A stretch of DNA of 64,000 nucleotides from Minisyncoccota bacterium (GTDB taxonomy: Bacteria > Patescibacteriota > Minisyncoccia > Phycocordibacterales > UBA2100). The translations under genes were made by a program, and so were the position numbers. The DNA lies in assembly GCA_031291875.1 (NCBI GenBank), contig JARLIE010000165.1, positions 1,119 through 65,118 of the forward strand, given 5' to 3'. Shown here piece by piece: positions 1 through 64,000 of the stretch (positions are counted from its first letter, which is position 1; each line of letters begins with the position of its first letter). The notes beneath the pieces are model-generated. The model saw only the letters and a list, made by a program, of their open reading frames with translations, had not been told where the DNA came from and did not search any database.

Positions 1-610
1 CTTGCGATCCGCCCATAATGAAAACAACGGGCGCGCTCTGGTCGAGCTTGAGGAATTCATACCCGCCTTCTTTGGTAGGCGCTTCGATTTCCTTGCGGAT
101 CGGGTGCCCTGTTTGTGCGATGCGATCTCGAACGCGCTCAGGGAATTTTACCGCTGCTTCTGGATGCGCAACGGCGATCCACCTCGCAAACTTCGCCGAC
201 CAAAGAGAAACACGGCCGGGTGTCGCGTCGGCGTCGTAAATCGCGACGGGGATCTTCAGCAATCGAGCGGCATAGAGTGTTGGAAATGCCGCATAGCCGC
301 CCGTCGAAAAAATAATATCCGGATATAGGCCAAAGAGTTGGAAGGTCGCTCGAATGATGCCGAAAAAGGTAGCGACCATACCGAATACGTTGCCGATGCT
401 TCGGTCGCGGTGCATTTTTCCAGCGGCTGACGGCAGGTACTGAATATCGTGTTCGAGCAACGCTCGTTCGTCGAACGGTGTCGGACCCAAATAGTACAGC
501 TCCGGTTCGAGAAGTTTACGTTCGGTGCAGAGGTCTTGGATCGCTTCCGAGACGGCGATCAACGGATAAAAATGTCCGCCTGTTCCCCCGCCTACGAGCA
601 CGATCTTCAT
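1..610 (-). CDS. murG: UDP-GlcNAc:lipid I N-acetylglucosaminyltransferase MurG. Partial: the C-terminus runs off the window start.
   Basis: Reverse-strand translation from the ATG at 610 gives MKIVLVGGGTGGHFYPLIAVSEA..., the classic MurG glycine-rich N-terminus. The ORF is open to position 1. Confidence 0.85.
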   Translation of the reverse strand, partial: MKIVLVGGGTGGHFYPLIAVSEAIQDLCTERKLLEPELYYLGPTPFDERALLEHDIQYLPSAAGKMHRDRSIGNVFGMVATFFGIIRATFQLFGLYPDIIFSTGGYAAFPTLYAARLLKIPVAIYDADATPGRVSLWSAKFARWIAVAHPEAAVKFPERVRDRIAQTGHPIRKEIEAPTKEGGYEFLKLDQSAPVVFIMGGSQ

Positions 611-634
611 GCGTTCATTGTAGCGCTAAAAACC

Positions 635-1750
635 TCAATTTCCAGCGCCTTTTGTCTTCCCTTGTCGAGAAATGCTCAGGAGGATACCGGCGCTCGCGAG
701 TGAGGCGAGCATGGCGCTCCCGCCCTGGGAGACGAACGTGAGCGGGATACCGGTAAGTGGGGCGACGCCCAGCATTGATGCAATATTGAAGAACGCTTCG
801 AAGGTAAGGTACGTGGATATGCCGATACCCAAAAGTGTACCGAACATGTCCGGCGCATGGGCTGCAATGTAAAATCCACGCAAGCAAAATAGTAGGAACA
901 CGATAATAAGCGCGGTGCAGCCGACAAAGCCAAGTTCCTCACCCGCAACTGCGAAGATAGAGTCGCCCATCGGCTCGGGAAGATAGGTGAATTTTTGCAC
1001 GCCTTGCCCCCACCCTCGACCAAAAAATTCTCCTGAACCAATCGCGATTAGGGACTGTTTGATCTGATAGCCTTGCGTCGTCTGGCCCGTTGAAGGGTCG
1101 ATAAACGTATTTACGCGAGCGCGGATGTACGGAGTCGTAACGAAAAGGATTGCGAGTACCGCCGCAGCGCCGACGGCGACCGTCAACAGATGCAAGGGTT
1201 TTGCGCCGGCAACCCAAAAGACGGCAAATACGGCTGCGCAAAGGATCCCAAGCGTACCGATGTCCGGTTGCGCGACCAAAATGAGTGATGGTAATGCAAT
1301 GATTGCCGCGAATCCACCGAGGCCCCATTGCCAGGTACCCACCTTTGAACGCATGGCGGTAAAGTACGCTGCGGCCATCATGACGGACCCTATTTTCATC
1401 GCCTCAGAAGGTTGGAGATTGATGGGACCCACGACGATCCATCTCCTACCGCCCAAGAGTGTGGCACCCACGTGCGGCACGAAGACTAAGGCGGTCAGAA
1501 AAACAGAGAAACCAAATACGTACGGCGCGTAGCGCCTCCAGATTCGATAGTCGATCACTGCGCAAAAGATGAGCGCGACCAATCCGGCTCCAACGCCTAG
1601 TACGAGGTGGTTGAATACAACGGAAGAGATATTGCTTTGGCCACGCGCGAGCAAGCCGAAAGCCGCCGAGGCAAAAATAAGACAGCCGCCGATCAATAAG
1701 ACAACGAGCAAGAGTACCAACACTTTGTCCACGCGAAATGCTTTCTTCAC
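635..1750 (-). CDS. ftsW: SEDS-family lipid II flippase / peptidoglycan glycosyltransferase (FtsW/RodA).
   Basis: 371 aa polytopic membrane protein. FtsW/RodA-like conserved regions are present (e.g. ...GSGEFFGRGWGQG... and ...FVSQGGSAMLASL...). It sits between mraY and murG as in dcw clusters. Confidence 0.85.
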   Translation of the reverse strand: MKKAFRVDKVLVLLLVVLLIGGCLIFASAAFGLLARGQSNISSVVFNHLVLGVGAGLVALIFCAVIDYRIWRRYAPYVFGFSVFLTALVFVPHVGATLLGGRRWIVVGPINLQPSEAMKIGSVMMAAAYFTAMRSKVGTWQWGLGGFAAIIALPSLILVAQPDIGTLGILCAAVFAVFWVAGAKPLHLLTVAVGAAAVLAILFVTTPYIRARVNTFIDPSTGQTTQGYQIKQSLIAIGSGEFFGRGWGQGVQKFTYLPEPMGDSIFAVAGEELGFVGCTALIIVFLLFCLRGFYIAAHAPDMFGTLLGIGISTYLTFEAFFNIASMLGVAPLTGIPLTFVSQGGSAMLASLASAGILLSISRQGKTKGAGN

Positions 1751-1754
1751 AGTG

Positions 1755-2819
1755 TTATTTTACTGCCAGGATTGCGAGCAGGACGCCGGCAAACGCAAGA
1801 ATGATGGAAAGTACCCAGTAGCGCATGACTACTTTGTAGCCAGGCCAGCCGAGCGCCTCGAAATGATGATGGAGTGGTGCGATTTTGAGCAGTTTGCGAT
1901 GAAAAACGCGCTTCCAGATGATCTGCAAGACGTCGGAAAGAACGGTAATAACCAGAAGACCACCAATAATGGGAAGCACGGCTACTCCCACGCCCGAGGC
2001 GAGCTGGTCGGTCATGAAAGCGATCGAACCGAGCGCGAGGGTAAGTGCCATCGTGCCGGTATCGCTCATATAGAAACGCGCGGGCGGAATGTTAAACCAC
2101 AGGAATGCCAAAAGGCCGCCGACGGTTGCCGCGCAAAATGCCGCGAGATCGATTTGGCCGTAATCGTACGCGATGATTGCGTAGGCGCCGAAAATCGAGG
2201 CGAAAACACCGCCGGAGAGTCCGTCGATGCCGTCGATCACGCCCGAGGCGTACAAGCATAGCGAGATGAACATAAAAACAGGCACGATCCCCCAGCCGAG
2301 TGCAAGCGGGGCGGAAAACGGAATATCAATCGTCGTTACGCCGAGTTTTGCCCAAAACCACCACCCGATGAAAAACGAAAGCAGGCACACGATCAAGAGC
2401 CGATAGCGAAGTTGGATACCGCTCCCCTGGGGTCTGATAACAAGGATGTCGTCGATAAGGCCCACGCCGGCGCCGATTAAGAGCGAGGCGAACGGAATCC
2501 ATGTTTCGTTGCGGCTGAGAAAGTTGAGGCTCATGAGGCCGGAGCTTTTAAGAATGAGCGCGAGTGAGGCGATCAAAACCGTAGTGATAGTAATGCTCGC
2601 CCAAACTATAATTCCTCCCATGCGCGGTGCACGGGTCTCATTGACCTGGTGGAGTCGATTGAATTCTTCTGCTGTCTTGCCGTCGAGTGCTCGTTTGCCC
2701 GCCGTCTTCTTCCAAGCTTTGTATTCGTAGAGATAGTGCGAGAGTATGGGTGTCATCGCGATACCGATCAAGAAGGAGAAGGTTGCCGGGAGCAGCACTC
2801 GTTCAAGCTCGGAAAACAT
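1755..2819 (-). CDS. mraY: Phospho-N-acetylmuramoyl-pentapeptide transferase MraY.
   Basis: 354 aa membrane protein with DGIDGL and HHHFE motifs. dcw cluster context. Confidence 0.9.
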   Translation of the reverse strand: MFSELERVLLPATFSFLIGIAMTPILSHYLYEYKAWKKTAGKRALDGKTAEEFNRLHQVNETRAPRMGGIIVWASITITTVLIASLALILKSSGLMSLNFLSRNETWIPFASLLIGAGVGLIDDILVIRPQGSGIQLRYRLLIVCLLSFFIGWWFWAKLGVTTIDIPFSAPLALGWGIVPVFMFISLCLYASGVIDGIDGLSGGVFASIFGAYAIIAYDYGQIDLAAFCAATVGGLLAFLWFNIPPARFYMSDTGTMALTLALGSIAFMTDQLASGVGVAVLPIIGGLLVITVLSDVLQIIWKRVFHRKLLKIAPLHHHFEALGWPGYKVVMRYWVLSIILAFAGVLLAILAVK

Positions 2820-2833
2820 GGCTTTATTGTACC

Positions 2834-3823
2834 CTATTTCCCCTGCTGTACTGCTTCTTGGGCAGCGGGAATCAGCTGCTCCATATCCGTGAAGCGACCA
2901 TCTTGCGTTGAGCCTAATACAATAGCTACCACCTCATGGCCGCCGGTCGTAAAGACGATCGCGAGATTGCCTCCTGCGAGATCGGTGTATCCCGTTTTGC
3001 CCATTATGATTCCCGGAATTTTATCGAGCACGGTGTCGGTATTGACCCCTGTCGCTACAGTGCCCGTTGTTGAGCGAACGGTCACTTGCGGTTGCGCGGT
3101 TGCTCCGAACGTGCCCGGCGAGGTCGTCGCTGCATAACCGTAGAGGATTGCCATATCGTGCGCGGAACCGTATGCACCGGATTGGGTCGTGGAGAGATCG
3201 AGGCCGCTGTCATTCAAAAAATACGTATTCGTAAGTCCGAGCTGCTGGGCGATGTTGTTCATGCGCCAAACAGTGGCGTTTTGCTGCGGAGATTGCGGGA
3301 ATTGCTGGTGGATGGTGTCGTTGGCAGACGAGGCGAGCAGATCCGCACCGTCGTCGGACGAGGCGGTAAGGGTGAAGCTAATGACATCGCTAAGCGCCCA
3401 CGTTTGTCCGGCCGGTAAGCGAGCGGTGCCTCCACCTGGCGGCGCGTCGTATTTTGCCGGTGTCGCTATCAGAGTGTCAGGTTGCAACGCACCACTCACC
3501 GCAAGGACAAGCGCGACCTTGGTGAGCGACGCGAGCGGGAGCTGCGCATTCGCATTTTGCGAGTACAGGTCTTTGCCCGTCGTGAGGTCGAGCACGTACG
3601 CGCTCTTTGCGATGAGGGTGGTTGAAGCAAATGGATCGGGTTGTTCTTGCGTTTCAATCACCGACGCAGTTTGCGCGGGAGACGGGGCAGGATAGATGAA
3701 TCCGGCGAAGGAATAGGCACAAAAAAACGCTATCGCACCGAGAGAAAGTACCGCAACGGCAGCGCCAGCGAGGCGCAATGAGTCAGTTTCCTTCCGGTTC
3801 TCGTGCGGTTGTTGAGTTTCCAT
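2834..3823 (-). CDS. D-alanyl-D-alanine carboxypeptidase (peptidase S11, PBP5/6-like).
   Basis: SLTK active-site motif (LASLTKVALVL) follows an N-terminal transmembrane anchor. The ORF extends to 3889, but the upstream part overlaps scpB, so the internal Met at 3823 is preferred. Confidence 0.7.
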   Translation of the reverse strand: METQQPHENRKETDSLRLAGAAVAVLSLGAIAFFCAYSFAGFIYPAPSPAQTASVIETQEQPDPFASTTLIAKSAYVLDLTTGKDLYSQNANAQLPLASLTKVALVLAVSGALQPDTLIATPAKYDAPPGGGTARLPAGQTWALSDVISFTLTASSDDGADLLASSANDTIHQQFPQSPQQNATVWRMNNIAQQLGLTNTYFLNDSGLDLSTTQSGAYGSAHDMAILYGYAATTSPGTFGATAQPQVTVRSTTGTVATGVNTDTVLDKIPGIIMGKTGYTDLAGGNLAIVFTTGGHEVVAIVLGSTQDGRFTDMEQLIPAAQEAVQQGK

Positions 3824-4379
3824 GGCCAAACGGCTCGCTCGCCTTCTGTGCTTGTTCGAACGAAGCCAATTCGCCGCGGATTGTATCATATTCTGGCAAT
3901 CCCTGCGCGGAGGTTACGCCCAAATAAGCGAGCAATTCAGCCGTGGGACGGTAGAGGTATTCTCGCGCATCGTCCGGGTTGCCGGCGCGCTCAAGAAGGC
4001 CACGGGCAAGCAAATTGCGAACAGAGGTCGAGGAGTTAACGCCGCGGACATAGTCGATTTGCGCACGGGTCGATGGGCCGCGATACAAAATAATCGCGAG
4101 CACCTCAAGACCCGCCTCCCCTATTTCTTTACCGAGTTCCTTTTGGAAAGCCTTTTCGAGGGATTCGTGCGCCGCCGGCGCGACGGCAAGCGCGATTTCC
4201 GTATCAGTGGTAATCACAGTAATACCTCGTCCCGCAACAGCATCTCGTAAAGTCGTGACGGCAACGTCGAGCTCTTCCGGCTTACATTCTAGAAGCTGGA
4301 GTAATTTCTTTCTCGAGAGCGAACCTCCCTCTGCAAAAAGAAAAGCTTCGAGCTTGATCGCAAGTTCTGAGGTGTTCAT
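3783..4379 (-). CDS. scpB: Segregation and condensation protein B (ScpB).
   Basis: 198 aa with tandem winged-helix ScpB-like sequence (LEAFLFAEGGSLSRKKL ...). It overlaps scpA by 4 nt. Confidence 0.8.
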   Translation of the reverse strand: MNTSELAIKLEAFLFAEGGSLSRKKLLQLLECKPEELDVAVTTLRDAVAGRGITVITTDTEIALAVAPAAHESLEKAFQKELGKEIGEAGLEVLAIILYRGPSTRAQIDYVRGVNSSTSVRNLLARGLLERAGNPDDAREYLYRPTAELLAYLGVTSAQGLPEYDTIRGELASFEQAQKASEPFGHGNSTTAREPEGN

Positions 4380-5116
4380 ACGCCGAATTTTGGAACGCCG
4401 GAGACGTTCTCGAGTTCTATTGTAATATCACTGAATAATTTTTCCTGTGTGACACTTGCGTTGCCGTGACGCACGAGCTCCAGCATGGCCAAGAAGTGCA
4501 CGATCCGTGATTCCTTGTCAGCGCCGTGCGTGAGTTCGCTGAATCGGGTCCTAAATGCGCGCTCGAGACGAGTTTTCAAACTTTCGATTACATCTTCAAG
4601 GGCCAAAACGGGGGCGATGGCTGCCTGTATGAGGGCATCTGGTTTGGGCAATGTATTCAAAATTCTGCGTGCCGCAGAAAGCACTGTTGCGAGCGAGGTT
4701 TCCGACGGTGTAAAAACCGGCTGCCGATCCGGCGCTCGCTTGGGCAGTATGAGCGGCACCCTGCCCCACTCCTTGCGCAACGCCTTTGCCGCTTTACGGA
4801 AAATCGCGTACTGCGCGAGACGTCGTTCGAGTTCTTCCACCGACTCACGCTCCTCTTGTGAGAGCTCAAGAGTGGGCAGAAGCGTTCGGGATTTGATAAG
4901 GAGCAGTGTCGAGGCGACGAGAATAAACTGAGCGGTTTCGCCGAGCGGCAGCTCAGGAAGATTTTCAACGTATGCGAGGTATGCGTCGCAAACTTGCGAG
5001 AGTGAGATTTCGGACACCGGCATCTTTCTCTCCTCGATCAGGTTGAGTAGCGCTTCGAGCGGTCCTTGAAATTTTTCCGTTGCGAGCTCAAACCTGCCCG
5101 CGAAGTTTTCGGTCAT
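4376..5116 (-). CDS. scpA: Segregation and condensation protein A (ScpA, kleisin).
   Basis: 246 aa ScpA-like protein immediately upstream of scpB. Confidence 0.8.
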   Translation of the reverse strand: MTENFAGRFELATEKFQGPLEALLNLIEERKMPVSEISLSQVCDAYLAYVENLPELPLGETAQFILVASTLLLIKSRTLLPTLELSQEERESVEELERRLAQYAIFRKAAKALRKEWGRVPLILPKRAPDRQPVFTPSETSLATVLSAARRILNTLPKPDALIQAAIAPVLALEDVIESLKTRLERAFRTRFSELTHGADKESRIVHFLAMLELVRHGNASVTQEKLFSDITIELENVSGVPKFGV

Positions 5117-6444
5117 GCGTCGGTTCGATTTTCCGAAAGCGGGTAATCGATTCGGTTCATATCGCGTGGGAACATCGTCGCTTCACGAATGTTTTTGAGA
5201 CCGAGAATTTGCATCGTCATGCGCTCTGCGCCGAAGGCAAACCCACCTTCCGGCGGTACCCCGTAGCGAAACGCTTCGAGGAACATAGCGATCTTTTGGG
5301 GATCCATGTTCCAGAGCTGGACGTGCTCCATAAGTTGCTCGTAGTCGTTAATGCGACGGCCGCCCGAGAGCCACTCCACGCCTCGGCATAAAAGGTCCAT
5401 ACCTTCGTTAAACTCAGGCTGCTCGGGATTCGGATACACATAGAAGGGTTTCTGACGCGTCGGGTAGCCATAGACGTAGACGAAGTCCGAACCCGTTTCC
5501 TCTTTTACAAGCTCGCACAACCGACGCTCCTGTTCGGGATTCAGATCTTTGTCTTCAGGGACGCCAAGTTTTTGAAAAACTTCCGTGAGCGAATAGGTCG
5601 GGGTCTTCTCGAGCATTACCGGCACCGTTGTGCCAAGGAACTCGAGTTCTTTTGCACACTGCTCACTTACTCTCTGGAGGATAAAGCGCACGGTGGCTTC
5701 GGACATATCGCGCACATCGGTCCATGAATCGATGAAGCCCATTTCGGCGTCGAGCGAAACGATTTCCGTGAGGTGGCGGGTCGTTGTGCTCGGCTCCGCG
5801 CGAAAAACTTTGTTGACTGAAAATACGCGCTCGAACGCGGTCATAACGATCTGCTTGTAGAGCTGCGGAGATTGCGTGAGGTATGCCTTTTTGTCGAAGT
5901 ACTCTACCTGGAATACTTCCGCACCTCCTTCTGCGGTTGCTGGCGCTATCGCCGGGGCTTGGAATTCGAAGAAGCCTTCTTTCTTCATAAATTCCCGGAA
6001 CGAATCTATGATGACGGCCTGTACCTTGAAGATTGCCTGGAAGCGCGGGTGTCGCAGTGTCAGTGCGCGGTGGTCGAGCTCGGTGGGAAGATCAAGGTTG
6101 AAACCGTCGACCGACATGTCGAACGGAAGCGGCTCTGCCTTGGCGAGCACAGTGATCGAATCGATCGCGAGTTCAATATCTCCGTTTTCAACTTTCGCGT
6201 TTACGTTTTTCTCCGGTCGCGTGTTCACTATACCCTCGATCGAAAGCACGTATTCGACGCGAATATCCTTTGCACTTTCAAACGCGCCGCTTTTGGGTGG
6301 TACAACGGTTTGAATCGTGCCGCTGCGGTCGCGGATATCAAAAAAGACGAGCTTGCCCTGATCGCGACGAACGCTGACCCAGCCCTTGATCGTGACGCTT
6401 TCGCCGAGGTGCTGCTTGAGATCTTTAATGAGTGTTCTTTGCAT
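5113..6444 (-). CDS. aspS: Aspartyl-tRNA synthetase, archaeal/eukaryotic type (class IIb). Possibly non-discriminating.
   Basis: 443 aa with an N-terminal OB fold. Motifs: GGAEVFQVEYFDKKAYLTQSPQLYKQ and FRAEPSTTTRHLTEI. The length is typical of archaeal-type AspRS rather than the bacterial ~590 aa type. Confidence 0.75.
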   Translation of the reverse strand: MQRTLIKDLKQHLGESVTIKGWVSVRRDQGKLVFFDIRDRSGTIQTVVPPKSGAFESAKDIRVEYVLSIEGIVNTRPEKNVNAKVENGDIELAIDSITVLAKAEPLPFDMSVDGFNLDLPTELDHRALTLRHPRFQAIFKVQAVIIDSFREFMKKEGFFEFQAPAIAPATAEGGAEVFQVEYFDKKAYLTQSPQLYKQIVMTAFERVFSVNKVFRAEPSTTTRHLTEIVSLDAEMGFIDSWTDVRDMSEATVRFILQRVSEQCAKELEFLGTTVPVMLEKTPTYSLTEVFQKLGVPEDKDLNPEQERRLCELVKEETGSDFVYVYGYPTRQKPFYVYPNPEQPEFNEGMDLLCRGVEWLSGGRRINDYEQLMEHVQLWNMDPQKIAMFLEAFRYGVPPEGGFAFGAERMTMQILGLKNIREATMFPRDMNRIDYPLSENRTDA

Positions 6445-6445
6445 A

Positions 6446-7393
6446 CTAGTCGTTGAACGAGACGCCGATTTTTTGGCGTACGTCTTTCATTTTTGCCGAT
6501 GCGAGTTCGCGCGCTTTCTCGCTCCCCTCTTTTAGAACGCGAATAACCGTCTCATCCGATATGTTCGCGCGTCTCTCACGAATCGGCGCAACAAACGCCT
6601 CAATGTCCGCAATGAGCGCTTCTTTGCTGGCCTTGTAGTTGCCCTTATTCGCGGTGTACACAGGCGCGAGCTCTTCTCGGCTCTTGAAAAGCAAGTGGAT
6701 ATTGTAAACGTTGCTCGGGCTCTCGCCGCCGGAGTCGGTGATGATCGCCATAACCGCTTTTGTGATCTCGTCTTTTGTCGCAAAAAGCGGAATCGTATTG
6801 CCGTAACTCTTACTCATCTTTCTGCCGTCGGTGCCCGGCACCACGGCGACATCTTTTTGGATCATCTCTTTGGGCTCTTTGAACGTTTCGCCGAATGTCG
6901 TATTGAATTTATGTGCGATTTCACGGGCATATTCGATGTGCTGTCGTTGGTCTTCACCGACCGGGACGACGTCGGTATCGTAGAGAACGATGTCCGCCGC
7001 CATAAGTGTCGGATAGGTAAAGAGTCCGACAGTCGCTTCTTTTCCTTTTCCCGCCGTATCTTTGTACGCGTGTCCAAGTTCGAGTAGTGACATCGGGATG
7101 ATGGCGTTGAAGATCCACGAAAGTTCTGTGTGTTCGGAAACGTCGGATTGCTTGAATATCACGGCCTTTCTCGGGTCTACGCCGACGGCGAGGTAATCCC
7201 TCACGATGTCGATCGTGTTTTCGTGCATGAGCTTAGGGTCGCGGACGGTCGTGAGCGCGTGATAATCCACGGCGCATAGGAAACTCTCGTAGTCTTCATA
7301 CAAGTCCAAAAAGAGCTTCAGCGCGCCAAAATAGTTACCGATGTGAAGGGTACCCGAAGGCTGCAAGCCCGTAAAAAGCCGTTTTCGCGCCAT
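6446..7393 (-). CDS. trpS: Tryptophanyl-tRNA synthetase.
   Basis: N-terminal TGLQPSGTLHIGNY (HIGH region) and KMSKS motif. 315 aa. Confidence 0.9.
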   Translation of the reverse strand: MARKRLFTGLQPSGTLHIGNYFGALKLFLDLYEDYESFLCAVDYHALTTVRDPKLMHENTIDIVRDYLAVGVDPRKAVIFKQSDVSEHTELSWIFNAIIPMSLLELGHAYKDTAGKGKEATVGLFTYPTLMAADIVLYDTDVVPVGEDQRQHIEYAREIAHKFNTTFGETFKEPKEMIQKDVAVVPGTDGRKMSKSYGNTIPLFATKDEITKAVMAIITDSGGESPSNVYNIHLLFKSREELAPVYTANKGNYKASKEALIADIEAFVAPIRERRANISDETVIRVLKEGSEKARELASAKMKDVRQKIGVSFND

Positions 7394-7402
7394 ATTTCAC
7401 CA

Positions 7403-8974
7403 CTATACCGTATGAAGCTCGATTATGAAACGAGATCCCTTGTCCTTACCGTCGGATTCCGCCCAGATTTTGCCGCCCATGCCTTCGATGAAGGTTTTGG
7501 CTAAGTAGAGGCCCAAGCCAGTCCCTAAGAGGTTCATCTTTTGTGCATCAGCTCGCGAGAACTTTTGAAAAAGATTCGAAATGGTTTCCTGCGGAATGCC
7601 CACGCCGGTGTCCGCAACCACAACCCGTGCCATGCCATTGCGCTTTTCGATCGAGACAGTGACACCGCCCGATTTGGTGTATTTAGTGGAATTGTCGATC
7701 AGGTTGCCGACTACTTCACGGAGTTTCGCTTCGTCGGCGTAGGTCATAAGCCCTGGGAAATCTATTTTGACGTCGAGACCCAGCCCTTTTTCGCGCGCGT
7801 GCGCCTTAAAGCCTTCGCCGATGCTCGCGATGGTTTTGCCGAGATCGATTGCGGCGACGTTGTAAGAAATTTGCCCGAGCTCGAGCTTGGATTTGTTGAG
7901 GAATTCTGAAATCAGCGAAAGCACGGTGTCGCCGTTGACCTGGATCTTTTCGGCGATGTCGCGCACTTGGTCGCTCACCTCCCCTGCGGTACCGTCGGCA
8001 AGAAGCGACGCATAGCCGCGCATCGCGGTAATTGGATTGCGGATTTCATGCGAAGCGAAGGACATGAATTCCGATTTTTCGTTGGACAGCCGTTCGATTT
8101 CTTCGCGCTGCTCCACCTCTTTGACGACACTGCGAACCATGAGCACGGAAAACGCGAGCACGAGACAAAAGACGCTCGCGTGGAAAAGTATTTGGGTGCC
8201 GCCAGTGGAGAGTACGACTTCAAGGAGGGTTGCGACGGAAAGCAGGAACGCCACGACCTCGGTCGCAAGTACTTTTACGTTGAGGAGGTGGTAGCGGAAT
8301 ATCGCATAAGCGGTGCAGGCAATAAGCGGGAAAATAAACAGTGCGGAAAGCGGCAAAAAGCGCGCGTCGTTGAATCCGGCAGGCAGAATGATATTGAAGG
8401 TGACGATGCACAGGAACGTGAGAAGTGTTCCGATACACATCATCAAAACTTGTCGTCGCTCGACGTCTTTGCTATTGACGACTTTGCGCACCAAAGTGAC
8501 GATGCCGGCGATAATAAATGCAAGGACAAGGATAGCGAAGAGCGCGATGCCCGGGCCATTTTGAATTTGTGTCACGACACCGGTAGCCGAGGTTGCTTGT
8601 ACCTGATCGAAAACCAGTGGCGTGAGTGTGAGTAGCGAAGTCAGCGCAACGATCGGTATGAGCACGAATTTGTAGGTTTTCGAAAACGGCACTTGGGATT
8701 CGGGAAATACATAGCACAGTTGAAAGAACGTGAACGCGTGCCAACAACCAATGAAAATGATTGCACGTACGATCCAAAGCCCGATGAGAGACGGCGTCGA
8801 TTGGTATTGTGCGTAATTCGCTGCACTCCAGAGGATTGTAATTAGCGAGAATGCGAGAAACGTGCGATTCGTGATACTGGCCTGGTTGTTGAAATAAATC
8901 GTAAAACCTAACAGGCCGATGCCGGCGGCGGTGATCCCCACCGAAAGAAGATCGAGATTGAATGCGAATATCAT
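7403..8974 (-). CDS. Sensor histidine kinase with a polytopic (about 8 TM) N-terminal sensor domain. No adjacent response regulator.
   Basis: H-box FASHEIRNPITAMRGYASLL and a C-terminal HATPase_c region (GGVTVSIEKRNG...DTGVGIP...GTGLGL). The ORF extends to 9073; the Met at 8974 gives a 4-nt overlap with the upstream gene. Confidence 0.85.
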   Translation of the reverse strand: MIFAFNLDLLSVGITAAGIGLLGFTIYFNNQASITNRTFLAFSLITILWSAANYAQYQSTPSLIGLWIVRAIIFIGCWHAFTFFQLCYVFPESQVPFSKTYKFVLIPIVALTSLLTLTPLVFDQVQATSATGVVTQIQNGPGIALFAILVLAFIIAGIVTLVRKVVNSKDVERRQVLMMCIGTLLTFLCIVTFNIILPAGFNDARFLPLSALFIFPLIACTAYAIFRYHLLNVKVLATEVVAFLLSVATLLEVVLSTGGTQILFHASVFCLVLAFSVLMVRSVVKEVEQREEIERLSNEKSEFMSFASHEIRNPITAMRGYASLLADGTAGEVSDQVRDIAEKIQVNGDTVLSLISEFLNKSKLELGQISYNVAAIDLGKTIASIGEGFKAHAREKGLGLDVKIDFPGLMTYADEAKLREVVGNLIDNSTKYTKSGGVTVSIEKRNGMARVVVADTGVGIPQETISNLFQKFSRADAQKMNLLGTGLGLYLAKTFIEGMGGKIWAESDGKDKGSRFIIELHTV

Positions 8975-10017
8975 ACGGCGAGTAGCCCGGGAGGCTTTCT
9001 GTTCGATCGCGCGGTCGCGGGCCGGATCGGTTCCCCTATGCGCAGGAGCATGGCGATCGTCCCCTCTTTGCATTCGAAGGCGTCGTAAATCACGCGACGG
9101 GCTTCAAGAATGCGCGCCTGTACGTCCGGTTCAAGCCTGATGTTCGAACCGAGGCGTAGATACTCGGCAAGGTAGAGTAACCCGGCGAGCGGTTGCGCCG
9201 CGAAGTCATCGTTTACAACTTTGAGCCATGCGCGCTCAAACGCTCTACCTGCGCTAATGTAATCGCGAGATTCTGTTCGATCGATGCTGATCGCGACGAT
9301 CGCGCCAGAGGATGCATAAACTGCGGCATTACTCTTTGCGGCCATGGAGGCGAAGCCAATCGCGTTCAGTGCTCGCATAATCGGCCAATACTTGATGAGT
9401 TTGAAAAGAAACTGGATCGGAGGTGGTAATTCCGTGGTTTTGATATACAAACCGGGCTCGCCATTTTTGTTCTTATGCGCGTCCCATAGAATGCTCTGGA
9501 AGAAAAAATAGTGCAGCTCCTTCGTTCGCAACGCGGCCTCTTCCATCATGCTGACGGCGTTCGCGATCGCTTCAATACGTTTACGATCAGTAACAACGTT
9601 TATGTGTGCACTGCCGACTTCTAGTGCACGCAGCCCATCAAGTATCTCTTCAGAGATCTCCGTTTTATAGGCGCCTCGATTGGTGTGCCGCTTTGCAACG
9701 GCGTCGATCAGTGGATGGTTCGGGCGAATATGACCAACAAATTTCACGATTGCCGCAGCATGCGTGTCGAGCGGCGACGATACATCGCACAAGAGCCCCT
9801 CGTGTTCGGCTGCGATCAATAGGTTTTCGATTACTGCGCCGAGAGAAAGATAGGTTCCTCGAGATTCAACATTGAGGATAGCGTGATCGCGTTCCGGATG
9901 CACGAATATATCGATTTCGTCGTCGTGCGCGCGGAACGACCACGGCTGTGAGTTGTCGCCGGAGGGAGCTTGTACTGCTGCACGAAGGATGCGTTCGAGA
10001 CGATCCTGTTCGATCAT
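8971..10017 (-). CDS. Tandem nitroreductase-fold (FMN-dependent oxidoreductase-like) protein.
   Basis: N-terminal RILRAAVQAPSGDNSQPWSF (nitroreductase signature). A second half begins at KRHTNRGAY. 348 aa, about 1.5-2x the length of a single nitroreductase domain. Confidence 0.65.
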   Translation of the reverse strand: MIEQDRLERILRAAVQAPSGDNSQPWSFRAHDDEIDIFVHPERDHAILNVESRGTYLSLGAVIENLLIAAEHEGLLCDVSSPLDTHAAAIVKFVGHIRPNHPLIDAVAKRHTNRGAYKTEISEEILDGLRALEVGSAHINVVTDRKRIEAIANAVSMMEEAALRTKELHYFFFQSILWDAHKNKNGEPGLYIKTTELPPPIQFLFKLIKYWPIMRALNAIGFASMAAKSNAAVYASSGAIVAISIDRTESRDYISAGRAFERAWLKVVNDDFAAQPLAGLLYLAEYLRLGSNIRLEPDVQARILEARRVIYDAFECKEGTIAMLLRIGEPIRPATARSNRKPPGLLAV

Positions 10018-11126
10018 AATTCGAGACCAATTTTTCCGAGGAAATCTTTGCGAGCAGCTTCGCGATCCGCTCGCCCGTCGGCATAGCTGGGATCCAATAT
10101 CGCGTCGAAATTAACTTCGCATTTTGCGCTCATAAGCGGTCGCTTGAGTGCGAGCTGCTTGAGGGCGTAGGCGATCGCGACGCCAGAGAGCGTGGCGGCG
10201 TCCACCAGTTGCGGCCACGAGTAGATGGTCTTTCCCACTTCGAGCAGTGAAGACATCATACGTGGAACAATAAAACCGGGACCTGCGATTTTCGTAGCTA
10301 GTTTCGGCAGCTCCGTTGGCGGAAACGATTTGAATTCGTCGATAGTGATGTCACCGATCGCTCCGTTGAAAAGCGATGCGTTTTTATCCAGATCAAATCG
10401 ATCGGCTTCAAAGATAATGTTGTCGCCGTTATCTGTTGCCATAATGACCGGAATCCCTCGGGCGCGCGCTTCCAAGCGAAGGCGAATCTTCATCTCGAGG
10501 TTGTCTGTCTCTTCGACAAGCACGTCTATATCCGACAAGAATGCATCCATATTCTCGGCTGAGACACCGTCTGCAAATGCTTCCACGTGCGCGTACGGGT
10601 CGAGCTGATAGATGTATTCGCGCGCAAGATCGCACTTCTTGCGGCCGACGGCGAGAAAGTCAAAGCGAATGCGATTGAGGTTGGAGGGCGAAACAGTGTC
10701 TGGATCGGCGATTTTTATTCGTTGTCCGCCGCCGAGGTGGGCGAACGTAAAGAGTCCGTGGCTGCCGACGGATAATCCTGCGTAGGCGACGCGCAGTCCA
10801 TAGAGTGCCTGCTGCTCTTCGGCAGTGATGATATTTCGATTGCGCGCGGTGCGGAGCTCCAGGTGTTCGGCCTCGGGCAAGTAGTGTGCGAGCACACCGT
10901 TCCAGGGGAAGTAAAACCATTCGCCGAAGGATGGGTTTGCTCGCTTATACTCTTCCGTAAAGGCGGCAAGCTCCGCTTTGTACTCACGGACAAATTTGAA
11001 TCGCGGGTTGCGAATCAAGAAAAGATCTTCCAGTAAATCGTCGTACGCGTCTATGATGTGCGTTGGTTCGGTTCGTTCTTTAAAGGCTTCTAACGATTCC
11101 CCTGAAGGGTTATATCTCTCCGGCAT
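10014..11126 (-). CDS. E1-like adenylyltransferase (ThiF/MoeB/HesA family) with a ~90 aa N-terminal extension.
   Basis: Rossmann motif LRVAYAGLSVGSHG and ADPDTVSPSNLNRI, equivalent to the ThiF VDxDxVxxSNLNRQ region. An RxR..ITAEEQQAL lead-in resembles the MoeB/ThiF start. A C-terminal CxxC is absent. Confidence 0.7.
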   Translation of the reverse strand: MPERYNPSGESLEAFKERTEPTHIIDAYDDLLEDLFLIRNPRFKFVREYKAELAAFTEEYKRANPSFGEWFYFPWNGVLAHYLPEAEHLELRTARNRNIITAEEQQALYGLRVAYAGLSVGSHGLFTFAHLGGGQRIKIADPDTVSPSNLNRIRFDFLAVGRKKCDLAREYIYQLDPYAHVEAFADGVSAENMDAFLSDIDVLVEETDNLEMKIRLRLEARARGIPVIMATDNGDNIIFEADRFDLDKNASLFNGAIGDITIDEFKSFPPTELPKLATKIAGPGFIVPRMMSSLLEVGKTIYSWPQLVDAATLSGVAIAYALKQLALKRPLMSAKCEVNFDAILDPSYADGRADREAARKDFLGKIGLEL

Positions 11127-11153
11127 GCGGAAATTGTAGCATTTGTTTTACCG

Positions 11154-12692
11154 CTACTGAGTACGAATTACCCACTTTTGCTTGATGTCGCGACGAAAGT
11201 ACGTCGGATCCTCGTGCGGCCAAAAGAGTAGGCGGGGTATCGCGCGATCTCCCAGGAAGGTAAAGAGTTCCTGGAACTCGCCATTTTTCTCGCAAAGATT
11301 TTTGACGATCTCACTCGAGAGCTGCGCGCTGAAAGCCTGGCTTGCCTCTTTGCCATCATGCATCTCGATATTGATCTCTAAGTATTGGTCATTCGCATCG
11401 CTGAATTTCGTCATGAGTGTAAAGCGGCCGGTCAGGAATGCAGCGTATGGTTCCTGGAGCAGAGTTTCGCGAATTGTTTCGGGATAAATCTGTAAGCCGT
11501 AGAGGGTCGTGGAAAGATCCGAGCGCTCATACACGTAGACGAACGGAAGTTTCGCGAGTTTCGAATCGATTTTGTTAGCACGCATCTTCTTTTCCAAATC
11601 GATTCCGTGATTCTCGAAGATGTCGGTGATTTGCTTGAATGAAAACACCCCGCCATTATCGCCGATCGAATAGCGGCAAAGCGGCATCGCGCTGTCCCCT
11701 GTCACATACAGCTGCCCATCAACACATTCGAAATGAGTGAATTCCGACGTGTACTGGGCGAGTGTCGGCGTCTTTGAAATATCGCCAAAAAGGGCTTTAA
11801 AGAGCGCCGGTTTCTCTGCTGCGATTCGTCTTATCAAGATAGAGAGCGGCGTTTCGGCGGCCATCGTACCGAGATCAGCACTGCCGTAGATGTTCATCGT
11901 ATCGGTCAGCGGATTTTTGATGTTCGTTTTTGCAATAACGTAGTCGCGGAATTGCTCGGTGAATGCCTCGGCGGCAAATACAATACCGAACTTGTACTTC
12001 GAGAGTGAGATCCCTGTGGCGATTGCGTCGTCGATCACGTCTTTAATGAATGGCGGATAGCCGGCAAGAATAACCTGGTCGTAATTCGGAGCGAGCTGTT
12101 CAAGCGCTTTTAGAATTTCACTCTTGTTGATGCCCGGCGTTATGACGGATATCGGATGGCCTCGCCGACCCAGCAGTTGAAATGCTTGGTAGGTCAATAG
12201 CCCGCCAATCCATACACCCATACCAAAACAGACAATGATAAGCGTTGGTTTCGATTTTGAGAGCGAGCTTTGTAGAAAAAATCGCTCGTGAATTAACGCC
12301 GATTGCTCATCCACGGTAAATGAGCGCGCGAAGTAAAACGGCTTTCCTGTGGAACCTGACGTCGAGGTCATGACGTGCGGTACAGCAAGCGTGCCTCCCC
12401 AAAATAGTTCCTTGTAGGGATACGCGCGCAAGTAGGAGTCCTTACTCATGACCGGCACTCGGTCGAGTTCGGCATCATTCTTTATGGTTGCCGCAACAAT
12501 AGAGCGGCTCTTGAGGAATTTTTTGTATGCCGGCACTTCAGCCGCCATCCGCTTGAAAAGACTCAAAACGGGGGAGGGGCTTTCCTGAAGCGTTTTCGTA
12601 GCGACCGGCTTCTTTTTTGGAGCTAGTGTTCGACTCATACTGACGGAGAAATTATAACACGGATACTGCCTCCTTGTCGAGTACCTGCTCAA
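11154..12692 (-). CDS. Adenylate-forming enzyme of the phenylacetate-CoA ligase / coenzyme F390 synthetase / CapK family.
   Basis: P-loop-like AMP motif MTSTSGSTGKPFYF. PaaK-like N-terminal region (VPAYKKFL...DRVPVMSKDSYLRAYP). 512 aa; the true start may be the internal Met (MAAEV...). Confidence 0.65.
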   Translation of the reverse strand: MSRYSTRRQYPCYNFSVSMSRTLAPKKKPVATKTLQESPSPVLSLFKRMAAEVPAYKKFLKSRSIVAATIKNDAELDRVPVMSKDSYLRAYPYKELFWGGTLAVPHVMTSTSGSTGKPFYFARSFTVDEQSALIHERFFLQSSLSKSKPTLIIVCFGMGVWIGGLLTYQAFQLLGRRGHPISVITPGINKSEILKALEQLAPNYDQVILAGYPPFIKDVIDDAIATGISLSKYKFGIVFAAEAFTEQFRDYVIAKTNIKNPLTDTMNIYGSADLGTMAAETPLSILIRRIAAEKPALFKALFGDISKTPTLAQYTSEFTHFECVDGQLYVTGDSAMPLCRYSIGDNGGVFSFKQITDIFENHGIDLEKKMRANKIDSKLAKLPFVYVYERSDLSTTLYGLQIYPETIRETLLQEPYAAFLTGRFTLMTKFSDANDQYLEINIEMHDGKEASQAFSAQLSSEIVKNLCEKNGEFQELFTFLGDRAIPRLLFWPHEDPTYFRRDIKQKWVIRTQ

Positions 12693-13704
12693 TGGCCCCT
12701 ACAACTGCCGCCATATGCTCCGGTGCCGGGATCGCGAAACGCAGCGTTTCGCGCAGTAGTTCCTTCGCCGTATCGTCCCATGTCTTTCGCTCCCCCGCGC
12801 TCACTCGTATGCCAGCACTTGCCAAGGATTCGCAAATTTCATTTGCACGAGAATGGCGAGTCAAAATAAAATTACAAGACGATGGATAGACGAGCAGGTG
12901 AGGAAAGCGAGCAAGCGCCGTTGCGAAAACAGCACGCTGCTCGATGATGAGTGCTTTGCGCTGCTGGAGCTCACTAACTCGAGAAAGGACTATGTTTGCC
13001 GCATAGACGCTCGGCCCCGGAATGATCCAGGGCAAGGTGCCAAATAGATCTGAACGTAGTTCTTCAGCGATTTCGCGGCTCGTGATGGCGTATCCGACCC
13101 GAATCCCGGGGACGCCGAATGCTTTGGATAATGTACGCAGCACGATAACCGGTTGCTGCGCAACGGCTTGCAGAGCGCTCGAGCCTCCATATTCACCGTA
13201 GGCCTCATCACTAACGACTAACACACCGACCTCACGGGCTGCTGAGAGTATCTGGGAAAACGCACTATCTCCTAACGTGCTGCCGAGCGGATTGTTGGGT
13301 TCGCACAAGAACACAACGTCGACTTCCTTGTTGCGGATGCATTGTAGGGTTTCTTCGAGCGGAAATACGAATGTCCCGTCTTGCTCGCGGTAGTACAAGC
13401 GCACCGTTTCGAGCGGCGTCTCCATCAATACTTTTTCATAGCCGGAAAAGGTCGGCAAAATGAGGAGCGTGCGATAGCGACGCTTCGCGCAATACCGAAC
13501 GGTGGCTCGAATGGCTTCGTCAGAACCAGGTGTTAAGCACACGCTCTCTTGCGGAACGCCGGCGTACGTCGCGATATTTGCCGTGAGCTCGTCGTAGGAT
13601 GGATAGGTGGAGAACGCGGAGCGCGGCATGTTGCGCAAGAGCGCAAGCGTGTCGTCGTCGAGTAACCAATAGCTCTCGTTCAGATCGAGCGGAATGATTT
13701 CCAT
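12652..13704 (-). CDS. PLP-dependent class I/II aminotransferase (HisC/CobD-like).
   Basis: LDLNESYW start region, CEPNNPLG motif, and LRTLSKAFGVPGIRVGY (PLP lysine). The ORF extends to 13836; the Met at 13704 gives a 4-nt overlap with the upstream gene. Confidence 0.75.
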   Translation of the reverse strand: MEIIPLDLNESYWLLDDDTLALLRNMPRSAFSTYPSYDELTANIATYAGVPQESVCLTPGSDEAIRATVRYCAKRRYRTLLILPTFSGYEKVLMETPLETVRLYYREQDGTFVFPLEETLQCIRNKEVDVVFLCEPNNPLGSTLGDSAFSQILSAAREVGVLVVSDEAYGEYGGSSALQAVAQQPVIVLRTLSKAFGVPGIRVGYAITSREIAEELRSDLFGTLPWIIPGPSVYAANIVLSRVSELQQRKALIIEQRAVFATALARFPHLLVYPSSCNFILTRHSRANEICESLASAGIRVSAGERKTWDDTAKELLRETLRFAIPAPEHMAAVVGAIEQVLDKEAVSVL

Positions 13705-13706
13705 GA

Positions 13707-14195
13707 TCACGATCTGGCAAATGCGATACCGATATAGGCAACAATCAGCCACCAGAGCTCGTAGGAGGATCCGAAAATATTCTGTGTTTGCGAGCTGAAG
13801 TGCCAAATGGACGCGAGTGATCCGACCTGCATCCAAATACAGACGAGCACGACCGTCGTTGAAACGCCGACGAGAATTCCTGCAAGCGGAGAGCTCGATT
13901 CGGAAAAGCTCATAGTTGCTCGAATGAAAAGTATGAGCAGGATGATTTCAATCGCTAGGAAGACGAGTGCTTGTGGCAACCCGGCGTGGAATTGGCGCAC
14001 GATTGAGCCGAGCAAAAACGCGTTCGGTGCAACCGAAAAGAGAGTCACCGCTACGGGAAGCGAGAGCGAAAGCGCTGTGGCGATACTGGTGCCGCGCAGC
14101 ATGCTGAAAATAGTAATAAGAATGGCGATCGAACCGATAATGATCCAATCCGAAGGAACCCCGGAGGCAATCTGGGTCATCGACTGAAAATCCAT
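13707..14195 (-). CDS. Small polytopic membrane protein (about 4 TM), unknown function.
   Basis: 162 aa, hydrophobic throughout. It starts 9 nt downstream of the dnaJ stop. Confidence 0.5.
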   Translation of the reverse strand: MDFQSMTQIASGVPSDWIIIGSIAILITIFSMLRGTSIATALSLSLPVAVTLFSVAPNAFLLGSIVRQFHAGLPQALVFLAIEIILLILFIRATMSFSESSSPLAGILVGVSTTVVLVCIWMQVGSLASIWHFSSQTQNIFGSSYELWWLIVAYIGIAFARS

Positions 14196-14204
14196 ATGCG
14201 CGAA

Positions 14205-15278
14205 TTATAACCCCTCCTTTCGTAGCTCTTCGATCGCTTCTTTTGCTTTGCGGGATAACTTCTTCGGGAATTGTATGTCGATGCGAACCATGAGGTCGCC
14301 GCGACTGCCGCGACCGTACGGAATGCCTTTGCCACGCACTCGAATGAGCTCGCCGTGTTCGACGCCTGCTGGTACGTTGATTTTTTCTTCACCGTCCAAT
14401 GTTGGAATAGTGTAGGTGCCGCCCAAAAGCGCGTCGCTGAGCTTGACCGAAAGCGACGTCGTGAGCGTGTTGCCGTCACGGGTGAATCGCGTGTCTTTGC
14501 GAACGTGGAGCTTTACATACAGATCGCCCGCGCTTCCTGCGGAAGTGGCTTCTCCTCTCCCCGGCATGCGAATCATTTCTCCGTCGTCGACACCGGCTGG
14601 AACGACAATGTGAATCTCCTCTTCGCGCTTCGCGATACCCTCTCCGTGGCAATGTTCGCACGGGGTCTCTGGCACCTCGCCCTTGCCTTTGCAGCGCGGA
14701 CACAAGCGCTCTTGGGTGAATGTCCCGAAGAGAGAGTTGCGTGTTTCGCGGATCGAGCCCTTGCCATTGCAGCTGGTGCACGTGGTCATCTTAGAACCCG
14801 ATTTTGCTCCCGTGCCCGCACACACCTGACAAACCCCCATCTTGGAGATAAGTACGCGACGTTCGGTACCGAAAACAGCCTCCTTGAACGAAAGCTCAAT
14901 ATCGATGGATATATCACGTCCGCGATTGGCGCGTTGCCCACCTTGACCGAAGAATTCAGAGAAAATGTCACCGAGATCAAACTCGAACGCTTGACCGTTG
15001 CCGCCAAATCCCGCGCCGAACGGCGCTCCTTGGGAGAAGTCGAAACCTCCGAAGCCTTGCCCGCCGCCTCCGGCGAATGTCTTGCCGTAGGTGTCGTATT
15101 CGGCCCGCTTCTTTTTGTCTGAAAGGACAGCGTAGGCTTCGCTTGCTTCTTTGAACTTTGCCTCGTCGCCACCTTTTTTGTCTGGGTGATATTTTTGAGC
15201 AAGCTTGCGAAATGCTTTCTTGATTTCTTCCTCGGTAGCGCTTTTCGGAACCCCGAGAATGTCGTAGTAGTTTTTCAT
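14205..15278 (-). CDS. dnaJ: Chaperone DnaJ (Hsp40).
   Basis: J-domain (YYDILGV...HPDK), a G/F-rich linker, and four CxxCxGxG zinc-finger repeats. Confidence 0.92.
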
Positions 15279-15350
15279 AGCGAATCAGTATTGTACTGTA
15301 AACCACTTCCAAAGCAAAAGACGCCTCGTTTCGAGACGTCTTTTGCCTTT

Positions 15351-17219
15351 TTATTGTTGCGGGGGCGTTTGGTCTTGGGGCGGCTGCTCGCCTTGGTTAC
15401 CTCCGGTGGAAGAACCACCTTGGCCGGACATCGACTGTCCGATCGTGCTCATTGCGCTTGAGAGCTGTTCGGACGCAGTTTTGATCGCGTTTGCGTCCGT
15501 GCCATTGCGAGCCGCTTTCGCAGCATCAAGCTTTTCCTGCACGTTCTTTTTGATGTCTTCGCTCACTTTATCGCCATATTCGCGGAGCGCTTTCTCTGCC
15601 GCATAGATGTTTTGGTCGGCGCTATTTTGCGCCTCTACCAACTCTTTCTTTTCGCGGTCGGTGTCGGCGTTTTTCTCAGCATCTTGGCGCATTTTTTCGA
15701 TATCGGTTTCCGAGAGACCGGAAGAGCCTTCGATGCGGATGGACTGTTCTTTACCGCTCGTCTTGTCCTTTGCCTTGACGGTGAGGATGCCGTTCGCGTC
15801 GATGTCGAAGGTTACCTCAACCTGCGGAACTCCTCGTGGAGCCGGCGGAATGCCGTCCAAATTGAAACGTCCGAGTGATTTGTTGTCTGCAGCCATCGGG
15901 CGCTCTCCTTGCACGACGTGGATCTCAACAGACGGTTGATTGTCGGCAGCAGTTGAGAAGACCTGTGACTTCGCTGTCGGAATAGTGGTGTTGCGTTCGA
16001 TAAGGCGTGTGGCGACGCCGCCCATCGTCTCGATACCCAGCGAAAGCGGGATCACGTCGAGAAGCAATACGTCCTTTACGTCACCCTGCAAAATGCCGCC
16101 TTGGATTGCCGCGCCGATAGCAACAACTTCATCAGGGTTGACGCTCATGTTGGGCTTTCGGCCGAAGTATTCCTGCACGGCTTTTTGAATCGCGGGCATG
16201 CGAGTCTGTCCACCCACGAGGATGATCTCGTTGAGTTCACCGACCTTAAAAGGCGATGCGTCGATCGCGCGCTTCGTGATCATGAGCGCCCGCTCGACGA
16301 ACTCGCGGGAGAGCTCTTCGAGCTTTGCGCGGGTGAGTTTGACAAGGAGATGCTGAGGACCGGCAGCGGTGGAGGTAATGAACGGAATGTTCACCTCTGT
16401 TTCGAGTGCGCTCGAGAGTTCGATCTTTGCTTTCTCCGCGGCTTCGTCGAGTCGCTGACGCGCGAGAGGATCAGTGCGCACATCGATGCCGGATTCCTTT
16501 TTGAATTCATCGGCGAGCCAATCCATGATCTTTTGGTCGATGTCTTTGCCACCCAAGTGCGCGTCACCGTCGGTCGATCGCACCTCGATCACATCGTCTC
16601 CCACCTCCAAGACGGAAATGTCGAACGTACCACCGCCGAAGTCGAAGACGGCAATCTTTTCGTTCTTCTTTTTGTTGAAACCGTACGCGAGCGCGGCGGC
16701 TGTCGGTTCGTTGATGATGCGCTTAACGTCGAGGCCGGCAATTTTTCCGGCGTCGCGGGTCGCCTGACGCTGGGTGTCGTTGAAGTAGGCAGGGACTGTG
16801 ATCACTGCTTCTGTAACAGTTTCGCCAAGGCGCGCTTCTGCGTCTTGCTTCAGTTTCTGTAAAATCATCGCGGAAACCTCTTCCGGGCGGTACCATTTGT
16901 CCGCCATCTTGACCTCGATACCGCTGTTATCCGTCTTCCTGACTTCAAACGGAATAGATTTGATGTCTTTTTGCACACCCGCCTCGTCAAAGGTGTGCCC
17001 AATGAAGCGCTTTATTTGGTAGATGGTGTTTTGCGGATTGGTCACTGCTTGTCGGCGCGCCAATTGACCAACAAGTCGCTCACCACCCTTAGAGATGGCG
17101 ACGATCGACGGTGTCGTGCGTCCACCCTCTGCGTTTTCGATGATATGAGGCTCACCTCCCGTGACATATGCCACTGCGGAGTTGGTTGTGCCCAGATCGA
17201 TACCGATGATTTTAGCCAT
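15351..17219 (-). CDS. dnaK: Chaperone DnaK (Hsp70).
   Basis: [18 protein letters not shown] and the full 622 aa Hsp70 architecture. Confidence 0.95.
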
Positions 17220-17255
17220 AGCTTTAGAATTAGTGGGTTAATGAAGACATAAATT

Positions 17256-17284
17256 TATATATGCTTCTGAAAATCGCTTGTCAA
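17256..17284 (-). promoter_or_regulatory. Sigma70-like promoter for dnaK (TTGACA, 16-17 nt spacer, TATATA).
   Basis: On the minus strand: cTTGACAagcgattttcagaagcaTATATAaat, about 35 nt upstream of the dnaK ATG. No CIRCE inverted repeat was seen. Confidence 0.45.
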
Positions 17285-17345
17285 GATTTGTCCGTTCGAA
17301 GGGTGCCGCTTGCCACTATATACAATGCGCACCTTTGTAGCTACG

Positions 17346-17888
17346 TTATTTTTTTACGATGACTTGCGCTGGGCGCAGAACACGCTCCCCTATTTTGTAA
17401 CCGTACCGCATGATCCTGAAGACGGTTCCAGGTTCGCCGGGCACTTCTTCGGTCTCTTCGACGGCCTCGTGCTGCCGGTGATCGAACTTCTCTCCAGCTT
17501 TGCCGAATCGTTCTATGCCATTTCGCGCGAGTGCATCCAAAATTTGATTGCGGATGAGATCGACACCGGTTCTCCATTCTGGAGCAACTGACTCCCAAGT
17601 CGGGGAACCTGCCGCCATATCGAATCCGTCGAGGGCCGGCAAAAGGTCTTCGACAAAAGATTCAACTGCACGTTCGCCGGTACGTTTTGCTTGATGTAAA
17701 AGTTCTTGCCGTGAATTTACCATGTCGGCCTTGGCGCGTTGCCAGCCGTCGAGGTATTCCTGGCGCTCCTTCTTCGCTTTCTCGAGCTCGTCCCGGAGTT
17801 TTTTAAGTTTGGCTTTCGCAGCACCGACGTCCCCAAGCTCGTCCTCGGGTTCGAAATCTATATCTTCCCTTTCGAGATCGTCGTTCAT
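17346..17888 (-). CDS. grpE: Nucleotide exchange factor GrpE.
   Basis: 180 aa with a coiled-coil N-terminus and a GrpE C-terminal domain (…VFRIMRYGYKIGERVLRPAQV…). Immediately upstream of dnaK. Confidence 0.85.
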   Translation of the reverse strand: MNDDLEREDIDFEPEDELGDVGAAKAKLKKLRDELEKAKKERQEYLDGWQRAKADMVNSRQELLHQAKRTGERAVESFVEDLLPALDGFDMAAGSPTWESVAPEWRTGVDLIRNQILDALARNGIERFGKAGEKFDHRQHEAVEETEEVPGEPGTVFRIMRYGYKIGERVLRPAQVIVKK

Positions 17889-17972
17889 GAGCGCGAGTAT
17901 AGCATAAGCGCCCTTCGGGCTTCACTTCTCATCCAACTGCTACCAAAAGGCTCCCTTTCGGGAGCCTTCTCG

Positions 17973-18365
17973 TTAGCGCTTACTCCACTGCGGAGCTCGG
18001 CGTGCGCCTTTGAGGCCGAACTTCTTGCGTTCCTTAGCGCGAGGATCGCGTTTGAGGAAACCTTTCACTTTTAAATCTTTTCGTTGTTCAGGAACGAGGG
18101 CGATGATGGCGCGCGAAAGACCGTGACGCACCGCGTCTGCCTGGGCCTTATGACCGCCTCCTTGAACCTTTGCAGTAACGGCGTAGGTGGCACCGAGCGT
18201 TTGCATCGGAGAGAACGCTGTCTTCACCATTTGCTCGAGTGGGAAATATTCCTCAGCCGTCTTGCCGTTGACCATCATCGAGGCGTTCTTCGCTTCCGTA
18301 ATGCGAACGCGCGCCGAGGCTGTTTTGCGACGACCGACTGCTTCTGTGTATCCGTTCTTTGCCAT
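17973..18365 (-). CDS. rpsI: 30S ribosomal protein S9.
   Basis: 130 aa ending ...GLKGARRAPQWSKR. S9 family sequence (GRRKTASARV...). Confidence 0.9.
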   Translation of the reverse strand: MAKNGYTEAVGRRKTASARVRITEAKNASMMVNGKTAEEYFPLEQMVKTAFSPMQTLGATYAVTAKVQGGGHKAQADAVRHGLSRAIIALVPEQRKDLKVKGFLKRDPRAKERKKFGLKGARRAPQWSKR

Positions 18366-18387
18366 AATTGTAGTGAGTATAATCGAA

Positions 18388-18747
18388 CTATTCGGTGATC
18401 GTAAGGTTTTTGAGGCGCGACGTCTTCATCGTGTTGCGCGGAAGCATGCGTGAAACAGCGCGGCGGATTGCTTCTGCATTGCCGCCTTTGCGAGCAACGA
18501 GCTGTGCCATCGATTCGATTCGGAGTCCGCCCGGGTAACCAGAATAGGTCGTATAGGTCTTTTGCGTGCGCTTCTTCTCGCGGGTGTAGATTTTTGAAGC
18601 GTTAACGATGCTCACCTTCACCTTGGAATCGATGTGCGGTGTGTAGTCTGCACGAGTCTTACCCATGAGAGCCTTCGCTGCGGCCGAAGCGACGCGACCA
18701 AGCGTCTGGCCTCCTGCGTCGATCGTGTATGTTTTTTCTTCTGTCAT
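18388..18747 (-). CDS. rplM: 50S ribosomal protein L13.
   Basis: ...YTIDAGGQTLGRVASAAAKAL.... The ORF extends to 18786; the internal Met avoids overlap with rplQ. Confidence 0.85.
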   Translation of the reverse strand: MTEEKTYTIDAGGQTLGRVASAAAKALMGKTRADYTPHIDSKVKVSIVNASKIYTREKKRTQKTYTTYSGYPGGLRIESMAQLVARKGGNAEAIRRAVSRMLPRNTMKTSRLKNLTITE

Positions 18748-18751
18748 AAGA

Positions 18752-19105
18752 TTATTGTACGAATTCGATACGAGCTTGCTCGCCAACGCGCTTGCCGATG
18801 CGACCGAGCTTCACGATGCGAGTATATCCGCCTGCGCGGTTGGCGTAACGAGGGGCGATGGTCTCCTTGAGCTTCTTCGCGGCTTCGCTAGAACCGAGGC
18901 GAGAAACAACGTTGCGCTGCGAGGCGAGCGTACCCTTCTTACTTTCGGTGACAAGACGTTCGACGAACGGGCGAAGTTCCTTTGCCTTCGCGACAGTGGT
19001 CGTAAGACCTTCTTGGAGCACCAAGGAGCGCGCCAAAGAGCGAAGCAGTGCGGTGTACTGCCGCTTGGTTCGATGCAATGTTCGTTTGGCTACATGGTGT
19101 CTCAT
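18752..19105 (-). CDS. rplQ: 50S ribosomal protein L17.
   Basis: 117 aa L17 sequence (MRHHVAKRTLHRTKRQ...). Downstream of rpoA as in the alpha operon. Confidence 0.9.
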   Translation of the reverse strand: MRHHVAKRTLHRTKRQYTALLRSLARSLVLQEGLTTTVAKAKELRPFVERLVTESKKGTLASQRNVVSRLGSSEAAKKLKETIAPRYANRAGGYTRIVKLGRIGKRVGEQARIEFVQ

Positions 19106-19123
19106 AGAGGTAAGGTAAATGAA

Positions 19124-20098
19124 TTACTGGGAACGAAGCGTGAGGCCGAGATTGGAAAGCGCGCGTTTGATGTCCTGCAATCCCTTCTGGCCGAGGCCTT
19201 CGATCGAGAGCAGGTCGTCTTCTCGCTTGCGTACCAAGCCACCAACGGTGCGGATCGATGCGTTGTCGAGCGCAGCCTCAACCCGCTGCGGGAGTTGCAA
19301 TTCCGTGATGCGAGTCTTGAGCATTTCTGCGTCCATTTGGCTCGCGCGGTCTTCGCGGATAGCCGGGTGGTTGACGTCCGTGATTGCGGAAAGTTCAGGA
19401 ACTTCCTCTTCCTTGAAACCGACGATCGACTTGAGCTGATGAATCATGGTCTCGATCGAGGATTCAAGCGCTTCGCGAGGCGTGAGGGATCCGTCGGTCT
19501 CGATAAGAATTCGGAGACGGTTGAAGTCGGTGCGGTCGCCGACGCGCATGTTTTCAACTTCATAGTTGACGCGGCGAATCGGAGAGAAGATCGCATCGAG
19601 CGCAATCATACCGATGTCGACTCGTTCTTTTTGGTGCTGTTCCTTCGGAACGTAGCCAAGGCCGCGTTCGGCTGAAAGCTCCATTTCAAGCGAGCTCTTG
19701 CCGGTGATCTCGGCGATGTGCTGCTCCGGGTTCAGGATTTCTACTTGTCCGGGCAAGTTGAGATCAGCTGCGGTCACGTCTTTCGGGCCCTTCGCGTCGA
19801 GCGTGATCGTTTGCGGCTCGTCACTCGTGAGTCGGAAGCGGATCTTGCGGATATTGAGCAAGATAGTGACAACATCTTCCTTGACACCTTCGATGGTTGA
19901 AAATTCGTGCGCAACTCCAGGAATCTTGACGTGCGTTACAGCCGCGCCTCGAAGTGAGGAGAGGATGATGCGGCGAAGCGAGTTGCCGAGCGTGTAGCCG
20001 TAACCCGGGTACAAGCCGTCGATCTCATACGTACCACTGCGCTCCGATTCGGAGACAACGCGCGGTTTCGATGGAAGTGCGATCACGTAGTCGGACAT
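19124..20098 (-). CDS. rpoA: DNA-directed RNA polymerase alpha subunit.
   Basis: 324 aa with N-terminal dimerization and C-terminal alpha-CTD domains (...GYGYTLGNSLRRILLSSL...). Confidence 0.92.
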   Translation of the reverse strand: MSDYVIALPSKPRVVSESERSGTYEIDGLYPGYGYTLGNSLRRIILSSLRGAAVTHVKIPGVAHEFSTIEGVKEDVVTILLNIRKIRFRLTSDEPQTITLDAKGPKDVTAADLNLPGQVEILNPEQHIAEITGKSSLEMELSAERGLGYVPKEQHQKERVDIGMIALDAIFSPIRRVNYEVENMRVGDRTDFNRLRILIETDGSLTPREALESSIETMIHQLKSIVGFKEEEVPELSAITDVNHPAIREDRASQMDAEMLKTRITELQLPQRVEAALDNASIRTVGGLVRKREDDLLSIEGLGQKGLQDIKRALSNLGLTLRSQ

Positions 20099-20178
20099 AA
20101 AATTTGTATGAAGAATACCGGGTTACTAAATTTGATAAAGCGGCGCAAGCGAGAGATAAAACGCACGCCAGTATACCA

Positions 20179-20784
20179 TCACCTGCTGTAAAATTCAAAT
20201 AGTGTCGAATAATCCAGCCCGGCTTCGACTTGGTTGTAGTGCGGCTCTCCGGTGACTTCGATTGTGAGCAAGTTGGCGTCCACGGTAAGCCACTGCGGCA
20301 CCGGACGTTTATCCTCCTTTTCAGCGAGCGAAGCGTAAAGTGAACTGGAGCGAACTCCTTCGCGAACCTCAACCTTGTCCCCTGCCTTCAAGCGGTGCGA
20401 CGGGCGAGTAATCTTTACCCCGTTTACCTTGACGTGTCCGTGCGAAACGGCTTGGCGTGCTGCGCGGCGAGTCGGCGAGAAGCCAGCGCGATAGAGAACG
20501 GAGTCGGCACGCATCTCGAGCGAGCGGTGCAAGTCTCCGGTCGGGTCCTTGTGCCCGATTGCTGCTTGTGCGTAGTTGGAAAGCTGCTTTTCCGAAAGGC
20601 CGTAGGTGTAGCGAATGCGCTGCTTCTCGAGAAGCTGGCGTCCGAAATCCGAACCTCCGCGGCCGCCGCGGCGCTCCTTCTTCGCGCGCGCTTCGGAAAA
20701 CGCAAACTTTTGCGTTTGGGTTTGCTCGAAGATTCCTGCTCCGAGGCGCTTGGCAATCTTGTATTTTGATTTAACGGGAAGCAT
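20179..20784 (-). CDS. rpsD: 30S ribosomal protein S4.
   Basis: 201 aa S4 with the S4 RNA-binding domain (...RLDSVLYRAGF...). Confidence 0.9.
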   Translation of the reverse strand: MLPVKSKYKIAKRLGAGIFEQTQTQKFAFSEARAKKERRGGRGGSDFGRQLLEKQRIRYTYGLSEKQLSNYAQAAIGHKDPTGDLHRSLEMRADSVLYRAGFSPTRRAARQAVSHGHVKVNGVKITRPSHRLKAGDKVEVREGVRSSSLYASLAEKEDKRPVPQWLTVDANLLTIEVTGEPHYNQVEAGLDYSTLFEFYSR

Positions 20785-20799
20785 ATGAAATTTTGAAAA

Positions 20800-21234
20800 T
20801 TAGACGCGGCGGGCTTTGCGCGGGCGCGGACCGTTGTGCGGAACGGGAGTCTCGTCCGCGATACGGGTTACGTCGATGCCCTTGCTCGCGAACCCACGAA
20901 GCGCTGACTCTCGTCCTGCGCCGACGCCGCGGATAACGACATCCACCTCCTTAAGGCCGATAATGTTCGCTTTGTCACCGAGAAGTTCTCCAACCTTCGC
21001 TGCGGCAAACGGAGTTCCCTTCTTCGCCCCGGAAAAACCAAGCGCACCAGCTGAAGACCAGGCAACGGCGTTGCCACCCTTGTCCGAAAGGAGCGCCTTC
21101 GTGTTGTTGTAGGTGGCGTGAATGTGGAGCGTGCCGGCAACAATGTTCTTCTTGGCAACACGTGCCAAAGATCGAGACTTGAGTCCCTGGTCGACGCTAC
21201 CTCCAGATTTGCGGATGATTCGCTTTTTTCCCAT
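20800..21234 (-). CDS. rpsK: 30S ribosomal protein S11.
   Basis: 144 aa (...GTLHIHATYNNTKALLSD...). Confidence 0.9.
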   Translation of the reverse strand: MGKKRIIRKSGGSVDQGLKSRSLARVAKKNIVAGTLHIHATYNNTKALLSDKGGNAVAWSSAGALGFSGAKKGTPFAAAKVGELLGDKANIIGLKEVDVVIRGVGAGRESALRGFASKGIDVTRIADETPVPHNGPRPRKARRV

Positions 21235-21260
21235 AAGAATTTAGTAGATGTGGATTGATT

Positions 21261-21641
21261 TTATGTCTTCTCAAGCTTGCGGCGACCTGACGTCATCGTG
21301 ACACGCTTGTTGCCTCGGACGGTGCGCGAATTGGTTTTCGTGCGCTGACCGCGGGCTGGCAGGCGTTTGGTGTGACGAGTGCCGCGGTAGGCCTTAATGT
21401 CGCGCAGGCGGCGAATATTGGCACTGATTTCGCGCTTGAGCTCACCTTCGAGAGTAAACTTCTCGATTGCCTCTCGAAGAGAGGTCTCTTCCTTTGCGGA
21501 GAGATCCGCCGGTTTGCGATTGGGCTCGATATTGAGTTCGGTAAGCGTTTGTTCTGCGCGTGATCGTCCGACTCCGTAAATAGAAGTCAAAGCGATATCA
21601 AGGCGCTTTTCAGGTACGGTAACTCCAGCGATACGAAGCAT
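21261..21641 (-). CDS. rpsM: 30S ribosomal protein S13.
   Basis: 126 aa (MLRIAGVTVPEKRLDIALTSIYGVGRS...). Confidence 0.9.
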   Translation of the reverse strand: MLRIAGVTVPEKRLDIALTSIYGVGRSRAEQTLTELNIEPNRKPADLSAKEETSLREAIEKFTLEGELKREISANIRRLRDIKAYRGTRHTKRLPARGQRTKTNSRTVRGNKRVTMTSGRRKLEKT

Positions 21642-21646
21642 AATGA

Positions 21647-21763
21647 TTATCCTTGGCGTTGTTTATGACGAGGGTTGGACGAACAAATGATGCGCAGGCG
21701 ACCGCTCCGGCGTACAAGCCGGCAGTGCATGCAGATCTTCTTAACGGAAGCTTTCACTTTCAT
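21647..21763 (-). CDS. rpmJ: 50S ribosomal protein L36.
   Basis: Internal Met of the 87-aa ORF gives [38 protein letters not shown] (38 aa, a zinc ribbon). Confidence 0.9.
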
Positions 21764-21773
21764 GTTGAAAAAA

Positions 21774-21980
21774 TTAAACTCTCCTGACAATTCGAGCTCT
21801 TCCGCCGTATGGATCCAGTTCAAGTTGAACCTTATCACCGACGAGCACTCGAATGCGGTGCAGACGCATTTTTCCCGCGAGGTACGCAAGCGTAACTTCA
21901 CCGGAATCAAGCTTTACCCGAAATAGCGTGTTTGGAAGCGCCTCTTCGACGATTCCTTCCACAACTTCAGCGGGAGCCAT
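21774..21980 (-). CDS. infA: Translation initiation factor IF-1.
   Basis: ...[52 protein letters not shown].... S1-like OB fold, started from the internal Met. Confidence 0.88.
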
Positions 21981-22033
21981 ATCTGCGCGTCTATGTATAG
22001 CAGCAATCGATTTCCGAGTCAAGAAATCGCGCT

Positions 22034-23494
22034 TTATTGGGAGGCCGCAGGCGGTTCGACGACCACGCTGATGTCTGAAGGATTGGCCGGAAAGGTTGTT
22101 TTCCAGAAAGGCTCGATACGAGCATGGGCCTGCTGGATGCCCGGGAAGCTGCTTGTAATCGTCGTGAAGGCGTTTTGGTCGTGCCCTGCGAGGTCTGAGG
22201 CGAGTGCCACCGTATCGACTTGCCAGACGAGCGTACCGGTACCCGCAAGTTGGAAGCTAAAGGGATCGGTACCGAGCGTCGAGGACGCTTCGGTAATGCC
22301 TTGGGCCGCAAACTTTGCTCCGGGGATGAATGCAAGTGGAACATCCGCAGAGGTTTCCCCGGCATTTGCAGCGAGCGCCTGTGTGAAGGAAGCAAGATCA
22401 AGAACGGGAGTCTGGATAGTTGCTTGTTCATTGATCTGTACGCTGCCGTTCGCTGCAGGTGTGTTGGGTAGGTCTTGATAGGTAATTTGTGTCAATCCCG
22501 GCAGAAGGATCGTTGAAGTGCCATTTTGTGCAGCAAGCGCTGTTTGCGCCTCTTGAGAGAGCTGGCTCTGGAGCGCAGCGCGCGTACTGCTCAAGGTCGT
22601 CGGGTCGACAGCTGCCTGCGTGCCCGAGTAGCCCCCTGTCGTCGAGGCGGTCGATTGTGCGTAGATGTTCGAAAACATAGCCGGTGTCGATTGCAGGCCC
22701 GGGACGGTAAAGCGAGAAACTGCGGAAATGTTGTATTGCTGGCCTGGCTGATCGGCTACGATCGTCGTTGAAATGTGCCCAGGAGTCGTTCCTGACTTGC
22801 CCGGAACAACAACAGCAGTAGGGATGCGGAAAATGAGACCGTTCGGAGTCTCGAAACGAGTATTGGCGATCAATTTGACGGGCCCAGTCGAGTAATCATT
22901 GTAGACAGTGATATTTCCCTGCGCTCTGGTTTCAACATCTTGAGTTCCTTGCGCCTGAACCGTCTTCGATGCTTGGAGGCTGGAGCTTACCAGGGTGTAG
23001 GCGATGGTGTTCGGCGTGTTGTCGGCCGCCGGATAGGCGGTGAATTGAGAGGTTTGATCAAACGTGATGACGTGCGAGCGAGGAATCACCGTAACCGTTG
23101 TCTTTCGAAAGGCAAAGAGTGCGAGGCCGGCAAGCAGCACGATGAGAATGAATGCCACAATCCATGGCCACCAACGGAACGTCTTCGGTCGCTTCGGCTT
23201 GGGCGGAAGCGGCGGAACACCGAAGTCGGATGGATTTCGCTGATCGTTCACCGCAGGTCGTGAGGGTCTCGAAATGCGCTGAGGAGCATTGATATTTCGA
23301 ATACTTCGCTCGGGTGTCGGAACCTCTTCTTCCACTACTTCGTCCTCGGGCTCATCTTGTGGCTCGGGAGACGGAGGCGGGGTTACTTTGCGAGGCGCTG
23401 GTGCTGCGTTTACCCGAACGGCGCGGCGCGGCGCGTCATCCGGCGGTGTGATGTCTTGAAAATAGTCTTTTGCCATAAATCGGAAGTATATCAC
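22034..23494 (-). CDS. Hypothetical membrane-anchored protein with a Pro-rich cytoplasmic N-terminus and a large Ser/Thr/Gln-rich extracytoplasmic domain.
   Basis: 486 aa with a single TM (WWPWIVAFILIVLLAGLALFAF). No recognisable catalytic motifs. It occupies the position usually held by secY/adk/map upstream of infA. Confidence 0.45.
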   Translation of the reverse strand: MIYFRFMAKDYFQDITPPDDAPRRAVRVNAAPAPRKVTPPPSPEPQDEPEDEVVEEEVPTPERSIRNINAPQRISRPSRPAVNDQRNPSDFGVPPLPPKPKRPKTFRWWPWIVAFILIVLLAGLALFAFRKTTVTVIPRSHVITFDQTSQFTAYPAADNTPNTIAYTLVSSSLQASKTVQAQGTQDVETRAQGNITVYNDYSTGPVKLIANTRFETPNGLIFRIPTAVVVPGKSGTTPGHISTTIVADQPGQQYNISAVSRFTVPGLQSTPAMFSNIYAQSTASTTGGYSGTQAAVDPTTLSSTRAALQSQLSQEAQTALAAQNGTSTILLPGLTQITYQDLPNTPAANGSVQINEQATIQTPVLDLASFTQALAANAGETSADVPLAFIPGAKFAAQGITEASSTLGTDPFSFQLAGTGTLVWQVDTVALASDLAGHDQNAFTTITSSFPGIQQAHARIEPFWKTTFPANPSDISVVVEPPAASQ

Positions 23495-23512
23495 GCATGG
23501 AAGCGCGGAGAT

Positions 23513-24649
23513 TTATGAAGAAAGCTCCGTGTTGACAAGATTGCACGCGATGCAAAGATCTGCGTCCGTAAATAACGAAGGCTCGTTTTTTGGAACACCG
23601 GAGAGTTGGCGGACCGTGAATGAGCCCGCAGTGAGCGACCGGGTGGTCGCCGTAAACTGAGTAAAGTCGATGCGGGCAAAGAATCGCGAAAGCCACGGCG
23701 CAAGCGATGGCGGCACAATGAGAATCAGCTCGTCCGGAAGTTTGCGCCCGGCAGTCACCTTCGCCAATGCTTCACCGAAGACGTGGACGAGCTCCGGCTC
23801 CGCCTTTGCAATAGAATCTCGCAACTCTGTGCACGCCGCATCGTCGCACTCATCCTTCTCGAGCATATCCATGAGCGTGATTGTTTCGGCCGCAGGCTTC
23901 CCCTTAGCGAGGGTATCCATGATTTGTCGCACGCCTTGTTCGACGAGCACACGTTGATCGAGCACTCCTTTGTGGACCGAAATCAGATCCGTCGCCTCGC
24001 CATCCATCTCGACGATGAGGTATGAGCCCGAAGGGTCGATTTGTGTTGCCGCGACGAGATCCGCTCTCGCGCTCGAGCGCCAGAGAATGCTTGTTCCCGG
24101 GAACAGTTTCGCGAGCGCTTCTGTCGCACCAGTTTTAATACCCTTGTCACAATCGCTTATAAGTGTAAAAACATCAATTTCTTGGGCGCGCTTCGCGGCG
24201 GGATCGGATGCGGGATAGCCGTTTAGAAGGATCCGAGAGACGCTCGCCTCCATAAAATTTGCCCGGTCTATGTCTTTTTGAGTCTCGAGTGCCTGTTTGG
24301 CTAGTTCGGAAATCATCGCATCCGTAATAGCTGTCGCACGATCTAGTTTCGTACCCGCCGAACCCGAAAAGGACCTGCTCCAGGGCGAACCGACAACGAC
24401 ATAACACGTAGAAATCGCTTTTTTTCCAACCTTGGTATACTCCGCCAAGACCTTTTCGCCCGCGGTAGCAAGCGCCTGTAGCACACCGGAGAGCTGTGCC
24501 TCCTTGCTTCTTACCTCGAGCGCAAGCTCCTCCCTTGCGTGCGCCAGAAGTTCCGGTTGTTGACCGGTTTTGAGAAGCGCGATCCCTGCACTGCCGCTTT
24601 CGATCAGGGCGATCGCCACTACTTGTCCGTTCGAACGCTTGCCGAACAT
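23513..24649 (-). CDS. Hypothetical protein, possibly of the actin-like ATPase fold (FtsA/PilM-like). Assigned from weak motif resemblance only.
   Basis: An internal start MFGKRSNGQVVAIALIESGSAGIALL (phosphate-1-like) and a later YLIVEMDGEATDLISVHKG (phosphate-2-like). The ORF extends to 24880. Confidence 0.3.
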   Translation of the reverse strand: MFGKRSNGQVVAIALIESGSAGIALLKTGQQPELLAHAREELALEVRSKEAQLSGVLQALATAGEKVLAEYTKVGKKAISTCYVVVGSPWSRSFSGSAGTKLDRATAITDAMISELAKQALETQKDIDRANFMEASVSRILLNGYPASDPAAKRAQEIDVFTLISDCDKGIKTGATEALAKLFPGTSILWRSSARADLVAATQIDPSGSYLIVEMDGEATDLISVHKGVLDQRVLVEQGVRQIMDTLAKGKPAAETITLMDMLEKDECDDAACTELRDSIAKAEPELVHVFGEALAKVTAGRKLPDELILIVPPSLAPWLSRFFARIDFTQFTATTRSLTAGSFTVRQLSGVPKNEPSLFTDADLCIACNLVNTELSS

Positions 24650-24662
24650 CGGCTCTATTGTA

Positions 24663-26579
24663 TCAGAGCAAAACGGCCTTAATGCGACGAATGCCCGAGG
24701 CAACGGCCTCCTCCTTTTGAATCTTAAAGACTCCGGCAAGTTCTTTTGTGTTTTGTACGTGCGGGCCGCCGCAGAATTCGATGGAAAACGCGCTTGAGAA
24801 CTCAGGATCTTCAGACGTCGCCTCTTTTGGACCGATTGAATAGACAGAAACCATATCGGGATACTTTGCGCCGAATTCATGCTCTGCGCCGAGCTTCTCA
24901 GCCTCTTCCTTTGGGAGAGTTGAGCGTGTGACTGGCAGCTCTTCTTTAATTTTTTCGTTCACGATTTTCTCAACCTCGGCAATCTGCTCTTTCGTCAGCT
25001 TCGACCCGTACGAAAAGTCGATGCGGAGTCGCTCTTGCGTGATATTGGAGCCCCGTTGGTGTACTTCGGGCCCGAGAACCGTCTGTAGCGCCTTGAGAAG
25101 CAGGTGGTGCGCCGTGTGCAGCCGTGTGGTCTTTTCGGACGTGTCGGCGAGACCGCCCTTAAATTTTTGTTCGGATCCGGCTCGAGAGAGATCGCGATGC
25201 TTCTTCATTTCTCGCTCGAACCCATCGGTATCGACGTCGATGTTGCGCTCGCGAGCCAGTTCCAGCGTCATCTCGAACGGGAATCCGTACGTGGTGAAAA
25301 GGGTGAACGCCTCGGAAGCCTCGATGTGGCCTGTCGCGGCGATCTTTTCGAATTCCCGCATGCCGACCTCAAGCGCCTTGCCGAACTGTTTCTCCTCCTT
25401 CCAGATCTCGCTCGTGATCAGTTCGTACGCCTCCTCGCTCGCGAGCTCCGGATAGGCCTGCTTGTATTTTTCTATAATAAGAATCGCACAGCGATTGAGC
25501 ATACTCTCTTCGTTTTGGTCTTGCGGTATGCCCAGCTTCTGAGCATGTTGTGCCGCTCGACGGATAAGACGCCGCAACACGTACCCCCGCTCGGTGTTTG
25601 ACGGTCGTACGCCGTCGCCGAGCATCATGGTGGCGGCTCGCATATGATCCGCGATTACCCGAAACGATTTTTGGTATCTGCTGTCGTTATATTCCTTGCC
25701 CGAAAAGTGCTCCAGTAAGGTGACTATTTCCGAAAGTGCGTCCACCGCAACGAACACATCCGGATTTCCCTGCGCGGCTGCGGCGAGGCGCTCGAGGCCC
25801 CCGCCAAAATCGACGTTGCGCTGCGCGAGTTTCTCAAAGCCGCTTTCGCGCTTGATGAATTCCATGAATACGTTGTTGCCGATTTCCATAAATCGGCCGC
25901 AATCGCAGTTGGGGTGGCATTGTGCACCGTATTTGGGATCGTGGGGCGTACCGAAGTCGTAAAACATCTCGGAATCCGGTCCACCCGGCTCACCCACCGG
26001 CATGTTGGCTGGCTTCCCTGCACGACTCCACCAATTCTTGCTTACGTCGTACGCGAAAATGCGTCCGCCGCGCATGCCAAGACGATAGCCGTCGGCTTCG
26101 GATCCGATCGAAACGAATTCCGCATCGATACCGACGCTCGCAAACATCTCTTTCCAAATGTCGATCGATTCATCGTCTTGCGGTACGCCGATCGAAGGTT
26201 CTCCGGCAAAAACAGTGACGTACAAATTTTGAGGATCAATACCAAGCTCTTGCGTGAGAAACTCAAACATCCATGGTATCTGCTCGCGCTTGAAGTAGTC
26301 GCCGAGCGACCAGTTGCCGAGCATTTCAAAAAACGTGGTGTGGCGGTTGTCACCAACCTCGTCGATGTCTACCTCACGAAACGATTTTTGACTGTCGGTG
26401 ATACGCGTGCCGAGCGGGTGCCGCTCGCCGAGGAGGTACGGGATCATCGGCTGCATTCCGGAACCCGTAAAAAGCGTGGTCGGATCGTTTTGTGGTACCA
26501 GCGACGCGCTCGGAATAATCGTGTGTCCTTTCTGTTCGAAAAACTTCAGATATTTCGAGCGAATTTCGTTGATGGTCAT
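24663..26579 (-). CDS. alaS: Alanyl-tRNA synthetase, truncated form lacking the C-terminal C-Ala/DHHA1 region.
   Basis: The N-terminal catalytic core (FTGSGMQ..., WSLGDYF) and an editing domain with HTAHHLL and CGGPHV motifs. 638 aa versus ~870 aa for canonical AlaRS. Confidence 0.88.
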   Translation of the reverse strand: MTINEIRSKYLKFFEQKGHTIIPSASLVPQNDPTTLFTGSGMQPMIPYLLGERHPLGTRITDSQKSFREVDIDEVGDNRHTTFFEMLGNWSLGDYFKREQIPWMFEFLTQELGIDPQNLYVTVFAGEPSIGVPQDDESIDIWKEMFASVGIDAEFVSIGSEADGYRLGMRGGRIFAYDVSKNWWSRAGKPANMPVGEPGGPDSEMFYDFGTPHDPKYGAQCHPNCDCGRFMEIGNNVFMEFIKRESGFEKLAQRNVDFGGGLERLAAAAQGNPDVFVAVDALSEIVTLLEHFSGKEYNDSRYQKSFRVIADHMRAATMMLGDGVRPSNTERGYVLRRLIRRAAQHAQKLGIPQDQNEESMLNRCAILIIEKYKQAYPELASEEAYELITSEIWKEEKQFGKALEVGMREFEKIAATGHIEASEAFTLFTTYGFPFEMTLELARERNIDVDTDGFEREMKKHRDLSRAGSEQKFKGGLADTSEKTTRLHTAHHLLLKALQTVLGPEVHQRGSNITQERLRIDFSYGSKLTKEQIAEVEKIVNEKIKEELPVTRSTLPKEEAEKLGAEHEFGAKYPDMVSVYSIGPKEATSEDPEFSSAFSIEFCGGPHVQNTKELAGVFKIQKEEAVASGIRRIKAVLL

Positions 26580-26644
26580 CGAATTAAAATAGCGTGAGCC
26601 GCACTTTTGCGCAATGAGCCTCTGGGCGCTACTATGCCCGAGCT

Positions 26645-27916
26645 ATGAACTACAACACCCACACCCTCAAAAACGGCCTGCGAGTCGTCCTTGCCCCGAT
26701 GCCGGGCACCGAGACCGCAACCGTCGTTATTATGACTGGCACCGGCTCGCGCTATGAGGACGAGCGGGAAAACGGCCTCGCGCACTTTCTCGAGCACATG
26801 TTCTTTAAGGGTACAAAAAAACGACCAAGCGCGAAGGCGATCAGTGAGGAGCTAGATGGCGTCGGCGCGGTTTACAACGCGTTTACGTCCAAGGATCGCA
26901 CAGCGTACTACGCCAAGGTCGGTGCCCAATACGTGGAGGTCGCGCTAGACGTAATTACGGATATCTTTTTGAACTCGACGCTGCCTGAAAAGGAAATCAA
27001 CAAAGAGCGTGGCGCGGTCATTCAGGAAATAGATATGTACGAAGATATTCCGATGCGCATTGTCGACAATGTCTTCGAGGAGCTCCTCTTCGGCAAGGAT
27101 CACCCGCTTGGCCGTACCATTTTGGGGCCAAAAGAAAATATCCGTGCGTTTTCTCGCAAGGATTTCGTGACGTACCGCAAAAAGCATTACAACGCAGCGA
27201 GTTCCGTCGTTTGCGTAGCCGGCAACTTTGACGAGAAGAAGACCTTGGAAAAAATACAGAAGGTGTTCGGCAAATTGCCGAAGGCGAGCGTCTCGAAGCC
27301 GATGCTCTTTGCGGACGCGCAGCGCGGCGCGCGCGTCGCGATCAAGCAAAAGAGCACTGACCAGACGCAGCTCATGCTCGGACTGCCCGCCTATCCCTAC
27401 CTCCACAAGGACGAATACGCGCTTGCGGTGCTTTCGACCTTGCTCGGCGGCAGTATGTCGAGCCGACTCTTCACTGAAGTGCGCGAAAAACGTGGTCTTG
27501 CCTACTCGGTGCAATCCTGGATCGAGAAATACCCCGACACCGGCTATTTTGCGGTGCAGGCGGGCGTCGAACACGGCAAACTCGAAAAGGCCATAGAAAC
27601 CATTATCGCTGAATTCCGCAAAGTGAAGGTGAAAAAAGTTTCTGCTGCGGAACTAAAGAAGGCCAAGGCATACTTGAAAGGAACGACAACGCTCTCACTC
27701 GAAACCAGTGACGAGGTTGCCCAAAACGCGCTCACTTCTCTGCTTGAAATCGGTAGAATTCGTTCGCTCGAAGAGCGCCTGCAGCTGATCGATAAGGTTA
27801 CGGCCGAAGATCTTCAACGCGTCGCCAAGGACATTTTCAAATCTGAGAAGTTGAACCTCGCTATCATCGGGCCGCACCCGGACGAACACAAATTCGTTCC
27901 GCTTCTCAGGATCTAG
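26645..27916 (+). CDS. M16-family zinc peptidase (pitrilysin/insulinase-like).
   Basis: HFLEHMFFKGT (inverted zincin HxxEH) plus the downstream E of the motif. 423 aa. Confidence 0.8.
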   Translation: MNYNTHTLKNGLRVVLAPMPGTETATVVIMTGTGSRYEDERENGLAHFLEHMFFKGTKKRPSAKAISEELDGVGAVYNAFTSKDRTAYYAKVGAQYVEVALDVITDIFLNSTLPEKEINKERGAVIQEIDMYEDIPMRIVDNVFEELLFGKDHPLGRTILGPKENIRAFSRKDFVTYRKKHYNAASSVVCVAGNFDEKKTLEKIQKVFGKLPKASVSKPMLFADAQRGARVAIKQKSTDQTQLMLGLPAYPYLHKDEYALAVLSTLLGGSMSSRLFTEVREKRGLAYSVQSWIEKYPDTGYFAVQAGVEHGKLEKAIETIIAEFRKVKVKKVSAAELKKAKAYLKGTTTLSLETSDEVAQNALTSLLEIGRIRSLEERLQLIDKVTAEDLQRVAKDIFKSEKLNLAIIGPHPDEHKFVPLLRI

Positions 27917-28593
27917 AGCCAGCTGATCGGCTGCTTGCCGTGCGCAAGTAGGTACTGATTTGTTTTGCTGAAGGGCTTGGAGCCGAAAAATCCGTGGTAG
28001 GCGGAGAGCGGCGATGGGTGCGCCGATTGGATAATCTCGTGCTTTGCCCAATCCACCAGGGTTCCTTTGGATTTTGCATAGTTGCCCCAGAGAATAAAAA
28101 CGAGGTTTTCTTTTTTGTCGGAAAGCAGACGAATCACGGCGTCAGTGAACTGCTCCCATCCCTTGCCTTGGTGCGAACCCGCTTTGTGTGCCTGTACGGT
28201 TAGTGTCGCGTTCAGAAGCAAAACTCCCTGCTTGGCCCAACGCTCCAAATCGCCCGTTCGATGCTCGAGCTTTTGCCCGAGATCACTCTCTAGTTCTTTA
28301 AAAATATTTTGGAGTGAGGGCGGAAGCCGCACACCTTCATTTACTGCAAAGCAAAGTCCATTGGCCTGCCCCGGACCGTGATACGGATCCTGGCCGAGAA
28401 TAACAACTTCGACCTTATCGAACGGGCAAAGCTCAAATGCGCGAAAGATATTCTTTGGTGCCGGATACACGATGGCGCTTTTATATTCGCTTTTCACGAA
28501 CGCTCGGAGAGTTGTGAAATAGTCTTTCCCGAACTCCTCTTCAAGAGCACTTTTCCACGACGGCTCCATCTTGACGTCATCCGCGTCAGCCAT
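27913..28593 (-). CDS. ung: Uracil-DNA glycosylase (family 1).
   Basis: VVILGQDPYHGPGQANGLCFAV and a downstream HPSPLS motif. Confidence 0.88.
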   Translation of the reverse strand: MADADDVKMEPSWKSALEEEFGKDYFTTLRAFVKSEYKSAIVYPAPKNIFRAFELCPFDKVEVVILGQDPYHGPGQANGLCFAVNEGVRLPPSLQNIFKELESDLGQKLEHRTGDLERWAKQGVLLLNATLTVQAHKAGSHQGKGWEQFTDAVIRLLSDKKENLVFILWGNYAKSKGTLVDWAKHEIIQSAHPSPLSAYHGFFGSKPFSKTNQYLLAHGKQPISWL

Positions 28594-28596
28594 ATG

Positions 28597-28851
28597 CTAC
28601 CGAACGCCTTCGTCGAAAAGAATCTCGTGTTTTCTTTCAATACCACCGCGATTGTAACCTCGCATACTGCCGTCACTCGCGATGACGCGGTGGCACGGGA
28701 TCGAAGGATCGTAGTTGGAGCGCATAACTGCGCCGACGGCTCGCGCTGCTTTCGGATTACCCGCTCTCGTCGCTACTTCTTTGTAGGTCATCGTCTTCCC
28801 TTTGGGAATTTTTCGGACGATGTCGCGGACTTTGTCTGCAATAGTTTTCAT
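28597..28851 (-). CDS. Stand-alone O6-alkylguanine-DNA alkyltransferase C-terminal (DNA-binding/active-site) domain protein.
   Basis: IPCHRVI active-site motif and an MGMT-type helix-turn-helix. The ~84 aa form starts at the internal Met with a 4-nt overlap; the ORF extends to 28962. Confidence 0.65.
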   Translation of the reverse strand: MKTIADKVRDIVRKIPKGKTMTYKEVATRAGNPKAARAVGAVMRSNYDPSIPCHRVIASDGSMRGYNRGGIERKHEILFDEGVR

Positions 28852-29663
28852 ATACCGAGTGTTGCGCGCTGATCCGGTTGTTCCATCGCCTGCTTCTTTG
28901 CCTTCGCTTGGAATGGGATCAACTTCTTGCCCACTGCTTCGCGGTAGCGGCAGTAATCGCAATCTGCAGACGACTCGGGCAACTCGTCGCTATCTAAACA
29001 AGTCTTAATTGCGACCAGCGTTCCTTCAACCCACGAATCGTCGCCGCTGTACGGAATAAGCGTAAGTTCGAACTCGAGCTTTCCGTCGAACGCCTCTTTG
29101 TCTTTGCTGGCATTTGCATATACCCAGTAGCCTGTATTTGAAACCGTAAATCCATTCTGGCGCAAAAGCCACTGATAGACCTCGATCTGGCGCTTGTAAC
29201 CGTCGTGCCAGGCTTCGTCGAGCGATTCTATTTTTCCATCCTTGCTCGTAGCCTTGTAGTCGACTACGATTAATTCATCGTTGGGCGTTACCCAGATATC
29301 GTCGACGCCGCCGCAGACAGTGAGTCCGGTGTGGTGTTCGCAGACTATGCCGCCGCGCAGCGAGTCGCGCCACTCGTCCATTTGTGTATGGGCGAATGGA
29401 ACGGCGTCGAGCCCGTAGGCTTTCATCAGCGGGTGTGCCGATTTTGCGGCACGATGCGCGTCGAATTCTTTTTTAAGGAGCGCGTCGACTGCCGAGTTGA
29501 GGTTAAAAGGAAAACCCGGCGGCCGAGCCGTGCCGAGCTTGTTGTCGATATAAAAGCAGCGCTTGCAGTCCAAGAAAAGCGAGATTTTCGAACGCGAAAG
29601 ACGGAAATGTTTGCCGCCGTAGTTCCAATTGTGGTTGCGGTCGGGCTTGTAGTAACCACTCAT
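28848..29663 (-). CDS. Cas4-like / RecB-family PD-(D/E)xK nuclease with a predicted 4-Cys iron-sulfur cluster.
   Basis: N-terminal CKRC, central ...VVDYKATSK (D-x-K of PD-(D/E)xK) and a C-terminal CDYCRY. 271 aa. No CRISPR context. Confidence 0.6.
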   Translation of the reverse strand: MSGYYKPDRNHNWNYGGKHFRLSRSKISLFLDCKRCFYIDNKLGTARPPGFPFNLNSAVDALLKKEFDAHRAAKSAHPLMKAYGLDAVPFAHTQMDEWRDSLRGGIVCEHHTGLTVCGGVDDIWVTPNDELIVVDYKATSKDGKIESLDEAWHDGYKRQIEVYQWLLRQNGFTVSNTGYWVYANASKDKEAFDGKLEFELTLIPYSGDDSWVEGTLVAIKTCLDSDELPESSADCDYCRYREAVGKKLIPFQAKAKKQAMEQPDQRATLGI

Positions 29664-30220
29664 CGCGTGAGTATACCACTCCCTCCATTTTGACGCTCAA
29701 AATCACTCTCAATTGAGCCTTCGTGCGCCGCAAACCAATGCTTAAAACGATTTTCTATGTACCACATGCCGGTGAGAACAATGAGCGTTAGCAACGCGGA
29801 AAAGACAGAAACAGAGTACATGCCAAAACCAACCGCCATACCGATTGCCGTTGCAATCCAAAGGCACGCCGCAGTGGTGACTCCATGAACCGTGTCGCCC
29901 CGGAAAATAATCAATCCAGCGCCGATAAAACCGATGCCCGTCACGATACCGGGCGCGAGTTGAAGCGGCTGGATATTGACGACGCCTAGATAAACGCTGT
30001 CGACGTAGTTGGTAATCAGAATGAAAAGGCAGGCGCTCATCGCGACGAGTCCGAACGTGCGCATGCCGGCAGGCTGACGAGCGAATAATGCTCGTTCGGT
30101 ACCTATGATGCCTCCCAAAAAGAGCGCGAGCATCAACTTCACAAACATAACGGCAGTAGGATCGATGAGAAGCGCGGGTCCCGTTATCATAGGCAAAAGT
30201 ATATCATTCAAATACCGCAC
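29660..30220 (-). CDS. mgtC: MgtC/SapB-family membrane protein.
   Basis: 186 aa; 4-5 TM with the MgtC-like N-terminal conserved region (...GGIIGTERALFARQPAGMRTFGLVAMSA...). Confidence 0.7.
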   Translation of the reverse strand: MRYLNDILLPMITGPALLIDPTAVMFVKLMLALFLGGIIGTERALFARQPAGMRTFGLVAMSACLFILITNYVDSVYLGVVNIQPLQLAPGIVTGIGFIGAGLIIFRGDTVHGVTTAACLWIATAIGMAVGFGMYSVSVFSALLTLIVLTGMWYIENRFKHWFAAHEGSIESDFERQNGGSGILTR

Positions 30221-31032
30221 AAGAGGCGTGCCTCATCGAGTACTTTCGGGACCCGATCGGGCTTTACTCCGTATTCTTGCAGGAGGTGCGAGGTCGTCAC
30301 GCTTTTGCAGAGCACAACCTTATTGTCGAGTAATCGTCGTTTCTCGCCCTCACTGAGGGAGGTGAGGCAGGTGATCGGATGCACTTTTCCCTCTTCGATC
30401 ATCGCGAGTAGGCCTCGAGTGCGGGGATAATCCCAGCCCAAGAGAGTGAGGTTTGAACAGCGAGCGTACCGAATTGCATTTCGAGTGAACGTGGTATTCG
30501 TAACCAGCCAGCCTTCGTCGACGCGCGACGAAGCAAGTGGCGCCTGACGGAGGTCGTCGTAGCGCGCTTTGACGTAGAGCGCATCTTTGACGTCAGTCTT
30601 CCCTCCCGGGTCGTTGTGAAATTTTGCCTCGATGCCGATGCGTCTGCCCTGTTTTTCTGCGAGTACATCCACCTCATGAGAAACGCAGCGGCCGGTAAGT
30701 GTTACCTCTGCTTTCGCGCTCCAGCCGTTCGAACGCAGGACTTCGGCAAGAAACGATTCAAACGGGTAGCCAGAGGGGCCCAGCGCGAAGACCGCTCGCT
30801 TGATTGAATAGCGGGCGGCGACCGGCGGAACTTCTTCGTTCTTTAGCGTTTCGAATGCGTGGCGATAGATATCTTCCGTACGTACTCCCGGGTGAATCTC
30901 ACTGAGAACTTTCGCGAGAACACGCGCGCGTGCCGTCGAAGATGCACCGGCGAGCTGCAGTGAGTGTTCAAGCTTTGCCGGATCAAACGGCTCCTGTGTT
31001 CCATCTGCCTTGGTAATAAGAGGATGCGTCAT
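30208..31032 (-). CDS. ATP-cone domain fused to a restriction-endonuclease-like (Mrr_cat-type PD-(D/E)xK) domain.
   Basis: N-terminal ITKADGTQEPFDPAKLEHSL...EDIYRHAFETL is ATP-cone-like. The C-terminal region contains EVDVLAEK...RIGIEAKF (D...E-x-K). The ORF extends to 31194; the internal Met gives a 4-nt overlap. Confidence 0.55.
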   Translation of the reverse strand: MTHPLITKADGTQEPFDPAKLEHSLQLAGASSTARARVLAKVLSEIHPGVRTEDIYRHAFETLKNEEVPPVAARYSIKRAVFALGPSGYPFESFLAEVLRSNGWSAKAEVTLTGRCVSHEVDVLAEKQGRRIGIEAKFHNDPGGKTDVKDALYVKARYDDLRQAPLASSRVDEGWLVTNTTFTRNAIRYARCSNLTLLGWDYPRTRGLLAMIEEGKVHPITCLTSLSEGEKRRLLDNKVVLCKSVTTSHLLQEYGVKPDRVPKVLDEARLLCGI

Positions 31033-31445
31033 AGCGATGATGAAGAAGCAGCGACGTCGGTGATGATGGTTATCGGCAAAGGCTTTCCGTCGAGTGTCGC
31101 TACAAATTGAACGCCTGTTGCCGGCGCAAGCGCAACCGCCTGAAATGCTCGCGGCGCCGGCGCTTTCGGACAATCGATAGAGGGATCTTGCCAACTCTGA
31201 AACGCGAGCAAATATTCGGTATCGGAAACTTTCTGCGTGGCCACACTAAGCTCGTCACAGGAAAGCGGCAATACCAGTATGCCACTCAAACTGTGCGTTC
31301 CCGGAGTTACGATGTCGTGGATAGCGAGTACGCCGGGATTTTGCGCTTGCAAAAGGGCGAAGTTTCCAAGAACAACGAATATCGCAAAGAAGGCCGCGGT
31401 CGCGACGATAGCGAACCAGACGAGTCGTCGGACCGTGTCCATCAT
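31029..31445 (-). CDS. Hypothetical membrane-anchored protein.
   Basis: Single N-terminal TM (LVWFAIVATAAFFAIFVVLG) followed by a soluble domain. Start inferred at MMDTV. Confidence 0.4.
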   Translation of the reverse strand: MMDTVRRLVWFAIVATAAFFAIFVVLGNFALLQAQNPGVLAIHDIVTPGTHSLSGILVLPLSCDELSVATQKVSDTEYLLAFQSWQDPSIDCPKAPAPRAFQAVALAPATGVQFVATLDGKPLPITIITDVAASSSSL

Positions 31446-31476
31446 TGCACCAGTATAAACGGTTGTAGACGCTCGG

Positions 31477-32520
31477 TTACGATAAGCTGTTGATGATGCC
31501 CCCGCCCAAGCAAATTTCGTCTTGATACAGTACGAGTGACTGACCAGGAGCGGCGAGGTGCGCATCGTCGAATGTCACGTCCAATACACCAGCGCTTTCG
31601 TCGATCTTTACCTCAAACGGATGTTCGCGATATCGAGCCTGCGCCTGCAGGGTTGTGCCAGAAAGCGGCACACTTCCGATCCAATGCGGCTGCGCGACGC
31701 TCGCCCGTCGACGATTTGCGTCTTCACGCTTACCAGAAACATGAACAATATTTTTATCGACATCGATGTCGGTAACGAAATGCGTACCAGATCCCGTCGC
31801 GGTAAAGCCATGACGTTCGCCGATCGTATAGAGCGCAGCGCCATCGTGTGAGCCGATACGAGTTCCCTGTTCGTCCATGACATCACCCTTCTTGAGTTCG
31901 ATGAATCGTCCGAGGAACTCTTTGAGTGAGACGTCGCCAACGAAACAGAGACCCTGGCTATCGGGTCGAGATGCGTTCGGTAAGTTGAATTTGTGGGCGA
32001 GTTCGCGCACCTGCGGCTTCTCAAATTCACCAACAGGAAAGAGTGCTCGGGCAAGGTCTTCCTGCGTCAACTGATACAAAAAATAGGATTGATCTTTGTT
32101 TGTATCGAGCCCTCTGAGAAGCTGGTGCGAGCCCTCTTGCGAGCGAATGCGCGCGTAGTGACCTGTTGCGATAGAATCTGCACCGTTTTTGAATGCCCAC
32201 TCGGCAAAATGGCCAAATTTGATCGTGCGGTTGCACAGAACGTCCGGATTGGGAGTTACACCCTGCGAATAGTTAGCGATCATGTCGCCGACCACCTCCT
32301 TTTTATATTCTTCGGAAAGGTCGACCTCGAGAAACGGAATCTGTAGCGCCGCCGCAACGCGCATCGCGTCGAGCCGATCCTCCTTCCAGGTGCATTCAAT
32401 GAACTCCGGGGACCAGATCTTGATGAACGCGCCGACGACAGTGTGGCCGCGCTCTTTTAGGAGCGCTGCTGAAACGGCAGAATCCACGCCTCCTGAAAGC
32501 CCGACAAAAACAGTAGCCAT
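31477..32520 (-). CDS. mnmA: tRNA-specific 2-thiouridylase MnmA.
   Basis: PP-loop SGGVDSAV and the catalytic Cys region. 347 aa from the internal Met. Confidence 0.85.
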   Translation of the reverse strand: MATVFVGLSGGVDSAVSAALLKERGHTVVGAFIKIWSPEFIECTWKEDRLDAMRVAAALQIPFLEVDLSEEYKKEVVGDMIANYSQGVTPNPDVLCNRTIKFGHFAEWAFKNGADSIATGHYARIRSQEGSHQLLRGLDTNKDQSYFLYQLTQEDLARALFPVGEFEKPQVRELAHKFNLPNASRPDSQGLCFVGDVSLKEFLGRFIELKKGDVMDEQGTRIGSHDGAALYTIGERHGFTATGSGTHFVTDIDVDKNIVHVSGKREDANRRRASVAQPHWIGSVPLSGTTLQAQARYREHPFEVKIDESAGVLDVTFDDAHLAAPGQSLVLYQDEICLGGGIINSLS

Positions 32521-32567
32521 ACATGCAGCTTGCCGCCTGCGGCGCTCGGACGCAAGTATGCCGCACC

Positions 32568-33602
32568 CTAAATCCCGAGATACACGTGTTCGTTGTGGAG
32601 CTGCTGCGCCCACGTCTTTGCGTAGTGCGTAACTCCCGTGTGGTCGGCAAGATAGTAGAGATACGGGCTCGACGTGGCCTCCGCGGCGGCGACGATCGAA
32701 TCGAGCGACGGGCTTCCGATTGGCGTCGGCGGCAAACCTTTACGAACGTACGTATTGTACGGAGAATCGCTCTGGAGATCCTGAATCGTCAGTTGAGAAT
32801 CACTTCTTCCGGTCGAATACACGAGCGTCGGGTCCGCCTGCAGCGGATACCCTTGCGCGATCCGGCGCCAGAGAATACCGGCAATCATCTGCCTATCTTG
32901 CGTCGCCGGCGCTTCGTCCTCTACGATCGAGGCCATCGTGACGATGTCAGAAAATGAATGCGTGGAGCTCGCGAGTATCGGTTTAACGGAAGAGACTTGT
33001 AGATCAAAATTTTGACGCATGGCTTGGATGACCATCGCTTCGGTTGCGTTCGGTAGGAAAAAGTACGTGTCTGGGAAAAGATACCCTTCGTCGATACTCG
33101 TTTGTGCGAGGAAGTTGTCGGCGTTGAAGCGCGGCAGCTCCGCTGCAAAGATACTCGACATTTGCTTCATGGTTGCGCCTTCCGGAATCCTGATTCGTAT
33201 GGGAACTAGGCCGTACTCCCCAACCGCGAGTGCATGCGCGACGTAAAAGATATCTTCCGGCTGCTTAAATTCATAATCACCGGCATGCACACCTCGCTCA
33301 CGCCCAAGCACCATGATTAACACTCGAAAAACGAGCGGGCTGCGGATCACGCCATCTTCGTAGAGTGTTTGCGAAATCGTATCGAGCGACGCACCCTCAG
33401 GGACCGTGACGAGTTGGTCCGTCGGAAAATGCACGGGCGGCTGAATGACAAAAATATATGCGGCTGCCGCAAGCGCGCCGGCGAAAAAGATAACCAAGAT
33501 CGTTCGGCGGTTTGCCCGCGGACGCCAGTCCTTTGACAAGCGATCTTGTTCGGACTGCGACCATCTGAAAAACCGTTCTATAAAACGCTCGAGCGAGTTC
33601 AT
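32568..33602 (-). CDS. mltG: Endolytic murein transglycosylase MltG (YceG-like).
   Basis: N-terminal TM and a YceG domain with LQADPTLVY and GLPPTPIGSPS motifs. Confidence 0.85.
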   Translation of the reverse strand: MNSLERFIERFFRWSQSEQDRLSKDWRPRANRRTILVIFFAGALAAAAYIFVIQPPVHFPTDQLVTVPEGASLDTISQTLYEDGVIRSPLVFRVLIMVLGRERGVHAGDYEFKQPEDIFYVAHALAVGEYGLVPIRIRIPEGATMKQMSSIFAAELPRFNADNFLAQTSIDEGYLFPDTYFFLPNATEAMVIQAMRQNFDLQVSSVKPILASSTHSFSDIVTMASIVEDEAPATQDRQMIAGILWRRIAQGYPLQADPTLVYSTGRSDSQLTIQDLQSDSPYNTYVRKGLPPTPIGSPSLDSIVAAAEATSSPYLYYLADHTGVTHYAKTWAQQLHNEHVYLGI

Positions 33603-33611
33603 GAGGGAAGG

Positions 33612-35096
33612 TTATTTGGGAAGATTCGCGGGAGCTGCCGATTTGGTGGACGGAATGCGCTCCAGACCCGGTGCTTGGACTGTTGCGGACGGCGGATGCC
33701 AGAGAGTAGCCAGTTCTTCGACTGTCAAAATCGAGCTTGGGAAAACCCACGGCGTATGGAATCCAGCGCGACGTCGGTAGACATCAAAAAATCTCCTGGG
33801 CATCAATACATTGCGTCTATATCCATGAAAATCCTGCCACGGGTAATCGAAGGGATTGCCCCAACGCTGCGGTCGAAGGTATGACATATACGTTGGGTTG
33901 CCATAGGGCTTCCAGATCCAGCGAAGGCTCGTGAAATACGGGCCCCGCGGCTGACCGGTCGTGATATAGACGCCGTGGCCGATGAACTCAAACGGCAATT
34001 TGCTGACGTTTCGTTCCATCGATTGCATGATCTGATTTTGCATCCAGGACGGTCTTGGTTGCGGTTGTCGTCCGCTTCCCTCGTGAGCTCCGGACGTTTG
34101 CAGTTCGTGTTGGACCGCCTCAAGCGCTTGCTGCGAAACAATCGCGCCGCGCGATCGCCATTTGTCGACTTCGTCTTTGGTCGCTTTGCGCCAGTCGTCG
34201 TCGCGATCACCTGTACTGAGAATGCCGTACTTGCCACCGCGTCGAATGACCAGCGAGATCCAGGCCTGTTCTTGTGGTTGAATCGAGCTCATGAATTCGA
34301 TAATGGTCGAAAGCGGGTCGACCTTGTGCTCTTCTTTCGGGTCTTTATCGAGCTCGTAATCAATGTAAGTACGTAGCGGATAACAGTCGATGCGGTCGAA
34401 CTTGCCATCGCCGTATTTGCCAAATTTTCCCTGGGGCAATTTGCTCCAGTCGGTTGGGAAGCACCAGTGTTTGTCCGGATCATATTTGAATTTGGACGCG
34501 TAATCTTCGACTTCGTACAATTCGACTTCCGGATACTGGCCGTAGATTGCCTGTTCGACGAATTCCTTCATCGATCCCCAGCACCAGATATAAAAATGAA
34601 CATCGCCGCCGAAGCTCGCGATCTCAAAAGCAAAGAAAGGGCGTACCTGTCCCTTCCAGGCGCGGTCCAAAAAGCTCGCCTCACCGGAAGAGAGCCAAAG
34701 GTTGGTGAGTGCAACCTCCATCGCGCGTGGTGATTTCGTAATGTCTCGCGGGACCTTCATCTCGAGCAATACCGGCTTGCGTCCTGCGAGAAAAAGGGAT
34801 TGCACATACCACACCCAGATTCGGAACGCCCCAATAACGAGAACAACCGGCGTCCACACGGGCGCCGTTCCTACCATCCATTCGAACGCAAAGAGCGGCA
34901 AGTTAGGAATCTCAAGCGATAAAATGCTCAAAAGTCCCAAAAAAAGAATAACGAGGATAAGCGCGCGCGAAACTCCCCACTCGCCGAGCCAATCGACGAA
35001 TTCGTGGAGATTAAAAATGTTGAAGCCGACTGTTTTTTTTCCGACTTTTTCACCAAGTTCGCCGAGAAAAGTCTCTTCACCGTGCCCGCCTGACAT
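33612..35096 (-). CDS. Hypothetical protein with N-terminal TM helices and a large Trp/Tyr-rich domain.
   Basis: 494 aa. No motif I can assign. Confidence 0.4.
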   Translation of the reverse strand: MSGGHGEETFLGELGEKVGKKTVGFNIFNLHEFVDWLGEWGVSRALILVILFLGLLSILSLEIPNLPLFAFEWMVGTAPVWTPVVLVIGAFRIWVWYVQSLFLAGRKPVLLEMKVPRDITKSPRAMEVALTNLWLSSGEASFLDRAWKGQVRPFFAFEIASFGGDVHFYIWCWGSMKEFVEQAIYGQYPEVELYEVEDYASKFKYDPDKHWCFPTDWSKLPQGKFGKYGDGKFDRIDCYPLRTYIDYELDKDPKEEHKVDPLSTIIEFMSSIQPQEQAWISLVIRRGGKYGILSTGDRDDDWRKATKDEVDKWRSRGAIVSQQALEAVQHELQTSGAHEGSGRQPQPRPSWMQNQIMQSMERNVSKLPFEFIGHGVYITTGQPRGPYFTSLRWIWKPYGNPTYMSYLRPQRWGNPFDYPWQDFHGYRRNVLMPRRFFDVYRRRAGFHTPWVFPSSILTVEELATLWHPPSATVQAPGLERIPSTKSAAPANLPK

Positions 35097-35189
35097 GGCA
35101 AAAGTATAGCATTGGAATCACAACGAAATATCCTCGGCAAGAAAGCTTGCCGAGGATAGGTCGTACCAAATCTTTTTGGTCAGTACAGG

Positions 35190-36212
35190 TTACTTTGAGA
35201 GCGCGTAGCGTCCGTCCGGAAGTCGAGTGAAGACGCTGCTTTGGAGGTTGACGGCGATAGTCGCGTCTTTGACGTAGCGTTCGCGTTTTACGCGATCAAC
35301 GATGTCTTCGCGAGAAAGCGGACCTTCGCGCTGCAAGATGCCCTTGATAACCTCGCGAACGACACCCGGTTCATAGCCCCATTCTTTGAGCGCGTAGAGA
35401 CCGCGACCGACGAGCACGAAACGGCCGTCCTTGATGAGTTCGTTGTGAGTCGTCGCAGGATGAGCTTCGCGACCGAAGAGCTTTTCAATGCCCTTTGCGA
35501 CTTCCGTAAAGTGCATCGGAGAGCCGTGGCGCTTCAGCGTGAGATACGCAAAGTCACGGGTGTTCTTGATGCGAACGTGTGGCGAATCTTGGCGACCCCA
35601 CTCCCCGAGCGGGTTTTTGCCGATGCGCTTCGAAACGATGAGCCAGCGGCGCATGACTTCCGGTTCGCGCTGCTTCACGCCCTCCTGCTTGAGGTGCTTT
35701 GCAAAAAGCTGCAAAAACTCCTCTTCCGGCGTGAGGCGGTTGGATTCGATAGATTCGTACAAGTTGGTGAGCGCCGATTCGATTGATTCGGCAAGCTGGT
35801 GGTCGATGTGCCAACGGTCTCGGAAATCGGTCGATTCGCGTTTGTCGTTGAAGTGCGTACCGACGGTGAGCAAAAAGATGAGATGGTTCTCATCGGTTGA
35901 AGTTTTCGCGAGTTCTTCGAGAACTGTTTCTTCCGCCAAGAGGCCGCCGAGAGCTGCGATCGCGCGCTTCATTTCTTCAAGTTCGCTCTGATGCTCCGCG
36001 TAGGCATCTGAGTCGCGAACCGAGGCGAGACCATGGTTCTCGATCTGACGGATGCGCTCGCGAGTGATCCCGTATTCCTTACCGATTGCGTCGAGGGTGC
36101 GGGTCTCGCCCTTCGAATTGAGACCGAAACGGTCGACAAGTACCCGGCGCGAGCGATCCGGGAGGTCGGAAAGGAGGTCCTTCGTAATATTTTTGGGCTG
36201 AAATGAAAGCAT
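35190..36212 (-). CDS. DNA-binding protein with an N-terminal sigma-70 region-4-like HTH and a C-terminal HARE-HTH-like domain.
   Basis: RSRRVLVDRFGL...TLDAIGKEYGITRERIRQIENHGL (region 4) plus a C-terminal MHFTEVAKGIEKLF...GRGLYALKEW. Confidence 0.55.
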   Translation of the reverse strand: MLSFQPKNITKDLLSDLPDRSRRVLVDRFGLNSKGETRTLDAIGKEYGITRERIRQIENHGLASVRDSDAYAEHQSELEEMKRAIAALGGLLAEETVLEELAKTSTDENHLIFLLTVGTHFNDKRESTDFRDRWHIDHQLAESIESALTNLYESIESNRLTPEEEFLQLFAKHLKQEGVKQREPEVMRRWLIVSKRIGKNPLGEWGRQDSPHVRIKNTRDFAYLTLKRHGSPMHFTEVAKGIEKLFGREAHPATTHNELIKDGRFVLVGRGLYALKEWGYEPGVVREVIKGILQREGPLSREDIVDRVKRERYVKDATIAVNLQSSVFTRLPDGRYALSK

Positions 36213-36398
36213 GGTGCGAGTGGATTGACTAACCTGTTCTACGTATGGTCTACCTTATAACAAACCTTGTAAATCCTGTCAAATCCCCTCCTAAGGCCTT
36301 GGGCCGTTCCGAGAGCCTTTTACGCTCAAACTATACCGTAGAAGAGCAACGTAAGGCCGCGCGGCAAACATGTGTGCGTAAGAGCGGTAAATTCGTAG

Positions 36399-37250
36399 CT
36401 AGAATTTGATAAGCGAACGCAAATTCGAGAGCACGGTACTGCCTCTGGTGACTAGCGTGCTTCCGAGCCATTGCAGGAGTGATGGCTGCGTCGTCGCGGG
36501 GGAAAAGTTGCTTTGCGGCGACTGACTGGGAGCATACGACCCACTTGTTGTGCTTTGCGACACAACGATCGTAGAAGTTTGTGGGACCGGCATATTCTGC
36601 GGCGTCGAACTCGAGAGCACCGGCGTGCTTGTAGAGATTTTTACCGATACCGAAGAGCTTGCTTGAAACTTATTCGGCGAGGAGGTGGACTGCGTGTAGT
36701 TGATTGGCGCACTGGTGGTTGCAGGCAGCAAGACAGTTGTGCTTGCTATTGTGCTGGAAGCAATGCTAGCACTGGTGTGTAGCACGAACGGTAACGTCTG
36801 CGGTAACGGCGCAATGGCATCCAGAATCCCGATCGACGTTGATGCGGCCGCGTTTATAGCCGGCGATCGAGCTGCCTGCCCTACCTGCAGCAGACTTGTC
36901 AGAAAGCCGATATCACCGGGAGTCGTTGGAAATGCCGCCGTAGCTGCGCTAAAGGTCGTAATACCGCGATCGGTAGAAATAGTAACTATCTGCGAACCAG
37001 ACGCACTAAGACTCGCAATACAGCCCGCAGCGCTTGTTCCTTCACAAACATAGGTAGTTTGCGTCGAGGTACTCTGTGCAAGTTCCGCCGCGACCGCCTG
37101 CGCCGCCAGTGATTCGGGCTGGTAGGCGATGTACGCGCGCATGCCCGCGACACTCGAAAGAATGACGACGGTCGTTACCGCCATGATCCCTGTTGCGATT
37201 TCGAGAATTCGTGCGAGGGCACTTTTTTTCTCCGGTTCCATTACCAGCAT
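36399..37250 (-). CDS. Ser/Thr-rich low-complexity surface protein with an N-terminal membrane anchor.
   Basis: 283 aa; about 40% S/T with a hydrophobic N-terminus. Confidence 0.45.
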   Translation of the reverse strand: MLVMEPEKKSALARILEIATGIMAVTTVVILSSVAGMRAYIAYQPESLAAQAVAAELAQSTSTQTTYVCEGTSAAGCIASLSASGSQIVTISTDRGITTFSAATAAFPTTPGDIGFLTSLLQVGQAARSPAINAAASTSIGILDAIAPLPQTLPFVLHTSASIASSTIASTTVLLPATTSAPINYTQSTSSPNKFQASSSVSVKISTSTPVLSSSTPQNMPVPQTSTIVVSQSTTSGSYAPSQSPQSNFSPATTQPSLLQWLGSTLVTRGSTVLSNLRSLIKF

Positions 37251-37313
37251 TGTACCAACGGATTCATCGCTATTTTGCGTTTATCCCGCAACCGGTATAC
37301 TTTTCGAATTCGA

Positions 37314-37387
37314 GGGCGGTTAGCTCAGTTGGTTAGAGCGCACGCTTCACACGCGTGAGGTCACAGGTTCGATTCCTGTACCGCCCA
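37314..37387 (+). tRNA. tRNA-Val (anticodon CAC).
   Basis: Hand-folded cloverleaf: acceptor GGGCGGT/ACCGCCC, D arm GCTC...GAGC, anticodon loop TTCACAC, T arm ACAGG TTCGATT CCTGT, discriminator A. No encoded CCA. A TATACT -10 box lies ~15 nt upstream. Confidence 0.85.
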
Positions 37388-37430
37388 CAGGACAAAGAGA
37401 CGCCGAGTGTGTATAGTAATCGCTACGTTC

Positions 37431-38153
37431 ATGACACCCGCGCCGATCATCTTTCTTATCGCGATCGCAACCTGCTGCTCAACCTTGCTTGGCGGCTCGT
37501 TCGCTTTGCGTCTCAAGGACCATCTCCATTTGATTTTGGGCTTTAGCGCTGGCGCCGTTATCGGTGTCGCTTTTTTTGATCTGATGCCGGAATCGTTACA
37601 ATTGGCCACGACCTCGTATCCGATATCTGCGATCGTTTCATTGATGGCGCTCGGTTTTCTGACCTACCTCGTCCTCGATCGAATGGTGAGTCTGCATTCG
37701 CATACTGAAGAAGAAAATAGCAGCCGAGAAAATGCTGGCGCAACTACCCTTTCCGTCCACAGTTTCCTCGACGGCGTGGGTATCGGACTAGGCTTCCATG
37801 TATCGGCCGCGATCGGTGCAGTTGTTGCAGCAGCTGTTTTGGCACACGATTTTTCGGACGGTATCAACACGGTAAATATGGTATTGAAAAACGGTGGCGA
37901 CCGATCAAAAGCATTTCGGTGGCTCGTGGTGGACGCTATTGCCCCGGTTGCAGGGGTCGCGATCACCTTCTTTGTCTACGTCGCGCAAGCGGAGCTCGGA
38001 TTATTGCTCGCGCTCTTTGCGGGATTCTTCCTCTATATCGGCGCAAGCGATCTTATTCCTGAGAGTTACCACGAACATCCGGTGCGCCTAACCACGGTGA
38101 TGACAGTGCTCGGTGCGGCGGTGATTTACGCGATCATTGCAATCGCAGGATAA
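37431..38153 (+). CDS. ZIP-family (ZupT-like) divalent metal transporter.
   Basis: HSFLDGVGIG and LAHDFSDG motifs with 8 TM. The ORF opens at 37407. Confidence 0.8.
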   Translation: MTPAPIIFLIAIATCCSTLLGGSFALRLKDHLHLILGFSAGAVIGVAFFDLMPESLQLATTSYPISAIVSLMALGFLTYLVLDRMVSLHSHTEEENSSRENAGATTLSVHSFLDGVGIGLGFHVSAAIGAVVAAAVLAHDFSDGINTVNMVLKNGGDRSKAFRWLVVDAIAPVAGVAITFFVYVAQAELGLLLALFAGFFLYIGASDLIPESYHEHPVRLTTVMTVLGAAVIYAIIAIAG

Positions 38154-38197
38154 AGCGCTGTTACAAAGCGAAATTTTCTGCTAAAATCGCGATTCAA

Positions 38198-38268
38198 CGG
38201 GCTGTAGTATACCGGTAGTACGCACGCTTCGGGTGCGTGTAGACTGGGTTCGATTCCCAGCAGCCCGA
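38198..38268 (+). tRNA. tRNA-Pro (anticodon CGG).
   Basis: Acceptor CGGGCTG/CAGCCCG, anticodon stem CACGC/GCGTG with loop TTCGGGT, T loop TTCGATT, discriminator A. Confidence 0.8.
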
Positions 38269-38310
38269 CATGGCTTAGGTCGCTCTCATCGGAGCGATTC
38301 TTGGCGTGAA

Positions 38311-38381
38311 CGGGCTGTAGTATACCGGCAGTACGCAAGCATGGGGTGCTTGTAGACCGGGTTCGATTCCCGGCAGCCCGA
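38311..38381 (+). tRNA. tRNA-Pro (anticodon GGG).
   Basis: Near-duplicate of the first tRNA-Pro with anticodon arm CAAGC ATGGGGT GCTTG. Confidence 0.8.
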
Positions 38382-38404
38382 AACGATCAGACAGGTATTC
38401 CAAA

Positions 38405-38440
38405 AGCAAAATGACCTCGCCTTGAGCGGGGTCATTTTGC
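38405..38440 (+). terminator. Hairpin terminator-like element after the tRNA-Pro pair.
   Basis: AAAATGACCTCGCC...GCGGGGTCATTTTG inverted repeat. Confidence 0.4.
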
Positions 38441-38739
38441 GAGCGGGTGTGGACACATCGTATATTACTTCGAACCGACTGAAAACCTATCTAGAACGCT
38501 TTTGGGAGTACTATCAGACCAGTCCGGTATTGCAGGAATTGCTTGAAGATGCAAAGCCGTTCGCGGTTCAGTAGGGGCACCATGAGAGTGTAGAAGTATG
38601 CGGTAGGGCGCAACAACTACGACCAGAACCCCACTAACTAGTGGGCATGTAGTGGAAGCCGTCAAATATCGGTGAAATAACGGAGAGATGTGAAAACGGG
38701 ACGCTCCTTCTCTGGCAACTTTCGATCTGTGGCGTGTCG

Positions 38740-39045
38740 CAAAACTCGGAAAACTCACTGCAAGAACTACTCTCGAAACTTCTAGGGGCCATTACAGCGA
38801 CTTTGTCTAAATTTAGAGCCATAATTTAGCACTCTCTCAAAGAAATAAAATGGAGTTTCGCGAGTGGTTTGTGTAGTAAAACCAGCTAGTTTTCCGACAC
38901 AAAAATACGTTCGACTTTCAGAGGTCATACGTGCTCCGGGAACTCCAAAAACTCACTCCGGAAATTGTACAGGAACCCCTGAGTTGGTCGACGCTTTTTA
39001 ATCTATAAATAGAGCCATTTATTGAGCGCAGCTTAGAAAATTGTT
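38740..39045. repeat. Two degenerate ~100-nt direct repeat units in an AT-rich non-coding region.
   Basis: Unit A: aaaactcggaaaactcactgcaag...ctaaatttagagccataatttag. Unit B: aactccaaaaactcactccggaa...ctataaatagagccatttattgag. They are about 195 nt apart. Confidence 0.5.
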
Positions 39046-39102
39046 GTGAGTTTTTTGACAGTTTTCGGAGCGAAAATGTCGAGTTTTTGGAGCAGAAAAT
39101 CC

Positions 39103-39792
39103 TCACTTGGATGGTCGTTTCAGAGGTTTATTCAGTAGGGTCAGTTTCGGCACGTCCCTGCCGTCCCACGCGGTCTTTAAGCGGATCTCCGTCACCTGGC
39201 CGCTTTCTTGGTACAGCTTCACAACGAGCACCGACTCACCGAGTGCGCCGCGTGACAAGGCGGCCACATCGTTGCCCGCAGCAACGGCTAGCCGAAGCGA
39301 CCGATCTGCAAGCATTTCCCGGTCCAGCATGTTGTTGAAGATGTCGAGGTAAACGGTCTGGTGCGGGTAGATGTCTCTCACGGCGGCACCGTCTTTGTTC
39401 AGCTGCCCGTGCGTCCATAAAAGCGGCATCGGGAAAAAGTCCTCACGCCGGTCTCCGCTGTCGATGATGCTTTCTATGTACGCCTCAACCGACCTCGCCG
39501 TGAAAGCTCCTTTGTTTTCGATGATGACTCTGCCGACATGAAGGATCGCCATTGACTCCGAGTCATCGACTTCTGATGGGTCTCGGTGAGGTGTGACGGT
39601 CACTCCTTGAACGACGAGATCGCTTTTCTCGGGCCGTCGCCTCCACCATTCGCTCAAAGGTGGGGACAAAATACCGATCGCGAGGGCGACTACGACTGCC
39701 CAAAACTCAGGCGTGAGATAAAAGAGCGTTGAGAAATGAGCTGCAATACTTTGGAGCGCACCTATCACCGACTGGAGTTGGCCCGGTTGCAT
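39103..39792 (-). CDS. Hypothetical membrane-anchored protein.
   Basis: 229 aa with an N-terminal TM (FWAVVVALAIGILSPP). Confidence 0.4.
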   Translation of the reverse strand: MQPGQLQSVIGALQSIAAHFSTLFYLTPEFWAVVVALAIGILSPPLSEWWRRRPEKSDLVVQGVTVTPHRDPSEVDDSESMAILHVGRVIIENKGAFTARSVEAYIESIIDSGDRREDFFPMPLLWTHGQLNKDGAAVRDIYPHQTVYLDIFNNMLDREMLADRSLRLAVAAGNDVAALSRGALGESVLVVKLYQESGQVTEIRLKTAWDGRDVPKLTLLNKPLKRPSK

Positions 39793-39830
39793 CCTTCAAT
39801 CTTACTCCTCATTGAGATCTCTGCACCAAT

Positions 39831-40346
39831 TTAATTGGTCAAATATGGCGTAGCCAAAGAGACGAAGCCTTCAATTGAAGTGCATTTTTGTCCATTCACC
39901 GTACAGTCGTCTATCGCCGCATCCGCCGCATTTATCGTTCCATCTGGGTTCAAGCCGAATGTCATACTGCCTAGAGTTGCGTTAGCTTCAACATCAACTA
40001 GAAAACGATTGTCAGAAAAGCCCAAATCGCTATTGTTGGACGTAGAGATAACATGGAACTTCCAGTCAACCAAGATAAGACATTTATTAAGCGTGGTGTT
40101 GTAGTGATCTTGATAATTTAATGAGTCTCCCGCGGCGACGTTAACACTAGTCGCGCCCCATTTATTTTGGAAATAAGTTGCGGCATCCTGGGCGCATGAC
40201 CTGCTTAAATTGAAGTTTGTACTTTGCGTTTGTGCTGTCGCTGGTTGGGTTACTGCTGAACGGTCAGAGCTTTGCACAATAACGTATGCACCTACGGCTA
40301 AAATTGCAGCTCCAATACCGATCAAAATGATGTTATTCGAGTTCAT
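39831..40346 (-). CDS. Hypothetical secreted protein (signal peptide/anchor, 4 Cys).
   Basis: MNSNNIILIGIGAAILAVGAYVIV... N-terminus. 171 aa. Confidence 0.4.
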   Translation of the reverse strand: MNSNNIILIGIGAAILAVGAYVIVQSSDRSAVTQPATAQTQSTNFNLSRSCAQDAATYFQNKWGATSVNVAAGDSLNYQDHYNTTLNKCLILVDWKFHVISTSNNSDLGFSDNRFLVDVEANATLGSMTFGLNPDGTINAADAAIDDCTVNGQKCTSIEGFVSLATPYLTN

Positions 40347-40361
40347 AAATATGGCCGCTGC

Positions 40362-41126
40362 TTATTGCGCCTGCATCGTCACCGACGTGCTTGTGCCGTA
40401 TCCAGTGAAAGTCACAGTGTTGGTGCCAGGCTGCGTAAACACGTAATTGAACTCATAGAAAGGATACGTGCCGTAGACTCCGCCAACCGTGAACATGCTT
40501 TCTGATCCCGATCCGTGAAGCACCATGTTTTGGTTGGGATCGGTCGTCGTTATCGTTATGTCGCCGCCGTCGGTCGCGCCGCCCTGTGGTGTAACGACGA
40601 TTACGCCGAGATCGGCATACTGACTGTCTGAAAGGTTACCCGCTTGGTTTAATTCATTTGAGCACGACGCGCCGGTTGGTTCTACGGGCGAGCATCCGTC
40701 CGCAATTGCTTTTATTATCGAAGACGACGCCACAGTGTGCTGAGCGTTTGTATTATACGAATTGGATCCGACCGAATTGTTTACCCCGCTTCCTGAGCTG
40801 TAGCCCACAACCATGAGGCTGTACTGACTCTGCATGATTGTTGAGGTGGCCGATTGCGCCGAAGCTGTGGGGCTGGGCGTACTTGATATCGTTTGCGAGC
40901 TTTGTGGAGCCTGTGGCGCATTTTGTGCGGGTTGCTGAGCCGTTATCGTAGCTGCCGCGCCGATCGGTGAGGTTGAAGCCGCAGCAATTGCTTGGTCGGC
41001 CGATTGGATCGCGTCATTGACTATTGCGTTTGCCTGAGCTCGTAAATCTGCCGGCACGTTTGTTGCCGACTGGAGGAGAATAAGAAGCGCGAGTGCTGTT
41101 TTGAGTAATGCGATGGCCTGAGACAT
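40362..41126 (-). CDS. Hypothetical secreted Ser/Thr/Gln-rich protein.
   Basis: Signal peptide MSQAIALLKTALALLILLQSATNVPA, then low complexity, then a Gly/Thr-rich C-terminal domain. Confidence 0.4.
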   Translation of the reverse strand: MSQAIALLKTALALLILLQSATNVPADLRAQANAIVNDAIQSADQAIAAASTSPIGAAATITAQQPAQNAPQAPQSSQTISSTPSPTASAQSATSTIMQSQYSLMVVGYSSGSGVNNSVGSNSYNTNAQHTVASSSIIKAIADGCSPVEPTGASCSNELNQAGNLSDSQYADLGVIVVTPQGGATDGGDITITTTDPNQNMVLHGSGSESMFTVGGVYGTYPFYEFNYVFTQPGTNTVTFTGYGTSTSVTMQAQ

Positions 41127-41219
41127 ATGCTTGTGCTAAGCGGGTAATGTCTGAGGCGGGAGAAAACACAAAGCCCGCCACCAGGAGGCCTTGCGGCCAC
41201 ATAAGAGTTTCCCCTTATG

Positions 41220-41262
41220 ACGTACAGCACGCCCTGAATGACGGGTTTTCTGTGCTGTACGT
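41220..41262. promoter_or_regulatory. Perfect 11-bp inverted repeat (candidate operator) in a divergent promoter region.
   Basis: ACGTACAGCAC-N21-GTGCTGTACGT between the secreted-protein operon (minus) and the wHTH regulator (plus). Confidence 0.5.
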
Positions 41263-41391
41263 TTTCGCGCCATGCCACCGATTTCTCGATGGTTTAGGCA
41301 CTAGCCTTGCGGCTCGATATTGGTTGTGTGTGATAACGATAGCATAGCGAGCCGTCGGCATAAAGTGCGCTCCGTGATAAAGTCAGCGTTA

Positions 41392-42084
41392 ATGATTGAC
41401 CAGTATCTAGCGCAAAGGGCCATCCTAGAGGCGCTAGAGGGCAAACTTGAGGCCATGAGAGGTTCCGGCGAGCTCGGGGCCGATACTATTGTCGAGCTCT
41501 ATTTCTTTGACGATCTGGTACAAAAGCATAAAACAATTTTTAGAGTTGCGACCGTTGAAGACGTCGCTCTCGCGATCTCAAAAGTTGAGGAAAAATCGGA
41601 CGGTCGTTTTAAACTCCTCTCACTCAATCCCTCCATAGCTGATCGGGACGTAGTAAGAGTTGCCCTAACACACGAGGCGGGTAGGCCGTTGACTGACATT
41701 TCAAATCTCTATTGGAAACTAAAATATAAAGAGGGGTCTAGTGTGACAAATGCGCCTCTCGACTCAAAGATATTTTGGTTGACTCCCCGCGAGATATATT
41801 CGACGATCTCAAATGCCAAGAGGTCATTCTCCTTTCGGCCAGGCGGCGTGCAGTTTCGTCTATTGCGCTGGTTTTCCGAACACAAAGGGTTCACTGGCAG
41901 TAAAGAGCTCGCGCAGGAACTCGATACGACAACGCGAACGATTGCCACAGACATCGCAAAATTGAAACGTAAGGCCGATGACGCTTTTGGTCTCGACGAA
42001 AGTAGTTTTATCGAAAGCAGCCAGGGCGAGGGCTACCGGCTTGCCGCAGCAATAAAAATCAAACTGGATCATGGTACGTCGTAG
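41392..42084 (+). CDS. Transcriptional regulator with a C-terminal OmpR/PhoB-type winged-helix DNA-binding domain. The N-terminal domain is atypical and possibly a degenerate receiver.
   Basis: The C-terminus ...QFRLLRWFSEHKGFTGSKELAQELDTTTRTIATDIAKLKRKADDAFG...GEGYRL matches the trans_reg_C pattern. The ORF opens at 41320. Confidence 0.55.
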   Translation: MIDQYLAQRAILEALEGKLEAMRGSGELGADTIVELYFFDDLVQKHKTIFRVATVEDVALAISKVEEKSDGRFKLLSLNPSIADRDVVRVALTHEAGRPLTDISNLYWKLKYKEGSSVTNAPLDSKIFWLTPREIYSTISNAKRSFSFRPGGVQFRLLRWFSEHKGFTGSKELAQELDTTTRTIATDIAKLKRKADDAFGLDESSFIESSQGEGYRLAAAIKIKLDHGTS

Positions 42085-42193
42085 CTGCTGTTGATAAAGT
42101 CCGCCTGCTCCTCTCAATTTACGACTCCTTTCGGAGAGCGATTGTAGCTATGCCGTATATACGCCGTAGCGTCCTCTCTCGCAAAATTGAGAG

Positions 42194-42427
42194 GTGAAAC
42201 AAGAAGCCCATGCCACAGATGCGAGCGACTTTCCGGTTGCCTTTAGCTCCGAACATGCCCACGATAATACGCGAGGGCCGGTCGTTTCTGTGGCAGAATA
42301 TAGAAAGCTCGCTGCGGACGAAACGAGCAGCGATGATGACATCCGACGGCGATTGCAATACTTGGAAGCGCTGTGTAGGCATGTGATCCGAGAGGAACTC
42401 AAAAAATATGTCGATGAACAAAATTGA
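42194..42427 (+). CDS. Small acidic hypothetical protein upstream of, and overlapping, the recombinase start. A recombination directionality factor role is possible.
   Basis: 77 aa ORF. It overlaps the recombinase ATG by 20 nt. Confidence 0.3.
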   Translation: MKQEAHATDASDFPVAFSSEHAHDNTRGPVVSVAEYRKLAADETSSDDDIRRRLQYLEALCRHVIREELKKYVDEQN

Positions 42428-44189
42428 AAAAGAAATGCAGCAGCTCGTACAGAACGCCAATCGCTATGTTGGCAGAGAAGGCCTTGTTTATGCGCGTGTC
42501 TCGAGTAAACGGCAAGAGTTAGAAGGTCACGGACGCGAAGGGCAGGAGGAACGCTGTAAGCAGGATTTGCGGTCAGTTGGCGTACCCTATTGCCGCACAT
42601 TCCCCGACACTTTCACCGGCGCTGGCGACTTTATGAAGCGTCCAGCAATGCGCGAGATGCTGGCGTACATAGACTCCAATCCGCACAAAAAATACGTAGT
42701 GGTATTCGATGATCTAAAACGATTTGCGCGAGATGTTGAAGCGCATATCAAATTAAGAGCGGCCTTCAAGTTCCGAGATGTTGAATTACGCTGCCCCAAC
42801 TACAATTTCGATGAGACTGAAGAGGGAGAGTTCGCAGAAATTATATTTGCCGCCCAAGCACAGCTTGAGCGCAAGCAAAATCGGCGTCAGGTCATCCAAA
42901 AAATGAAAGCTCGCCTAGAGCTTGGATACTGGCCCTTTGCCGGTCGTAGAGGATACGACATGGTCAAAGACCCTATGCACGGCAGATTGCATGTTCCAAA
43001 CAAGGAGGGCAAAACAATTATGCGGCAGGCACTTGAGGACTTCGCCTCAGGCAATCTGGTACGCAGAGTTGATGTTGCGCGTTTTCTCTTCGATCGCGGC
43101 TTCTGGAAAAAGTCAAAGAGAACTCCCGAGCATTTCATCGACGACGCCACGGCGATGTTGCAGGACGTATTTCACGCGGGCTACGTTGAATATCCTAAGT
43201 GGGGCGTGTCGCGCCGCAAAGGTCGGCATAAAGGAATAATCTCGTTGGATACACACGAGCTCATACAGAAACGATTGAAAAAGGACGTCGCCAGCGCGCG
43301 TATTCGATTGGATATATCGCCAGAGTTTCCCTTGCGCGGATTGCTTGTATGTCCTGACTGCAAAGAAAAGCTCACCGGCGCACCCTGCAAAGGTGGCCCT
43401 AAAAAATACAGCTACTATTACTGCAAAAATAAAAAATGCGCCCTTTATTCCAAGATGTTGCGAAAGGCAGATGTGGAAAGGGACTTCAACAATCTGCTCC
43501 GCCGCAATCGCCTCAAGGCAGATCTAGATGCGGTCGTGGAGCTAACCTATGATCGGGTGTGGAAGCAGGAGGTCGTCGATGTAAGGCGACAACAAGCTCT
43601 CAAGGAGCAGCAACGAGAGGATTTGCAGCAAAAGATACGTGACCTTTCCGAGCTTGCCCGTACGACCACGTCAGCAACAGTAAAAAATGTCTACGAAAGC
43701 CAGATCGAAGAAGCCGCCAACGAGTTGGAACAAAAGGGGCCTGCAAACGCCTCAAAACGCGACCTCAGAGTGCCTTATCGAACTGCACTCGCTAAGTCGA
43801 CTGCTGTGCTGAAAAACCCAATAACCATATGGGAAAAGGTGGATGTGATGGAAAAACATCGCCTCTATTTTTTCCTTTTCGAGGCGCGTTTGCCTTACAC
43901 CAAAGGAGAGGGCTATCGAACTGGCGATTTACTAAGCAGCACAAGGGTTTTTGAGGAGTTTGCCAACGCAAACTCGGATGATGTGGACCTGAGGGGAATC
44001 GAACCCCTGCCTCCGCAATGCGAATGCGGCGTTTTACCACTGAACTACAGGCCCGAGTGTCGCAATATCCTATCAGCACTACCGGATATTTACAATTTAC
44101 TCGAGCCCGTTCGAAAACTCCTTAGCGAGCAGCCACTTTTACTTTCTCTCCGCAGCGCAAACAGCGAGTCTGCGCCAATCTTGTCTTGA
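42408..44189 (+). CDS. Large serine recombinase (resolvase/invertase N-terminal catalytic domain, recombinase domain and zinc ribbon).
   Basis: Catalytic region GLVYARVSSKRQ...; the resolvase fold; a later zinc-ribbon CPDCKEKLTG...YYYCKNKKC; and a coiled-coil. The last ~70 codons overlap an antisense tRNA-Ala and a small minus-strand ORF, so the C-terminus is uncertain. Confidence 0.8.
   Translation: MSMNKIEKEMQQLVQNANRYVGREGLVYARVSSKRQELEGHGREGQEERCKQDLRSVGVPYCRTFPDTFTGAGDFMKRPAMREMLAYIDSNPHKKYVVVFDDLKRFARDVEAHIKLRAAFKFRDVELRCPNYNFDETEEGEFAEIIFAAQAQLERKQNRRQVIQKMKARLELGYWPFAGRRGYDMVKDPMHGRLHVPNKEGKTIMRQALEDFASGNLVRRVDVARFLFDRGFWKKSKRTPEHFIDDATAMLQDVFHAGYVEYPKWGVSRRKGRHKGIISLDTHELIQKRLKKDVASARIRLDISPEFPLRGLLVCPDCKEKLTGAPCKGGPKKYSYYYCKNKKCALYSKMLRKADVERDFNNLLRRNRLKADLDAVVELTYDRVWKQEVVDVRRQQALKEQQREDLQQKIRDLSELARTTTSATVKNVYESQIEEAANELEQKGPANASKRDLRVPYRTALAKSTAVLKNPITIWEKVDVMEKHRLYFFLFEARLPYTKGEGYRTGDLLSSTRVFEEFANANSDDVDLRGIEPLPPQCECGVLPLNYRPECRNILSALPDIYNLLEPVRKLLSEQPLLLSLRSANSESAPILS
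43984..44054 (-). tRNA. tRNA-Ala (anticodon CGC) with the G3:U70 identity pair.
   Basis: The reverse complement folds as GGGCCTG TA GTT CAGTGGTAA AAC G CCGCA TTCGCAT TGCGG AGGC AGGGG TTCGATT CCCCT CAGGTCC A. The acceptor stem has the G3-U70 wobble. Confidence 0.8.
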
Positions 44190-44277
44190 TGTATTTATTG
44201 CCGCATTCGCATACGACGACGGCGATCTCGTTCGGATTATCAATCCACTTACCGTCTTTGAAGAAAGTTTTTCCCAT
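44122..44277 (-). CDS. Small zinc-ribbon protein (51 aa) immediately downstream of the DEAD-box helicase gene.
   Basis: Manual translation gives MGKTFFKDGKWIDNPNEIAVVVCECGNKYIKTRLAQTRCLRCGEKVKVAAR with a CxC...CxxC pattern. It is below the ORF-track length cutoff. Confidence 0.4.
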   Translation of the reverse strand: MGKTFFKDGKWIDNPNEIAVVVCECGNKYIKTRLAQTRCLRCGEKVKVAAR

Positions 44278-44278
44278 A

Positions 44279-45490
44279 TTAGTCGACGAAGGTGAGTGCC
44301 TGCCCCAGCTTCCCTGCGCGGCCGGTTCGGCCGATGCGGTGGACGTAATCCTCGTAGGTTGTCGGGAGATCGTAGTTGATTACGTGCGAGACGTCCGCAA
44401 CGTCGATACCGCGAGCGGCAACGTCGGTTGCGACCAATACACGAACGCGATTGTCCTTGAATTGCGAAAGCGCTTGCTGTCGCTTGCTTTGGTTTTTGTT
44501 GCCGTGGATGGATTCGGCGGCGATGCCACGCTCGCGGAGCATTTTCGAGAGCTTCTCAACACCGTGCTTGGTGCGGCCGAAGACCAAAACCTTGCTGAAA
44601 TCCGGCTGGATAAGAAGGTCATGGAGCATGTCGAGCTTAGCCTTGCCGTCCGTGAGTCGGACGACGCTTTGGCGGACATTGGCAGCCGTGTCGCGTGTTT
44701 TAACAGATACGCGAGCAGGGTTGTTGAGGAAGTCCCCGATCAGCGCTTCGATTTCGCGCGAGAGTGTCGCCGAGAAAAAGAGCGTGTGTCGCTTTTTGGA
44801 CATTCGAGAAAGAATGTACTTCATGTCGTGGATGAATCCCATGTCGAGCATGCGATCGGCCTCGTCCAAAACTACCGTGTTGAAACGAGAGAGGTCGAGT
44901 GCCTTACGCTCCATAAGATCCTTGAGACGTCCCGGCGTGCCAATGACGAACAATGGATCGTAGCGCAACGTGCGGATTTGCGGATTGATGTTGGCACCTC
45001 CGACAGCGCACAAGGAAACGAAACCGGAGTTGGCAGCGAAGTCGTTGAATTCCTCCTGAATCTGTACGGCGAGTTCGCGGGTCGGAACGATGACGAGCAC
45101 GCGCTCGCTGCGATCCTTCACGACCTTGTCGAGAAGCGGGATGAGAAATGCGCCGGTTTTGCCGGTGCCGGTATTCGCAATACCGACGATGTCCCGACCC
45201 TCCAAGATTTGCGGGATCGCCTGATCCTGGATCGGTGTCGGTGTTATGTAGCCTTTTTGGGCGATGTTTTCTTTAATGCGCTCATCGATAGCGAAATCGG
45301 CGAAGCGATGCGTCGGGACGTACGGAGCTTCCGTTTCCGTGACGGGTCGCTCGTTGATAAATCGCGACACGTCGATACCCTGCGTTTTCGCTCTGCGGTG
45401 CGATTGCTGGCCGCCTCGAAACGGACGTCGGCCTGATTGCTGAAAACGCCCGCCGCGGTGTGCTGAATAAGATCTGAATGAATTTGCCAT
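44279..45490 (-). CDS. DEAD-box ATP-dependent RNA helicase.
   Basis: Q motif, AxTGTGKT, PTRELA, the DEAD box (VLDEADRMLDMGF), SAT and HRIGRTGR motifs, after a Gly/Arg-rich N-terminal tail. Confidence 0.9.
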   Translation of the reverse strand: MANSFRSYSAHRGGRFQQSGRRPFRGGQQSHRRAKTQGIDVSRFINERPVTETEAPYVPTHRFADFAIDERIKENIAQKGYITPTPIQDQAIPQILEGRDIVGIANTGTGKTGAFLIPLLDKVVKDRSERVLVIVPTRELAVQIQEEFNDFAANSGFVSLCAVGGANINPQIRTLRYDPLFVIGTPGRLKDLMERKALDLSRFNTVVLDEADRMLDMGFIHDMKYILSRMSKKRHTLFFSATLSREIEALIGDFLNNPARVSVKTRDTAANVRQSVVRLTDGKAKLDMLHDLLIQPDFSKVLVFGRTKHGVEKLSKMLRERGIAAESIHGNKNQSKRQQALSQFKDNRVRVLVATDVAARGIDVADVSHVINYDLPTTYEDYVHRIGRTGRAGKLGQALTFVD

Positions 45491-45670
45491 AATGAACCCG
45501 AAGTACGGGCCTTTTCCGCCGAGGCGGAGCTAAAAGTAATGTGTCGAACGATCTCGGGATTCGCCCTTCTCGTCTCACGGGCGGCCTTGGGTTCCCAAGA
45601 CAAAATCTTATGGAGAATGTTTGACTCGGTGAGTATAGCAGAAGAGAAGGCACTCGTCAAATGATATGCT

Positions 45671-45700
45671 TGACAATAAAAAGAAGACATGATAATCTTA
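45671..45700 (+). promoter_or_regulatory. Sigma70-like promoter for cspA, which has a ~100 nt 5' UTR.
   Basis: gcTTGACAataaaaagaagacatgaTAATCTtag. Confidence 0.4.
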
Positions 45701-45800
45701 GCGAATCAAACCGGGGCCTGATCCAGACGAAGTACGGATCGAGCTTCACTCCAGTCTCCTGTCTTGATGCAATTACACGAAACTATATTCTCTCATTGCC

Positions 45801-46001
45801 ATGCAAGAAGGAACTATCGCCCGTCTCACTGATAAGGGATTCGGGTTCATCAAAGTCGACGGTCGTGAAAAAGATGTCTTTTTCCACTCCAACGAGCTTA
45901 CGAACGTCACGTTCGACGAGCTTCGCGAAGGCGACAAATTGACCTTTGAGATCGCGGAAGGCCCGAAAGGTCCTAACGCAATCAAAATCAACCGCGTCTA
46001 A
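45801..46001 (+). CDS. cspA: Cold-shock protein (CspA family).
   Basis: 66 aa with the RNP1-like KGFGFI and RNP2-like VFFHS motifs. Confidence 0.92.
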   Translation: MQEGTIARLTDKGFGFIKVDGREKDVFFHSNELTNVTFDELREGDKLTFEIAEGPKGPNAIKINRV

Positions 46002-46051
46002 CGCTTGATAGGTTTGCGCAAAACGCCCGAAGCAATTCGGGCGTTTTGCTT

Positions 46052-46354
46052 TTAGGAAGCGAGTCGGGACAAGAGCGTGTCTATTCCTGTCCGCATTTCC
46101 TTCGAGATCCCTGGATCATTCAGAAGATCGTCGATCGTTGCCTTCAGTACGCTATCAATGGTGGTTTCGTTATCGAAAAGATACGTAGGAAACTCGCCGA
46201 ACTGTTCGAAGTATTCAATAAACGAATGCTTACGAACGGAGGCGTCCTTATGCGTGGCCTCGGCCTTCATCTCCTCGAAGTTAAATTTCTTTCTTCTCGG
46301 TTCTTTCTGGAGCGGCACGAGCGGATTTTTCTTCACGACTTTAGTATACCGCAA
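46052..46354 (-). CDS. Hypothetical protein.
   Basis: 100 aa ORF. No motif recognised. Confidence 0.35.
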   Translation of the reverse strand: MRYTKVVKKNPLVPLQKEPRRKKFNFEEMKAEATHKDASVRKHSFIEYFEQFGEFPTYLFDNETTIDSVLKATIDDLLNDPGISKEMRTGIDTLLSRLAS

Positions 46355-46364
46355 ATCGTGCGCT

Positions 46365-46835
46365 TTATTTGATGTTCACGATCTTGTACTTCTGCGAACC
46401 TTTCGGCGTCTCGAACGTAAAGAGGTCGCCTTTCTTTTTGTTCATCAAAGCCGAGCCTAGCGGCGAGAGGTGCGAGATTTTGTGCTCGTGCATGTTTGCC
46501 TCGGCAGACCCGACGATCTCGTACGTGTGCTCTTCCTTTTCGCCCTGCTTTTGGATGGTGACGACGGAGCCAAGGGAAACAGTCGAGCTTCCCTTTCCGT
46601 GCTCAATAATGCGCGCGTGCGCGAGCTGCTCCTCAACATTGCGGATTCGATCTTCTGTCGCAGCCTGGAGGTTGCGCGCTTCTTCGTACTCTGCGTTCTC
46701 GGAAAGATCCCCGAGCGAGCGAGCGTACTCAAGCTGTTCCGCGATTTCGCGGCGACGAACGGTCTTCAAATGCTCAAGCTCTTGGGTAAGTTCGTCGAAC
46801 TTTTCCTTGCTTAAATAGTTGGTTTCTTCATTCAT
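46365..46835 (-). CDS. greA: Transcription elongation factor GreA.
   Basis: N-terminal coiled coil with ...LGDLSENAEY... and a C-terminal FKBP-like domain. Confidence 0.88.
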   Translation of the reverse strand: MNEETNYLSKEKFDELTQELEHLKTVRRREIAEQLEYARSLGDLSENAEYEEARNLQAATEDRIRNVEEQLAHARIIEHGKGSSTVSLGSVVTIQKQGEKEEHTYEIVGSAEANMHEHKISHLSPLGSALMNKKKGDLFTFETPKGSQKYKIVNIK

Positions 46836-46888
46836 ATATGGTGAGTTGCAGCATTATACAGGATTTGCCGCACGCAACAATACTTGCG

Positions 46889-48589
46889 TCAATTCACGTA
46901 TTCGGGATGATTTGCGATAAGCCACTGGAAGAAAGGGATCAAACTCGCCTCGGCGTTGTGGGTCTCGGACGCCGGTCCTTTCTCCAGAACGACGGCAAAC
47001 GCGTATTTGGGATTGTCTGCCGGCCAGTACCCCACAATCCATGAGTTGACCCACTGGTTGTGTGCGCCGATCTGGGCTGTACCTGTTTTGACCGCCAACT
47101 GGATACCCGGGAGATTGAGAACATTGTCGATTGCATCGCTTCGGTTCGAGGTGATAGCGAGCCTCATACCATCGCGAACGATTGCGAGATTCGAATCTGA
47201 AATGGGAATCTGTGTAAATTGCGGACTCGAAGAGGCAAGGAGCTGTGGTGTGAGTAATTTGCCGCCGTTCGCGATAGCTGCGACGAACCTAGCCGCCTGC
47301 AGCGGCGTCACCTGGAATCCGAACTGTCCGATGCCAGTGTGATAGGTGTCGCCAAGTAGCCAAGTCGGATTCGAGGGAAAAACGGAAGCTTTCCATGCTG
47401 GCGATGGGACGAGTCCCGCTTGTTCGCCAGGGAGTTGGATTCCCGTTTTGGTGCCGAGGCCGAACAACTCGGCGTATTTATCCAGTCCGGAGACACCGAG
47501 CCCTTGTTGGCCCTGGTATCCGCCGGCGATGGTGTAGAAATATTCGTCGGAAGAGACGGCGATCGCCGTTTCCATATCGATCGGTCCGTGCACCGTCCAG
47601 TCGTGGAAAATACTCGGTTGACTGGGATTGTAGGGGTTTGGAATCGTGAGCGCGCCGGTCGAGACGAGGATTTTATTCGGCGAAATGATACCAGCGTCGA
47701 GCGCACCTGCAGCGAAGATGGTCTTTACGATCGAACCCGGCGCATACAGGCCGCCGACGGCACGATCGAGGAGCGGTGAGCTCGGATTCTCGGTCGCTGC
47801 AGCGATCGCCGCGTTATCACCCTGAACGAACGCATTGTTGTCGTATTGCGGGAAGCTCGTAAGCGCGTACACCTGTCCGGTACGAACGTCCATAATGACC
47901 CCCGACCCTCCAACGAATCCGTCGACAGAAGCTCCTTGTACGATCGATTTATAGAGCTCTGCTTGCAAATTAGCGTCGATTGAAAGATACAAATTTTCAC
48001 CGTCTTGTGGCGGCGTAACAATATCGGAGCGTATCTGACGGCCGTGCGCGTCTGTCTCGATCATTGTCGCACCATTTTTGCCTTCAAGCAGCGAATTGTA
48101 CTCGAGCTCCAATCCAGAAGTACCCGAATAATCCGTGCGCCACCAGTTGCCCTGCTTATCAACCTGCGGATACGACAAAAAACCAAGGAGGAGTGAGAAT
48201 CCCGGCTGAGCAATGTACTGACGCAGGGCGAAGGGCTTCGTTGAGGAAGCGCTCGTTTGTGGTGCGGCGACGTTCCAGGCGAGTTCGGTCCCATTACGAT
48301 CGTAAATAATGCCGCGTTGGGCAAAGAGAATATTGCTCGAAAGCGTGTTTTGGAGCGAAATTTGCGCGAAGGTCGCGCCTTGTGCGACCTGCAACGTGAA
48401 CGCACGAGCGCTAAAGGCGATCGCAATACAGGCAAATACGACGCCGACGCCGAATATCGCGCGACGAGACATAGGCCGCTCTACGCGTCCCTCAAACTGC
48501 GTGCGGTTGTGCGCCGGCAAATTGGAAGAATCGAGGAAGATCTCCTCAGGCGCTATTTCATGAATCGTGACGCGCTTGCGGCGGAACAT
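46889..48589 (-). CDS. mrdA: Penicillin-binding protein 2 (elongasome transpeptidase).
   Basis: N-terminal TM; SxxK as GSIVKT; KTGTAQ (KTG box). It lies directly downstream of mreBCD. Confidence 0.85.
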   Translation of the reverse strand: MFRRKRVTIHEIAPEEIFLDSSNLPAHNRTQFEGRVERPMSRRAIFGVGVVFACIAIAFSARAFTLQVAQGATFAQISLQNTLSSNILFAQRGIIYDRNGTELAWNVAAPQTSASSTKPFALRQYIAQPGFSLLLGFLSYPQVDKQGNWWRTDYSGTSGLELEYNSLLEGKNGATMIETDAHGRQIRSDIVTPPQDGENLYLSIDANLQAELYKSIVQGASVDGFVGGSGVIMDVRTGQVYALTSFPQYDNNAFVQGDNAAIAAATENPSSPLLDRAVGGLYAPGSIVKTIFAAGALDAGIISPNKILVSTGALTIPNPYNPSQPSIFHDWTVHGPIDMETAIAVSSDEYFYTIAGGYQGQQGLGVSGLDKYAELFGLGTKTGIQLPGEQAGLVPSPAWKASVFPSNPTWLLGDTYHTGIGQFGFQVTPLQAARFVAAIANGGKLLTPQLLASSSPQFTQIPISDSNLAIVRDGMRLAITSNRSDAIDNVLNLPGIQLAVKTGTAQIGAHNQWVNSWIVGYWPADNPKYAFAVVLEKGPASETHNAEASLIPFFQWLIANHPEYVN

Positions 48590-48610
48590 GCGCGTACTAT
48601 ACCAAATTCC

Positions 48611-48865
48611 CTATGACAAAAGTTCTTTGCGCAACGGCTCGAATGCCCATACGACGAGTACTGCGAAAATGGTGAAAAGCGGAAGTCCGTGAAAGCCCGC
48701 TCCGGGCGCGAGCCAAAGCAAATCCATGAATACGCCGAGCGCGATTGCCTCCCACGCGCGAAAGCGCAGCGAGAGTGCAAGGATGCAGATCAGCGGGATG
48801 TACCACGTCCAAAAGATCGCAGCTATAAAGCCGATGACGGCGACAGCAATACGAAGGGCGTTCAT
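48611..48865 (-). CDS. mreD: Small membrane protein in the MreD position (putative MreD-like).
   Basis: 84 aa, 3 TM. It lies between mreC and the PBP2 gene, but is shorter than canonical MreD. Confidence 0.45.
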   Translation of the reverse strand: MNALRIAVAVIGFIAAIFWTWYIPLICILALSLRFRAWEAIALGVFMDLLWLAPGAGFHGLPLFTIFAVLVVWAFEPLRKELLS

Positions 48866-49644
48866 GGGGATACGTAGACGTATTGCAACGACGAGAGTGA
48901 GACTGGGAGCGAGACGTATACCGCCTGCTGCGCGTTCGCAGGATTCGAGTCGACGTGCTGTACGACGCCTACGGGACGATTTCCCATTTGTGGAGAGAGC
49001 ACAGGATCCCCCACTGCTACCGTGACGCCATGAGGAACCTGCGCGATAGCCTGGCCGCCCGAGCCAGCAGCTACGACAGAGGCACTATCGATGGTTACCG
49101 GCGTCTGCTGTCCCGATGCGAAGAGTTCGGTTACGAGCGATTGATGCGCCTGAACTTGCGAAACTTTGCCGACAACGAAATTGCCGGAGGTAAGCGCGAG
49201 CGATCCGACGGAAACTGAATCCGCGCTACCGGCACCGATCGAAAACGTTCCATACGGAGAACTTATGATCGAGGAGATGATTGGAGCCGCAAGACCAGGG
49301 GTCGTTTGTGCCAAATGTTCGAGAGACGAGAGAGATTGATTTTGCTGTTCGAGCGCAGCGTATGCGCCGCTTTGTAACTGCTCTTGCTGCAATTGCGCCT
49401 GGAGTGCCGCGATCTGCGCCTCAAGCGCGCCCCGGGTCGTGAAATAACCGTTTGCGCCAATCGCCTCACCTGCTTTGCCACCGACCGAAGCGATCGGAGC
49501 CGCTATATCACGCGCGAGCGACGAAAGCTTACCGCCGAGCGCAATATTCAAAAGCAACACGACCACCGCGAGGAACGTCGCCAACATAAGCCGCCGCCGG
49601 GCATTCCTGCCGGATGATCCGCTGTTGCGAAACCCGTTCGCCAT
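48862..49644 (-). CDS. mreC: Rod shape-determining protein MreC.
   Basis: N-terminal TM, a coiled-coil (LQAQLQQEQLQ) and a C-terminal beta-rich domain. Internal start MANGF. Confidence 0.75.
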   Translation of the reverse strand: MANGFRNSGSSGRNARRRLMLATFLAVVVLLLNIALGGKLSSLARDIAAPIASVGGKAGEAIGANGYFTTRGALEAQIAALQAQLQQEQLQSGAYAALEQQNQSLSSLEHLAQTTPGLAAPIISSIISSPYGTFSIGAGSADSVSVGSLALTSGNFVVGKVSQVQAHQSLVTELFASGQQTPVTIDSASVVAAGSGGQAIAQVPHGVTVAVGDPVLSPQMGNRPVGVVQHVDSNPANAQQAVYVSLPVSLSSLQYVYVSP

Positions 49645-49645
49645 A

Positions 49646-50716
49646 TTATTCCGTCGGCACCAATTCTTCGTCGCTGCCAAGCAATGTCTCCCGGTACGTA
49701 TCCATGTCGTTGAGAATCGCCGAAGTGCCGCGAACGACTGCGGTAAGCGGGTCCGTAGCGACAGTGACGCTTACACCCAAGTGTCGAGTCAATAATTCTG
49801 GCAACCCCCTGATAAGCGCGCCCCCACCCGCGAGGAAAATTCCCCGCTGCATAACGTCGGAAACAATTTCCGGGGGCGTTGTTTCAAGCACTTCTTTGAT
49901 CGACTCGATCAAATCTTCGATGGAGTGTCCGATCGCGTTGCGGATGTCCTGGTCGCTGATAACGATCTCACGCGGAAGCCCAGTCACGAGGTCGCGTCCA
50001 CGAATGACTGCTTCTCGTACGTCGCGCGAGGGTTGGACGCTCGCGATAGCGATCTTAATCTCTTCGGCGCTTTTTTCTCCTATCAAAAGTTTGAACTCAT
50101 TGCGAATGTGCGCGGAGATATCCTGATTGAAACGATCGCCCGCAATGCGAATGTTGCGCGCATTCACCAAGCCGCCAAGCGAAACGATACCAATGTCGGT
50201 CGTGCCGCCGCCAATGTCGATGATCATGCTACCCGAGGGCGAGTGGATCGGCAGTTCGATACCGATTGCCGCAGCCATCGGCTCTTCGATGATATGCACC
50301 TCACGAGCACCCGCGGCGCGTGCTGCGTCGCGTACGGCGCGAACTTCGACCGAGGTGATACCCGAAGGCACGCCGACCGCAACTCGGGGCCCGAGAAGCT
50401 TTGTGTGACCGGCCTGCGCTTTATTGATGAGATATGAGAGCATTTCGCTCGTGATTTCGAAATCCGAGATCACGCCATCGACGACCGGTTGCACCGCGAC
50501 GATATGACTCGGCGTGCGGCCGAGCATGTCCTTCGCCTGCTGGCCGACAGCAACGATTTGGCCTGTCTTTTGGTTTACCGCGACAATCGACGGCTCGTTG
50601 ATGACGATGCCGCGATCTTTCACCCACACGAGCGTGTTAGCTGTGCCAAGATCGATACCAATATCATTCGAAACGAGGCTGAGTGCCGAATCTCTCCACC
50701 GACGCACCTTGCTCAT
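49646..50716 (-). CDS. mreB: Rod shape-determining protein MreB (actin homologue).
   Basis: ...DIGIDLGTANTLVWV..., DIGGGTTD. The ORF extends upstream to 50905; the start is chosen to avoid overlap with proS. Confidence 0.88.
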   Translation of the reverse strand: MSKVRRWRDSALSLVSNDIGIDLGTANTLVWVKDRGIVINEPSIVAVNQKTGQIVAVGQQAKDMLGRTPSHIVAVQPVVDGVISDFEITSEMLSYLINKAQAGHTKLLGPRVAVGVPSGITSVEVRAVRDAARAAGAREVHIIEEPMAAAIGIELPIHSPSGSMIIDIGGGTTDIGIVSLGGLVNARNIRIAGDRFNQDISAHIRNEFKLLIGEKSAEEIKIAIASVQPSRDVREAVIRGRDLVTGLPREIVISDQDIRNAIGHSIEDLIESIKEVLETTPPEIVSDVMQRGIFLAGGGALIRGLPELLTRHLGVSVTVATDPLTAVVRGTSAILNDMDTYRETLLGSDEELVPTE

Positions 50717-50741
50717 ACCGCTGTCCATACGTGTCTTCATA

Positions 50742-51995
50742 CTATTTTTGTAATTGCTGTACAACTTCCGAATCTTGCACAAAGCCTGTCGAACCGCTTT
50801 GACGATCGACGCGCTCGATTCCACCCTCCGACATAGTCTTTTCTGAAACCACGAGACGAGTCGGGATACCGATGAGATCTGAATCGGCAAACTTTTCACC
50901 GGCACGCACGTCGCGATCGTCGTAGAGCACGTCGATGCCGCTGTCTTTCAAGAGTTCATACAGACGATCTGCTTCCTTTATCACATCCTCGTTACCGCTT
51001 GAGATTGCGACGAGGTGCGCGGAAAACGGCGCGACCGATTCGGGCCAAACAATCCCTTTTTCATCCGCAAACACTTCTACTAGTGCACCAAGCAGGCGCG
51101 AGGTGCCGATTCCGTAGCATCCCATAACAGGCGCCGCTTCGGAGCCGTCTTTTTGCTTGAACTTCAATCCGAGCGCATCCGAAAAACGGGTTCCTAAGCT
51201 GAAAATGTTGCCGACTTCGATCGCTTTTTGCTCGACGAGTTCCTCTTGCGTGACGCCAAGATCGCCCAACACCTCCGGGAGCAGCACTTCTTTGTTGATC
51301 GCAATTTTCTTACCTTCGTGAACGTAGATTGTGTCTTCTCCTATCGGGGAAAGACACTGAAATTCGTGGCTGTACTTGGAGAAAACGCCGCCGGAAGCGA
51401 AGGTGCGGTAGGTGCGATCACCAATACCCAAGCGCTGGAAAATTTTGACATACGCTTCGGCAACTTTTTCGTACACTTTTTCGTGTTCGTCTGCACTCCC
51501 GGCGAAGCTGTACATGTCTTTCATCAAAAATTCTCGGCCGCGCATAATGCCGCTCTTTGCGCGCTCCTCATTGCGATACTTCCACTGGATCTGGTACGCA
51601 AGCTTGGGAAGATCTGCGTACGAGTTGAGGTAATCGCGCATGATGTTCGTAATCGGCTCTTCCGCGGTGAACGCGAGCGATGTGTCGGCACCGTTTTTGA
51701 GCTGAGTCTTGAACCAATTGTCGACAACCTCGTCACTCCAACGACCGGTCTTTTCCCAGAGTTCTTTGTTTTGCAAAACGGACATGGTGAGTTCTTGCCC
51801 GCCGACGGCGTTCATTTCTTCACGCACGATGTCGTTGATCTTATTGAGTACCCGCAGCCCGAGCGGCAAAAACGAATAGACGCCGGCCATTTCTTTGTGA
51901 ATGTATCCGGCGCGAATGAGGAGTTGGGCATTCTTCGCGACCTCGTCCTTAGGAGCGGTCTTTCGAGTCTTTGTGAAAAGCTCCGATTGTCGCAT
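50742..51995 (-). CDS. proS: Prolyl-tRNA synthetase, minimal form without the INS editing domain.
   Basis: The N-terminus MRQSELFTKTRKTAPKDEVAKNAQLLIRAGYI is typical of ProRS. Class II motifs and a C-terminal anticodon-binding domain. 417 aa. Confidence 0.85.
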   Translation of the reverse strand: MRQSELFTKTRKTAPKDEVAKNAQLLIRAGYIHKEMAGVYSFLPLGLRVLNKINDIVREEMNAVGGQELTMSVLQNKELWEKTGRWSDEVVDNWFKTQLKNGADTSLAFTAEEPITNIMRDYLNSYADLPKLAYQIQWKYRNEERAKSGIMRGREFLMKDMYSFAGSADEHEKVYEKVAEAYVKIFQRLGIGDRTYRTFASGGVFSKYSHEFQCLSPIGEDTIYVHEGKKIAINKEVLLPEVLGDLGVTQEELVEQKAIEVGNIFSLGTRFSDALGLKFKQKDGSEAAPVMGCYGIGTSRLLGALVEVFADEKGIVWPESVAPFSAHLVAISSGNEDVIKEADRLYELLKDSGIDVLYDDRDVRAGEKFADSDLIGIPTRLVVSEKTMSEGGIERVDRQSGSTGFVQDSEVVQQLQK

Positions 51996-52012
51996 AGCCG
52001 AGCTATTGTACT

Positions 52013-53104
52013 TTAGGCAAGCAATCGTGCAATGTCGTTATATGTCACAGTGATCATCAGAAGGATGATCAGCGCCACCCCGATCGTATTGAGCAACTGT
52101 ACGGCAAGTTTCGGTGCGCTTTTTCGCATAATCGCCTCGATCGCCAAGATAAAAAGACGGCCGCCGTCAAGCGCGGGAATCGGAATGAGATTGACGATCG
52201 CAAGGTTCACAGAAATGAACGCGGCGAGCTCGATAACCTCCCCAACACCACTTCGCTCCGCTTGTCCTACCTGGGAAACTAATCCGACAGGCCCTTCGAC
52301 GCCTGAGAGGTTCGGCGAACCCTGGAGTGCGGTTTGAATAATTCCCCAAAGCCCTTGTGCGATGAGAACGAAAGAATTGCCGGTTGTGTAAATCGCCTGC
52401 TGCATTGCTTGCAACGGCGAGAGTGCGACGTTGGCGACCATCACTAGCCCGATTCCGATCGCGGGCTGTCCCGCGTTTTGTGTGTTCACCCCATTGGCGG
52501 GGACAACGCTCGAGCTCGTGGTAGCGTTTTGGTGAAGGTACGTTACCGTTAGTGGTACTCCGCCGTGATCCGAAACGAATGCCACCATGGCCGAAGGCGT
52601 GAGCGCAGCGGGCGCGTCGCCGCGCGAATCTTGTATTGAAATGATCTGATCGCCTGCTGCGATGCCTGCAGAATCAGCCGGCGAACCGGGCAATACATCC
52701 GAAACGAACAGTTGTGCGCTCTGATTGGGCTGCAATTGATCGACAACTGCGGGTACTCCCACACCCAATGCGACGGCAAAAAGAACATACGCGGTAATCG
52801 CGTTCATCGCGACTCCTGCAAGGAGAATAATTGCCTGTTTCCAGCGCGGCGCGTCGATGAAGCTTCCCTTACCATGCTCGTTTGCGTCTTCCTGCTCGCC
52901 AAAAAGACGGACGAATCCGCCAAAGGGTATCCAATTGAGCGTGTATTCGGTGCTGTTAATGGTGCCCATCAGCAATGCACGCGGAGGAAATCCGATGCCA
53001 AATTCTTCCACGCGTACGCCAAATAGTTTTGCAGCGGTAAAGTGTCCAAGTTCATGGACCAAAATCAGAAAGACTAGAATGACGACCACTACAACAGCGG
53101 TCAT
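52013..53104 (-). CDS. rseP: Site-2 protease RseP (M50 family) with a PDZ domain.
   Basis: HELGH motif in TM1 (ILVHELGHFTAA); a PDZ-like segment; a C-terminal LDGG motif. Confidence 0.85.
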   Translation of the reverse strand: MTAVVVVVILVFLILVHELGHFTAAKLFGVRVEEFGIGFPPRALLMGTINSTEYTLNWIPFGGFVRLFGEQEDANEHGKGSFIDAPRWKQAIILLAGVAMNAITAYVLFAVALGVGVPAVVDQLQPNQSAQLFVSDVLPGSPADSAGIAAGDQIISIQDSRGDAPAALTPSAMVAFVSDHGGVPLTVTYLHQNATTSSSVVPANGVNTQNAGQPAIGIGLVMVANVALSPLQAMQQAIYTTGNSFVLIAQGLWGIIQTALQGSPNLSGVEGPVGLVSQVGQAERSGVGEVIELAAFISVNLAIVNLIPIPALDGGRLFILAIEAIMRKSAPKLAVQLLNTIGVALIILLMITVTYNDIARLLA

Positions 53105-53652
53105 GAGCTCATCTCTGTCTCTTTTGTTTCGAACATTCCTTCGAGCTCTTCGTTGGCTGTGTCGATTTTTTTCTGCAGCTCGTTCTTAAGCGAGAATTTG
53201 TCGTCCTCAGTGATTTTGGAATCACGCTCAAGCTCCTGGATAAGCTTCCATGCTTCATCGCGCGCAATACGAATCGCGGCACGAGCTTCTTCGAGTTTCG
53301 CCTTCGCCATCTTAAGGAGTTCCGTGCGGCGCTCACCGGTTAAATCCGGAAACGTGACTCGAACAACTTGACCGTCGGAAGAGGTGCCGACACCGAGGTT
53401 GGCTGCGGTTATAGAGCGCTCAACATCTTTTATCGTGGAAGCATCATACGGCTGGACTCGAATCGTACGGGCGTCCTCAACACCGATCTGGGCAACTTGC
53501 TTGAGTGGCATCATCGAGCCGTAGGTCGAAACACTCACACTATCCAAAATGGCCGGATTTGCGCGTCCAGTACGAAAATTGCGGAATTCTTTGCTGAGCC
53601 AGTCTTTGGCCGCAGCTACTTTTGTTTCAAGTGGTTTGAAGTCGAATGGCAT
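53101..53652 (-). CDS. frr: Ribosome recycling factor.
   Basis: 183 aa RRF sequence (...FRNFRTGRANPAILDSVSV...). Confidence 0.9.
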   Translation of the reverse strand: MPFDFKPLETKVAAAKDWLSKEFRNFRTGRANPAILDSVSVSTYGSMMPLKQVAQIGVEDARTIRVQPYDASTIKDVERSITAANLGVGTSSDGQVVRVTFPDLTGERRTELLKMAKAKLEEARAAIRIARDEAWKLIQELERDSKITEDDKFSLKNELQKKIDTANEELEGMFETKETEMSS

Positions 53653-53689
53653 ATGAAATGAGTATAGCTTACTGGTAAAAAGGAGTATA

Positions 53690-54331
53690 TCAGATTAAAA
53701 GTGCGACCTGCTCAAGCAATGCCTTTTGCAGAGATCCTTTATCCCCAAGGTATTTTCGAGCCCGGTACACGGCCTCAAGTGCTGCTCGATTGGCTTCGAT
53801 GTTATTGGACAATGATCGTTCAAGTTCTGCAAGAAATTCGACTGAGCTTGCCACATCCCGCTTATCGTCTTCATCCTTGTCCAAAAGCGGCTTGAGCAAC
53901 TCGAGCCGCTCAGCAGGCTTCGCTGTAATAAACTGATGAGGATCGATTGCAAATTGCGCGACGGCGGAATCAATTGCAAGCAGTTGAGCGCGGGATCGAA
54001 GTGTCGGTAAGAGTATCTGCGGCGATGGAACCACGATAAAAAAGAGTGCGTCGCCGGACGGCTCCTCGAGTGTCTTCAGTAAAGCGTTTTGCGCGTCGAC
54101 AGTAAGGCCTGGCGTAACGATCACGAATACCCGACGACTCGATGCTATCGCTCGTGAGCCGGCTCGCATCGAGAGTTCTCGGGCCTCATCGATACCAAAG
54201 CTCGGATACTCCCGGACATACACATCCGGATTTCCCCGAGGAGCGATTCCCTCTTTTTCTAGCAGGGAAAGAATGGAGTCGATCGTTTGGCCGTTTCCCT
54301 GCACCAGCTGCACGTTGCCGACGAGATTCAT
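53690..54331 (-). CDS. holB: DNA polymerase III delta-prime subunit (clamp-loader AAA+-like).
   Basis: LLKTLEEPS and TLRSRAQ motifs. 213 aa with no Walker A, consistent with delta-prime. Confidence 0.6.
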   Translation of the reverse strand: MNLVGNVQLVQGNGQTIDSILSLLEKEGIAPRGNPDVYVREYPSFGIDEARELSMRAGSRAIASSRRVFVIVTPGLTVDAQNALLKTLEEPSGDALFFIVVPSPQILLPTLRSRAQLLAIDSAVAQFAIDPHQFITAKPAERLELLKPLLDKDEDDKRDVASSVEFLAELERSLSNNIEANRAALEAVYRARKYLGDKGSLQKALLEQVALLI

Positions 54332-54343
54332 GCGCCGAAATGC

Positions 54344-55360
54344 TCAACGCTTTGCGATAATCGCTTTTTTGTACGTATCCAAGTGTTTGAGGGCTTCACC
54401 CGTCCCTTTGGCGACGCAATAGGGCGCATCTTTCGCAAGGCGAGCCTTCACACCAGTGCGGCGGAAGACGAGCTCCGGGAGGTTGCGCAGAAGGCTTGAG
54501 CCGCCTGTCATCGTGATGCCATTGTCGATAATATCAGCGGCCAATTCCGGTGGAGTTTCTTGCAAGACATCTTTGATGGCTTGTACCATGGTACGCAATT
54601 CTTTACCGATGGCGCGCACCACCTCGTTGGTACCGAGCTCGATCGAACGCGGGAGCCCCGTAAGGTGGTCGCGGCCCTTCACGGTCATCATGAGCTCTTC
54701 GTCGACGGGAACGGCCGAGCCGATGTGGATCTTAATTTCCTCAGCCATCTTGTCGCCAATGCCGAGATTGAAGGTCTTCTTGATGTAGTCGGCAATCGCA
54801 TGATCAATGGCATTGCCCGCGCACTTGACCGAAGTAGAAGCGACAATGCCGCCGAGCGAAATGACGGCAACGTCCGTCGTACCACCGCCGATGTCCACAA
54901 TCATGTGTCCACGCGCCTCGTGAATCGGGATGCCAGCGCCGATCGCCGCCAGGATTGGCTCTTTTACGACGTATGCCTCGCGCGCACCCGCTTTCGTTGC
55001 GGCCTCAACGACAGCGCGGCGCTCCGTCGATGTGACACCGGCAGGAACTGACACCATTACTTCAGGTTTGAAAAGATTCCATTTTCCGAGCGACTTGCGG
55101 ATGTAGTAGCGGAGCATCGCTTCGGTCACGCGATAATCGGCGATAACACCGTCCTTCATTGGGCGATACGCGATAATTTCGTCAGGGGTTCGGCCCACCA
55201 TTTCTTTCGCCTCGTTGCCGATCGCGAGGATCTTGTTGTCGCCATGCGAAACAGCAACAACCGAAGGCTCGTTCAAAACGATGCCGGTGCCCGGGACGAA
55301 GACCAGAACGGTCGTGGTACCAAGATCGATACCGAGTTTCGGAGAAAACGAATAGGTCAT
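54344..55360 (-). CDS. Second MreB/Mbl-family actin-like protein.
   Basis: KLGIDLGTTTVLVFV, DIGGGTTD. 338 aa. Confidence 0.85.
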   Translation of the reverse strand: MTYSFSPKLGIDLGTTTVLVFVPGTGIVLNEPSVVAVSHGDNKILAIGNEAKEMVGRTPDEIIAYRPMKDGVIADYRVTEAMLRYYIRKSLGKWNLFKPEVMVSVPAGVTSTERRAVVEAATKAGAREAYVVKEPILAAIGAGIPIHEARGHMIVDIGGGTTDVAVISLGGIVASTSVKCAGNAIDHAIADYIKKTFNLGIGDKMAEEIKIHIGSAVPVDEELMMTVKGRDHLTGLPRSIELGTNEVVRAIGKELRTMVQAIKDVLQETPPELAADIIDNGITMTGGSSLLRNLPELVFRRTGVKARLAKDAPYCVAKGTGEALKHLDTYKKAIIAKR

Positions 55361-55402
55361 AGCTCGGGCATTGTAGCGTGCTTACCCGCTTTCACAAACG
55401 TG

Positions 55403-55537
55403 TTGACAGCAATAAACGACAGCAGTAGTATCCGAAGCAGCTCAATTCACCAATTCGGCTTCCCCAACGCCCCCCCTGATGGAGGCCGAATACCCAGAGG
55501 CCACGCTTTTCCCCCAAGAGCGTGGCCTCATTTTTTT
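55403..55537 (+). ncRNA. Candidate small RNA: a near-consensus sigma70 promoter, a ~100 nt transcript and an intrinsic terminator.
   Basis: TTGACA-17nt-TAGTAT at 55403-55431. Internal hairpin AATTCGGC...GCCGAAT. Terminator hairpin GAGGCCACGC...GCGTGGCCTC followed by TTTTTTT (55490-55537). Confidence 0.4.
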
Positions 55538-55880
55538 ACATACGGTCTTGCTGCCTGCTTGCCGTGCGAGGCGTAACCTTCCCCGCTTTACCTTTCTCTC
55601 TAGGATCTGACGAGTCTGTCTCGTGCTTTTTGGGATTGATCTCCCACCAGAATTTCTTCGAAAAGTTCTGTGAGTCGTCGCAGACTCGTTTGAGATAGTA
55701 CAAATCTTTGGTGGGAATTTTTTCAAGCAATTTCCCCATTCGAGACATGGTTATCTTGGGATAGTTATCACGCATGCGCTGCGCGTTGAGTCGCTGACAA
55801 AAATACTTCATGAGTTCGCCGCGCTCTGTCTCTTTCGACTTCGAAAGTGTACGTTTGATGTGATCCTTGATGTGTTCCAC
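55536..55880 (-). CDS. Hypothetical small basic protein.
   Basis: 114 aa Lys/Arg-rich ORF. Confidence 0.35.
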   Translation of the reverse strand: MEHIKDHIKRTLSKSKETERGELMKYFCQRLNAQRMRDNYPKITMSRMGKLLEKIPTKDLYYLKRVCDDSQNFSKKFWWEINPKKHETDSSDPREKGKAGKVTPRTASRQQDRM

Positions 55881-55924
55881 CTACCCATTGTAGCAAAAGT
55901 CGAAATCTGCTATGGTGCAGGTCC

Positions 55925-56061
55925 GTTGCCTCGCCCCTTGGTACCGCCGCACCGAGGGTGTGAGGCGGGTCGGCGAGAGATGGCGCAATGGTCTCTCGTG
56001 CAGCCGCTCTCGCCGGCCCACATATTGCTCTTAGAGCCGCCCATGCGGCTCTTCTTTTTTT
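55925..56061 (+). promoter_or_regulatory. Structured GC-rich leader or small RNA ending in an intrinsic terminator 15 nt upstream of the def ATG.
   Basis: 13-bp stem GGGTCGGCGAGAG...CTCTCGCCGGCCC (55967-56019) with a nested hairpin GAGAG-N13-CTCTC, then the terminator AGAGCCGC CCAT GCGGCTCT TCTTTTTTT (56033-56061). Confidence 0.4.
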
Positions 56062-56075
56062 GCTATAGTTCCGCT

Positions 56076-56639
56076 ATGCGAGAAATCATACCCAAGGAGC
56101 ACAACCCCGCACTTCGAAAAACGGCCCAACCGCTGTCGCCTGAAGCTATCGTAAGCGATGAGATTCGCGACCTTATTGCACAAATGCAGGCTTTGCTCGC
56201 AAAGGAGAAATACGGCGTTGCCTTGGCGGCACCACAGGTGGGCGAAGCGATACGGCTTTTTATTGTTTCAGGAAAGGCGATCGCGCGGGACTCGAGAAAC
56301 GCTCCTGATGAGCCGGAAAGCGAAAATGAAGTTGACGAGTCGGACGACGAGTCCTCGATTCCGGATCAGGTGTATATCAATCCCGAACTCATCAAGCTGT
56401 CGCGCAAACGCGTCGGCAAACACGAAGGCTGTCTTTCGATACGCGGCAAGTGGGGCATCGTTCCCCGAGCCGAGAAAGCAACCATTCGCGCATACGACGA
56501 GGAGGGCCGGCGTTTTACTCGAGGTGCTTCGGGATTTTTGGCACACGTATTCCAGCATGAGATGGATCACCTCGACGGCGTCCTGTATATCGACAAGGCG
56601 ACGGAACTGTACGACGATGAACCGGACGATGAAAACTAA
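56076..56639 (+). CDS. def: Peptide deformylase.
   Basis: GVALAAPQVG, EGCLS, HEMDHLDG motifs. Start taken at the internal ATG at 56076; the ORF's upstream extension overlaps the terminator structure. Confidence 0.88.
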   Translation: MREIIPKEHNPALRKTAQPLSPEAIVSDEIRDLIAQMQALLAKEKYGVALAAPQVGEAIRLFIVSGKAIARDSRNAPDEPESENEVDESDDESSIPDQVYINPELIKLSRKRVGKHEGCLSIRGKWGIVPRAEKATIRAYDEEGRRFTRGASGFLAHVFQHEMDHLDGVLYIDKATELYDDEPDDEN

Positions 56640-57405
56640 CCCTCGCTTTGTATTTTTTGGTACCGCGCCGCTTGCCTCCGGTGTCCTTTCGGAACTCGCG
56701 CAAGCTGGTTTTGTGCCGGAGCGAATCGTGGAATCCGCCAAAATACAGCCCGAATTCGTCGATGAGCTCTCGAAAGAATCTTGGGATGTTTTCGTTGTCG
56801 CTTCGTTCGGCAAAATCTTGCCCAAGCGGCTCATAGAACTCCCGAAACACGGCACACTCAACGTGCATCCTTCCCTTTTGCCAAGACTGCGCGGTGCTTC
56901 ACCTATGCGCTCAGCGATACTTACCGACGAGCGCGAGACCGGCGTATCGGTCATGCTTTTGGATGAACAAATGGATCACGGCCCGCTCCTCGCTCAAAAA
57001 AAGATCCTCGTTGAGCCTTGGCCGCCGCGCGGACGGGAACTCGACGAACGATTAGCCCACGAGGGTGGCAAATTACTCGCGCAAGTACTGCCGCTTTGGA
57101 TAGAAGGCGCAATCCAACCACAGGAGCAAAATCACGATCTCGCAACCTACTGTGTGAGATTCTCGAAAGAAGACGGTTTGCTGGACCTCAATGACGATCC
57201 GCATAAAAACCTCTTGAAGATTCGGGCTTTTGACGGCTGGCCGGGAACGTACGCGTTTTTTGAACGTTCAGGCAAAAAGATCCGCGTACAAATTCTCGAC
57301 GCGCACATCAAAGACAACGCTCTTGCGATCGATCTCGTGAAGCCAGAGGGCAAACGCGAGATGAGCTACGAAGCCTTTTTAAATTCGGGCGCAAAGCCGC
57401 TATAG
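56629..57405 (+). CDS. fmt: Methionyl-tRNA formyltransferase (short form).
   Basis: MKTNPRFVFFGT start; HPSLLPRLRG motif; overlaps the def stop by 11 nt. The first ~155 codons of the annotated 415-aa ORF are an out-of-frame overlap of def. Confidence 0.85.
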   Translation: MKTNPRFVFFGTAPLASGVLSELAQAGFVPERIVESAKIQPEFVDELSKESWDVFVVASFGKILPKRLIELPKHGTLNVHPSLLPRLRGASPMRSAILTDERETGVSVMLLDEQMDHGPLLAQKKILVEPWPPRGRELDERLAHEGGKLLAQVLPLWIEGAIQPQEQNHDLATYCVRFSKEDGLLDLNDDPHKNLLKIRAFDGWPGTYAFFERSGKKIRVQILDAHIKDNALAIDLVKPEGKREMSYEAFLNSGAKPL

Positions 57406-57420
57406 CCACATCAAGCGCAC

Positions 57421-57786
57421 TTACTCAAGTCGGAGTAAGCGCTTCGCGAGTGCGCCGCCTCGGCGCCACAAGCGGTTGTGCGTCCTCTTTTCCTTGCGAA
57501 GCTGCATGAGCAATTCGTCCTTGGCATTGTCGATTGCCGCGTTAACGGAAGGTTCATGGTTGTGAGCAACAAGTCTCGCCGATCCGGGCCGAACGAGCTG
57601 AATTTCGGCAAAATACTGATATTCACTGTGCTTATGGTGGCCGGTAGCGCGACCGAGCTCGACCTCCAAACGAGACTGGGTGGCGTCTAGGCCCAGCGAC
57701 TTTTCAACCTGCGCAAGCTTATCGTCCAAATAATCGGAAACCTCGGGAGTCATCTGATAATCGGTAGTTTTGACTCGTAGATCCAT
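57421..57786 (-). CDS. hpf: Ribosome hibernation promoting factor / RaiA family.
   Basis: MDLRVKTTDYQMTPEVSDYLDDKL... (YfiA/HPF fold). The ORF extends to 57987. Confidence 0.8.
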   Translation of the reverse strand: MDLRVKTTDYQMTPEVSDYLDDKLAQVEKSLGLDATQSRLEVELGRATGHHKHSEYQYFAEIQLVRPGSARLVAHNHEPSVNAAIDNAKDELLMQLRKEKRTHNRLWRRGGALAKRLLRLE

Positions 57787-57868
57787 AACGACAGTATACC
57801 TGAGAGAATTGCGAGAAACCTGTGAATATGAAAAGCCTCCGCGCGTGCGCGGAGGCCTTCGTGAAAGA

Positions 57869-58279
57869 TCAGAATCGCCAGAAGCGGCGTCCTCTGTGCT
57901 GGCGTTCGCACGACGTCGTCCGAAAGACTTCGCCGAGGAAATCGATGAGATCCATTTCTTGAGGTTTGAGACACGTCTCGTCCTCAAGCACTTCGAGCTC
58001 GACGCGAAAAGTATGAATGTTCGCGTTGCGATTCATTCGCTTGACCTGCAAGAGCCGAACGAAACTGAACGTCAGATCGTCGCCGAGATACCCTTCGTAG
58101 ATGCCGGGCTGCGCCAGGTTGAGTATCTGATTCTCAAGTGCTTTTGCCTGCATCTCCATAGATTTTCCAGCGTCCTGAGCGACGCTCAGAGCGTTCAGTA
58201 GAGCCTGAAGTTCCTTTGCGGTCGGCAATGCATCCTTATCGTGAGAATCGAGACTTGCGAGTGTAGCACTAGGCATCAA
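57869..58279 (-). CDS. Hypothetical protein.
   Basis: 137 aa from the internal Met with an AAAGG RBS-like sequence. The upstream part of the ORF would overlap tRNA-Asn, so it was trimmed. Confidence 0.35.
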   Translation of the reverse strand: MMPSATLASLDSHDKDALPTAKELQALLNALSVAQDAGKSMEMQAKALENQILNLAQPGIYEGYLGDDLTFSFVRLLQVKRMNRNANIHTFRVELEVLEDETCLKPQEMDLIDFLGEVFRTTSCERQHRGRRFWRF

Positions 58280-58385
58280 TAGGTACCTTTCGTTGTTGCC
58301 TCTGTTTACTATACTTTCTACAGCGCCGTTTATTTCAAATCGATGGTGTGGACGGCAATTATCCGCATATCCGCAGCTGACCGAA

Positions 58386-58413
58386 TTGCCCTGCGATTTT
58401 TTTCGGCTATACT
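58386..58413 (+). promoter_or_regulatory. Promoter for tRNA-Asn (TTGCCC-16nt-TATACT).
   Basis: The -10 TATACT lies 11 nt upstream of the tRNA 5' end. A tRNA-Val upstream region carries the same -10. Confidence 0.4.
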
Positions 58414-58424
58414 CTCCCCTACAT

Positions 58425-58496
58425 TCCCCGGTGGCGCAACGGTAGCGCAGCTCCCTGTTAAGGAGTTGGTTGTAGGTTCGAATCCTACCCGGGGAG
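58425..58496 (+). tRNA. tRNA-Asn (anticodon GTT).
   Basis: Acceptor TCCCCGG/CCGGGGA, D arm GCGC AACGGTA GCGC, anticodon loop CTGTTAA, T arm GTAGG TTCGAAT CCTAC, discriminator G. No encoded CCA. Confidence 0.85.
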
Positions 58497-58500
58497 CAAA

Positions 58501-58529
58501 CTTGACAAGATAGATTACGTATTCTACAA
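58501..58529 (+). promoter_or_regulatory. Near-consensus sigma70 promoter (TTGACA-17nt-TACAAT) for the small ORF at 58569.
   Basis: cTTGACAagatagattacgtattcTACAATtac, followed by a GGAGGT RBS 6 nt before the ATG. Confidence 0.45.
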
Positions 58530-58568
58530 TTACATTTACGAGATCTTTCAAGTCTACTGGAGGTAGCA

Positions 58569-58841
58569 ATGGACATATCCATCTTCCTGAAATACCCCGG
58601 ATATAGGAAGGGACTTCGCCTTGTCATCACGGATACGAACAGCTGGCATTTCGTCTACAACACGGAGCGGAAAGAGGGGGACGAATTTTTTGATGGCGGC
58701 CATGCATCGCTCTGTGCACTTCTCAATCGATTCAGGGAAGTATTCGGGCAAGCGTTGGGTGATGAATGGTATTGTCATGTCGTCCAGCAACTATTCCGCT
58801 ATCACGTGCGAAAGGTACGACAGAAAAGAGCACGCGCGTGA
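58569..58841 (+). CDS. Small hypothetical protein (90 aa) with a strong promoter, RBS and terminator.
   Basis: RBS GGAGGT. Downstream terminator CCGCCCAC...GTTGGGCGG TTTTTTT at 58846-58885. Confidence 0.5.
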   Translation: MDISIFLKYPGYRKGLRLVITDTNSWHFVYNTERKEGDEFFDGGHASLCALLNRFREVFGQALGDEWYCHVVQQLFRYHVRKVRQKRARA

Positions 58842-59024
58842 TCGTCGACCCGCCCACGGAGCCGCTCGGCCTCGGTTGGGCGGTTTTTTTATGTTAATTT
58901 CAGTACCTGCAATTCATCGAATGCTTTTATCCAATCCACGGTTCTGAACTTGTCCAACGAAGGGAGCATATTTGACACTACTTATAATACGTGTTATTTT
59001 TAATTTGGAAAGGAGGTGATGTAA

Positions 59025-59210
59025 GTGAAAAAGAATCTTGCTGAAGTTTTGCAGCAGGACGATGTGCAATCTGAGCTTCTGTTTCATCAAGGATGCTCCG
59101 TGTACTACGCGGGCAATAAACAAGAAGCTATTCGGCTCTTTGAAGAGTCGTTGAAACTTTGTCCTGATAACCAAAACGCGAAAAGTGCACTGGAACAACT
59201 AAAAAAATAA
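59025..59210 (+). CDS. Small helical (TPR-like) protein with a GTG start.
   Basis: AGGAGGTG RBS 7 nt upstream of the GTG. 61 aa (...AIRLFEESLKLCPDNQNAKSALEQLKK). A terminator hairpin AACCTCGTCA TCTG ACGAGGTT lies downstream. Confidence 0.45.
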   Translation: MKKNLAEVLQQDDVQSELLFHQGCSVYYAGNKQEAIRLFEESLKLCPDNQNAKSALEQLKK

Positions 59211-59609
59211 ATCACATCACTACATGCGATGAGGAAATCCTTCGTCTGGCCGACCGTAAATCCGGCAAACGGCCTGAAGGGCACCACCTATGAGTGGCTA
59301 TGGCAACCCATCGTAATTTCTTTCCAACCTCGTCATCTGACGAGGTTTACTGTTTTATGAGAAATCTGGAATGCGAAAATAGTAATCTAAATTGATGATA
59401 CGGGTTCTAACGTCGTCAAAGATACGGAGCAAGTGTTTTTAAATCTCAATTGTGTAGTTTATTTTTGATGTCAATTACGGCTTCAAGTCGCGTCTAGCTA
59501 TCTATGGATGTATCTCTTCGCTATTTGGGCGTTTTTTTCCGCAGCTTTCGAGACGTACTACAACAACTCGATGTACAAGTAGGTTCCATTCCTGGTTTAC
59601 AATACAGAG

Positions 59610-59930
59610 ATGAAAACTCACGTGCACCCGCATCAGCGCAATCGCTCCGAACCGTTTCCTTCGGACAACTTCTGGCTTTGGCTGCTTGATGGCATCGTCA
59701 TGGTTGCCGGAGTGCTTGGGCCGCTGTGCACGTTACCGCAAGTTGTAATTATTTACGGAAGCCATCATGCAGCGGGCGTTTCAGTATTGACTTGGGGTCT
59801 TTATGCTATTTTGGACGTCCCGTGGATTCTGTACGGGCTGGCGCATCGACAAAAGCCTATTCTCTATAGCTACCTTTTGTGGTGCACATTTAACTCTCTC
59901 GTCGCAATCGGTGCGATTCTGTACTCGTAA
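59610..59930 (+). CDS. Small 3-TM membrane protein, possibly of the PQ-loop/SemiSWEET family.
   Basis: 106 aa with a PQ motif in TM1 (GPLCTLPQVVIIYGSHHAAGVS) and three hydrophobic helices. Confidence 0.4.
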   Translation: MKTHVHPHQRNRSEPFPSDNFWLWLLDGIVMVAGVLGPLCTLPQVVIIYGSHHAAGVSVLTWGLYAILDVPWILYGLAHRQKPILYSYLLWCTFNSLVAIGAILYS

Positions 59931-59991
59931 GACTAAAAGATAAGGCGGGAGCATTGCTCCCGCCTTGGTTGTGAACGTCCACGCTGGCCGA

Positions 59992-60306
59992 TTACTGGTT
60001 CTGCGCCGTATGATCGTTGTGATCGATCGAACTGTAGCCGGTGACGACGCCGCTGAAGCAGCCGTAACCGTTGCAGCAGGAGCACGGGCCGCCGGGATAT
60101 GTGGGAAAGCCGTAGTAACACGAGCCGATGTTGGTCGAGCAGATCCAGGCTGTCTTGTCGTTGGGATCCACCCGCTTGGGGACGGGCGTAAAATTGCGCG
60201 TCTCCGACGGCGTGAAGTTCGCCTTGATCAAGGACCCTGCTTGAGCCGAAGCCGGACCGAACGCAAACGTCGCGGCAATCAAACAAAGAACTGTCGCCCT
60301 TCTCAT
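59992..60306 (-). CDS. Secreted cysteine-rich small protein (signal peptide plus a ~80 aa mature peptide with 7 Cys).
   Basis: AAGGAG RBS 7 nt upstream of the ATG at 60306. MRRATVLCLIAATFAFGPASAQA followed by ...CSTNIGSCYYGFPTYPGGPCSCCNGYGCFSG.... Confidence 0.55.
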   Translation of the reverse strand: MRRATVLCLIAATFAFGPASAQAGSLIKANFTPSETRNFTPVPKRVDPNDKTAWICSTNIGSCYYGFPTYPGGPCSCCNGYGCFSGVVTGYSSIDHNDHTAQNQ

Positions 60307-60426
60307 TTCAGAACTCCTTATTGCCTTGAATGCGGACAATTCCGCACCCAGCGATCGTAAAGTACGTTTTATCTAAAAAAAGTCAATACCGTCTTTGTGG
60401 ACAAAATCAACGAGTAGGTTAGTCTC

Positions 60427-60993
60427 TTGGACGGTTGCACCTTACCAATGGAGGTTTCTGTGCACGCATTTCGTTGGCTCTTTCTCTCGTGCGTACTTAT
60501 GCTCGGCGGCTGTCTCCAATCTGAAGAGCGGCCGTTCTCTACCCAAGCCGGCGACGCCGTCCAAGCGGCCGGAAAATATAGTTGCAAAAACAACACAAAG
60601 ATACAGTGGCTGATTCAGCTGGAGTCAAACAAGCAGTATCAGTACGTCTGGATCCACGAAGGCGACACTTCGGCGGTCCCGATCACGTTCCACGCAACCG
60701 GAAGCGACGGCGTATACCTCGCTTCCGCGGCAAGTGCGAATACACCAGGTGAAATGTTCGCGCTCGTTAAGATTAAGCAGTCGCAAGTATCCTTCTTCTT
60801 GTTGCTCGAGGAGCAGTACAGCGGCGTTCAGCAGCTCGCGGCTCAGTACAACGTGAAGGTGGATACGAAGAACTCCTGGTCCTTCGTGCGCGGCGCCTTG
60901 AGTGATCAACGCTTGTTCCTCATGGCACTTTCGCACAACGAAAGCCTATGGACCTTCATGGACAAATGCGTTTTGGCGAGTCCGACCGAGTAG
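60427..60993 (+). CDS. Hypothetical lipoprotein.
   Basis: Lipobox LMLGGC within an N-terminal signal. 188 aa. Confidence 0.5.
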   Translation: MDGCTLPMEVSVHAFRWLFLSCVLMLGGCLQSEERPFSTQAGDAVQAAGKYSCKNNTKIQWLIQLESNKQYQYVWIHEGDTSAVPITFHATGSDGVYLASAASANTPGEMFALVKIKQSQVSFFLLLEEQYSGVQQLAAQYNVKVDTKNSWSFVRGALSDQRLFLMALSHNESLWTFMDKCVLASPTE

Positions 60994-61085
60994 CCACCTA
61001 ACGAGCCTGTCGCCATAGGCCATACTTGCTCATTAGAATAAGAACAGCCCCTCCCGGGGCTGTTTTGCTACGGTATACTTTACCC

Positions 61086-61253
61086 ATGAACGCGAAACCT
61101 CTCGTTTGGATCGGTCTCACGGTCGGATCAACGCTCGGCAGCATGATCCCTCTTTTGTGGGGTGCAGGCGAGCTCTCTTTCTCCAGTATTTTTCTCGGCG
61201 GCGTCGGCGGCGTTGCGGGAATACTTCTCGGTTACAAATATTCCGATTTCTAA
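61086..61253 (+). CDS. Small 2-TM membrane protein.
   Basis: MNAKPLVWIGLTVGSTLGSMIPLLWGAG...GGVGGVAGILLGYKY. The ORF opens at 61026. Confidence 0.35.
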   Translation: MNAKPLVWIGLTVGSTLGSMIPLLWGAGELSFSSIFLGGVGGVAGILLGYKYSDF

Positions 61254-61362
61254 CAAAACGCCGTGTTTTCCAGAGACCAGAGAGTAGTCAAATCGAATCT
61301 AGTGAGTGTTATGTGAATATGTCGCCGTATTCTTCCAGAAAATCGCGTGCTATCATCCCGCC

Positions 61363-62208
61363 ATGCTTAGCTTGGTGCAGGCTGTCGTTCTTGGCGTACT
61401 CCAAGGAGTAACGGAGCTCTTTCCGATTTCAAGCCTTGGACATAGCGTTCTCTTGCCGCATCTCTTCAGTTGGCACATCGATCAAACGAATCCACAATTC
61501 CTTGCCTTTCTCGTGGCCACACACTTCGGTACGGCACTCGTCCTGCTTATGTTCTTTTGGCAGGACTGGCTAAAGATTATTTCCGGTATTTTTCGCTCAC
61601 TCTACCAGCGCGAAGTACGCGAAGACGATACCTACGCAAAAATCGGTTGGCTCTTGGTAACCGGAACCATACCCGCCGGCATTCTCGGCATTCTCCTCCA
61701 AACACAACTTCAAGCGCTTTTCGGTTCAGCGCTTCTCGTTGCGGCAGCGCTTGCCGGCAACGGCGTGATGCTGTTTGTCGCGGAGAGACTACGCGCCCGC
61801 ACTACCCAGGAAGCGTCGCACGACGATGCGATCGCTAAACTTTCTTATACGCAGGCCCTTGGCGTGGGCGCCGCACAGGCTATAGCGCTTATTCCAGGAT
61901 TTTCTCGGACGGGCGCCGCGATCGCCGGCGGTCTTTTGGCGGGCCTCTCACACGAAAACGCGGCCCGCTTCGGCTTTCTTCTCGCAACACCGATTATCTT
62001 TGCCGCCGCAGTCTTAAATGCCCCGCAATTGATTTATGGAGGTTCAGATTTCATCAAAACCACTCTTCTGGGGGCGTGCTGCGCCGCGATCGCGGCTTAC
62101 ATCTCGGTTCGTTTTCTAACCGAGTATTTCAAGACAAAAACACTCACCCCCTTTGCTGTCTATTGCTTTCTTGCGGGAGTAGCCGCGTGTATCGCGCTTG
62201 TGCGTTAA
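61363..62208 (+). CDS. uppP: Undecaprenyl-diphosphatase (UppP/BacA).
   Basis: LGVLQGVTELFPISSLGH (N-terminal SxxH region) and PGFSRTG (the PGxSRSG motif). Confidence 0.85.
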   Translation: MLSLVQAVVLGVLQGVTELFPISSLGHSVLLPHLFSWHIDQTNPQFLAFLVATHFGTALVLLMFFWQDWLKIISGIFRSLYQREVREDDTYAKIGWLLVTGTIPAGILGILLQTQLQALFGSALLVAAALAGNGVMLFVAERLRARTTQEASHDDAIAKLSYTQALGVGAAQAIALIPGFSRTGAAIAGGLLAGLSHENAARFGFLLATPIIFAAAVLNAPQLIYGGSDFIKTTLLGACCAAIAAYISVRFLTEYFKTKTLTPFAVYCFLAGVAACIALVR

Positions 62209-62426
62209 GCGCGTTTAGGGCCCGAGGTAAACCAGGCAACCACCAGTAGCGCAAGGCCGAGAATCAGGCTTGCCAATCCATGCTTAAAGTGAGCCACCAA
62301 TACACCGGCCTCATAGCCGGGCATAAAGGTTGCGAGCGATCCTGCCGGTGTCATCCAGTAATAGATAGCAACGGCAATAAAAACGATACCGAGGACTGCC
62401 GAACCCCAAACAAAAGTCTTGTTCAT
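62205..62426 (-). CDS. Small 2-TM membrane protein.
   Basis: 73 aa from the internal Met MNKTFVWGSAVLGIVFIAVAIYYW... Confidence 0.35.
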   Translation of the reverse strand: MNKTFVWGSAVLGIVFIAVAIYYWMTPAGSLATFMPGYEAGVLVAHFKHGLASLILGLALLVVAWFTSGPKRA

Positions 62427-62538
62427 AAAGCGATAATACCACGCAGTGCACCGTTTTTTGCGGTTTTCCACAAGAAAGGAACATTTCCGTACCCCGACCG
62501 CAAGAACCCGAAATATGCCTGCGTGGTACCATGCCTCT

Positions 62539-63948
62539 ATGGCCAAAGAGACCCCGCGGCAGACTAATCCCCTACGTGTACCCCCGCATGATATTGAAAT
62601 GGAGAAAGCGCTGCTCGGCGCCTTGATGCTCTCGCAAAACGCGATGTACGAAACGGCAGATCTGGTTAGTCCAGATTCCTTTTATTCAGGTAAACATAGA
62701 ACGATTTATTCGGCGATGCTCGCCCTCCACGTAAAGAACGATCCGGTAGACGTTGTTGCAGTCACCAGCAAACTGAAAGAGCGCCAGGAACTCAAAGACG
62801 TCGGCGGCGCGGTATATCTCACTGAGATCGTCAACGCAGCCGCGTCACCAGGCAGCGCAAAGCACTACGCCGAAGTGGTGCAAAGCAAGTATGTATTTCG
62901 CACGCTGATTGAGGCGTCGCAAACAATCGGTGAGCTTGGCTTCGAGGAGCAGCGGGATGTCGAGGAAGTGCTTGATGAGGCACAGCAGGCGATCTTTGCC
63001 GTGACCCAGGCTCCCGGCATGCGCGGTTTCAAGGAGCTCAAGGCAGAACTCGGCGGCGCAATGGAGCGCGTCGAGCAATTGCAAAAACACGACGGCGGCT
63101 TGCGCGGTGTACCGACTGGCTTTCAGCAACTCGACAACCTTCTCGCGGGCCTGCAAAAATCCGACCTTATTATTCTTGCGGCTCGACCGAGTATGGGTAA
63201 AACAGCGCTCGCGCTCGATATCGCCCGTCTTACGGCAACCAAGCACAACACTCCTGTCGGCATCTTTTCGCTCGAAATGTCCTCGGATCAGCTGGTAGAC
63301 CGCATGCTCGCCGCACAAGCGGGCGTCAACGCGTGGCGCTTGCGTACCGGCAAGATAAAGAACGACGAGGAATTCGACCGTCTGCAAGACGCGCTCGGTT
63401 CCCTTTCCGAAGCACCTATCTTTATCGACGACAAGCCAGCCACCACCGTGCTCGGTATGCGCTCGGCTGCAAGACGTCTGAAGAGCGAGAGAGGCTTGAA
63501 ACTCATTATCGTAGACTACTTGCAGCTGATTACGCCGACGGCCATGCGCTCGGACACTTCTCTTGTCCAGCAAATCACGGAAATTTCTCGCTCGCTCAAG
63601 GCCATGGCGCGCGAACTTGAAGTCCCAGTCCTTGCGCTCTCGCAGCTCTCTCGCGCCGTCGAGCAGCGTGGCGGTCGTCCGCGCCTCTCAGACCTTCGCG
63701 ACTCCGGTTCGATCGAGCAGGATGCCGACGTCGTTATGTTCATCCACCGCGAGGACATGGTGGGCAACCGTGCTGCAAACGAGAAGAACAATATTGCTGA
63801 GATTTTAGTCGAGAAACACCGTAACGGCCCTATCGGCAAAGTCGATCTGTTCTTCGATGACGAAAAGACGACCTTCAAGCCGATCGACAAGAGCGACTTT
63901 GCCGATTTTGTGACGCAGGGAACCGTCGAGGGCGATGCGCCGTTTTGA
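62539..63948 (+). CDS. dnaB: Replicative DNA helicase DnaB.
   Basis: An N-terminal DnaG-interaction domain (PHDIEMEKALLGALM), Walker A ARPSMGKTALAL, and the RecA-like fold with LIIVDYLQL. The ORF opens at 62446. Confidence 0.9.
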   Translation: MAKETPRQTNPLRVPPHDIEMEKALLGALMLSQNAMYETADLVSPDSFYSGKHRTIYSAMLALHVKNDPVDVVAVTSKLKERQELKDVGGAVYLTEIVNAAASPGSAKHYAEVVQSKYVFRTLIEASQTIGELGFEEQRDVEEVLDEAQQAIFAVTQAPGMRGFKELKAELGGAMERVEQLQKHDGGLRGVPTGFQQLDNLLAGLQKSDLIILAARPSMGKTALALDIARLTATKHNTPVGIFSLEMSSDQLVDRMLAAQAGVNAWRLRTGKIKNDEEFDRLQDALGSLSEAPIFIDDKPATTVLGMRSAARRLKSERGLKLIIVDYLQLITPTAMRSDTSLVQQITEISRSLKAMARELEVPVLALSQLSRAVEQRGGRPRLSDLRDSGSIEQDADVVMFIHREDMVGNRAANEKNNIAEILVEKHRNGPIGKVDLFFDDEKTTFKPIDKSDFADFVTQGTVEGDAPF

Positions 63949-64000
63949 TTTGATCCATGCCGGACCCTATCGAGCGTCTCACAGCTCTCTTTGAAAAGTT

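Follow-up and report, generated by a model that had tools for sequence, protein, structure and literature searches.

Unsaturated oxazolones are made from N-acyl amino acids by a pair of enzymes, a ThiF-type cyclase and a flavin oxidase. For TrzS, TyzB/TyzC and OxzB, experiments have demonstrated both cyclisation and desaturation of N-acyl aromatic amino acids (PMC12856293, PMC10404671, bioRxiv 10.1101/2020.06.11.147165). OxzAB of Pseudoalteromonas rubra is an oxazolone synthetase (bioRxiv 10.1101/2020.06.11.147165). TyzACB of Mycobacterium tuberculosis (Rv2336-Rv2338c) produces N-acyl tyrazolones (PMC10404671) and TrzAS of M. tuberculosis, M. smegmatis and Rhodococcus jostii produces N-acyl tryptazolones, TrzS being Rv1355c (PMC12856293). 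Clusters of ThiF, nitroreductase and NasY genes occur in Stieleria, Thalassotalea and Massilia, accompanied by methyltransferases in Stieleria (PMC12479983). Every oxazolone system characterised to date draws on acyl-CoA (PMC10404671, PMC12856293).

The window, i.e. the complete stretch of 64 kb analysed here, is part of a contig from Paceibacterota, a CPR lineage. Behind grpE, dnaK and dnaJ, five serial minus-strand ORFs are present at 8971-14195 (Table 1), as described in the initial annotation, and the domains assigned there were all upheld by Pfam, NCBIfam and Foldseek. The junctions were re-read directly in the sequence using starts backed by homologues. The 9-nt gap after dnaJ and the 4-nt overlaps reported before are real; the 40-nt overlaps are not and arose because the longest ORFs with TTG starts had been taken. 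The gaps from the membrane protein to the aminotransferase, on to the ligase and on to ThiF are 2, 13 and 27 nt, respectively. ThiF and the oxidase share an ATGA (4-nt overlap), and so do the oxidase and the kinase.

Table 1. Genes and promoter-like site discussed in the text, with positions in the window.
Feature	Position	Strand	Length	Remarks
grpE	17346-17888			upstream of cassette
dnaK	15351-17219			upstream of cassette
dnaJ	14205-15278			upstream of cassette
Small 4-TM membrane protein	13707-14195	-	162 aa	4 hydrophobic segments
HisC/CobD-like class I/II PLP aminotransferase	12652-13704	-	350 aa	ATG at 13704; PF00155, 4.9e-36
Promoter-like site TCGACA-18 nt-TATAAT, upstream TG	12651-12680	-		inside 3' end of aminotransferase gene, 13 nt before ligase ATG
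PaaK-like adenylate-forming ligase	11154-12638	-	494 aa	ATG at 12638; signature gene of cassette
ThiF-like ATP-dependent cyclase	10014-11126	-		N-terminal half of Rv1355c/TrzS family, with the family's N-terminal extension
Acg-like tandem nitroreductase-fold oxidase	8971-10017	-		C-terminal half of Rv1355c/TrzS family
7TM sensor histidine kinase	7403-8974	-	523 aa	ATG at 8974; HisKA_7TM, HisKA, HATPase_c (PF16927, PF00512, PF02518)

The ThiF protein (PF00899) matches the model NF005901 ('Rv1355c family') with an E-value of 3e-75, residues 12-351 covering model positions 27-341 of 722, whereas the next-best model reaches 1e-23. It is collinear with the fused Rv1355c-family proteins of Rhodococcus and Mycobacterium (31-38% identity to actinobacterial members), including the N-terminal extension of ~95 residues, which carries an insertion of ~19 residues in the CPR protein. 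The GLSVG loop, D141, D143, N149, N151, R152, K164 and D208, the last being the MoeB D130-type aspartate, are invariant in this alignment. The AF2 model has a pLDDT of 90.3. The oxidase continues the match at positions 373-713 of NF005901 (2.4e-47) and also matches NF011424 (9.2e-51), the Acg family NF047509 (8e-39) and the Acg structure (pdb entry 2ymv, 1.6e-7); its motifs APSGxNxQPW and RxxNR are invariant with respect to the fused actinobacterial proteins. The summed scores of the two proteins (254 + 162 bits) are below the NF005901 cut-off of 476. ThiF and oxidase are thus a split version, end to end, of the fused Rv1355c/TrzS family with intact adenylation and FMN motifs, and belong with the cyclase-oxidase pairs OxzB, TyzB/TyzC and TrzS; the oxidase is a proposed C-alpha/C-beta desaturase. 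The pair had previously been regarded as unrecognised and as similar to TOMM C and B proteins, which these matches do not bear out.

The likeness to TrzAS extends over the full length of TrzS, with the extension, the GLSVG loop, the adenylation aspartate and the FMN motifs. However, the window has separate genes for ThiF and oxidase (two CPR loci have them fused, like TrzS and OxzB), its host belongs to the CPR and not to the mycolic-acid actinobacteria, and the cassette lacks a TrzA-type acyl-CoA-dependent N-acyltransferase. Instead, the pair is linked to a PaaK-like ligase, to an aminotransferase or dehydrogenase and to a 7TM histidine kinase. Adjacent separate genes for cyclase and nitroreductase-superfamily oxidase, with short or overlapping junctions, are also the arrangement of TyzACB and of the Stieleria, Thalassotalea and Massilia clusters. 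Some of those include optional methyltransferase tailoring, and in some CPR loci a methyltransferase-like or alpha/beta-hydrolase gene lies between oxidase or ThiF and the kinase. All of these systems contain the hallmark N-acyl amino acid synthase, which the CPR cassette does not. OxzAB shares the small operon and the ThiF-nitroreductase chemistry on N-acyl aromatic amino acids, but OxzB is fused and is paired with the acyltransferase OxzA, and reports of it are confined to alpha-, beta- and gamma-proteobacteria.

The ligase has no match in Pfam, and its N-terminal half matches the PaaK equivalog TIGR02155 weakly (2.6e-10, 39 bits, cut-off 646). Its AF2 model (pLDDT 84.7) has the two-domain ANL/PaaK fold. 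The best Foldseek matches are PaaK1/PaaK2 (~2e-21; 1.7e-21) and BT_0428; others, down to 1e-11, include ClxA (9s45), 2-hydroxyisobutyryl-CoA ligase, 6siw ('PaaK family AMP-ligase') and McbA, a CoA-independent structural neighbour named amide-bond synthetase by its PDB entry. ClxA and 6siw are classed as non-CoA ligases as well. Like these enzymes, the CPR ligase has the full set of adenylation motifs: TSTSGSTGKP, YG(S), GD, R372 and K486 are invariant across 24 homologues. Identity is 16-18% to PaaK and 13-18% to PaaK-family AMP ligases overall. The protein is 100% identical to a database entry (P0001) from a Candidatus Pacebacteria MAG and makes up a tight, separate family, with 517 clusters at 50% identity (E<=1e-30) among 1.84 billion representatives. 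The acceptor may be an amine, CoA or something else; a CoA-independent, N-acylating (amide-forming) activity is proposed.

A genome scan found the ligase in at least 585 species genomes, nearly all titled Patescibacteria/CPR. All 49 loci with sufficiently long flanks have ThiF on the same strand; 47 have the oxidase there and 44 the 7TM kinase. This four-gene block recurs across dozens of species-level genomes; its genes are arranged in at least four orders, and the genomic contexts include several unrelated ones. The arrangement is far beyond chance, and the recurrence bears out the earlier view that the genes act together. Furthermore, natural fusions join dehydrogenase and ligase, ligase and ThiF, ThiF and ligase, and dehydrogenase, ligase and ThiF; the triple fusion is present in two independent assemblies with oxidase and 7TM kinase alongside. 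Therefore, the dehydrogenase, ligase and ThiF steps belong to one pathway. The fusion of the cassette to the dnaK operon holds for this locus and not in general (16 of 79 species loci), i.e. this link is lineage-specific. The kinase, formerly taken for a mere neighbour, keeps its place despite rearranged gene order and is a core, co-conserved fourth member. Its hydropathy scan shows eight hydrophobic segments. Across the 64 kb of the window, no gene for a response regulator is present.

The aminotransferase contains the SKAFG PLP-lysine motif and scores 177 bits against hisC (cut-off 276) and 164 bits against CobD (cut-off 290). In 11 species loci it is the gene directly upstream of the ligase, while a Leu/Phe/Trp-type dehydrogenase (ScyB-like, 3.3e-91) takes this position in 27; in the 49 well-flanked loci the counts are 8 and 20, and neither adjoins the ligase in the other 21. 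Either gene sits 2-76 nt upstream of the ligase, and the two were never seen there together in the loci surveyed. This mutual replacement suggests that the step is an interconversion of amino acid and 2-oxo acid, for which the aminotransferase would be an accessory, replaceable supplier.

With a probability of roughly 55%, the cassette encodes enzymes that make an oxazolone or dehydro-amino-acid metabolite by a route that does without CoA and is genetically coupled to a sensor kinase. We infer the following chemistry, substrates and kinase role in the CPR organism. The aminotransferase, or the dehydrogenase in most other lineages, would supply one building block by converting a hydrophobic or aromatic amino acid into its 2-oxo acid or the reverse. 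The ligase would adenylate a carboxylic acid and join it to the alpha-amino group of an amino acid, so that an N-acyl amino acid forms with no CoA thioester involved. ThiF would then adenylate the free alpha-carboxylate, whereupon the amide oxygen would close the 5(4H)-oxazolone ring, and the FMN oxidase would desaturate C-alpha/C-beta; the product would be an unsaturated oxazolone or, once the ring has opened, an N-acyl dehydro-amino acid. The translationally coupled kinase may sense the product or control its production. Making an oxazolone from an acid and an amino acid without CoA demands two successive ATP-dependent carboxylate activations, which fits ligase plus ThiF and supports the earlier suggestion of an amino-acid-derived small molecule assembled or modified with two such activators. 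The characterised oxidases use O2 and many cassette MAGs are from groundwater; thus, the electron acceptor may differ. A literature search found no paper describing the whole combination, in agreement with the initial annotation. What is new is the combination, in CPR bacteria, of a known ThiF-cyclase/flavin-oxidase pair with the divergent PaaK-like ligase and the sensor kinase.

The same enzyme logic could act on another substrate or ring, a reading that we consider unlikely but worth some weight. The ligase would join two amino-acid-derived units, ThiF would close a diketopiperazine-like or other lactam or lactone, and the oxidase would dehydrogenate it; alternatively, the substrate would be a cell-envelope or peptide C-terminus, in formal terms likewise an N-acyl amino acid. 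Nitroreductase-fold oxidases of the AlbA type also desaturate cyclodipeptides. The limited identity of the CPR ThiF to its actinobacterial relatives and the insertion in its extension leave room for a different substrate, and ThiF-like enzymes form many ring types (PMC12596934). However, Rv1355c/TrzS is the closest ThiF family by a wide margin, the dehydrogenase/aminotransferase step fits a 2-oxo acid and amino acid better than a peptide or protein, and no precursor or carrier gene is conserved near the cassette.

It is also rather unlikely that the pathway is a canonical one, with the PaaK-like enzyme as an acid-CoA ligase feeding an acyltransferase encoded elsewhere and with ThiF and oxidase working as in TyzACB or TrzAS. 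The acyl-CoA dependence of the characterised systems and the nearest solved structures of the ligase, which are CoA ligases (PaaK1/2, BT_0428 and 2-hydroxyisobutyryl-CoA ligase), would agree with it. Yet none of the 83 clustered neighbourhoods has a conserved ORF for an N-acyl amino acid synthase or of GNAT type, while the ligase is always present, and the direct fusion of ligase and ThiF in several genomes argues for consecutive steps. Moreover, pathways for making fatty acids and CoA are usually missing from CPR bacteria.

Maturation of a RiPP or peptide C-terminus, in which the E1-like protein would bind a precursor via its extension and the oxidase would be a TOMM 'B' dehydrogenase, is quite improbable. 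Azoline RiPP systems do combine E1-like with nitroreductase-fold proteins (E1-like C, YcaO D and SagB-type B proteins), and RiPP ThiF enzymes bear N-terminal RRE domains (PMC12596934). In the CPR cassette, YcaO and a precursor peptide are absent, and no SagB-type, TOMM-cyclodehydratase or YcaO model matches at E<=0.01. All junctions from dnaJ through trpS are at most 27 nt, so a peptide gene would not fit, and beyond the cassette genes the sole conserved same-strand ORF cluster of at least 45 residues in the 83 loci is a response regulator. ThiF has a catalytically intact site, unlike the degenerate TOMM docking proteins. The extension, previously compared with an MccB-like peptide clamp or an RRE, is a conserved Rv1355c-family feature that is also present in TrzS, an enzyme with small-molecule substrates; Foldseek aligned only the ~255-280-residue core of ThiF to MccB and PaaA and left the extension unmatched to an RRE or peptide clamp. 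An ordinary primary pathway, i.e. sulfur-carrier or cofactor biosynthesis (thiamine, molybdopterin, cobalamin) or aromatic amino-acid salvage, is suggested by source labels of homologues ('molybdopterin/thiamine biosynthesis adenylyltransferase', 'phenylacetate-CoA ligase') and by the resemblance of the aminotransferase to HisC and CobD, but is largely refuted by ThiF, MoeB, HisC, CobD and PaaK equivalog scores far below the cut-offs, by the absence of a ThiS/MoaD-like gene and of CxxC zinc motifs in ThiF, and by the lack of a conserved indolepyruvate or 2-oxoacid oxidoreductase in the neighbourhoods.

The membrane protein, originally counted as a cassette component, has no match in Pfam or NCBIfam. 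A word-indexed database search found three relatives, and a purpose-built HMM found homologues in ten species loci, all adjoining dnaJ, and none in loci with the cassette away from dnaJ. Of the 18 loci with a dnaJ match (17 retrieved loci and the window), 12 have an ORF of ~160 residues with 4-5 TM segments behind dnaJ. Thus, the protein goes with the position next to dnaJ and does not belong to the core of the cassette.

The promoter-like site fits 11 of 12 consensus positions, which is a consensus match only; the regional total of such matches is no higher than the shuffled expectation. Upstream of the ligase, matches of at least 10/12 occur in 6 of 74 loci compared to 0.8% of random 70-nt windows. 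The hexamers are also kept in a close relative (locus L008), and the core cassette may have an internal promoter here.

The window belongs to a Paceibacterota (CPR/Patescibacteria) contig. Its minus strand carries grpE, dnaK and dnaJ, followed by genes for a 162-aa protein with four transmembrane segments (4-TM protein), a PLP-dependent aminotransferase, a PaaK-like ligase, a ThiF protein, a duplicated nitroreductase-fold protein (oxidase) and a 7TM histidine kinase. Downstream of the kinase gene the series runs on into trpS, aspS, scpA and scpB. No conspicuous terminator-like signal is present within the gene series of the window. Junction lengths were read in the sequence from starts that are backed by homologues (Table). 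With these starts, the cassette genes are separated by gaps of at most 27 nt or joined by ATGA overlaps, and the 40-nt overlaps reported in the initial annotation turned out to be a product of longest-ORF TTG starts. A promoter-like site, TCGACA-18-TGTTATAAT, lies within the end of the aminotransferase gene, 13 nt ahead of the ligase ATG. It is sigma-70-like and near consensus (11 of 12 positions, with TG) and is kept in the nearest relative, locus L008. From this predicted promoter, the core cassette would be transcribed without the dnaK operon and with almost no leader.

Table. Positions, spacing and sizes of cassette genes, gene fusions and further features. Positions refer to the window unless a homologous locus (L) is named; P0359 is a database protein.
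Feature	Position	Strand	Size or spacing to preceding gene	Basis
4-TM protein gene	13707–14195	minus	9-nt gap after dnaJ	
Aminotransferase gene	12652–13704	minus	2-nt gap	
Ligase gene	11154–12638	minus	13-nt gap	
ThiF gene	10014–11126	minus	27-nt gap	
Oxidase gene	8971–10017	minus	ATGA overlap, 4 nt	
Kinase gene	7403–8974	minus	ATGA overlap	
Promoter-like site	12651–12680	minus		Consensus match
Dehydrogenase-ligase fusion			847 aa	Pfam, exhaustive representative search
Ligase-ThiF fusion			863 aa	Pfam, exhaustive representative search
ThiF-ligase fusion			880 aa	Pfam, exhaustive representative search
Dehydrogenase-ligase-ThiF fusion P0359	L092 8001–11729; L093 819–4547		1242 aa	Pfam
Extra ORF between oxidase and kinase	L013, L018, L021, L026, L027, L034, L042, L083			
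Extra ORF after ThiF	L065, L066, L082, L092			
ApbE gene	L001–L004 6169–6906; L005 2237–2977			
Streptomyces plasmid ThiF and GNAT genes	L089 5920–7694			
PD-(D/E)XK nuclease-family gene	28848–29663	minus		
ATP-cone/Mrr_cat gene	30208–31194	minus		
ORF without Pfam match	33612–35096	minus	494 aa	
ORF without Pfam match	22034–23494	minus	486 aa	
Region of recombinase and tRNA genes	38198–44189			
Two tRNA-Pro genes	38198–38381			
Ser/Thr-rich ORFs and HTH_11 gene	39103–42084			
Large serine recombinase gene	42408 to ~43980			Resolvase, Zn_ribbon_recom
tRNA-Ala gene	43983–44054	opposite to recombinase		
Two MreB-like genes	49646–50905; 54344–55360	minus		By eye

Genomic context was gathered through homologues of the ligase. 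A scan with one genome per species gave at least 600 pattern matches, at least 585 of which encode a ligase relative. The best 80 loci are all titled as Patescibacteria-type MAGs (Paceibacterota, Kaiser-, Magasanik-, Lipton-, Wildermuth-, Staskawicz-bacteria and others), save one record titled Gammaproteobacteria. The ORFs of 83 loci were clustered and HMMs were built from the clusters; presence was counted in the 49 species loci whose flanks reach at least 2.5 kb upstream and at least 5.5 kb downstream. All 49 have ThiF, 47 have the oxidase and 44 a HisKA_7TM kinase, in every case on the strand of the ligase, and 44 loci have all three. The genes are arranged as ligase-ThiF-oxidase-kinase, ligase-oxidase-ThiF-kinase, oxidase-ThiF-X-ligase-kinase or oxidase-X-ligase-ThiF-hydrolase-kinase, and the surroundings include the dnaK operon and the enolase/PPDK region, among others. 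Since both gene order and genomic context vary, the block travels as a unit.

Fusion of the cassette to the grpE-dnaK-dnaJ operon, as described in the initial annotation, holds for the window but is not a general trait, with adjacency in 16 of 79 loci. The 4-TM protein, which had been put forward as an export or immunity factor, is tied to this arrangement. Its HMM matched 10 of the 16 species loci with the cassette after dnaJ and none of the 63 other loci. Of the 18 loci with a dnaJ hit (the window and 17 fetched loci), 12 have a comparable ORF behind dnaJ according to a hydropathy scan, and a word-indexed search returned three relatives. Because it is seen only beside dnaJ, the 4-TM protein is not a core member of the cassette, and the proposed role was rejected on this ground. 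It may belong to the chaperone operon or be an addition specific to one lineage.

Several genes accompany the cassette in part of the loci. Receiver-only response regulators adjoin it in 19 loci according to ORF clustering and in 11 according to a stricter same-strand HMM census; none was found in the 64-kb window. Optional genes, located before the kinase gene, encode a weakly methyltransferase-like protein of ~310 aa (9 loci) and an alpha/beta-hydrolase of ~290 aa (few loci). These proteins could tailor the product or open an oxazolone ring. An ApbE flavin transferase gene is located directly upstream of the cassette in four loci and ~5 kb upstream of the ligase gene in a fifth. Since conservation across loci is lacking, its adjacency is taken as coincidental and ApbE was dropped as a cassette member. 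As a candidate for the cassette outside CPR, a distant, GC-rich (66%) ligase homologue (P0383, locus L091) was rejected, since no ThiF gene lies beside it.

The ThiF protein and the oxidase match consecutive parts of the same NCBIfam model, NF005901 ("Rv1355c family protein", 722 residues). ThiF covers positions 27–341 (3e-75, 340 residues), with a score below the full-length cut-off, which is set for the 722-aa fused protein, and the oxidase covers positions 373–713 (2.4e-47). The oxidase also matches NF011424 (9.2e-51), the Acg family (8e-39) and PDB entry 2ymv. Concatenates of ThiF and oxidase from the window and nine CPR loci are collinear end to end with fused Rv1355c-family proteins (named by PGAP) from Rhodococcus and Mycobacterium plasmids. 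Both groups share an N-terminal extension of ~95 residues (WxYxPW, RxxRNxNxI..EQ), the family-specific nucleotide loop GLSVG and the motifs ADxD....SNLNR and G..K. Residues D141, D143, N149, N151, R152, K164 and D208 of ThiF are invariant in the alignment, and D208 aligns with the Asp of the DN motif of E. coli MoeB. In the oxidase, the FMN-type motifs APSGxNxQPW and RxxNR and a C-terminal Arg are invariant with respect to the fused proteins. In TrzS of M. smegmatis, a member of the Rv1355c family, R540 and Q651 are the oxidase residues shown to be important. The AF2 model of ThiF (pLDDT 90.3) has AclA (9egb) as its top Foldseek match, and its N-terminal extension has the topology β-α-β-α-α-α-β-β-α. 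The database protein P0121 is identical to the window ThiF. Of the 49 loci, 47 have the oxidase gene next to the ThiF gene; in two loci the genes are fused.

Architecture and motifs mark the ThiF/oxidase pair as a predicted member of the oxazolone synthetases. TrzS acts on N-acyl-tryptophan: an ATP-dependent cyclisation and then an O2-dependent desaturation give N-acyl tryptazolone, and cyclisation is lost when the conserved adenylation Asp is mutated (PMC12856293). N-acyl-Tyr/Phe is converted in the same way by TyzB/TyzC, which is split, and by OxzB, which is fused (PMC10404671; bioRxiv 10.1101/2020.06.11.147165). A 2025 review regards this as the sole ThiF-like chemistry on a small molecule (PMC12596934). 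All described oxazolone and N-acyl-dehydrotyrosine clusters contain an N-acyl amino acid synthase (OxzA, TyzA, TrzA or NasY; PMC10404671, PMC12856293, PMC12479983). The CPR cassette shares with OxzAB, TyzACB and TrzAS the ThiF cyclase with an intact adenylation site and the Acg-like oxidase, but the adjacent N-acyl synthase is missing. No conserved ORF of this kind was found in the 83 cassette neighbourhoods and none among the scanned ORFs of the 64-kb window. Whereas the known synthases depend on acyl-CoA or acyl-ACP, the CPR cassette has the PaaK-like ligase in their place, and in the window its gene lies directly upstream of the ThiF gene.

The ligase has no Pfam match; a "Candidatus Pacebacteria bacterium" MAG encodes a hypothetical protein with the same sequence (100% identity). 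TIGR02155 (PaaK phenylacetate-CoA ligase) aligns with the N-terminal half alone (39.4 bits, cut-off 646.3). The full-length match required of a PaaK equivalog is not reached; fold and adenylation motifs are nonetheless shared. The AF2 model (pLDDT 84.7) has a clear PaaK-type ANL fold. Foldseek ranks PaaK1/2 (~2e-21) and BT_0428 first, then ClxA, 2-hydroxyisobutyryl-CoA ligase, the PaaK-family AMP ligase 6siw and the amide-bond synthetase McbA. Across 24 homologues there is no variation in the P-loop TSTSGSTGKP, the YG and GD motifs, one Arg and the C-terminal Lys486, so that adenylation of a carboxylate is expected of the ligase. Among 1.84 billion representatives, the family makes up a compact set of 517 clusters (50% identity, E ≤ 1e-30).

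Two kinds of enzyme are encoded 2–76 nt upstream of the ligase gene: a HisC-like aminotransferase (11 species loci, the closer relatives of the window) and a member of the Glu/Leu/Phe/Val-dehydrogenase family (27 loci). The best named match of the latter is the tryptophan dehydrogenase ScyB (3.3e-91). The two enzymes occur together upstream of the ligase in no locus. They are unrelated and have in common the interconversion of amino acids and 2-oxo acids, which defines this step. Natural fusions in other CPR genomes connect the neighbouring activities (Table; proteins P0359, P0261, P0266 and P0334). Two independent assemblies contain the triple fusion, with the oxidase gene upstream and genes for an alpha/beta-hydrolase and a 7TM kinase downstream, and its sequence continues smoothly across the domain junctions. 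These fusions are strong evidence that dehydrogenase, ligase and ThiF act consecutively. A putative further variant of ThiF combined with an acylating enzyme is found on a plasmid of Streptomyces sp. NBC_01426. The ThiF encoded there, 32% identical to the window ThiF across 95% of the latter, shares the N-terminal extension, and its gene overlaps the following GNAT gene (Acetyltransf_3) by 4 nt; the oxidase is absent.

Functional statements on the CPR proteins are all inferred. The favoured reading, somewhat more likely than not, is a CoA-free route with two adenylations, by which CPR bacteria (Paceibacteria and relatives) would produce a small molecule of the oxazolone or dehydro-amino-acid type; a 7TM kinase encoded in the same operon is coupled to it genetically. 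The ligase would form the amide of an N-acyl amino acid and ThiF would activate the remaining α-carboxylate for attack by the amide oxygen. After ring closure, the oxidase would introduce the Cα–Cβ double bond; products of this class are N-acyl 4-alkylidene or arylidene oxazol-5-ones or N-acyl dehydro-amino acids. The aminotransferase or dehydrogenase may supply either a 2-oxo acid as acyl donor or the amino acid, and the acid partner may be an arylacetate, a 2-oxo acid or a scavenged fatty acid. Two different ATP-dependent carboxylate activators in series are what the conversion of an acid and an amino acid to an oxazolone without CoA needs. Lipid and CoA metabolism is largely missing from CPR bacteria, which as a rule have neither fatty-acid nor CoA biosynthesis, so that loss of the acyl-CoA-dependent synthase would be understandable.

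Less probably, the ligase is a CoA ligase that cooperates with an unlinked acyltransferase encoded elsewhere, and CoA ligases are among its structural matches; fusions to ThiF and to the amino-acid dehydrogenase back a candidate new activity, that of a PaaK-like, CoA-independent N-acylating ligase. That the cassette forms a different ring or uses a different substrate is likewise less probable.

A role in RiPP maturation was rejected as improbable. It was suggested by the combination of an E1-like with a nitroreductase-fold enzyme, which is explained without RiPP machinery since both proteins match the TrzS pair. The initial annotation had followed a YcaO-less TOMM/RiPP lead, but none of the TOMM, SagB or YcaO models of NCBIfam matched the six proteins at E ≤ 0.01. 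There is no YcaO, the junctions (≤27 nt) offer no room for a precursor and the ThiF site is of the active type. In the 83 loci, no conserved cluster of small ORFs (≥45 aa) beyond the response regulators is present on the cassette strand. MccB/PaaA-type ThiF enzymes have an N-terminal RRE and a cognate precursor peptide, whereas the window cassette has no precursor gene. Nor did the N-terminal extension of ThiF bear out the suggested RRE-like peptide clamp: whole-model Foldseek alignments with MccB and PaaA span ~255–282 columns and include the core only. ThiF is also unlikely to be a sulfur-carrier adenylyltransferase of the ThiF/MoeB type (41–61 bits, cut-offs 152–450; no small ubiquitin-like gene, no CxxC pair). 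A role in primary metabolism is unlikely; the HisC-like aminotransferase falls short of HisC (177 bits, cut-off 276) and CobD (164 bits, cut-off 290), its surroundings contain no his or cob genes, and in other lineages a Leu/Phe/Trp-type dehydrogenase can functionally replace it.

For the proposed oxazolone route, the coupling to the 7TM kinase suggests sensing or feedback control and is the weakest link of the model. In the open-access and bioRxiv literature, the two papers that mention HisKA_7TM report no ligand for this domain. The fixed genetic link provides a testable receptor-ligand pair. At a probability of roughly one in four, this kinase is dedicated to reading the product; the cassette would then be a self-contained chemical signalling module (quorum or host sensing) specific to the ultrasmall, episymbiotic CPR radiation, and would give bacterial oxazolones their first physiological role and receptor.

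CPR organisms are thought to have almost no secondary metabolism. The cassette extends ThiF/oxidase chemistry to hundreds of CPR species. It departs from the oxazolone-synthetase systems by the absence of the N-acyl amino acid synthase, a defining feature, and by three additional conserved partners. To date, oxazolones are known from Proteobacteria, Actinobacteria and Planctomycetes alone, in each case with a synthase that depends on acyl-CoA, and their physiological role in bacteria is an open question (PMC12856293; bioRxiv 10.1101/2020.06.11.147165). The cassette is small (3–5 genes), widespread and experimentally tractable and bears on this question. In open-access papers and bioRxiv, none was found that ties CPR or Parcubacteria to oxazolones, ThiF/nitroreductase proteins, N-acyl amino acids or this gene set.

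Further features of the window were observed outside the cassette. A large serine recombinase gene abuts a tRNA-Ala gene on the opposite strand. Between the recombinase gene and two tRNA-Pro genes there are Ser/Thr-rich or secreted-looking ORFs without a family match and an HTH_11 protein; the region may be a small integrated element. Two ORFs have no Pfam match at E ≤ 0.01 and are typical CPR 'dark' proteins, the longer with N-terminal hydrophobic segments and the shorter with a Pro-rich N-terminus followed by a transmembrane segment. The gene of a PD-(D/E)XK nuclease-family protein lies near that of a restriction-endonuclease-like protein, with an MgtC-family gene in between. The latter protein combines ATP-cone and Mrr_cat domains, an unusual pairing. 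Two MreB-like paralogues are encoded within 5 kb, near MreC-like, PBP2 and RseP-like genes.

Follow-up and report, generated by a model that had tools for sequence, protein, structure and literature searches.

Does a nitroreductase-like gene lying next to a gene for an E1-like protein in a member of Patescibacteria serve peptide modification, stress protection, housekeeping redox reactions or some other pathway? This question is raised by an ORF in the window, which is the whole stretch of 64,000 nucleotides analysed in the present study. An earlier note on the same DNA had pointed out the nitroreductase-like features of the ORF product, designated here as the oxidase. The features of the oxidase and the surrounding genes are listed in Table 1.

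Table 1. Genes and protein motifs of the cassette, in order of their positions in the window.
Feature	Position	Strand	Length or residues	Remarks
7TM sensor histidine kinase	7403..8974	-	523 aa	HisKA_7TM + HisKA + HATPase_c (Pfam); NCBI P0241, 523 aa
Oxidase ORF	8971..10017	-	348 aa	ATG start
R326-I-G328, C-terminal nitroreductase motif of the oxidase	9034..9042	-	326-328	Last beta-strand; aligns with the "(R/v)GY" strand of classical nitroreductases
Helical insertion in the oxidase C-lobe, probable "lid"	9313..9585	-	~145-235	Helices in the AF2 model
RHTNR, C-lobe counterpart of the RRSxR phosphate-binding motif	9676..9690	-	110-114	Aligns with RRTDR of MsAcg
APSGDNSQPW, N-lobe flavin-site motif of the oxidase (putative)	9940..9969	-	17-26	Aligns with APS of classical nitroreductases and MsAcg
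ThiF-like ATP-dependent cyclase (predicted)	10014..11126	-	370 aa	Pfam ThiF; stop codon overlaps the oxidase ATG (ATGA, 4 nt)
PaaK-family adenylate-forming ligase	11154..12692	-	ORF of 512 aa	NCBI: 494 aa, start at 12638
HisC/CobD-like class I/II aminotransferase	12652..13836	-	Maximal ORF of 394 aa	Pfam Aminotran_1_2

Primary structure and fold of the oxidase

The product of the oxidase ORF is identical to a hypothetical protein annotated by NCBI in a Candidatus Pacebacteria MAG (P0001). The protein opens with AVQAPSGDNSQPW, and AVQAPSGDNSQPWSF makes up its residues 14-28, in agreement with the AxxAPSxxNxQPW opening described in the earlier note. As was also described there, no RRSxR motif precedes the APS motif (before residue 14), and extension of the ORF upstream is impossible. 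KRHTNRGAY, with which the second half opens according to the note, occupies residues 109-117, and EVGSAHINVV, named there as the replacement of the APS site, residues 133-142; no APS motif was found after residue 114. In the alignment of 53 homologues, residues A17, P18, S19, N22, Q24, P25, R110, R114, G257, W264, R326 and G328 are invariant, which indicates that the motifs are under selection and did not arise by chance. The Pfam Nitroreductase match covers residues 2-28. The participation of the APS motif in FMN binding is our assumption, based on the structures of classical nitroreductases.

The AF2 model of the oxidase (pLDDT 95.1, pTM 0.93) contains 4+4 strands. Among the matches listed by Foldseek, the best and the sole full-length one was MsAcg (2YMV; E 1.4e-15, TM 0.73/0.77, 18% identity), and the two-lobed nitroreductase fold suggested earlier was borne out for an ORF that can now be assigned to the minus strand, the note having given no strand. 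Single-domain classical nitroreductases span half of the model (TMq ~0.35), and their sequence alignment to the oxidase is restricted to the 30-residue APS region; weak matches to NADH oxidase structures are confined to the same 30 residues. Unlike in the NfsA/NfsB/Frp subunits of ~200-240 aa, the arginine motif lies 90 residues past the APS motif, in the opposite lobe. Sequence similarity between the halves was detected neither by half-versus-half BLASTP (E 16) nor by hhalign of the N-lobe and the C-lobe (probability 0.03), so the tandem duplication put forward in the note holds at the level of the fold only.

As judged from the model, the oxidase is monomeric, a single chain with two lobes that mimic a nitroreductase homodimer, and it is a predicted flavin oxidase belonging to the FDO subgroup within the nitroreductase superfamily. 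One half-site has been lost from each of the lobes, which would leave a single FMN site composed of APSxxNxQPW of the N-lobe and RHTNR of the C-lobe. The helices at residues 145-235 would, by analogy, probably form a lid over this site. TyzC and Acg have been described as monomeric proteins with one flavin site and a lid-like insertion (PMC10404671; for the insertion, also PMC11841060). The second half had been called atypical, but complementary degeneration of the lobes is the norm for the FDO subgroup.

Assignment of the oxidase and its ThiF-like partner

The HMM comparison proposed in the earlier note gave the highest scores with models of ThiF-fused proteins. The oxidase matched the C-terminal half of the NCBIfam model PRK14851 with 172.6 bits and positions 373-713 (of 722) of the Rv1355c family model with 161.6 bits; the full-length match to the Acg family model (NF047509) reached 134 bits, below its cutoff of 199. 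The ThiF-fused models outscored the Acg model in all 53 family members, the lowest E-values among these relatives being 2.6e-79 for PRK14851, 1.4e-68 for Rv1355c and 3.2e-53 for Acg. No match to the SagB-type model TIGR03605 was found for the oxidase (E <= 0.01) or for any of the 53 relatives (E <= 0.001). BluB and IYD were rejected as well: the BluB model gave 16 bits over 28 residues, and the structures of both span half of the oxidase model. Thus, of the two assignments offered by the note, SagB/McbC was not upheld and Acg/Rv3131 was retained as the closest solved fold, with the score under the family cutoff. The group had been presented there as functionally uncharacterised, which does not apply to the whole of it: the ThiF-associated branch (TyzC, TrzS, OxzB) consists of O2-dependent desaturases of oxazolone biosynthesis.

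The expectation that an E1-like neighbour would be informative proved right, and the adjacent ThiF gene was decisive for the assignment. Its product matched positions 27-341 of 722 of the Rv1355c (TrzS) model with 253.9 bits, with at most 84 bits for other ThiF families. A TcdA-like role in tRNA modification was rejected (23 bits for the TcdA model versus 254 for TrzS). Among 46 ThiF sequences, at least 95% conservation was found for G117xSVGS122, D141, D143, N149, N151, R152, K164 and D208, and none of the cysteines is conserved. The lack of a conserved cysteine is more compatible with a cyclase than with an E1 enzyme, and a role in Ubl activation was rejected on the same grounds. By the ThiF/MoeB motif, D208 ("TDN") appears to be an Mg/ATP residue of the same class as D217 of TrzS.

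The ThiF and oxidase genes occur together in all 49 Patescibacteria loci, in two gene orders, and are fused, ThiF preceding the nitroreductase domain, in four of these loci and in further database proteins. Rv1355c, or TrzS, has been demonstrated biochemically to combine an ATP-dependent cyclase with an O2-dependent FMN-containing desaturase (PMC12856293), and a split form is represented by TyzB (ThiF) and TyzC, a stand-alone FDO of 372 aa (PMC10404671). Since the ThiF protein and the oxidase each correspond to one half of the Rv1355c model, they appear to constitute a split TrzS/OxzB-like (TyzB/TyzC-like) module. The scores of the pair (161.6 + 253.9 bits) are below the cutoff of the Rv1355c equivalog NF005901 (476), which makes the pair a distant relative of Rv1355c and not an orthologue. 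More distant relatives, with 27-31% identity, are encoded in Proteobacteria and Planctomycetes beside FeeM/GNAT-type N-acyl amino acid synthases, ThiF proteins and O-methyltransferases; these loci are canonical oxazolone-type clusters.

Gene cassette of Patescibacteria

The comparison of 49 Patescibacteria loci, comprising the window and 48 others, revealed a conserved and previously undescribed cassette of ligase, ThiF, oxidase, deaminating enzyme and 7TM kinase. The context formed by the PaaK-family ligase, the deaminating enzyme and the kinase is the new part. The ligase of the window showed weak matches to the NCBIfam PaaK, F390 and FlxY models and to PDB 2y4o (E 6e-7). A Foldseek search with its AF2 model (pLDDT 87.7) ranked PaaK1/2 and BT_0428 first, followed by AjiA1, NatL2 and ClxA. 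The ligase gene is present in 45 of the 49 loci, the other four being cut contigs. An N-acyltransferase similar to FeeM, GNAT or AHL synthases (OxzA/TyzA/TrzA) was found in none of the 49 loci; in Patescibacteria, the PaaK-family ligase replaces this usual component.

The aminotransferase scored 178 bits with the hisC model and 163 bits with CobD, both values being below the cutoff. Its position is a variable slot for a deaminating enzyme, occupied elsewhere by a ScyB-like dehydrogenase or a FlxA-like lyase. One of these three enzymes, which would all act on aromatic amino acids, is encoded in three quarters of the Patescibacteria loci. Additional genes differ from locus to locus and include those for unknown proteins of 313 and 245 aa and for methyltransferase and glycosyltransferase fusions.

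The start codon of the kinase gene overlaps the stop codon of the oxidase gene (ATGA). In 47 of the 48 other loci, the kinase gene is located directly 3' of the oxidase gene; in the remaining locus, the contig breaks off at the oxidase gene. A tblastn search with a cassette-linked response regulator found no such gene in the 64-kb window, and there were no nitroreductase-kinase fusions among the long oxidase homologues. It was observed that distant homologues of the HisKA_7TM kinase adjoin genes of terpene synthase, UbiA and GGR. Because of these neighbours, the HisKA_7TM kinases of Patescibacteria may pair with synthases of lipophilic ligands.

The cassette genes are tightly packed and overlap, leaving no space for a small precursor-peptide ORF, and neither a YcaO gene nor a recurring precursor-peptide ORF was found across 80 loci. 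The literature search returned nothing relevant on the cassette in Patescibacteria, on oxazolones in CPR or on ligands of HisKA_7TM.

Proposed pathway

The analysis establishes the fold and motifs of the oxidase, the linkage of the genes and the homology of the ThiF and oxidase genes to the respective halves of TrzS. We infer, with a probability of roughly 60%, that the cassette encodes an ATP- and O2-dependent pathway in which aromatic amino acids are converted to a small molecule resembling an oxazolone by means of the split TrzS/OxzB-like pair. An aromatic amino acid would be deaminated, in the window by the HisC-like aminotransferase to an arylpyruvate, and in other loci by the ScyB-like tryptophan dehydrogenase or the FlxA-like tyrosine ammonia-lyase. 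The resulting acid would be adenylated by the PaaK-family ligase and then joined to an amino acid, so that the N-acyl amino acid would probably not originate from an acyl-CoA-dependent acyltransferase in the Patescibacteria version of the pathway. The ThiF protein would adenylate the carboxylate of the N-acyl amino acid and close the ring to an oxazolone. The oxidase, presumed to carry FMN, would remove two hydrogens in a C-alpha/C-beta desaturation and pass the electrons to O2. The translationally coupled ThiF protein and oxidase probably work together as a split TrzS/OxzB, the equivalent of TyzB and TyzC. The product is possibly sensed by the 7TM kinase.

The PaaK family includes the CoA-independent ester- and amide-forming enzymes NatL2, AjiA1 and ClxA (PMC7204872; PMC9400959). 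The aminotransferase and the dehydrogenase would yield 2-oxo acids but the lyase an acrylate, and the loci therefore need not share one acyl donor. We know of no PaaK-family enzyme that N-acylates an amino acid for an oxazolone-type pathway, and the product of the cassette ligase could therefore be a CoA thioester or another compound. Low-oxygen habitats are common among Patescibacteria, which is awkward for the O2-dependent step.

Alternative functions

In TOMM clusters, McbB-like E1 homologues occur together with McbC-like dehydrogenases of the nitroreductase fold, and the neighbourhood of the ThiF gene recalls this arrangement. It could be read as a RiPP pathway in which the oxidase is a SagB/McbC-type azoline dehydrogenase and the E1-like protein a docking or cyclodehydratase partner. 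Because the SagB-type model gave no match, the first 50 Foldseek matches included neither McbC nor ThcOx, and no YcaO or precursor ORF recurs in the 80 loci, this highly improbable reading is effectively refuted. A housekeeping function in redox reactions or detoxification, as is typical of ordinary nitroreductases of the NAD(P)H:flavin type and of NADH oxidases, is hardly credible either. The note had named a clear best match to such an enzyme as evidence against its own reading, and none was seen. The Pfam Nitroreductase hit and the weak NADH oxidase matches that speak for this function lie in the N-terminal region, classical nitroreductases align to the APS motif only and span half of the model, the N-terminal RRSxR is absent, and the architecture is monomeric and two-lobed. 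Besides, NAD(P)H cannot be used by MsAcg (PMC11841060).

An Acg-like (FDO-B) stress protein, binding or sequestering flavin and catalytically unlinked to ThiF, would agree with the full-length sub-cutoff match to the Acg model and with MsAcg being the sole full-length structural match among those listed. However, 2YMV is the closest solved structure for TrzS as well, so this resemblance cannot discriminate between an Acg-like and a TrzS-like protein. Given the higher scores of the ThiF-fused models in all relatives, the invariable linkage to ThiF together with the fusions, and the location of the M. tuberculosis FDO-B genes away from the oxazolone genes (PMC10404671), a stress protein of this kind is very unlikely. 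The same trio of ligase, ThiF and oxidase could also serve another product class, either a different heterocycle made from an arylpyruvoyl or cinnamoyl conjugate or the activation of a peptide or protein C-terminus in the manner of MccB/PaaA, with the oxidase as a scaffold dehydrogenase. Such a product is rendered unlikely by the packed, overlapping genes, which exclude a precursor-peptide ORF, by the ThiF score on the TrzS model, three times that on any other ThiF family, and by the nearest non-Patescibacteria relatives, which reside in canonical N-acyl amino acid/oxazolone clusters. It is favoured by the absence of the acyltransferase that defines the known oxazolone clusters, by the unusual acid donors (2-oxo acids or acrylates), by the variation of accessory genes among the loci, and by the many carboxylate-activating reactions that ThiF-family enzymes catalyse (10.1101/2020.06.11.147165). 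The formation of an oxazolone-like molecule by the split pair is the reading that we prefer.

Possible biological role

Genomes of Patescibacteria are very small and have little biosynthetic capacity, so a five-gene small-molecule cassette across many lineages is unexpected. The discovery of oxazolone synthetases, in Proteobacteria and mycobacteria, dates from 2020-2025, and the published hypotheses on their role are signalling or stress adaptation. We tentatively suggest, as a possibility of rather low probability, that the cassette combines the synthase and the receptor of a signal in one self-contained module. Scavenged aromatic amino acids would be turned into a hydrophobic oxazolone-like molecule at the expense of ATP and O2 only, with no acyl-CoA, and the 7TM kinase would be the receptor. 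If this is true, the candidate phyla radiation would have its first candidate for a small-molecule signalling system, and the kinase would be the first receptor candidate for oxazolones.

Two testable handles are provided by the cassette, namely the formation of an N-acyl amino acid by a ligase, apparently with no need of acyl-CoA, and the invariant kinase linkage, which suggests a possible purpose of oxazolone-like molecules. As regards annotation, three "hypothetical proteins" of many MAGs can be turned into a defined enzyme set, and where a TrzS-type ThiF gene adjoins, the name "Acg-like nitroreductase" misstates the function.

Comparison with known systems

The N-acyl tyrazolone pathway of M. 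tuberculosis resembles the cassette in that a separate gene of a ThiF-like cyclase, TyzB (Rv2338c), adjoins the gene of a stand-alone FDO of ~350-370 aa, TyzC (Rv2337c), in one operon. TyzC, as published, is a monomeric protein of the nitroreductase fold with one flavin site and a lid (PMC10404671), and the likeness to the oxidase is drawn from this description. In contrast to the cassette with its PaaK-family ligase, TyzB and TyzC receive the substrate from TyzA, a FeeM/AHL-synthase-like acyl-CoA-dependent N-acyltransferase, and have no linked sensor kinase.

The window pair resembles the TrzS/OxzB fusions in that the ThiF protein and the oxidase align in order to both halves of the Rv1355c model. 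Some Patescibacteria relatives are fused likewise, ThiF preceding the FDO, and the putative Mg/ATP aspartate of ThiF is conserved. The differences are that TrzS and OxzB are fused whereas the genes of the window are split with a 4-nt overlap, and that the partner is TrzA or OxzA and not a ligase. Moreover, TrzS and OxzB belong to Actinomycetota and Proteobacteria, and the window pair, which is below the equivalog cutoff, to Patescibacteria. In MsAcg (2YMV) and the M. tuberculosis FDO-B proteins Acg, Rv3127 and Rv3131, the order of motifs is the same as in the oxidase (APS, RxxxR and, in the oxidase, the probable lid). The genes of the Acg type are DosR-regulated and have no ThiF linkage (PMC10404671), unlike the ThiF-linked oxidase, which is under the Acg cutoff.

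After PaaK itself, NatL2, AjiA1 and ClxA rank among the top structural matches to the cassette ligase, and they provide known examples of an aryl acid being coupled directly to a nucleophile. They differ in joining aminohydroxybenzoates toward benzoxazoles and in having amidohydrolases as partners instead of ThiF and FDO, and the identity is ~14-18%. A similar logic is found in McbBCD and SagBCD, where an E1-like protein and an FMN dehydrogenase of the nitroreductase fold cooperate in forming and oxidising a five-membered heterocycle; these systems rely on a YcaO cyclodehydratase and on a precursor peptide of ribosomal origin, neither of which is present in the cassette. In CqsA/CqsS and LuxM/LuxN, the gene of a small-molecule synthase adjoins that of a polytopic membrane histidine kinase. 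CqsS and LuxN are multi-TM histidine kinases sensing the product of the adjacent synthase, and by analogy the arrangement of the synthase and kinase genes in the Patescibacteria cassette may be of the same type.

Architecture and family assignment of the oxidase

The oxidase is encoded by a single ORF with an ATG start, and a Candidatus Pacebacteria MAG contains the identical protein, annotated as hypothetical (P0001). The three motifs quoted in the earlier note, which gave no strand, lie exactly where it had placed them, and the first of them indeed lacks a preceding RRSxR; upstream extension of the ORF is impossible. In an alignment of 53 homologues (26–62% identical), residues A17, P18, S19, N22, Q24, P25, G60, N65, R110, R114, G189, G257, W264, R326 and G328 are invariant, which indicates that the oxidase motifs are conserved features and not the result of chance.

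Coordinates of the features discussed (window positions unless a locus or residues are named)
Feature	Position	Strand	Remarks
Housekeeping run containing the cassette	4376-17219	minus	
7TM histidine kinase, mechanical ORF list	7403-9073	minus	556 aa; 103-nt overlap with oxidase gene
Oxidase	8971-10017	minus	348 aa
AVQAPSGDNSQPWSF	oxidase residues 14-28		N-terminal motif
KRHTNRGAY	oxidase residues 109-117		
EVGSAHINVV	oxidase residues 133-142		
ThiF-family gene	10014-11126	minus	directly upstream of oxidase
PaaK-family ligase	11154-12692		about 500 aa; upstream of ThiF
HisC/CobD-like aminotransferase	12652-13836		
Small ORF between dnaJ and cassette	13707-14195	minus	162 aa
LOOT RNA (Rfam RF03000)	41186-41300	minus	
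Small ORF at the corresponding position in L004	L004:2800-3309		
Protein between oxidase and kinase, about 313 aa	L006:8124-9068; L021:4202-5143		also L007, L024, L043
Protein in the same slot, about 245-270 aa	L025:2618-3355		also L028, L050
Distant kinase homologue with terpene synthase, GGR-like FAD reductase	L083:4918-7569		kinase downstream
Distant kinase homologue with UbiA prenyltransferase, GGR-like reductase	L084:3930-7575		4-nt overlap with kinase
Distant kinase homologue with amine-oxidase-like, CMAS-like methyltransferase, UbiA fragment	L088:4092-8703		kinase downstream

The Pfam Nitroreductase (NTR) match is restricted to residues 2-28. An AlphaFold2 model built on the homologue alignment (pLDDT 95.1, pTM 0.93) comprises a long central helix with four strands (residues 1-100), followed by a central helix with a second four-strand set split by a helical block at about 145-235 (residues 110-330). 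The sole full-length match found by Foldseek in the PDB was MsAcg (2YMV; E 1.4e-15, TM 0.73/0.77). The remaining matches were single-domain nitroreductases, IYD, BluB and FbiB-C, which span only some half of it (TMq ~0.35) and speak against the single-domain housekeeping enzyme that the earlier note had named as the opposing outcome. The note's structural observation was right: the two-lobed fold is supported by the model and its full-length match, while the proposed tandem duplication is a structural inference, since no sequence similarity between the halves was detectable (BLASTP E 16; hhalign probability 0.03).

In NfsB-type homodimers, the flavin is gripped by the Arg-rich N-terminus and the C-terminus of one subunit and by the APS motif of the other. 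A comparison of the oxidase family profile with PDB sequences mapped the classical NTR APS and 'GAxxxN' helices to the N-lobe and the C-terminal '(R/v)GY' strand to the C-lobe, and aligned RHTNR of the oxidase with RRTDR of MsAcg. The N-lobe retains the APS half-site only and the C-lobe the Arg half-site only, so that a single predicted flavin site survives. This matches the published description of TyzC and Acg, which are monomers with one flavin site and a lid-like insertion (Grigg et al., PMC10404671).

The NCBIfam matches of the oxidase are full-length, yet below the cutoffs. The C-terminal halves of PRK14851 (model positions 323-670 of 679; 172.6 bits) and of the Rv1355c family (373-713 of 722; 161.6 bits) rank above the Acg family (full length; 134 bits vs cutoff 199), and this ranking is kept in all 53 relatives. 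The oxidase is a new, distant member of the known FDO subgroup of monomeric, two-lobed, flavin-dependent nitroreductase-superfamily proteins, with scores under the curated cutoffs of both the Acg and Rv1355c families. The Acg/Rv3131 group suggested in the earlier note offers the closest solved fold, but by model score the ThiF-fused families come first. At 50% identity, the oxidase family numbers 3,208 clusters (E ≤ 1e-30) or 13,457 clusters (E ≤ 0.001). Some close members have unusual domain arrangements, namely P0324 (1593 aa; glycosyltransferase-NTR-glycosyltransferase-NTR), P0333 (1062 aa; ThiF-NTR-NTR), P0325 (750 aa; NTR-NTR) and P0329 (685 aa; methyltransferase-NTR); these may be genuine fusions or may stem from gene calls that read through.

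The ThiF partner

The expectation that an E1-like neighbour would be informative proved productive. On the Rv1355c model, the ThiF protein reached 253.9 bits (positions 27-341), whereas no other ThiF, MoeB, TcdA or E1 model gave more than 84 bits; the TGA of its gene overlaps the oxidase ATG (ATGA). As ThiF and the oxidase match the two halves of the same model, they represent a split Rv1355c-like protein. ThiF retains the Gly-rich loop, D141/D143, N149/N151/R152, K164 and the 'TDN' aspartate D208, and has no conserved cysteine; this pattern fits a putative adenylating cyclase, unlike a Ubl-activating or sulfur-transfer E1.

Rv1355c is TrzS, and FMN was found in its M. smegmatis orthologue (Kleetz et al., PMC12856293). 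In this orthologue, the ThiF domain catalyses ATP-dependent cyclisation of N-acyl-tryptophan, abolished by D217A; the FDO domain then performs O2-dependent desaturation to N-acyl tryptazolone, and flavin is lost in R540A and Q651A. The closest solved structure to this FDO domain is also 2YMV (PMC12856293).

Conservation of the cassette

The cassette lies in a housekeeping run in the order dnaK, dnaJ, cassette, trpS, aspS (non-discriminating type), scpA. A scan with one genome per species gave 80 loci, whose ORFs were called, clustered and compared with the window; 48 of them, together with the window, form the Patescibacteria-type set. Among the labels they carry are Paceibacterota, Kaiserbacteria, Magasanikbacteria, Doudnabacteria, Nomurabacteria, Liptonbacteria and Minisyncoccia, and the set also takes in some bins labelled Saccharibacteria or mis-labelled. 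ThiF and the oxidase occur in all 49 loci (fused in four) and the ligase gene in 45; in the other four, the contig breaks off upstream. In 47 of the 48 non-window loci, the next gene set after the oxidase includes that of a 7TM histidine kinase, and in the remaining locus the contig stops with the oxidase gene. Measured from the stop codon of the oxidase, the kinase usually starts at -4 to +45 nt, or 700-1000 nt away where one additional uncharacterised gene intervenes. Of the flanking genes, dnaJ was seen upstream of 11 loci, and trpS downstream of nine. Two main gene orders (ligase-ThiF-oxidase and ThiF-ligase-oxidase), an inverted downstream ligase in one locus and widely varying flanking genes indicate that the linkage is not mere inherited synteny.

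Neither FeeM nor a GNAT acyltransferase was found in any of the 49 loci. Relatives from Proteobacteria, Planctomycetes and others (27-31% identical) lack the ligase and kinase and adjoin FeeM or Acetyltransf_5/Autoind_synth proteins, a ThiF gene and often an O-methyltransferase, which is the canonical oxazolone-type cluster. The Patescibacteria cassette is a new variant of oxazolone-synthetase systems that is widespread in these bacteria, and its link to a 7TM sensor kinase is invariant; no paper describing it was found in the literature.

The slot upstream of the ligase holds one of three enzymes in 36 of the 49 loci: a HisC/CobD-like aminotransferase (eight, including the window), an ELFV dehydrogenase (19; best model tryptophan dehydrogenase ScyB, 264-278 bits vs ~60 for Glu-DH models) or an aromatic amino-acid lyase (nine; best model flexirubin tyrosine ammonia-lyase FlxA, 583-606 bits vs 465-475 for HAL). 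By family assignment, all three are predicted to strip the amino group from an aromatic amino acid, leaving a carboxylic acid. The ligase has no Pfam match and a weak PaaK match, and keeps adenylate-forming motifs (TSxSGSTGKP and others). The closest structures to its model (pLDDT 87.7) are PaaK1/2 and BT_0428, then AjiA1, NatL2 and ClxA; NatL2 and ClxA are PaaK-type ligases that convert an acyl-adenylate directly into an ester or amide without CoA (PMC7204872; PMC9400959). The ligases most divergent from that of the window (30-36% identity) belong to lyase-type loci, as expected for a different acid substrate.

Several other features were observed. The small ORF between dnaJ and the cassette recurs in L002, L003, L004, L009, L015 and L072, and might be a cassette member, such as an exporter; neither it nor c17, a multi-pass membrane protein at a related position, has a Pfam match. 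The conserved ~313-aa protein inserted in five loci has no Pfam or NCBIfam match; its GSGG motif recalls SAM methyltransferases, and it probably serves as an accessory tailoring enzyme. By length and position, it appears joined to the oxidase C-terminus in ~670-aa proteins (L010, P0368/P0381/P0438). The ~245-270-aa protein in this slot has no family match. Gene by gene, locus L042 ('uncultured Gammaproteobacteria') is arranged like the Paceibacter locus L038, and one bulk pipeline gave many cassette loci the label 'uncultured Candidatus Saccharibacteria'; several MAG labels (L042, L040, L012 and others) look unreliable. Elsewhere in the window, the structured LOOT RNA (80.3 bits vs gathering threshold 46.4, full-length model match) is flanked by two 254-aa ORFs.

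The sensor kinase

The kinase contains HisKA_7TM, HisKA and HATPase_c domains. Homologue N-termini (M..LDLLSVGI...) and the NCBI annotation of 523 aa place its true start at 8974, with a 4-nt ATGA overlap with the oxidase. In a reverse test, the contexts of eight homologues of the sensor domain were inspected. Three (33-41% identity) belong to this type of cassette. A fourth is an additional kinase just downstream of a cassette already equipped with a kinase and a response regulator, and a fifth is of the same additional type with no cassette. The remaining three are distant (25-27% identity), and their genes come directly after those of other enzymes that make hydrophobic small molecules (L083, L084 and L088). 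Going by gene position, HisKA_7TM kinases of Patescibacteria may be generally paired with synthases of lipids or small molecules. A response regulator is adjacent in nine of the 49 loci, and none was found within the 64-kb window.

The arrangement is reminiscent of synthase/receptor pairs such as CqsA/CqsS. A signalling role for oxazolones has already been speculated upon (PMC12856293; PMC10404671), and gene order raises the rather doubtful idea that the kinase is the receptor of an oxazolone-like product.

Proposed pathway and comparison with known systems

It seems that the oxidase is the FDO-type desaturase of an oxazolone-like pathway, in which it works with a TrzS-like cyclase (probability about 0.6, the chemistry being read from homology). 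An aromatic amino acid would be deaminated; the product would be an arylpyruvate in the window, and indolepyruvate or coumarate where the cassette has one of the other enzymes. Since the acyltransferase is absent and CoA-independent PaaK-type ligases offer a precedent, the ligase might adenylate this acid and couple it to an amino acid through the amino group of the latter, so that an N-acyl amino acid forms; this specific route is somewhat less likely than not. By homology to TrzS and TyzB, ThiF would adenylate the free carboxylate, the amide oxygen closing the oxazolone, and the oxidase with FMN, like TyzC and the TrzS FDO domain, would desaturate C-alpha/C-beta, with reoxidation by O2.

The missing acyltransferase, which defines the known systems, and the unusual acid donors could also mean that the same trio of ligase, ThiF and oxidase performs different chemistry, which we consider unlikely. 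Grigg et al. divided FDOs into FDO-A, which are ThiF-associated and oxazolone-making, and FDO-B, comprising Acg, Rv3127 and Rv3131 of the DosR regulon, of unknown function (PMC10404671). An Acg-like role independent of ThiF is very improbable given the linkage in 49 of 49 loci and the fusions. The SagB/McbC role entertained in the earlier note can be excluded for practical purposes, as neither the oxidase nor any of the 53 relatives matched the SagB-type NCBIfam model, and an ordinary NAD(P)H nitroreductase, which the architecture does not fit, is equally implausible.

The oxazolone-like pathway would have close parallels. TrzS is one ThiF-FDO fusion chain, whereas its counterpart in the window is split into two overlapping genes; the equivalent of M. 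tuberculosis is likewise separate, with TyzB (ThiF) and TyzC as a stand-alone FDO (Grigg et al., PMC10404671). TrzS must cyclise before it desaturates, a constraint that TyzBC does not share (PMC12856293); the window pair could follow either order. In the prototype OxzAB, discovered by De Rond et al. (10.1101/2020.06.11.147165), as in Tyz and Trz, the substrate comes from a FeeM/AHL-synthase-like N-acyltransferase using acyl-CoA (10.1101/2020.06.11.147165, PMC10404671, PMC12856293), whereas the Patescibacteria loci carry a ligase and a deaminating enzyme instead.
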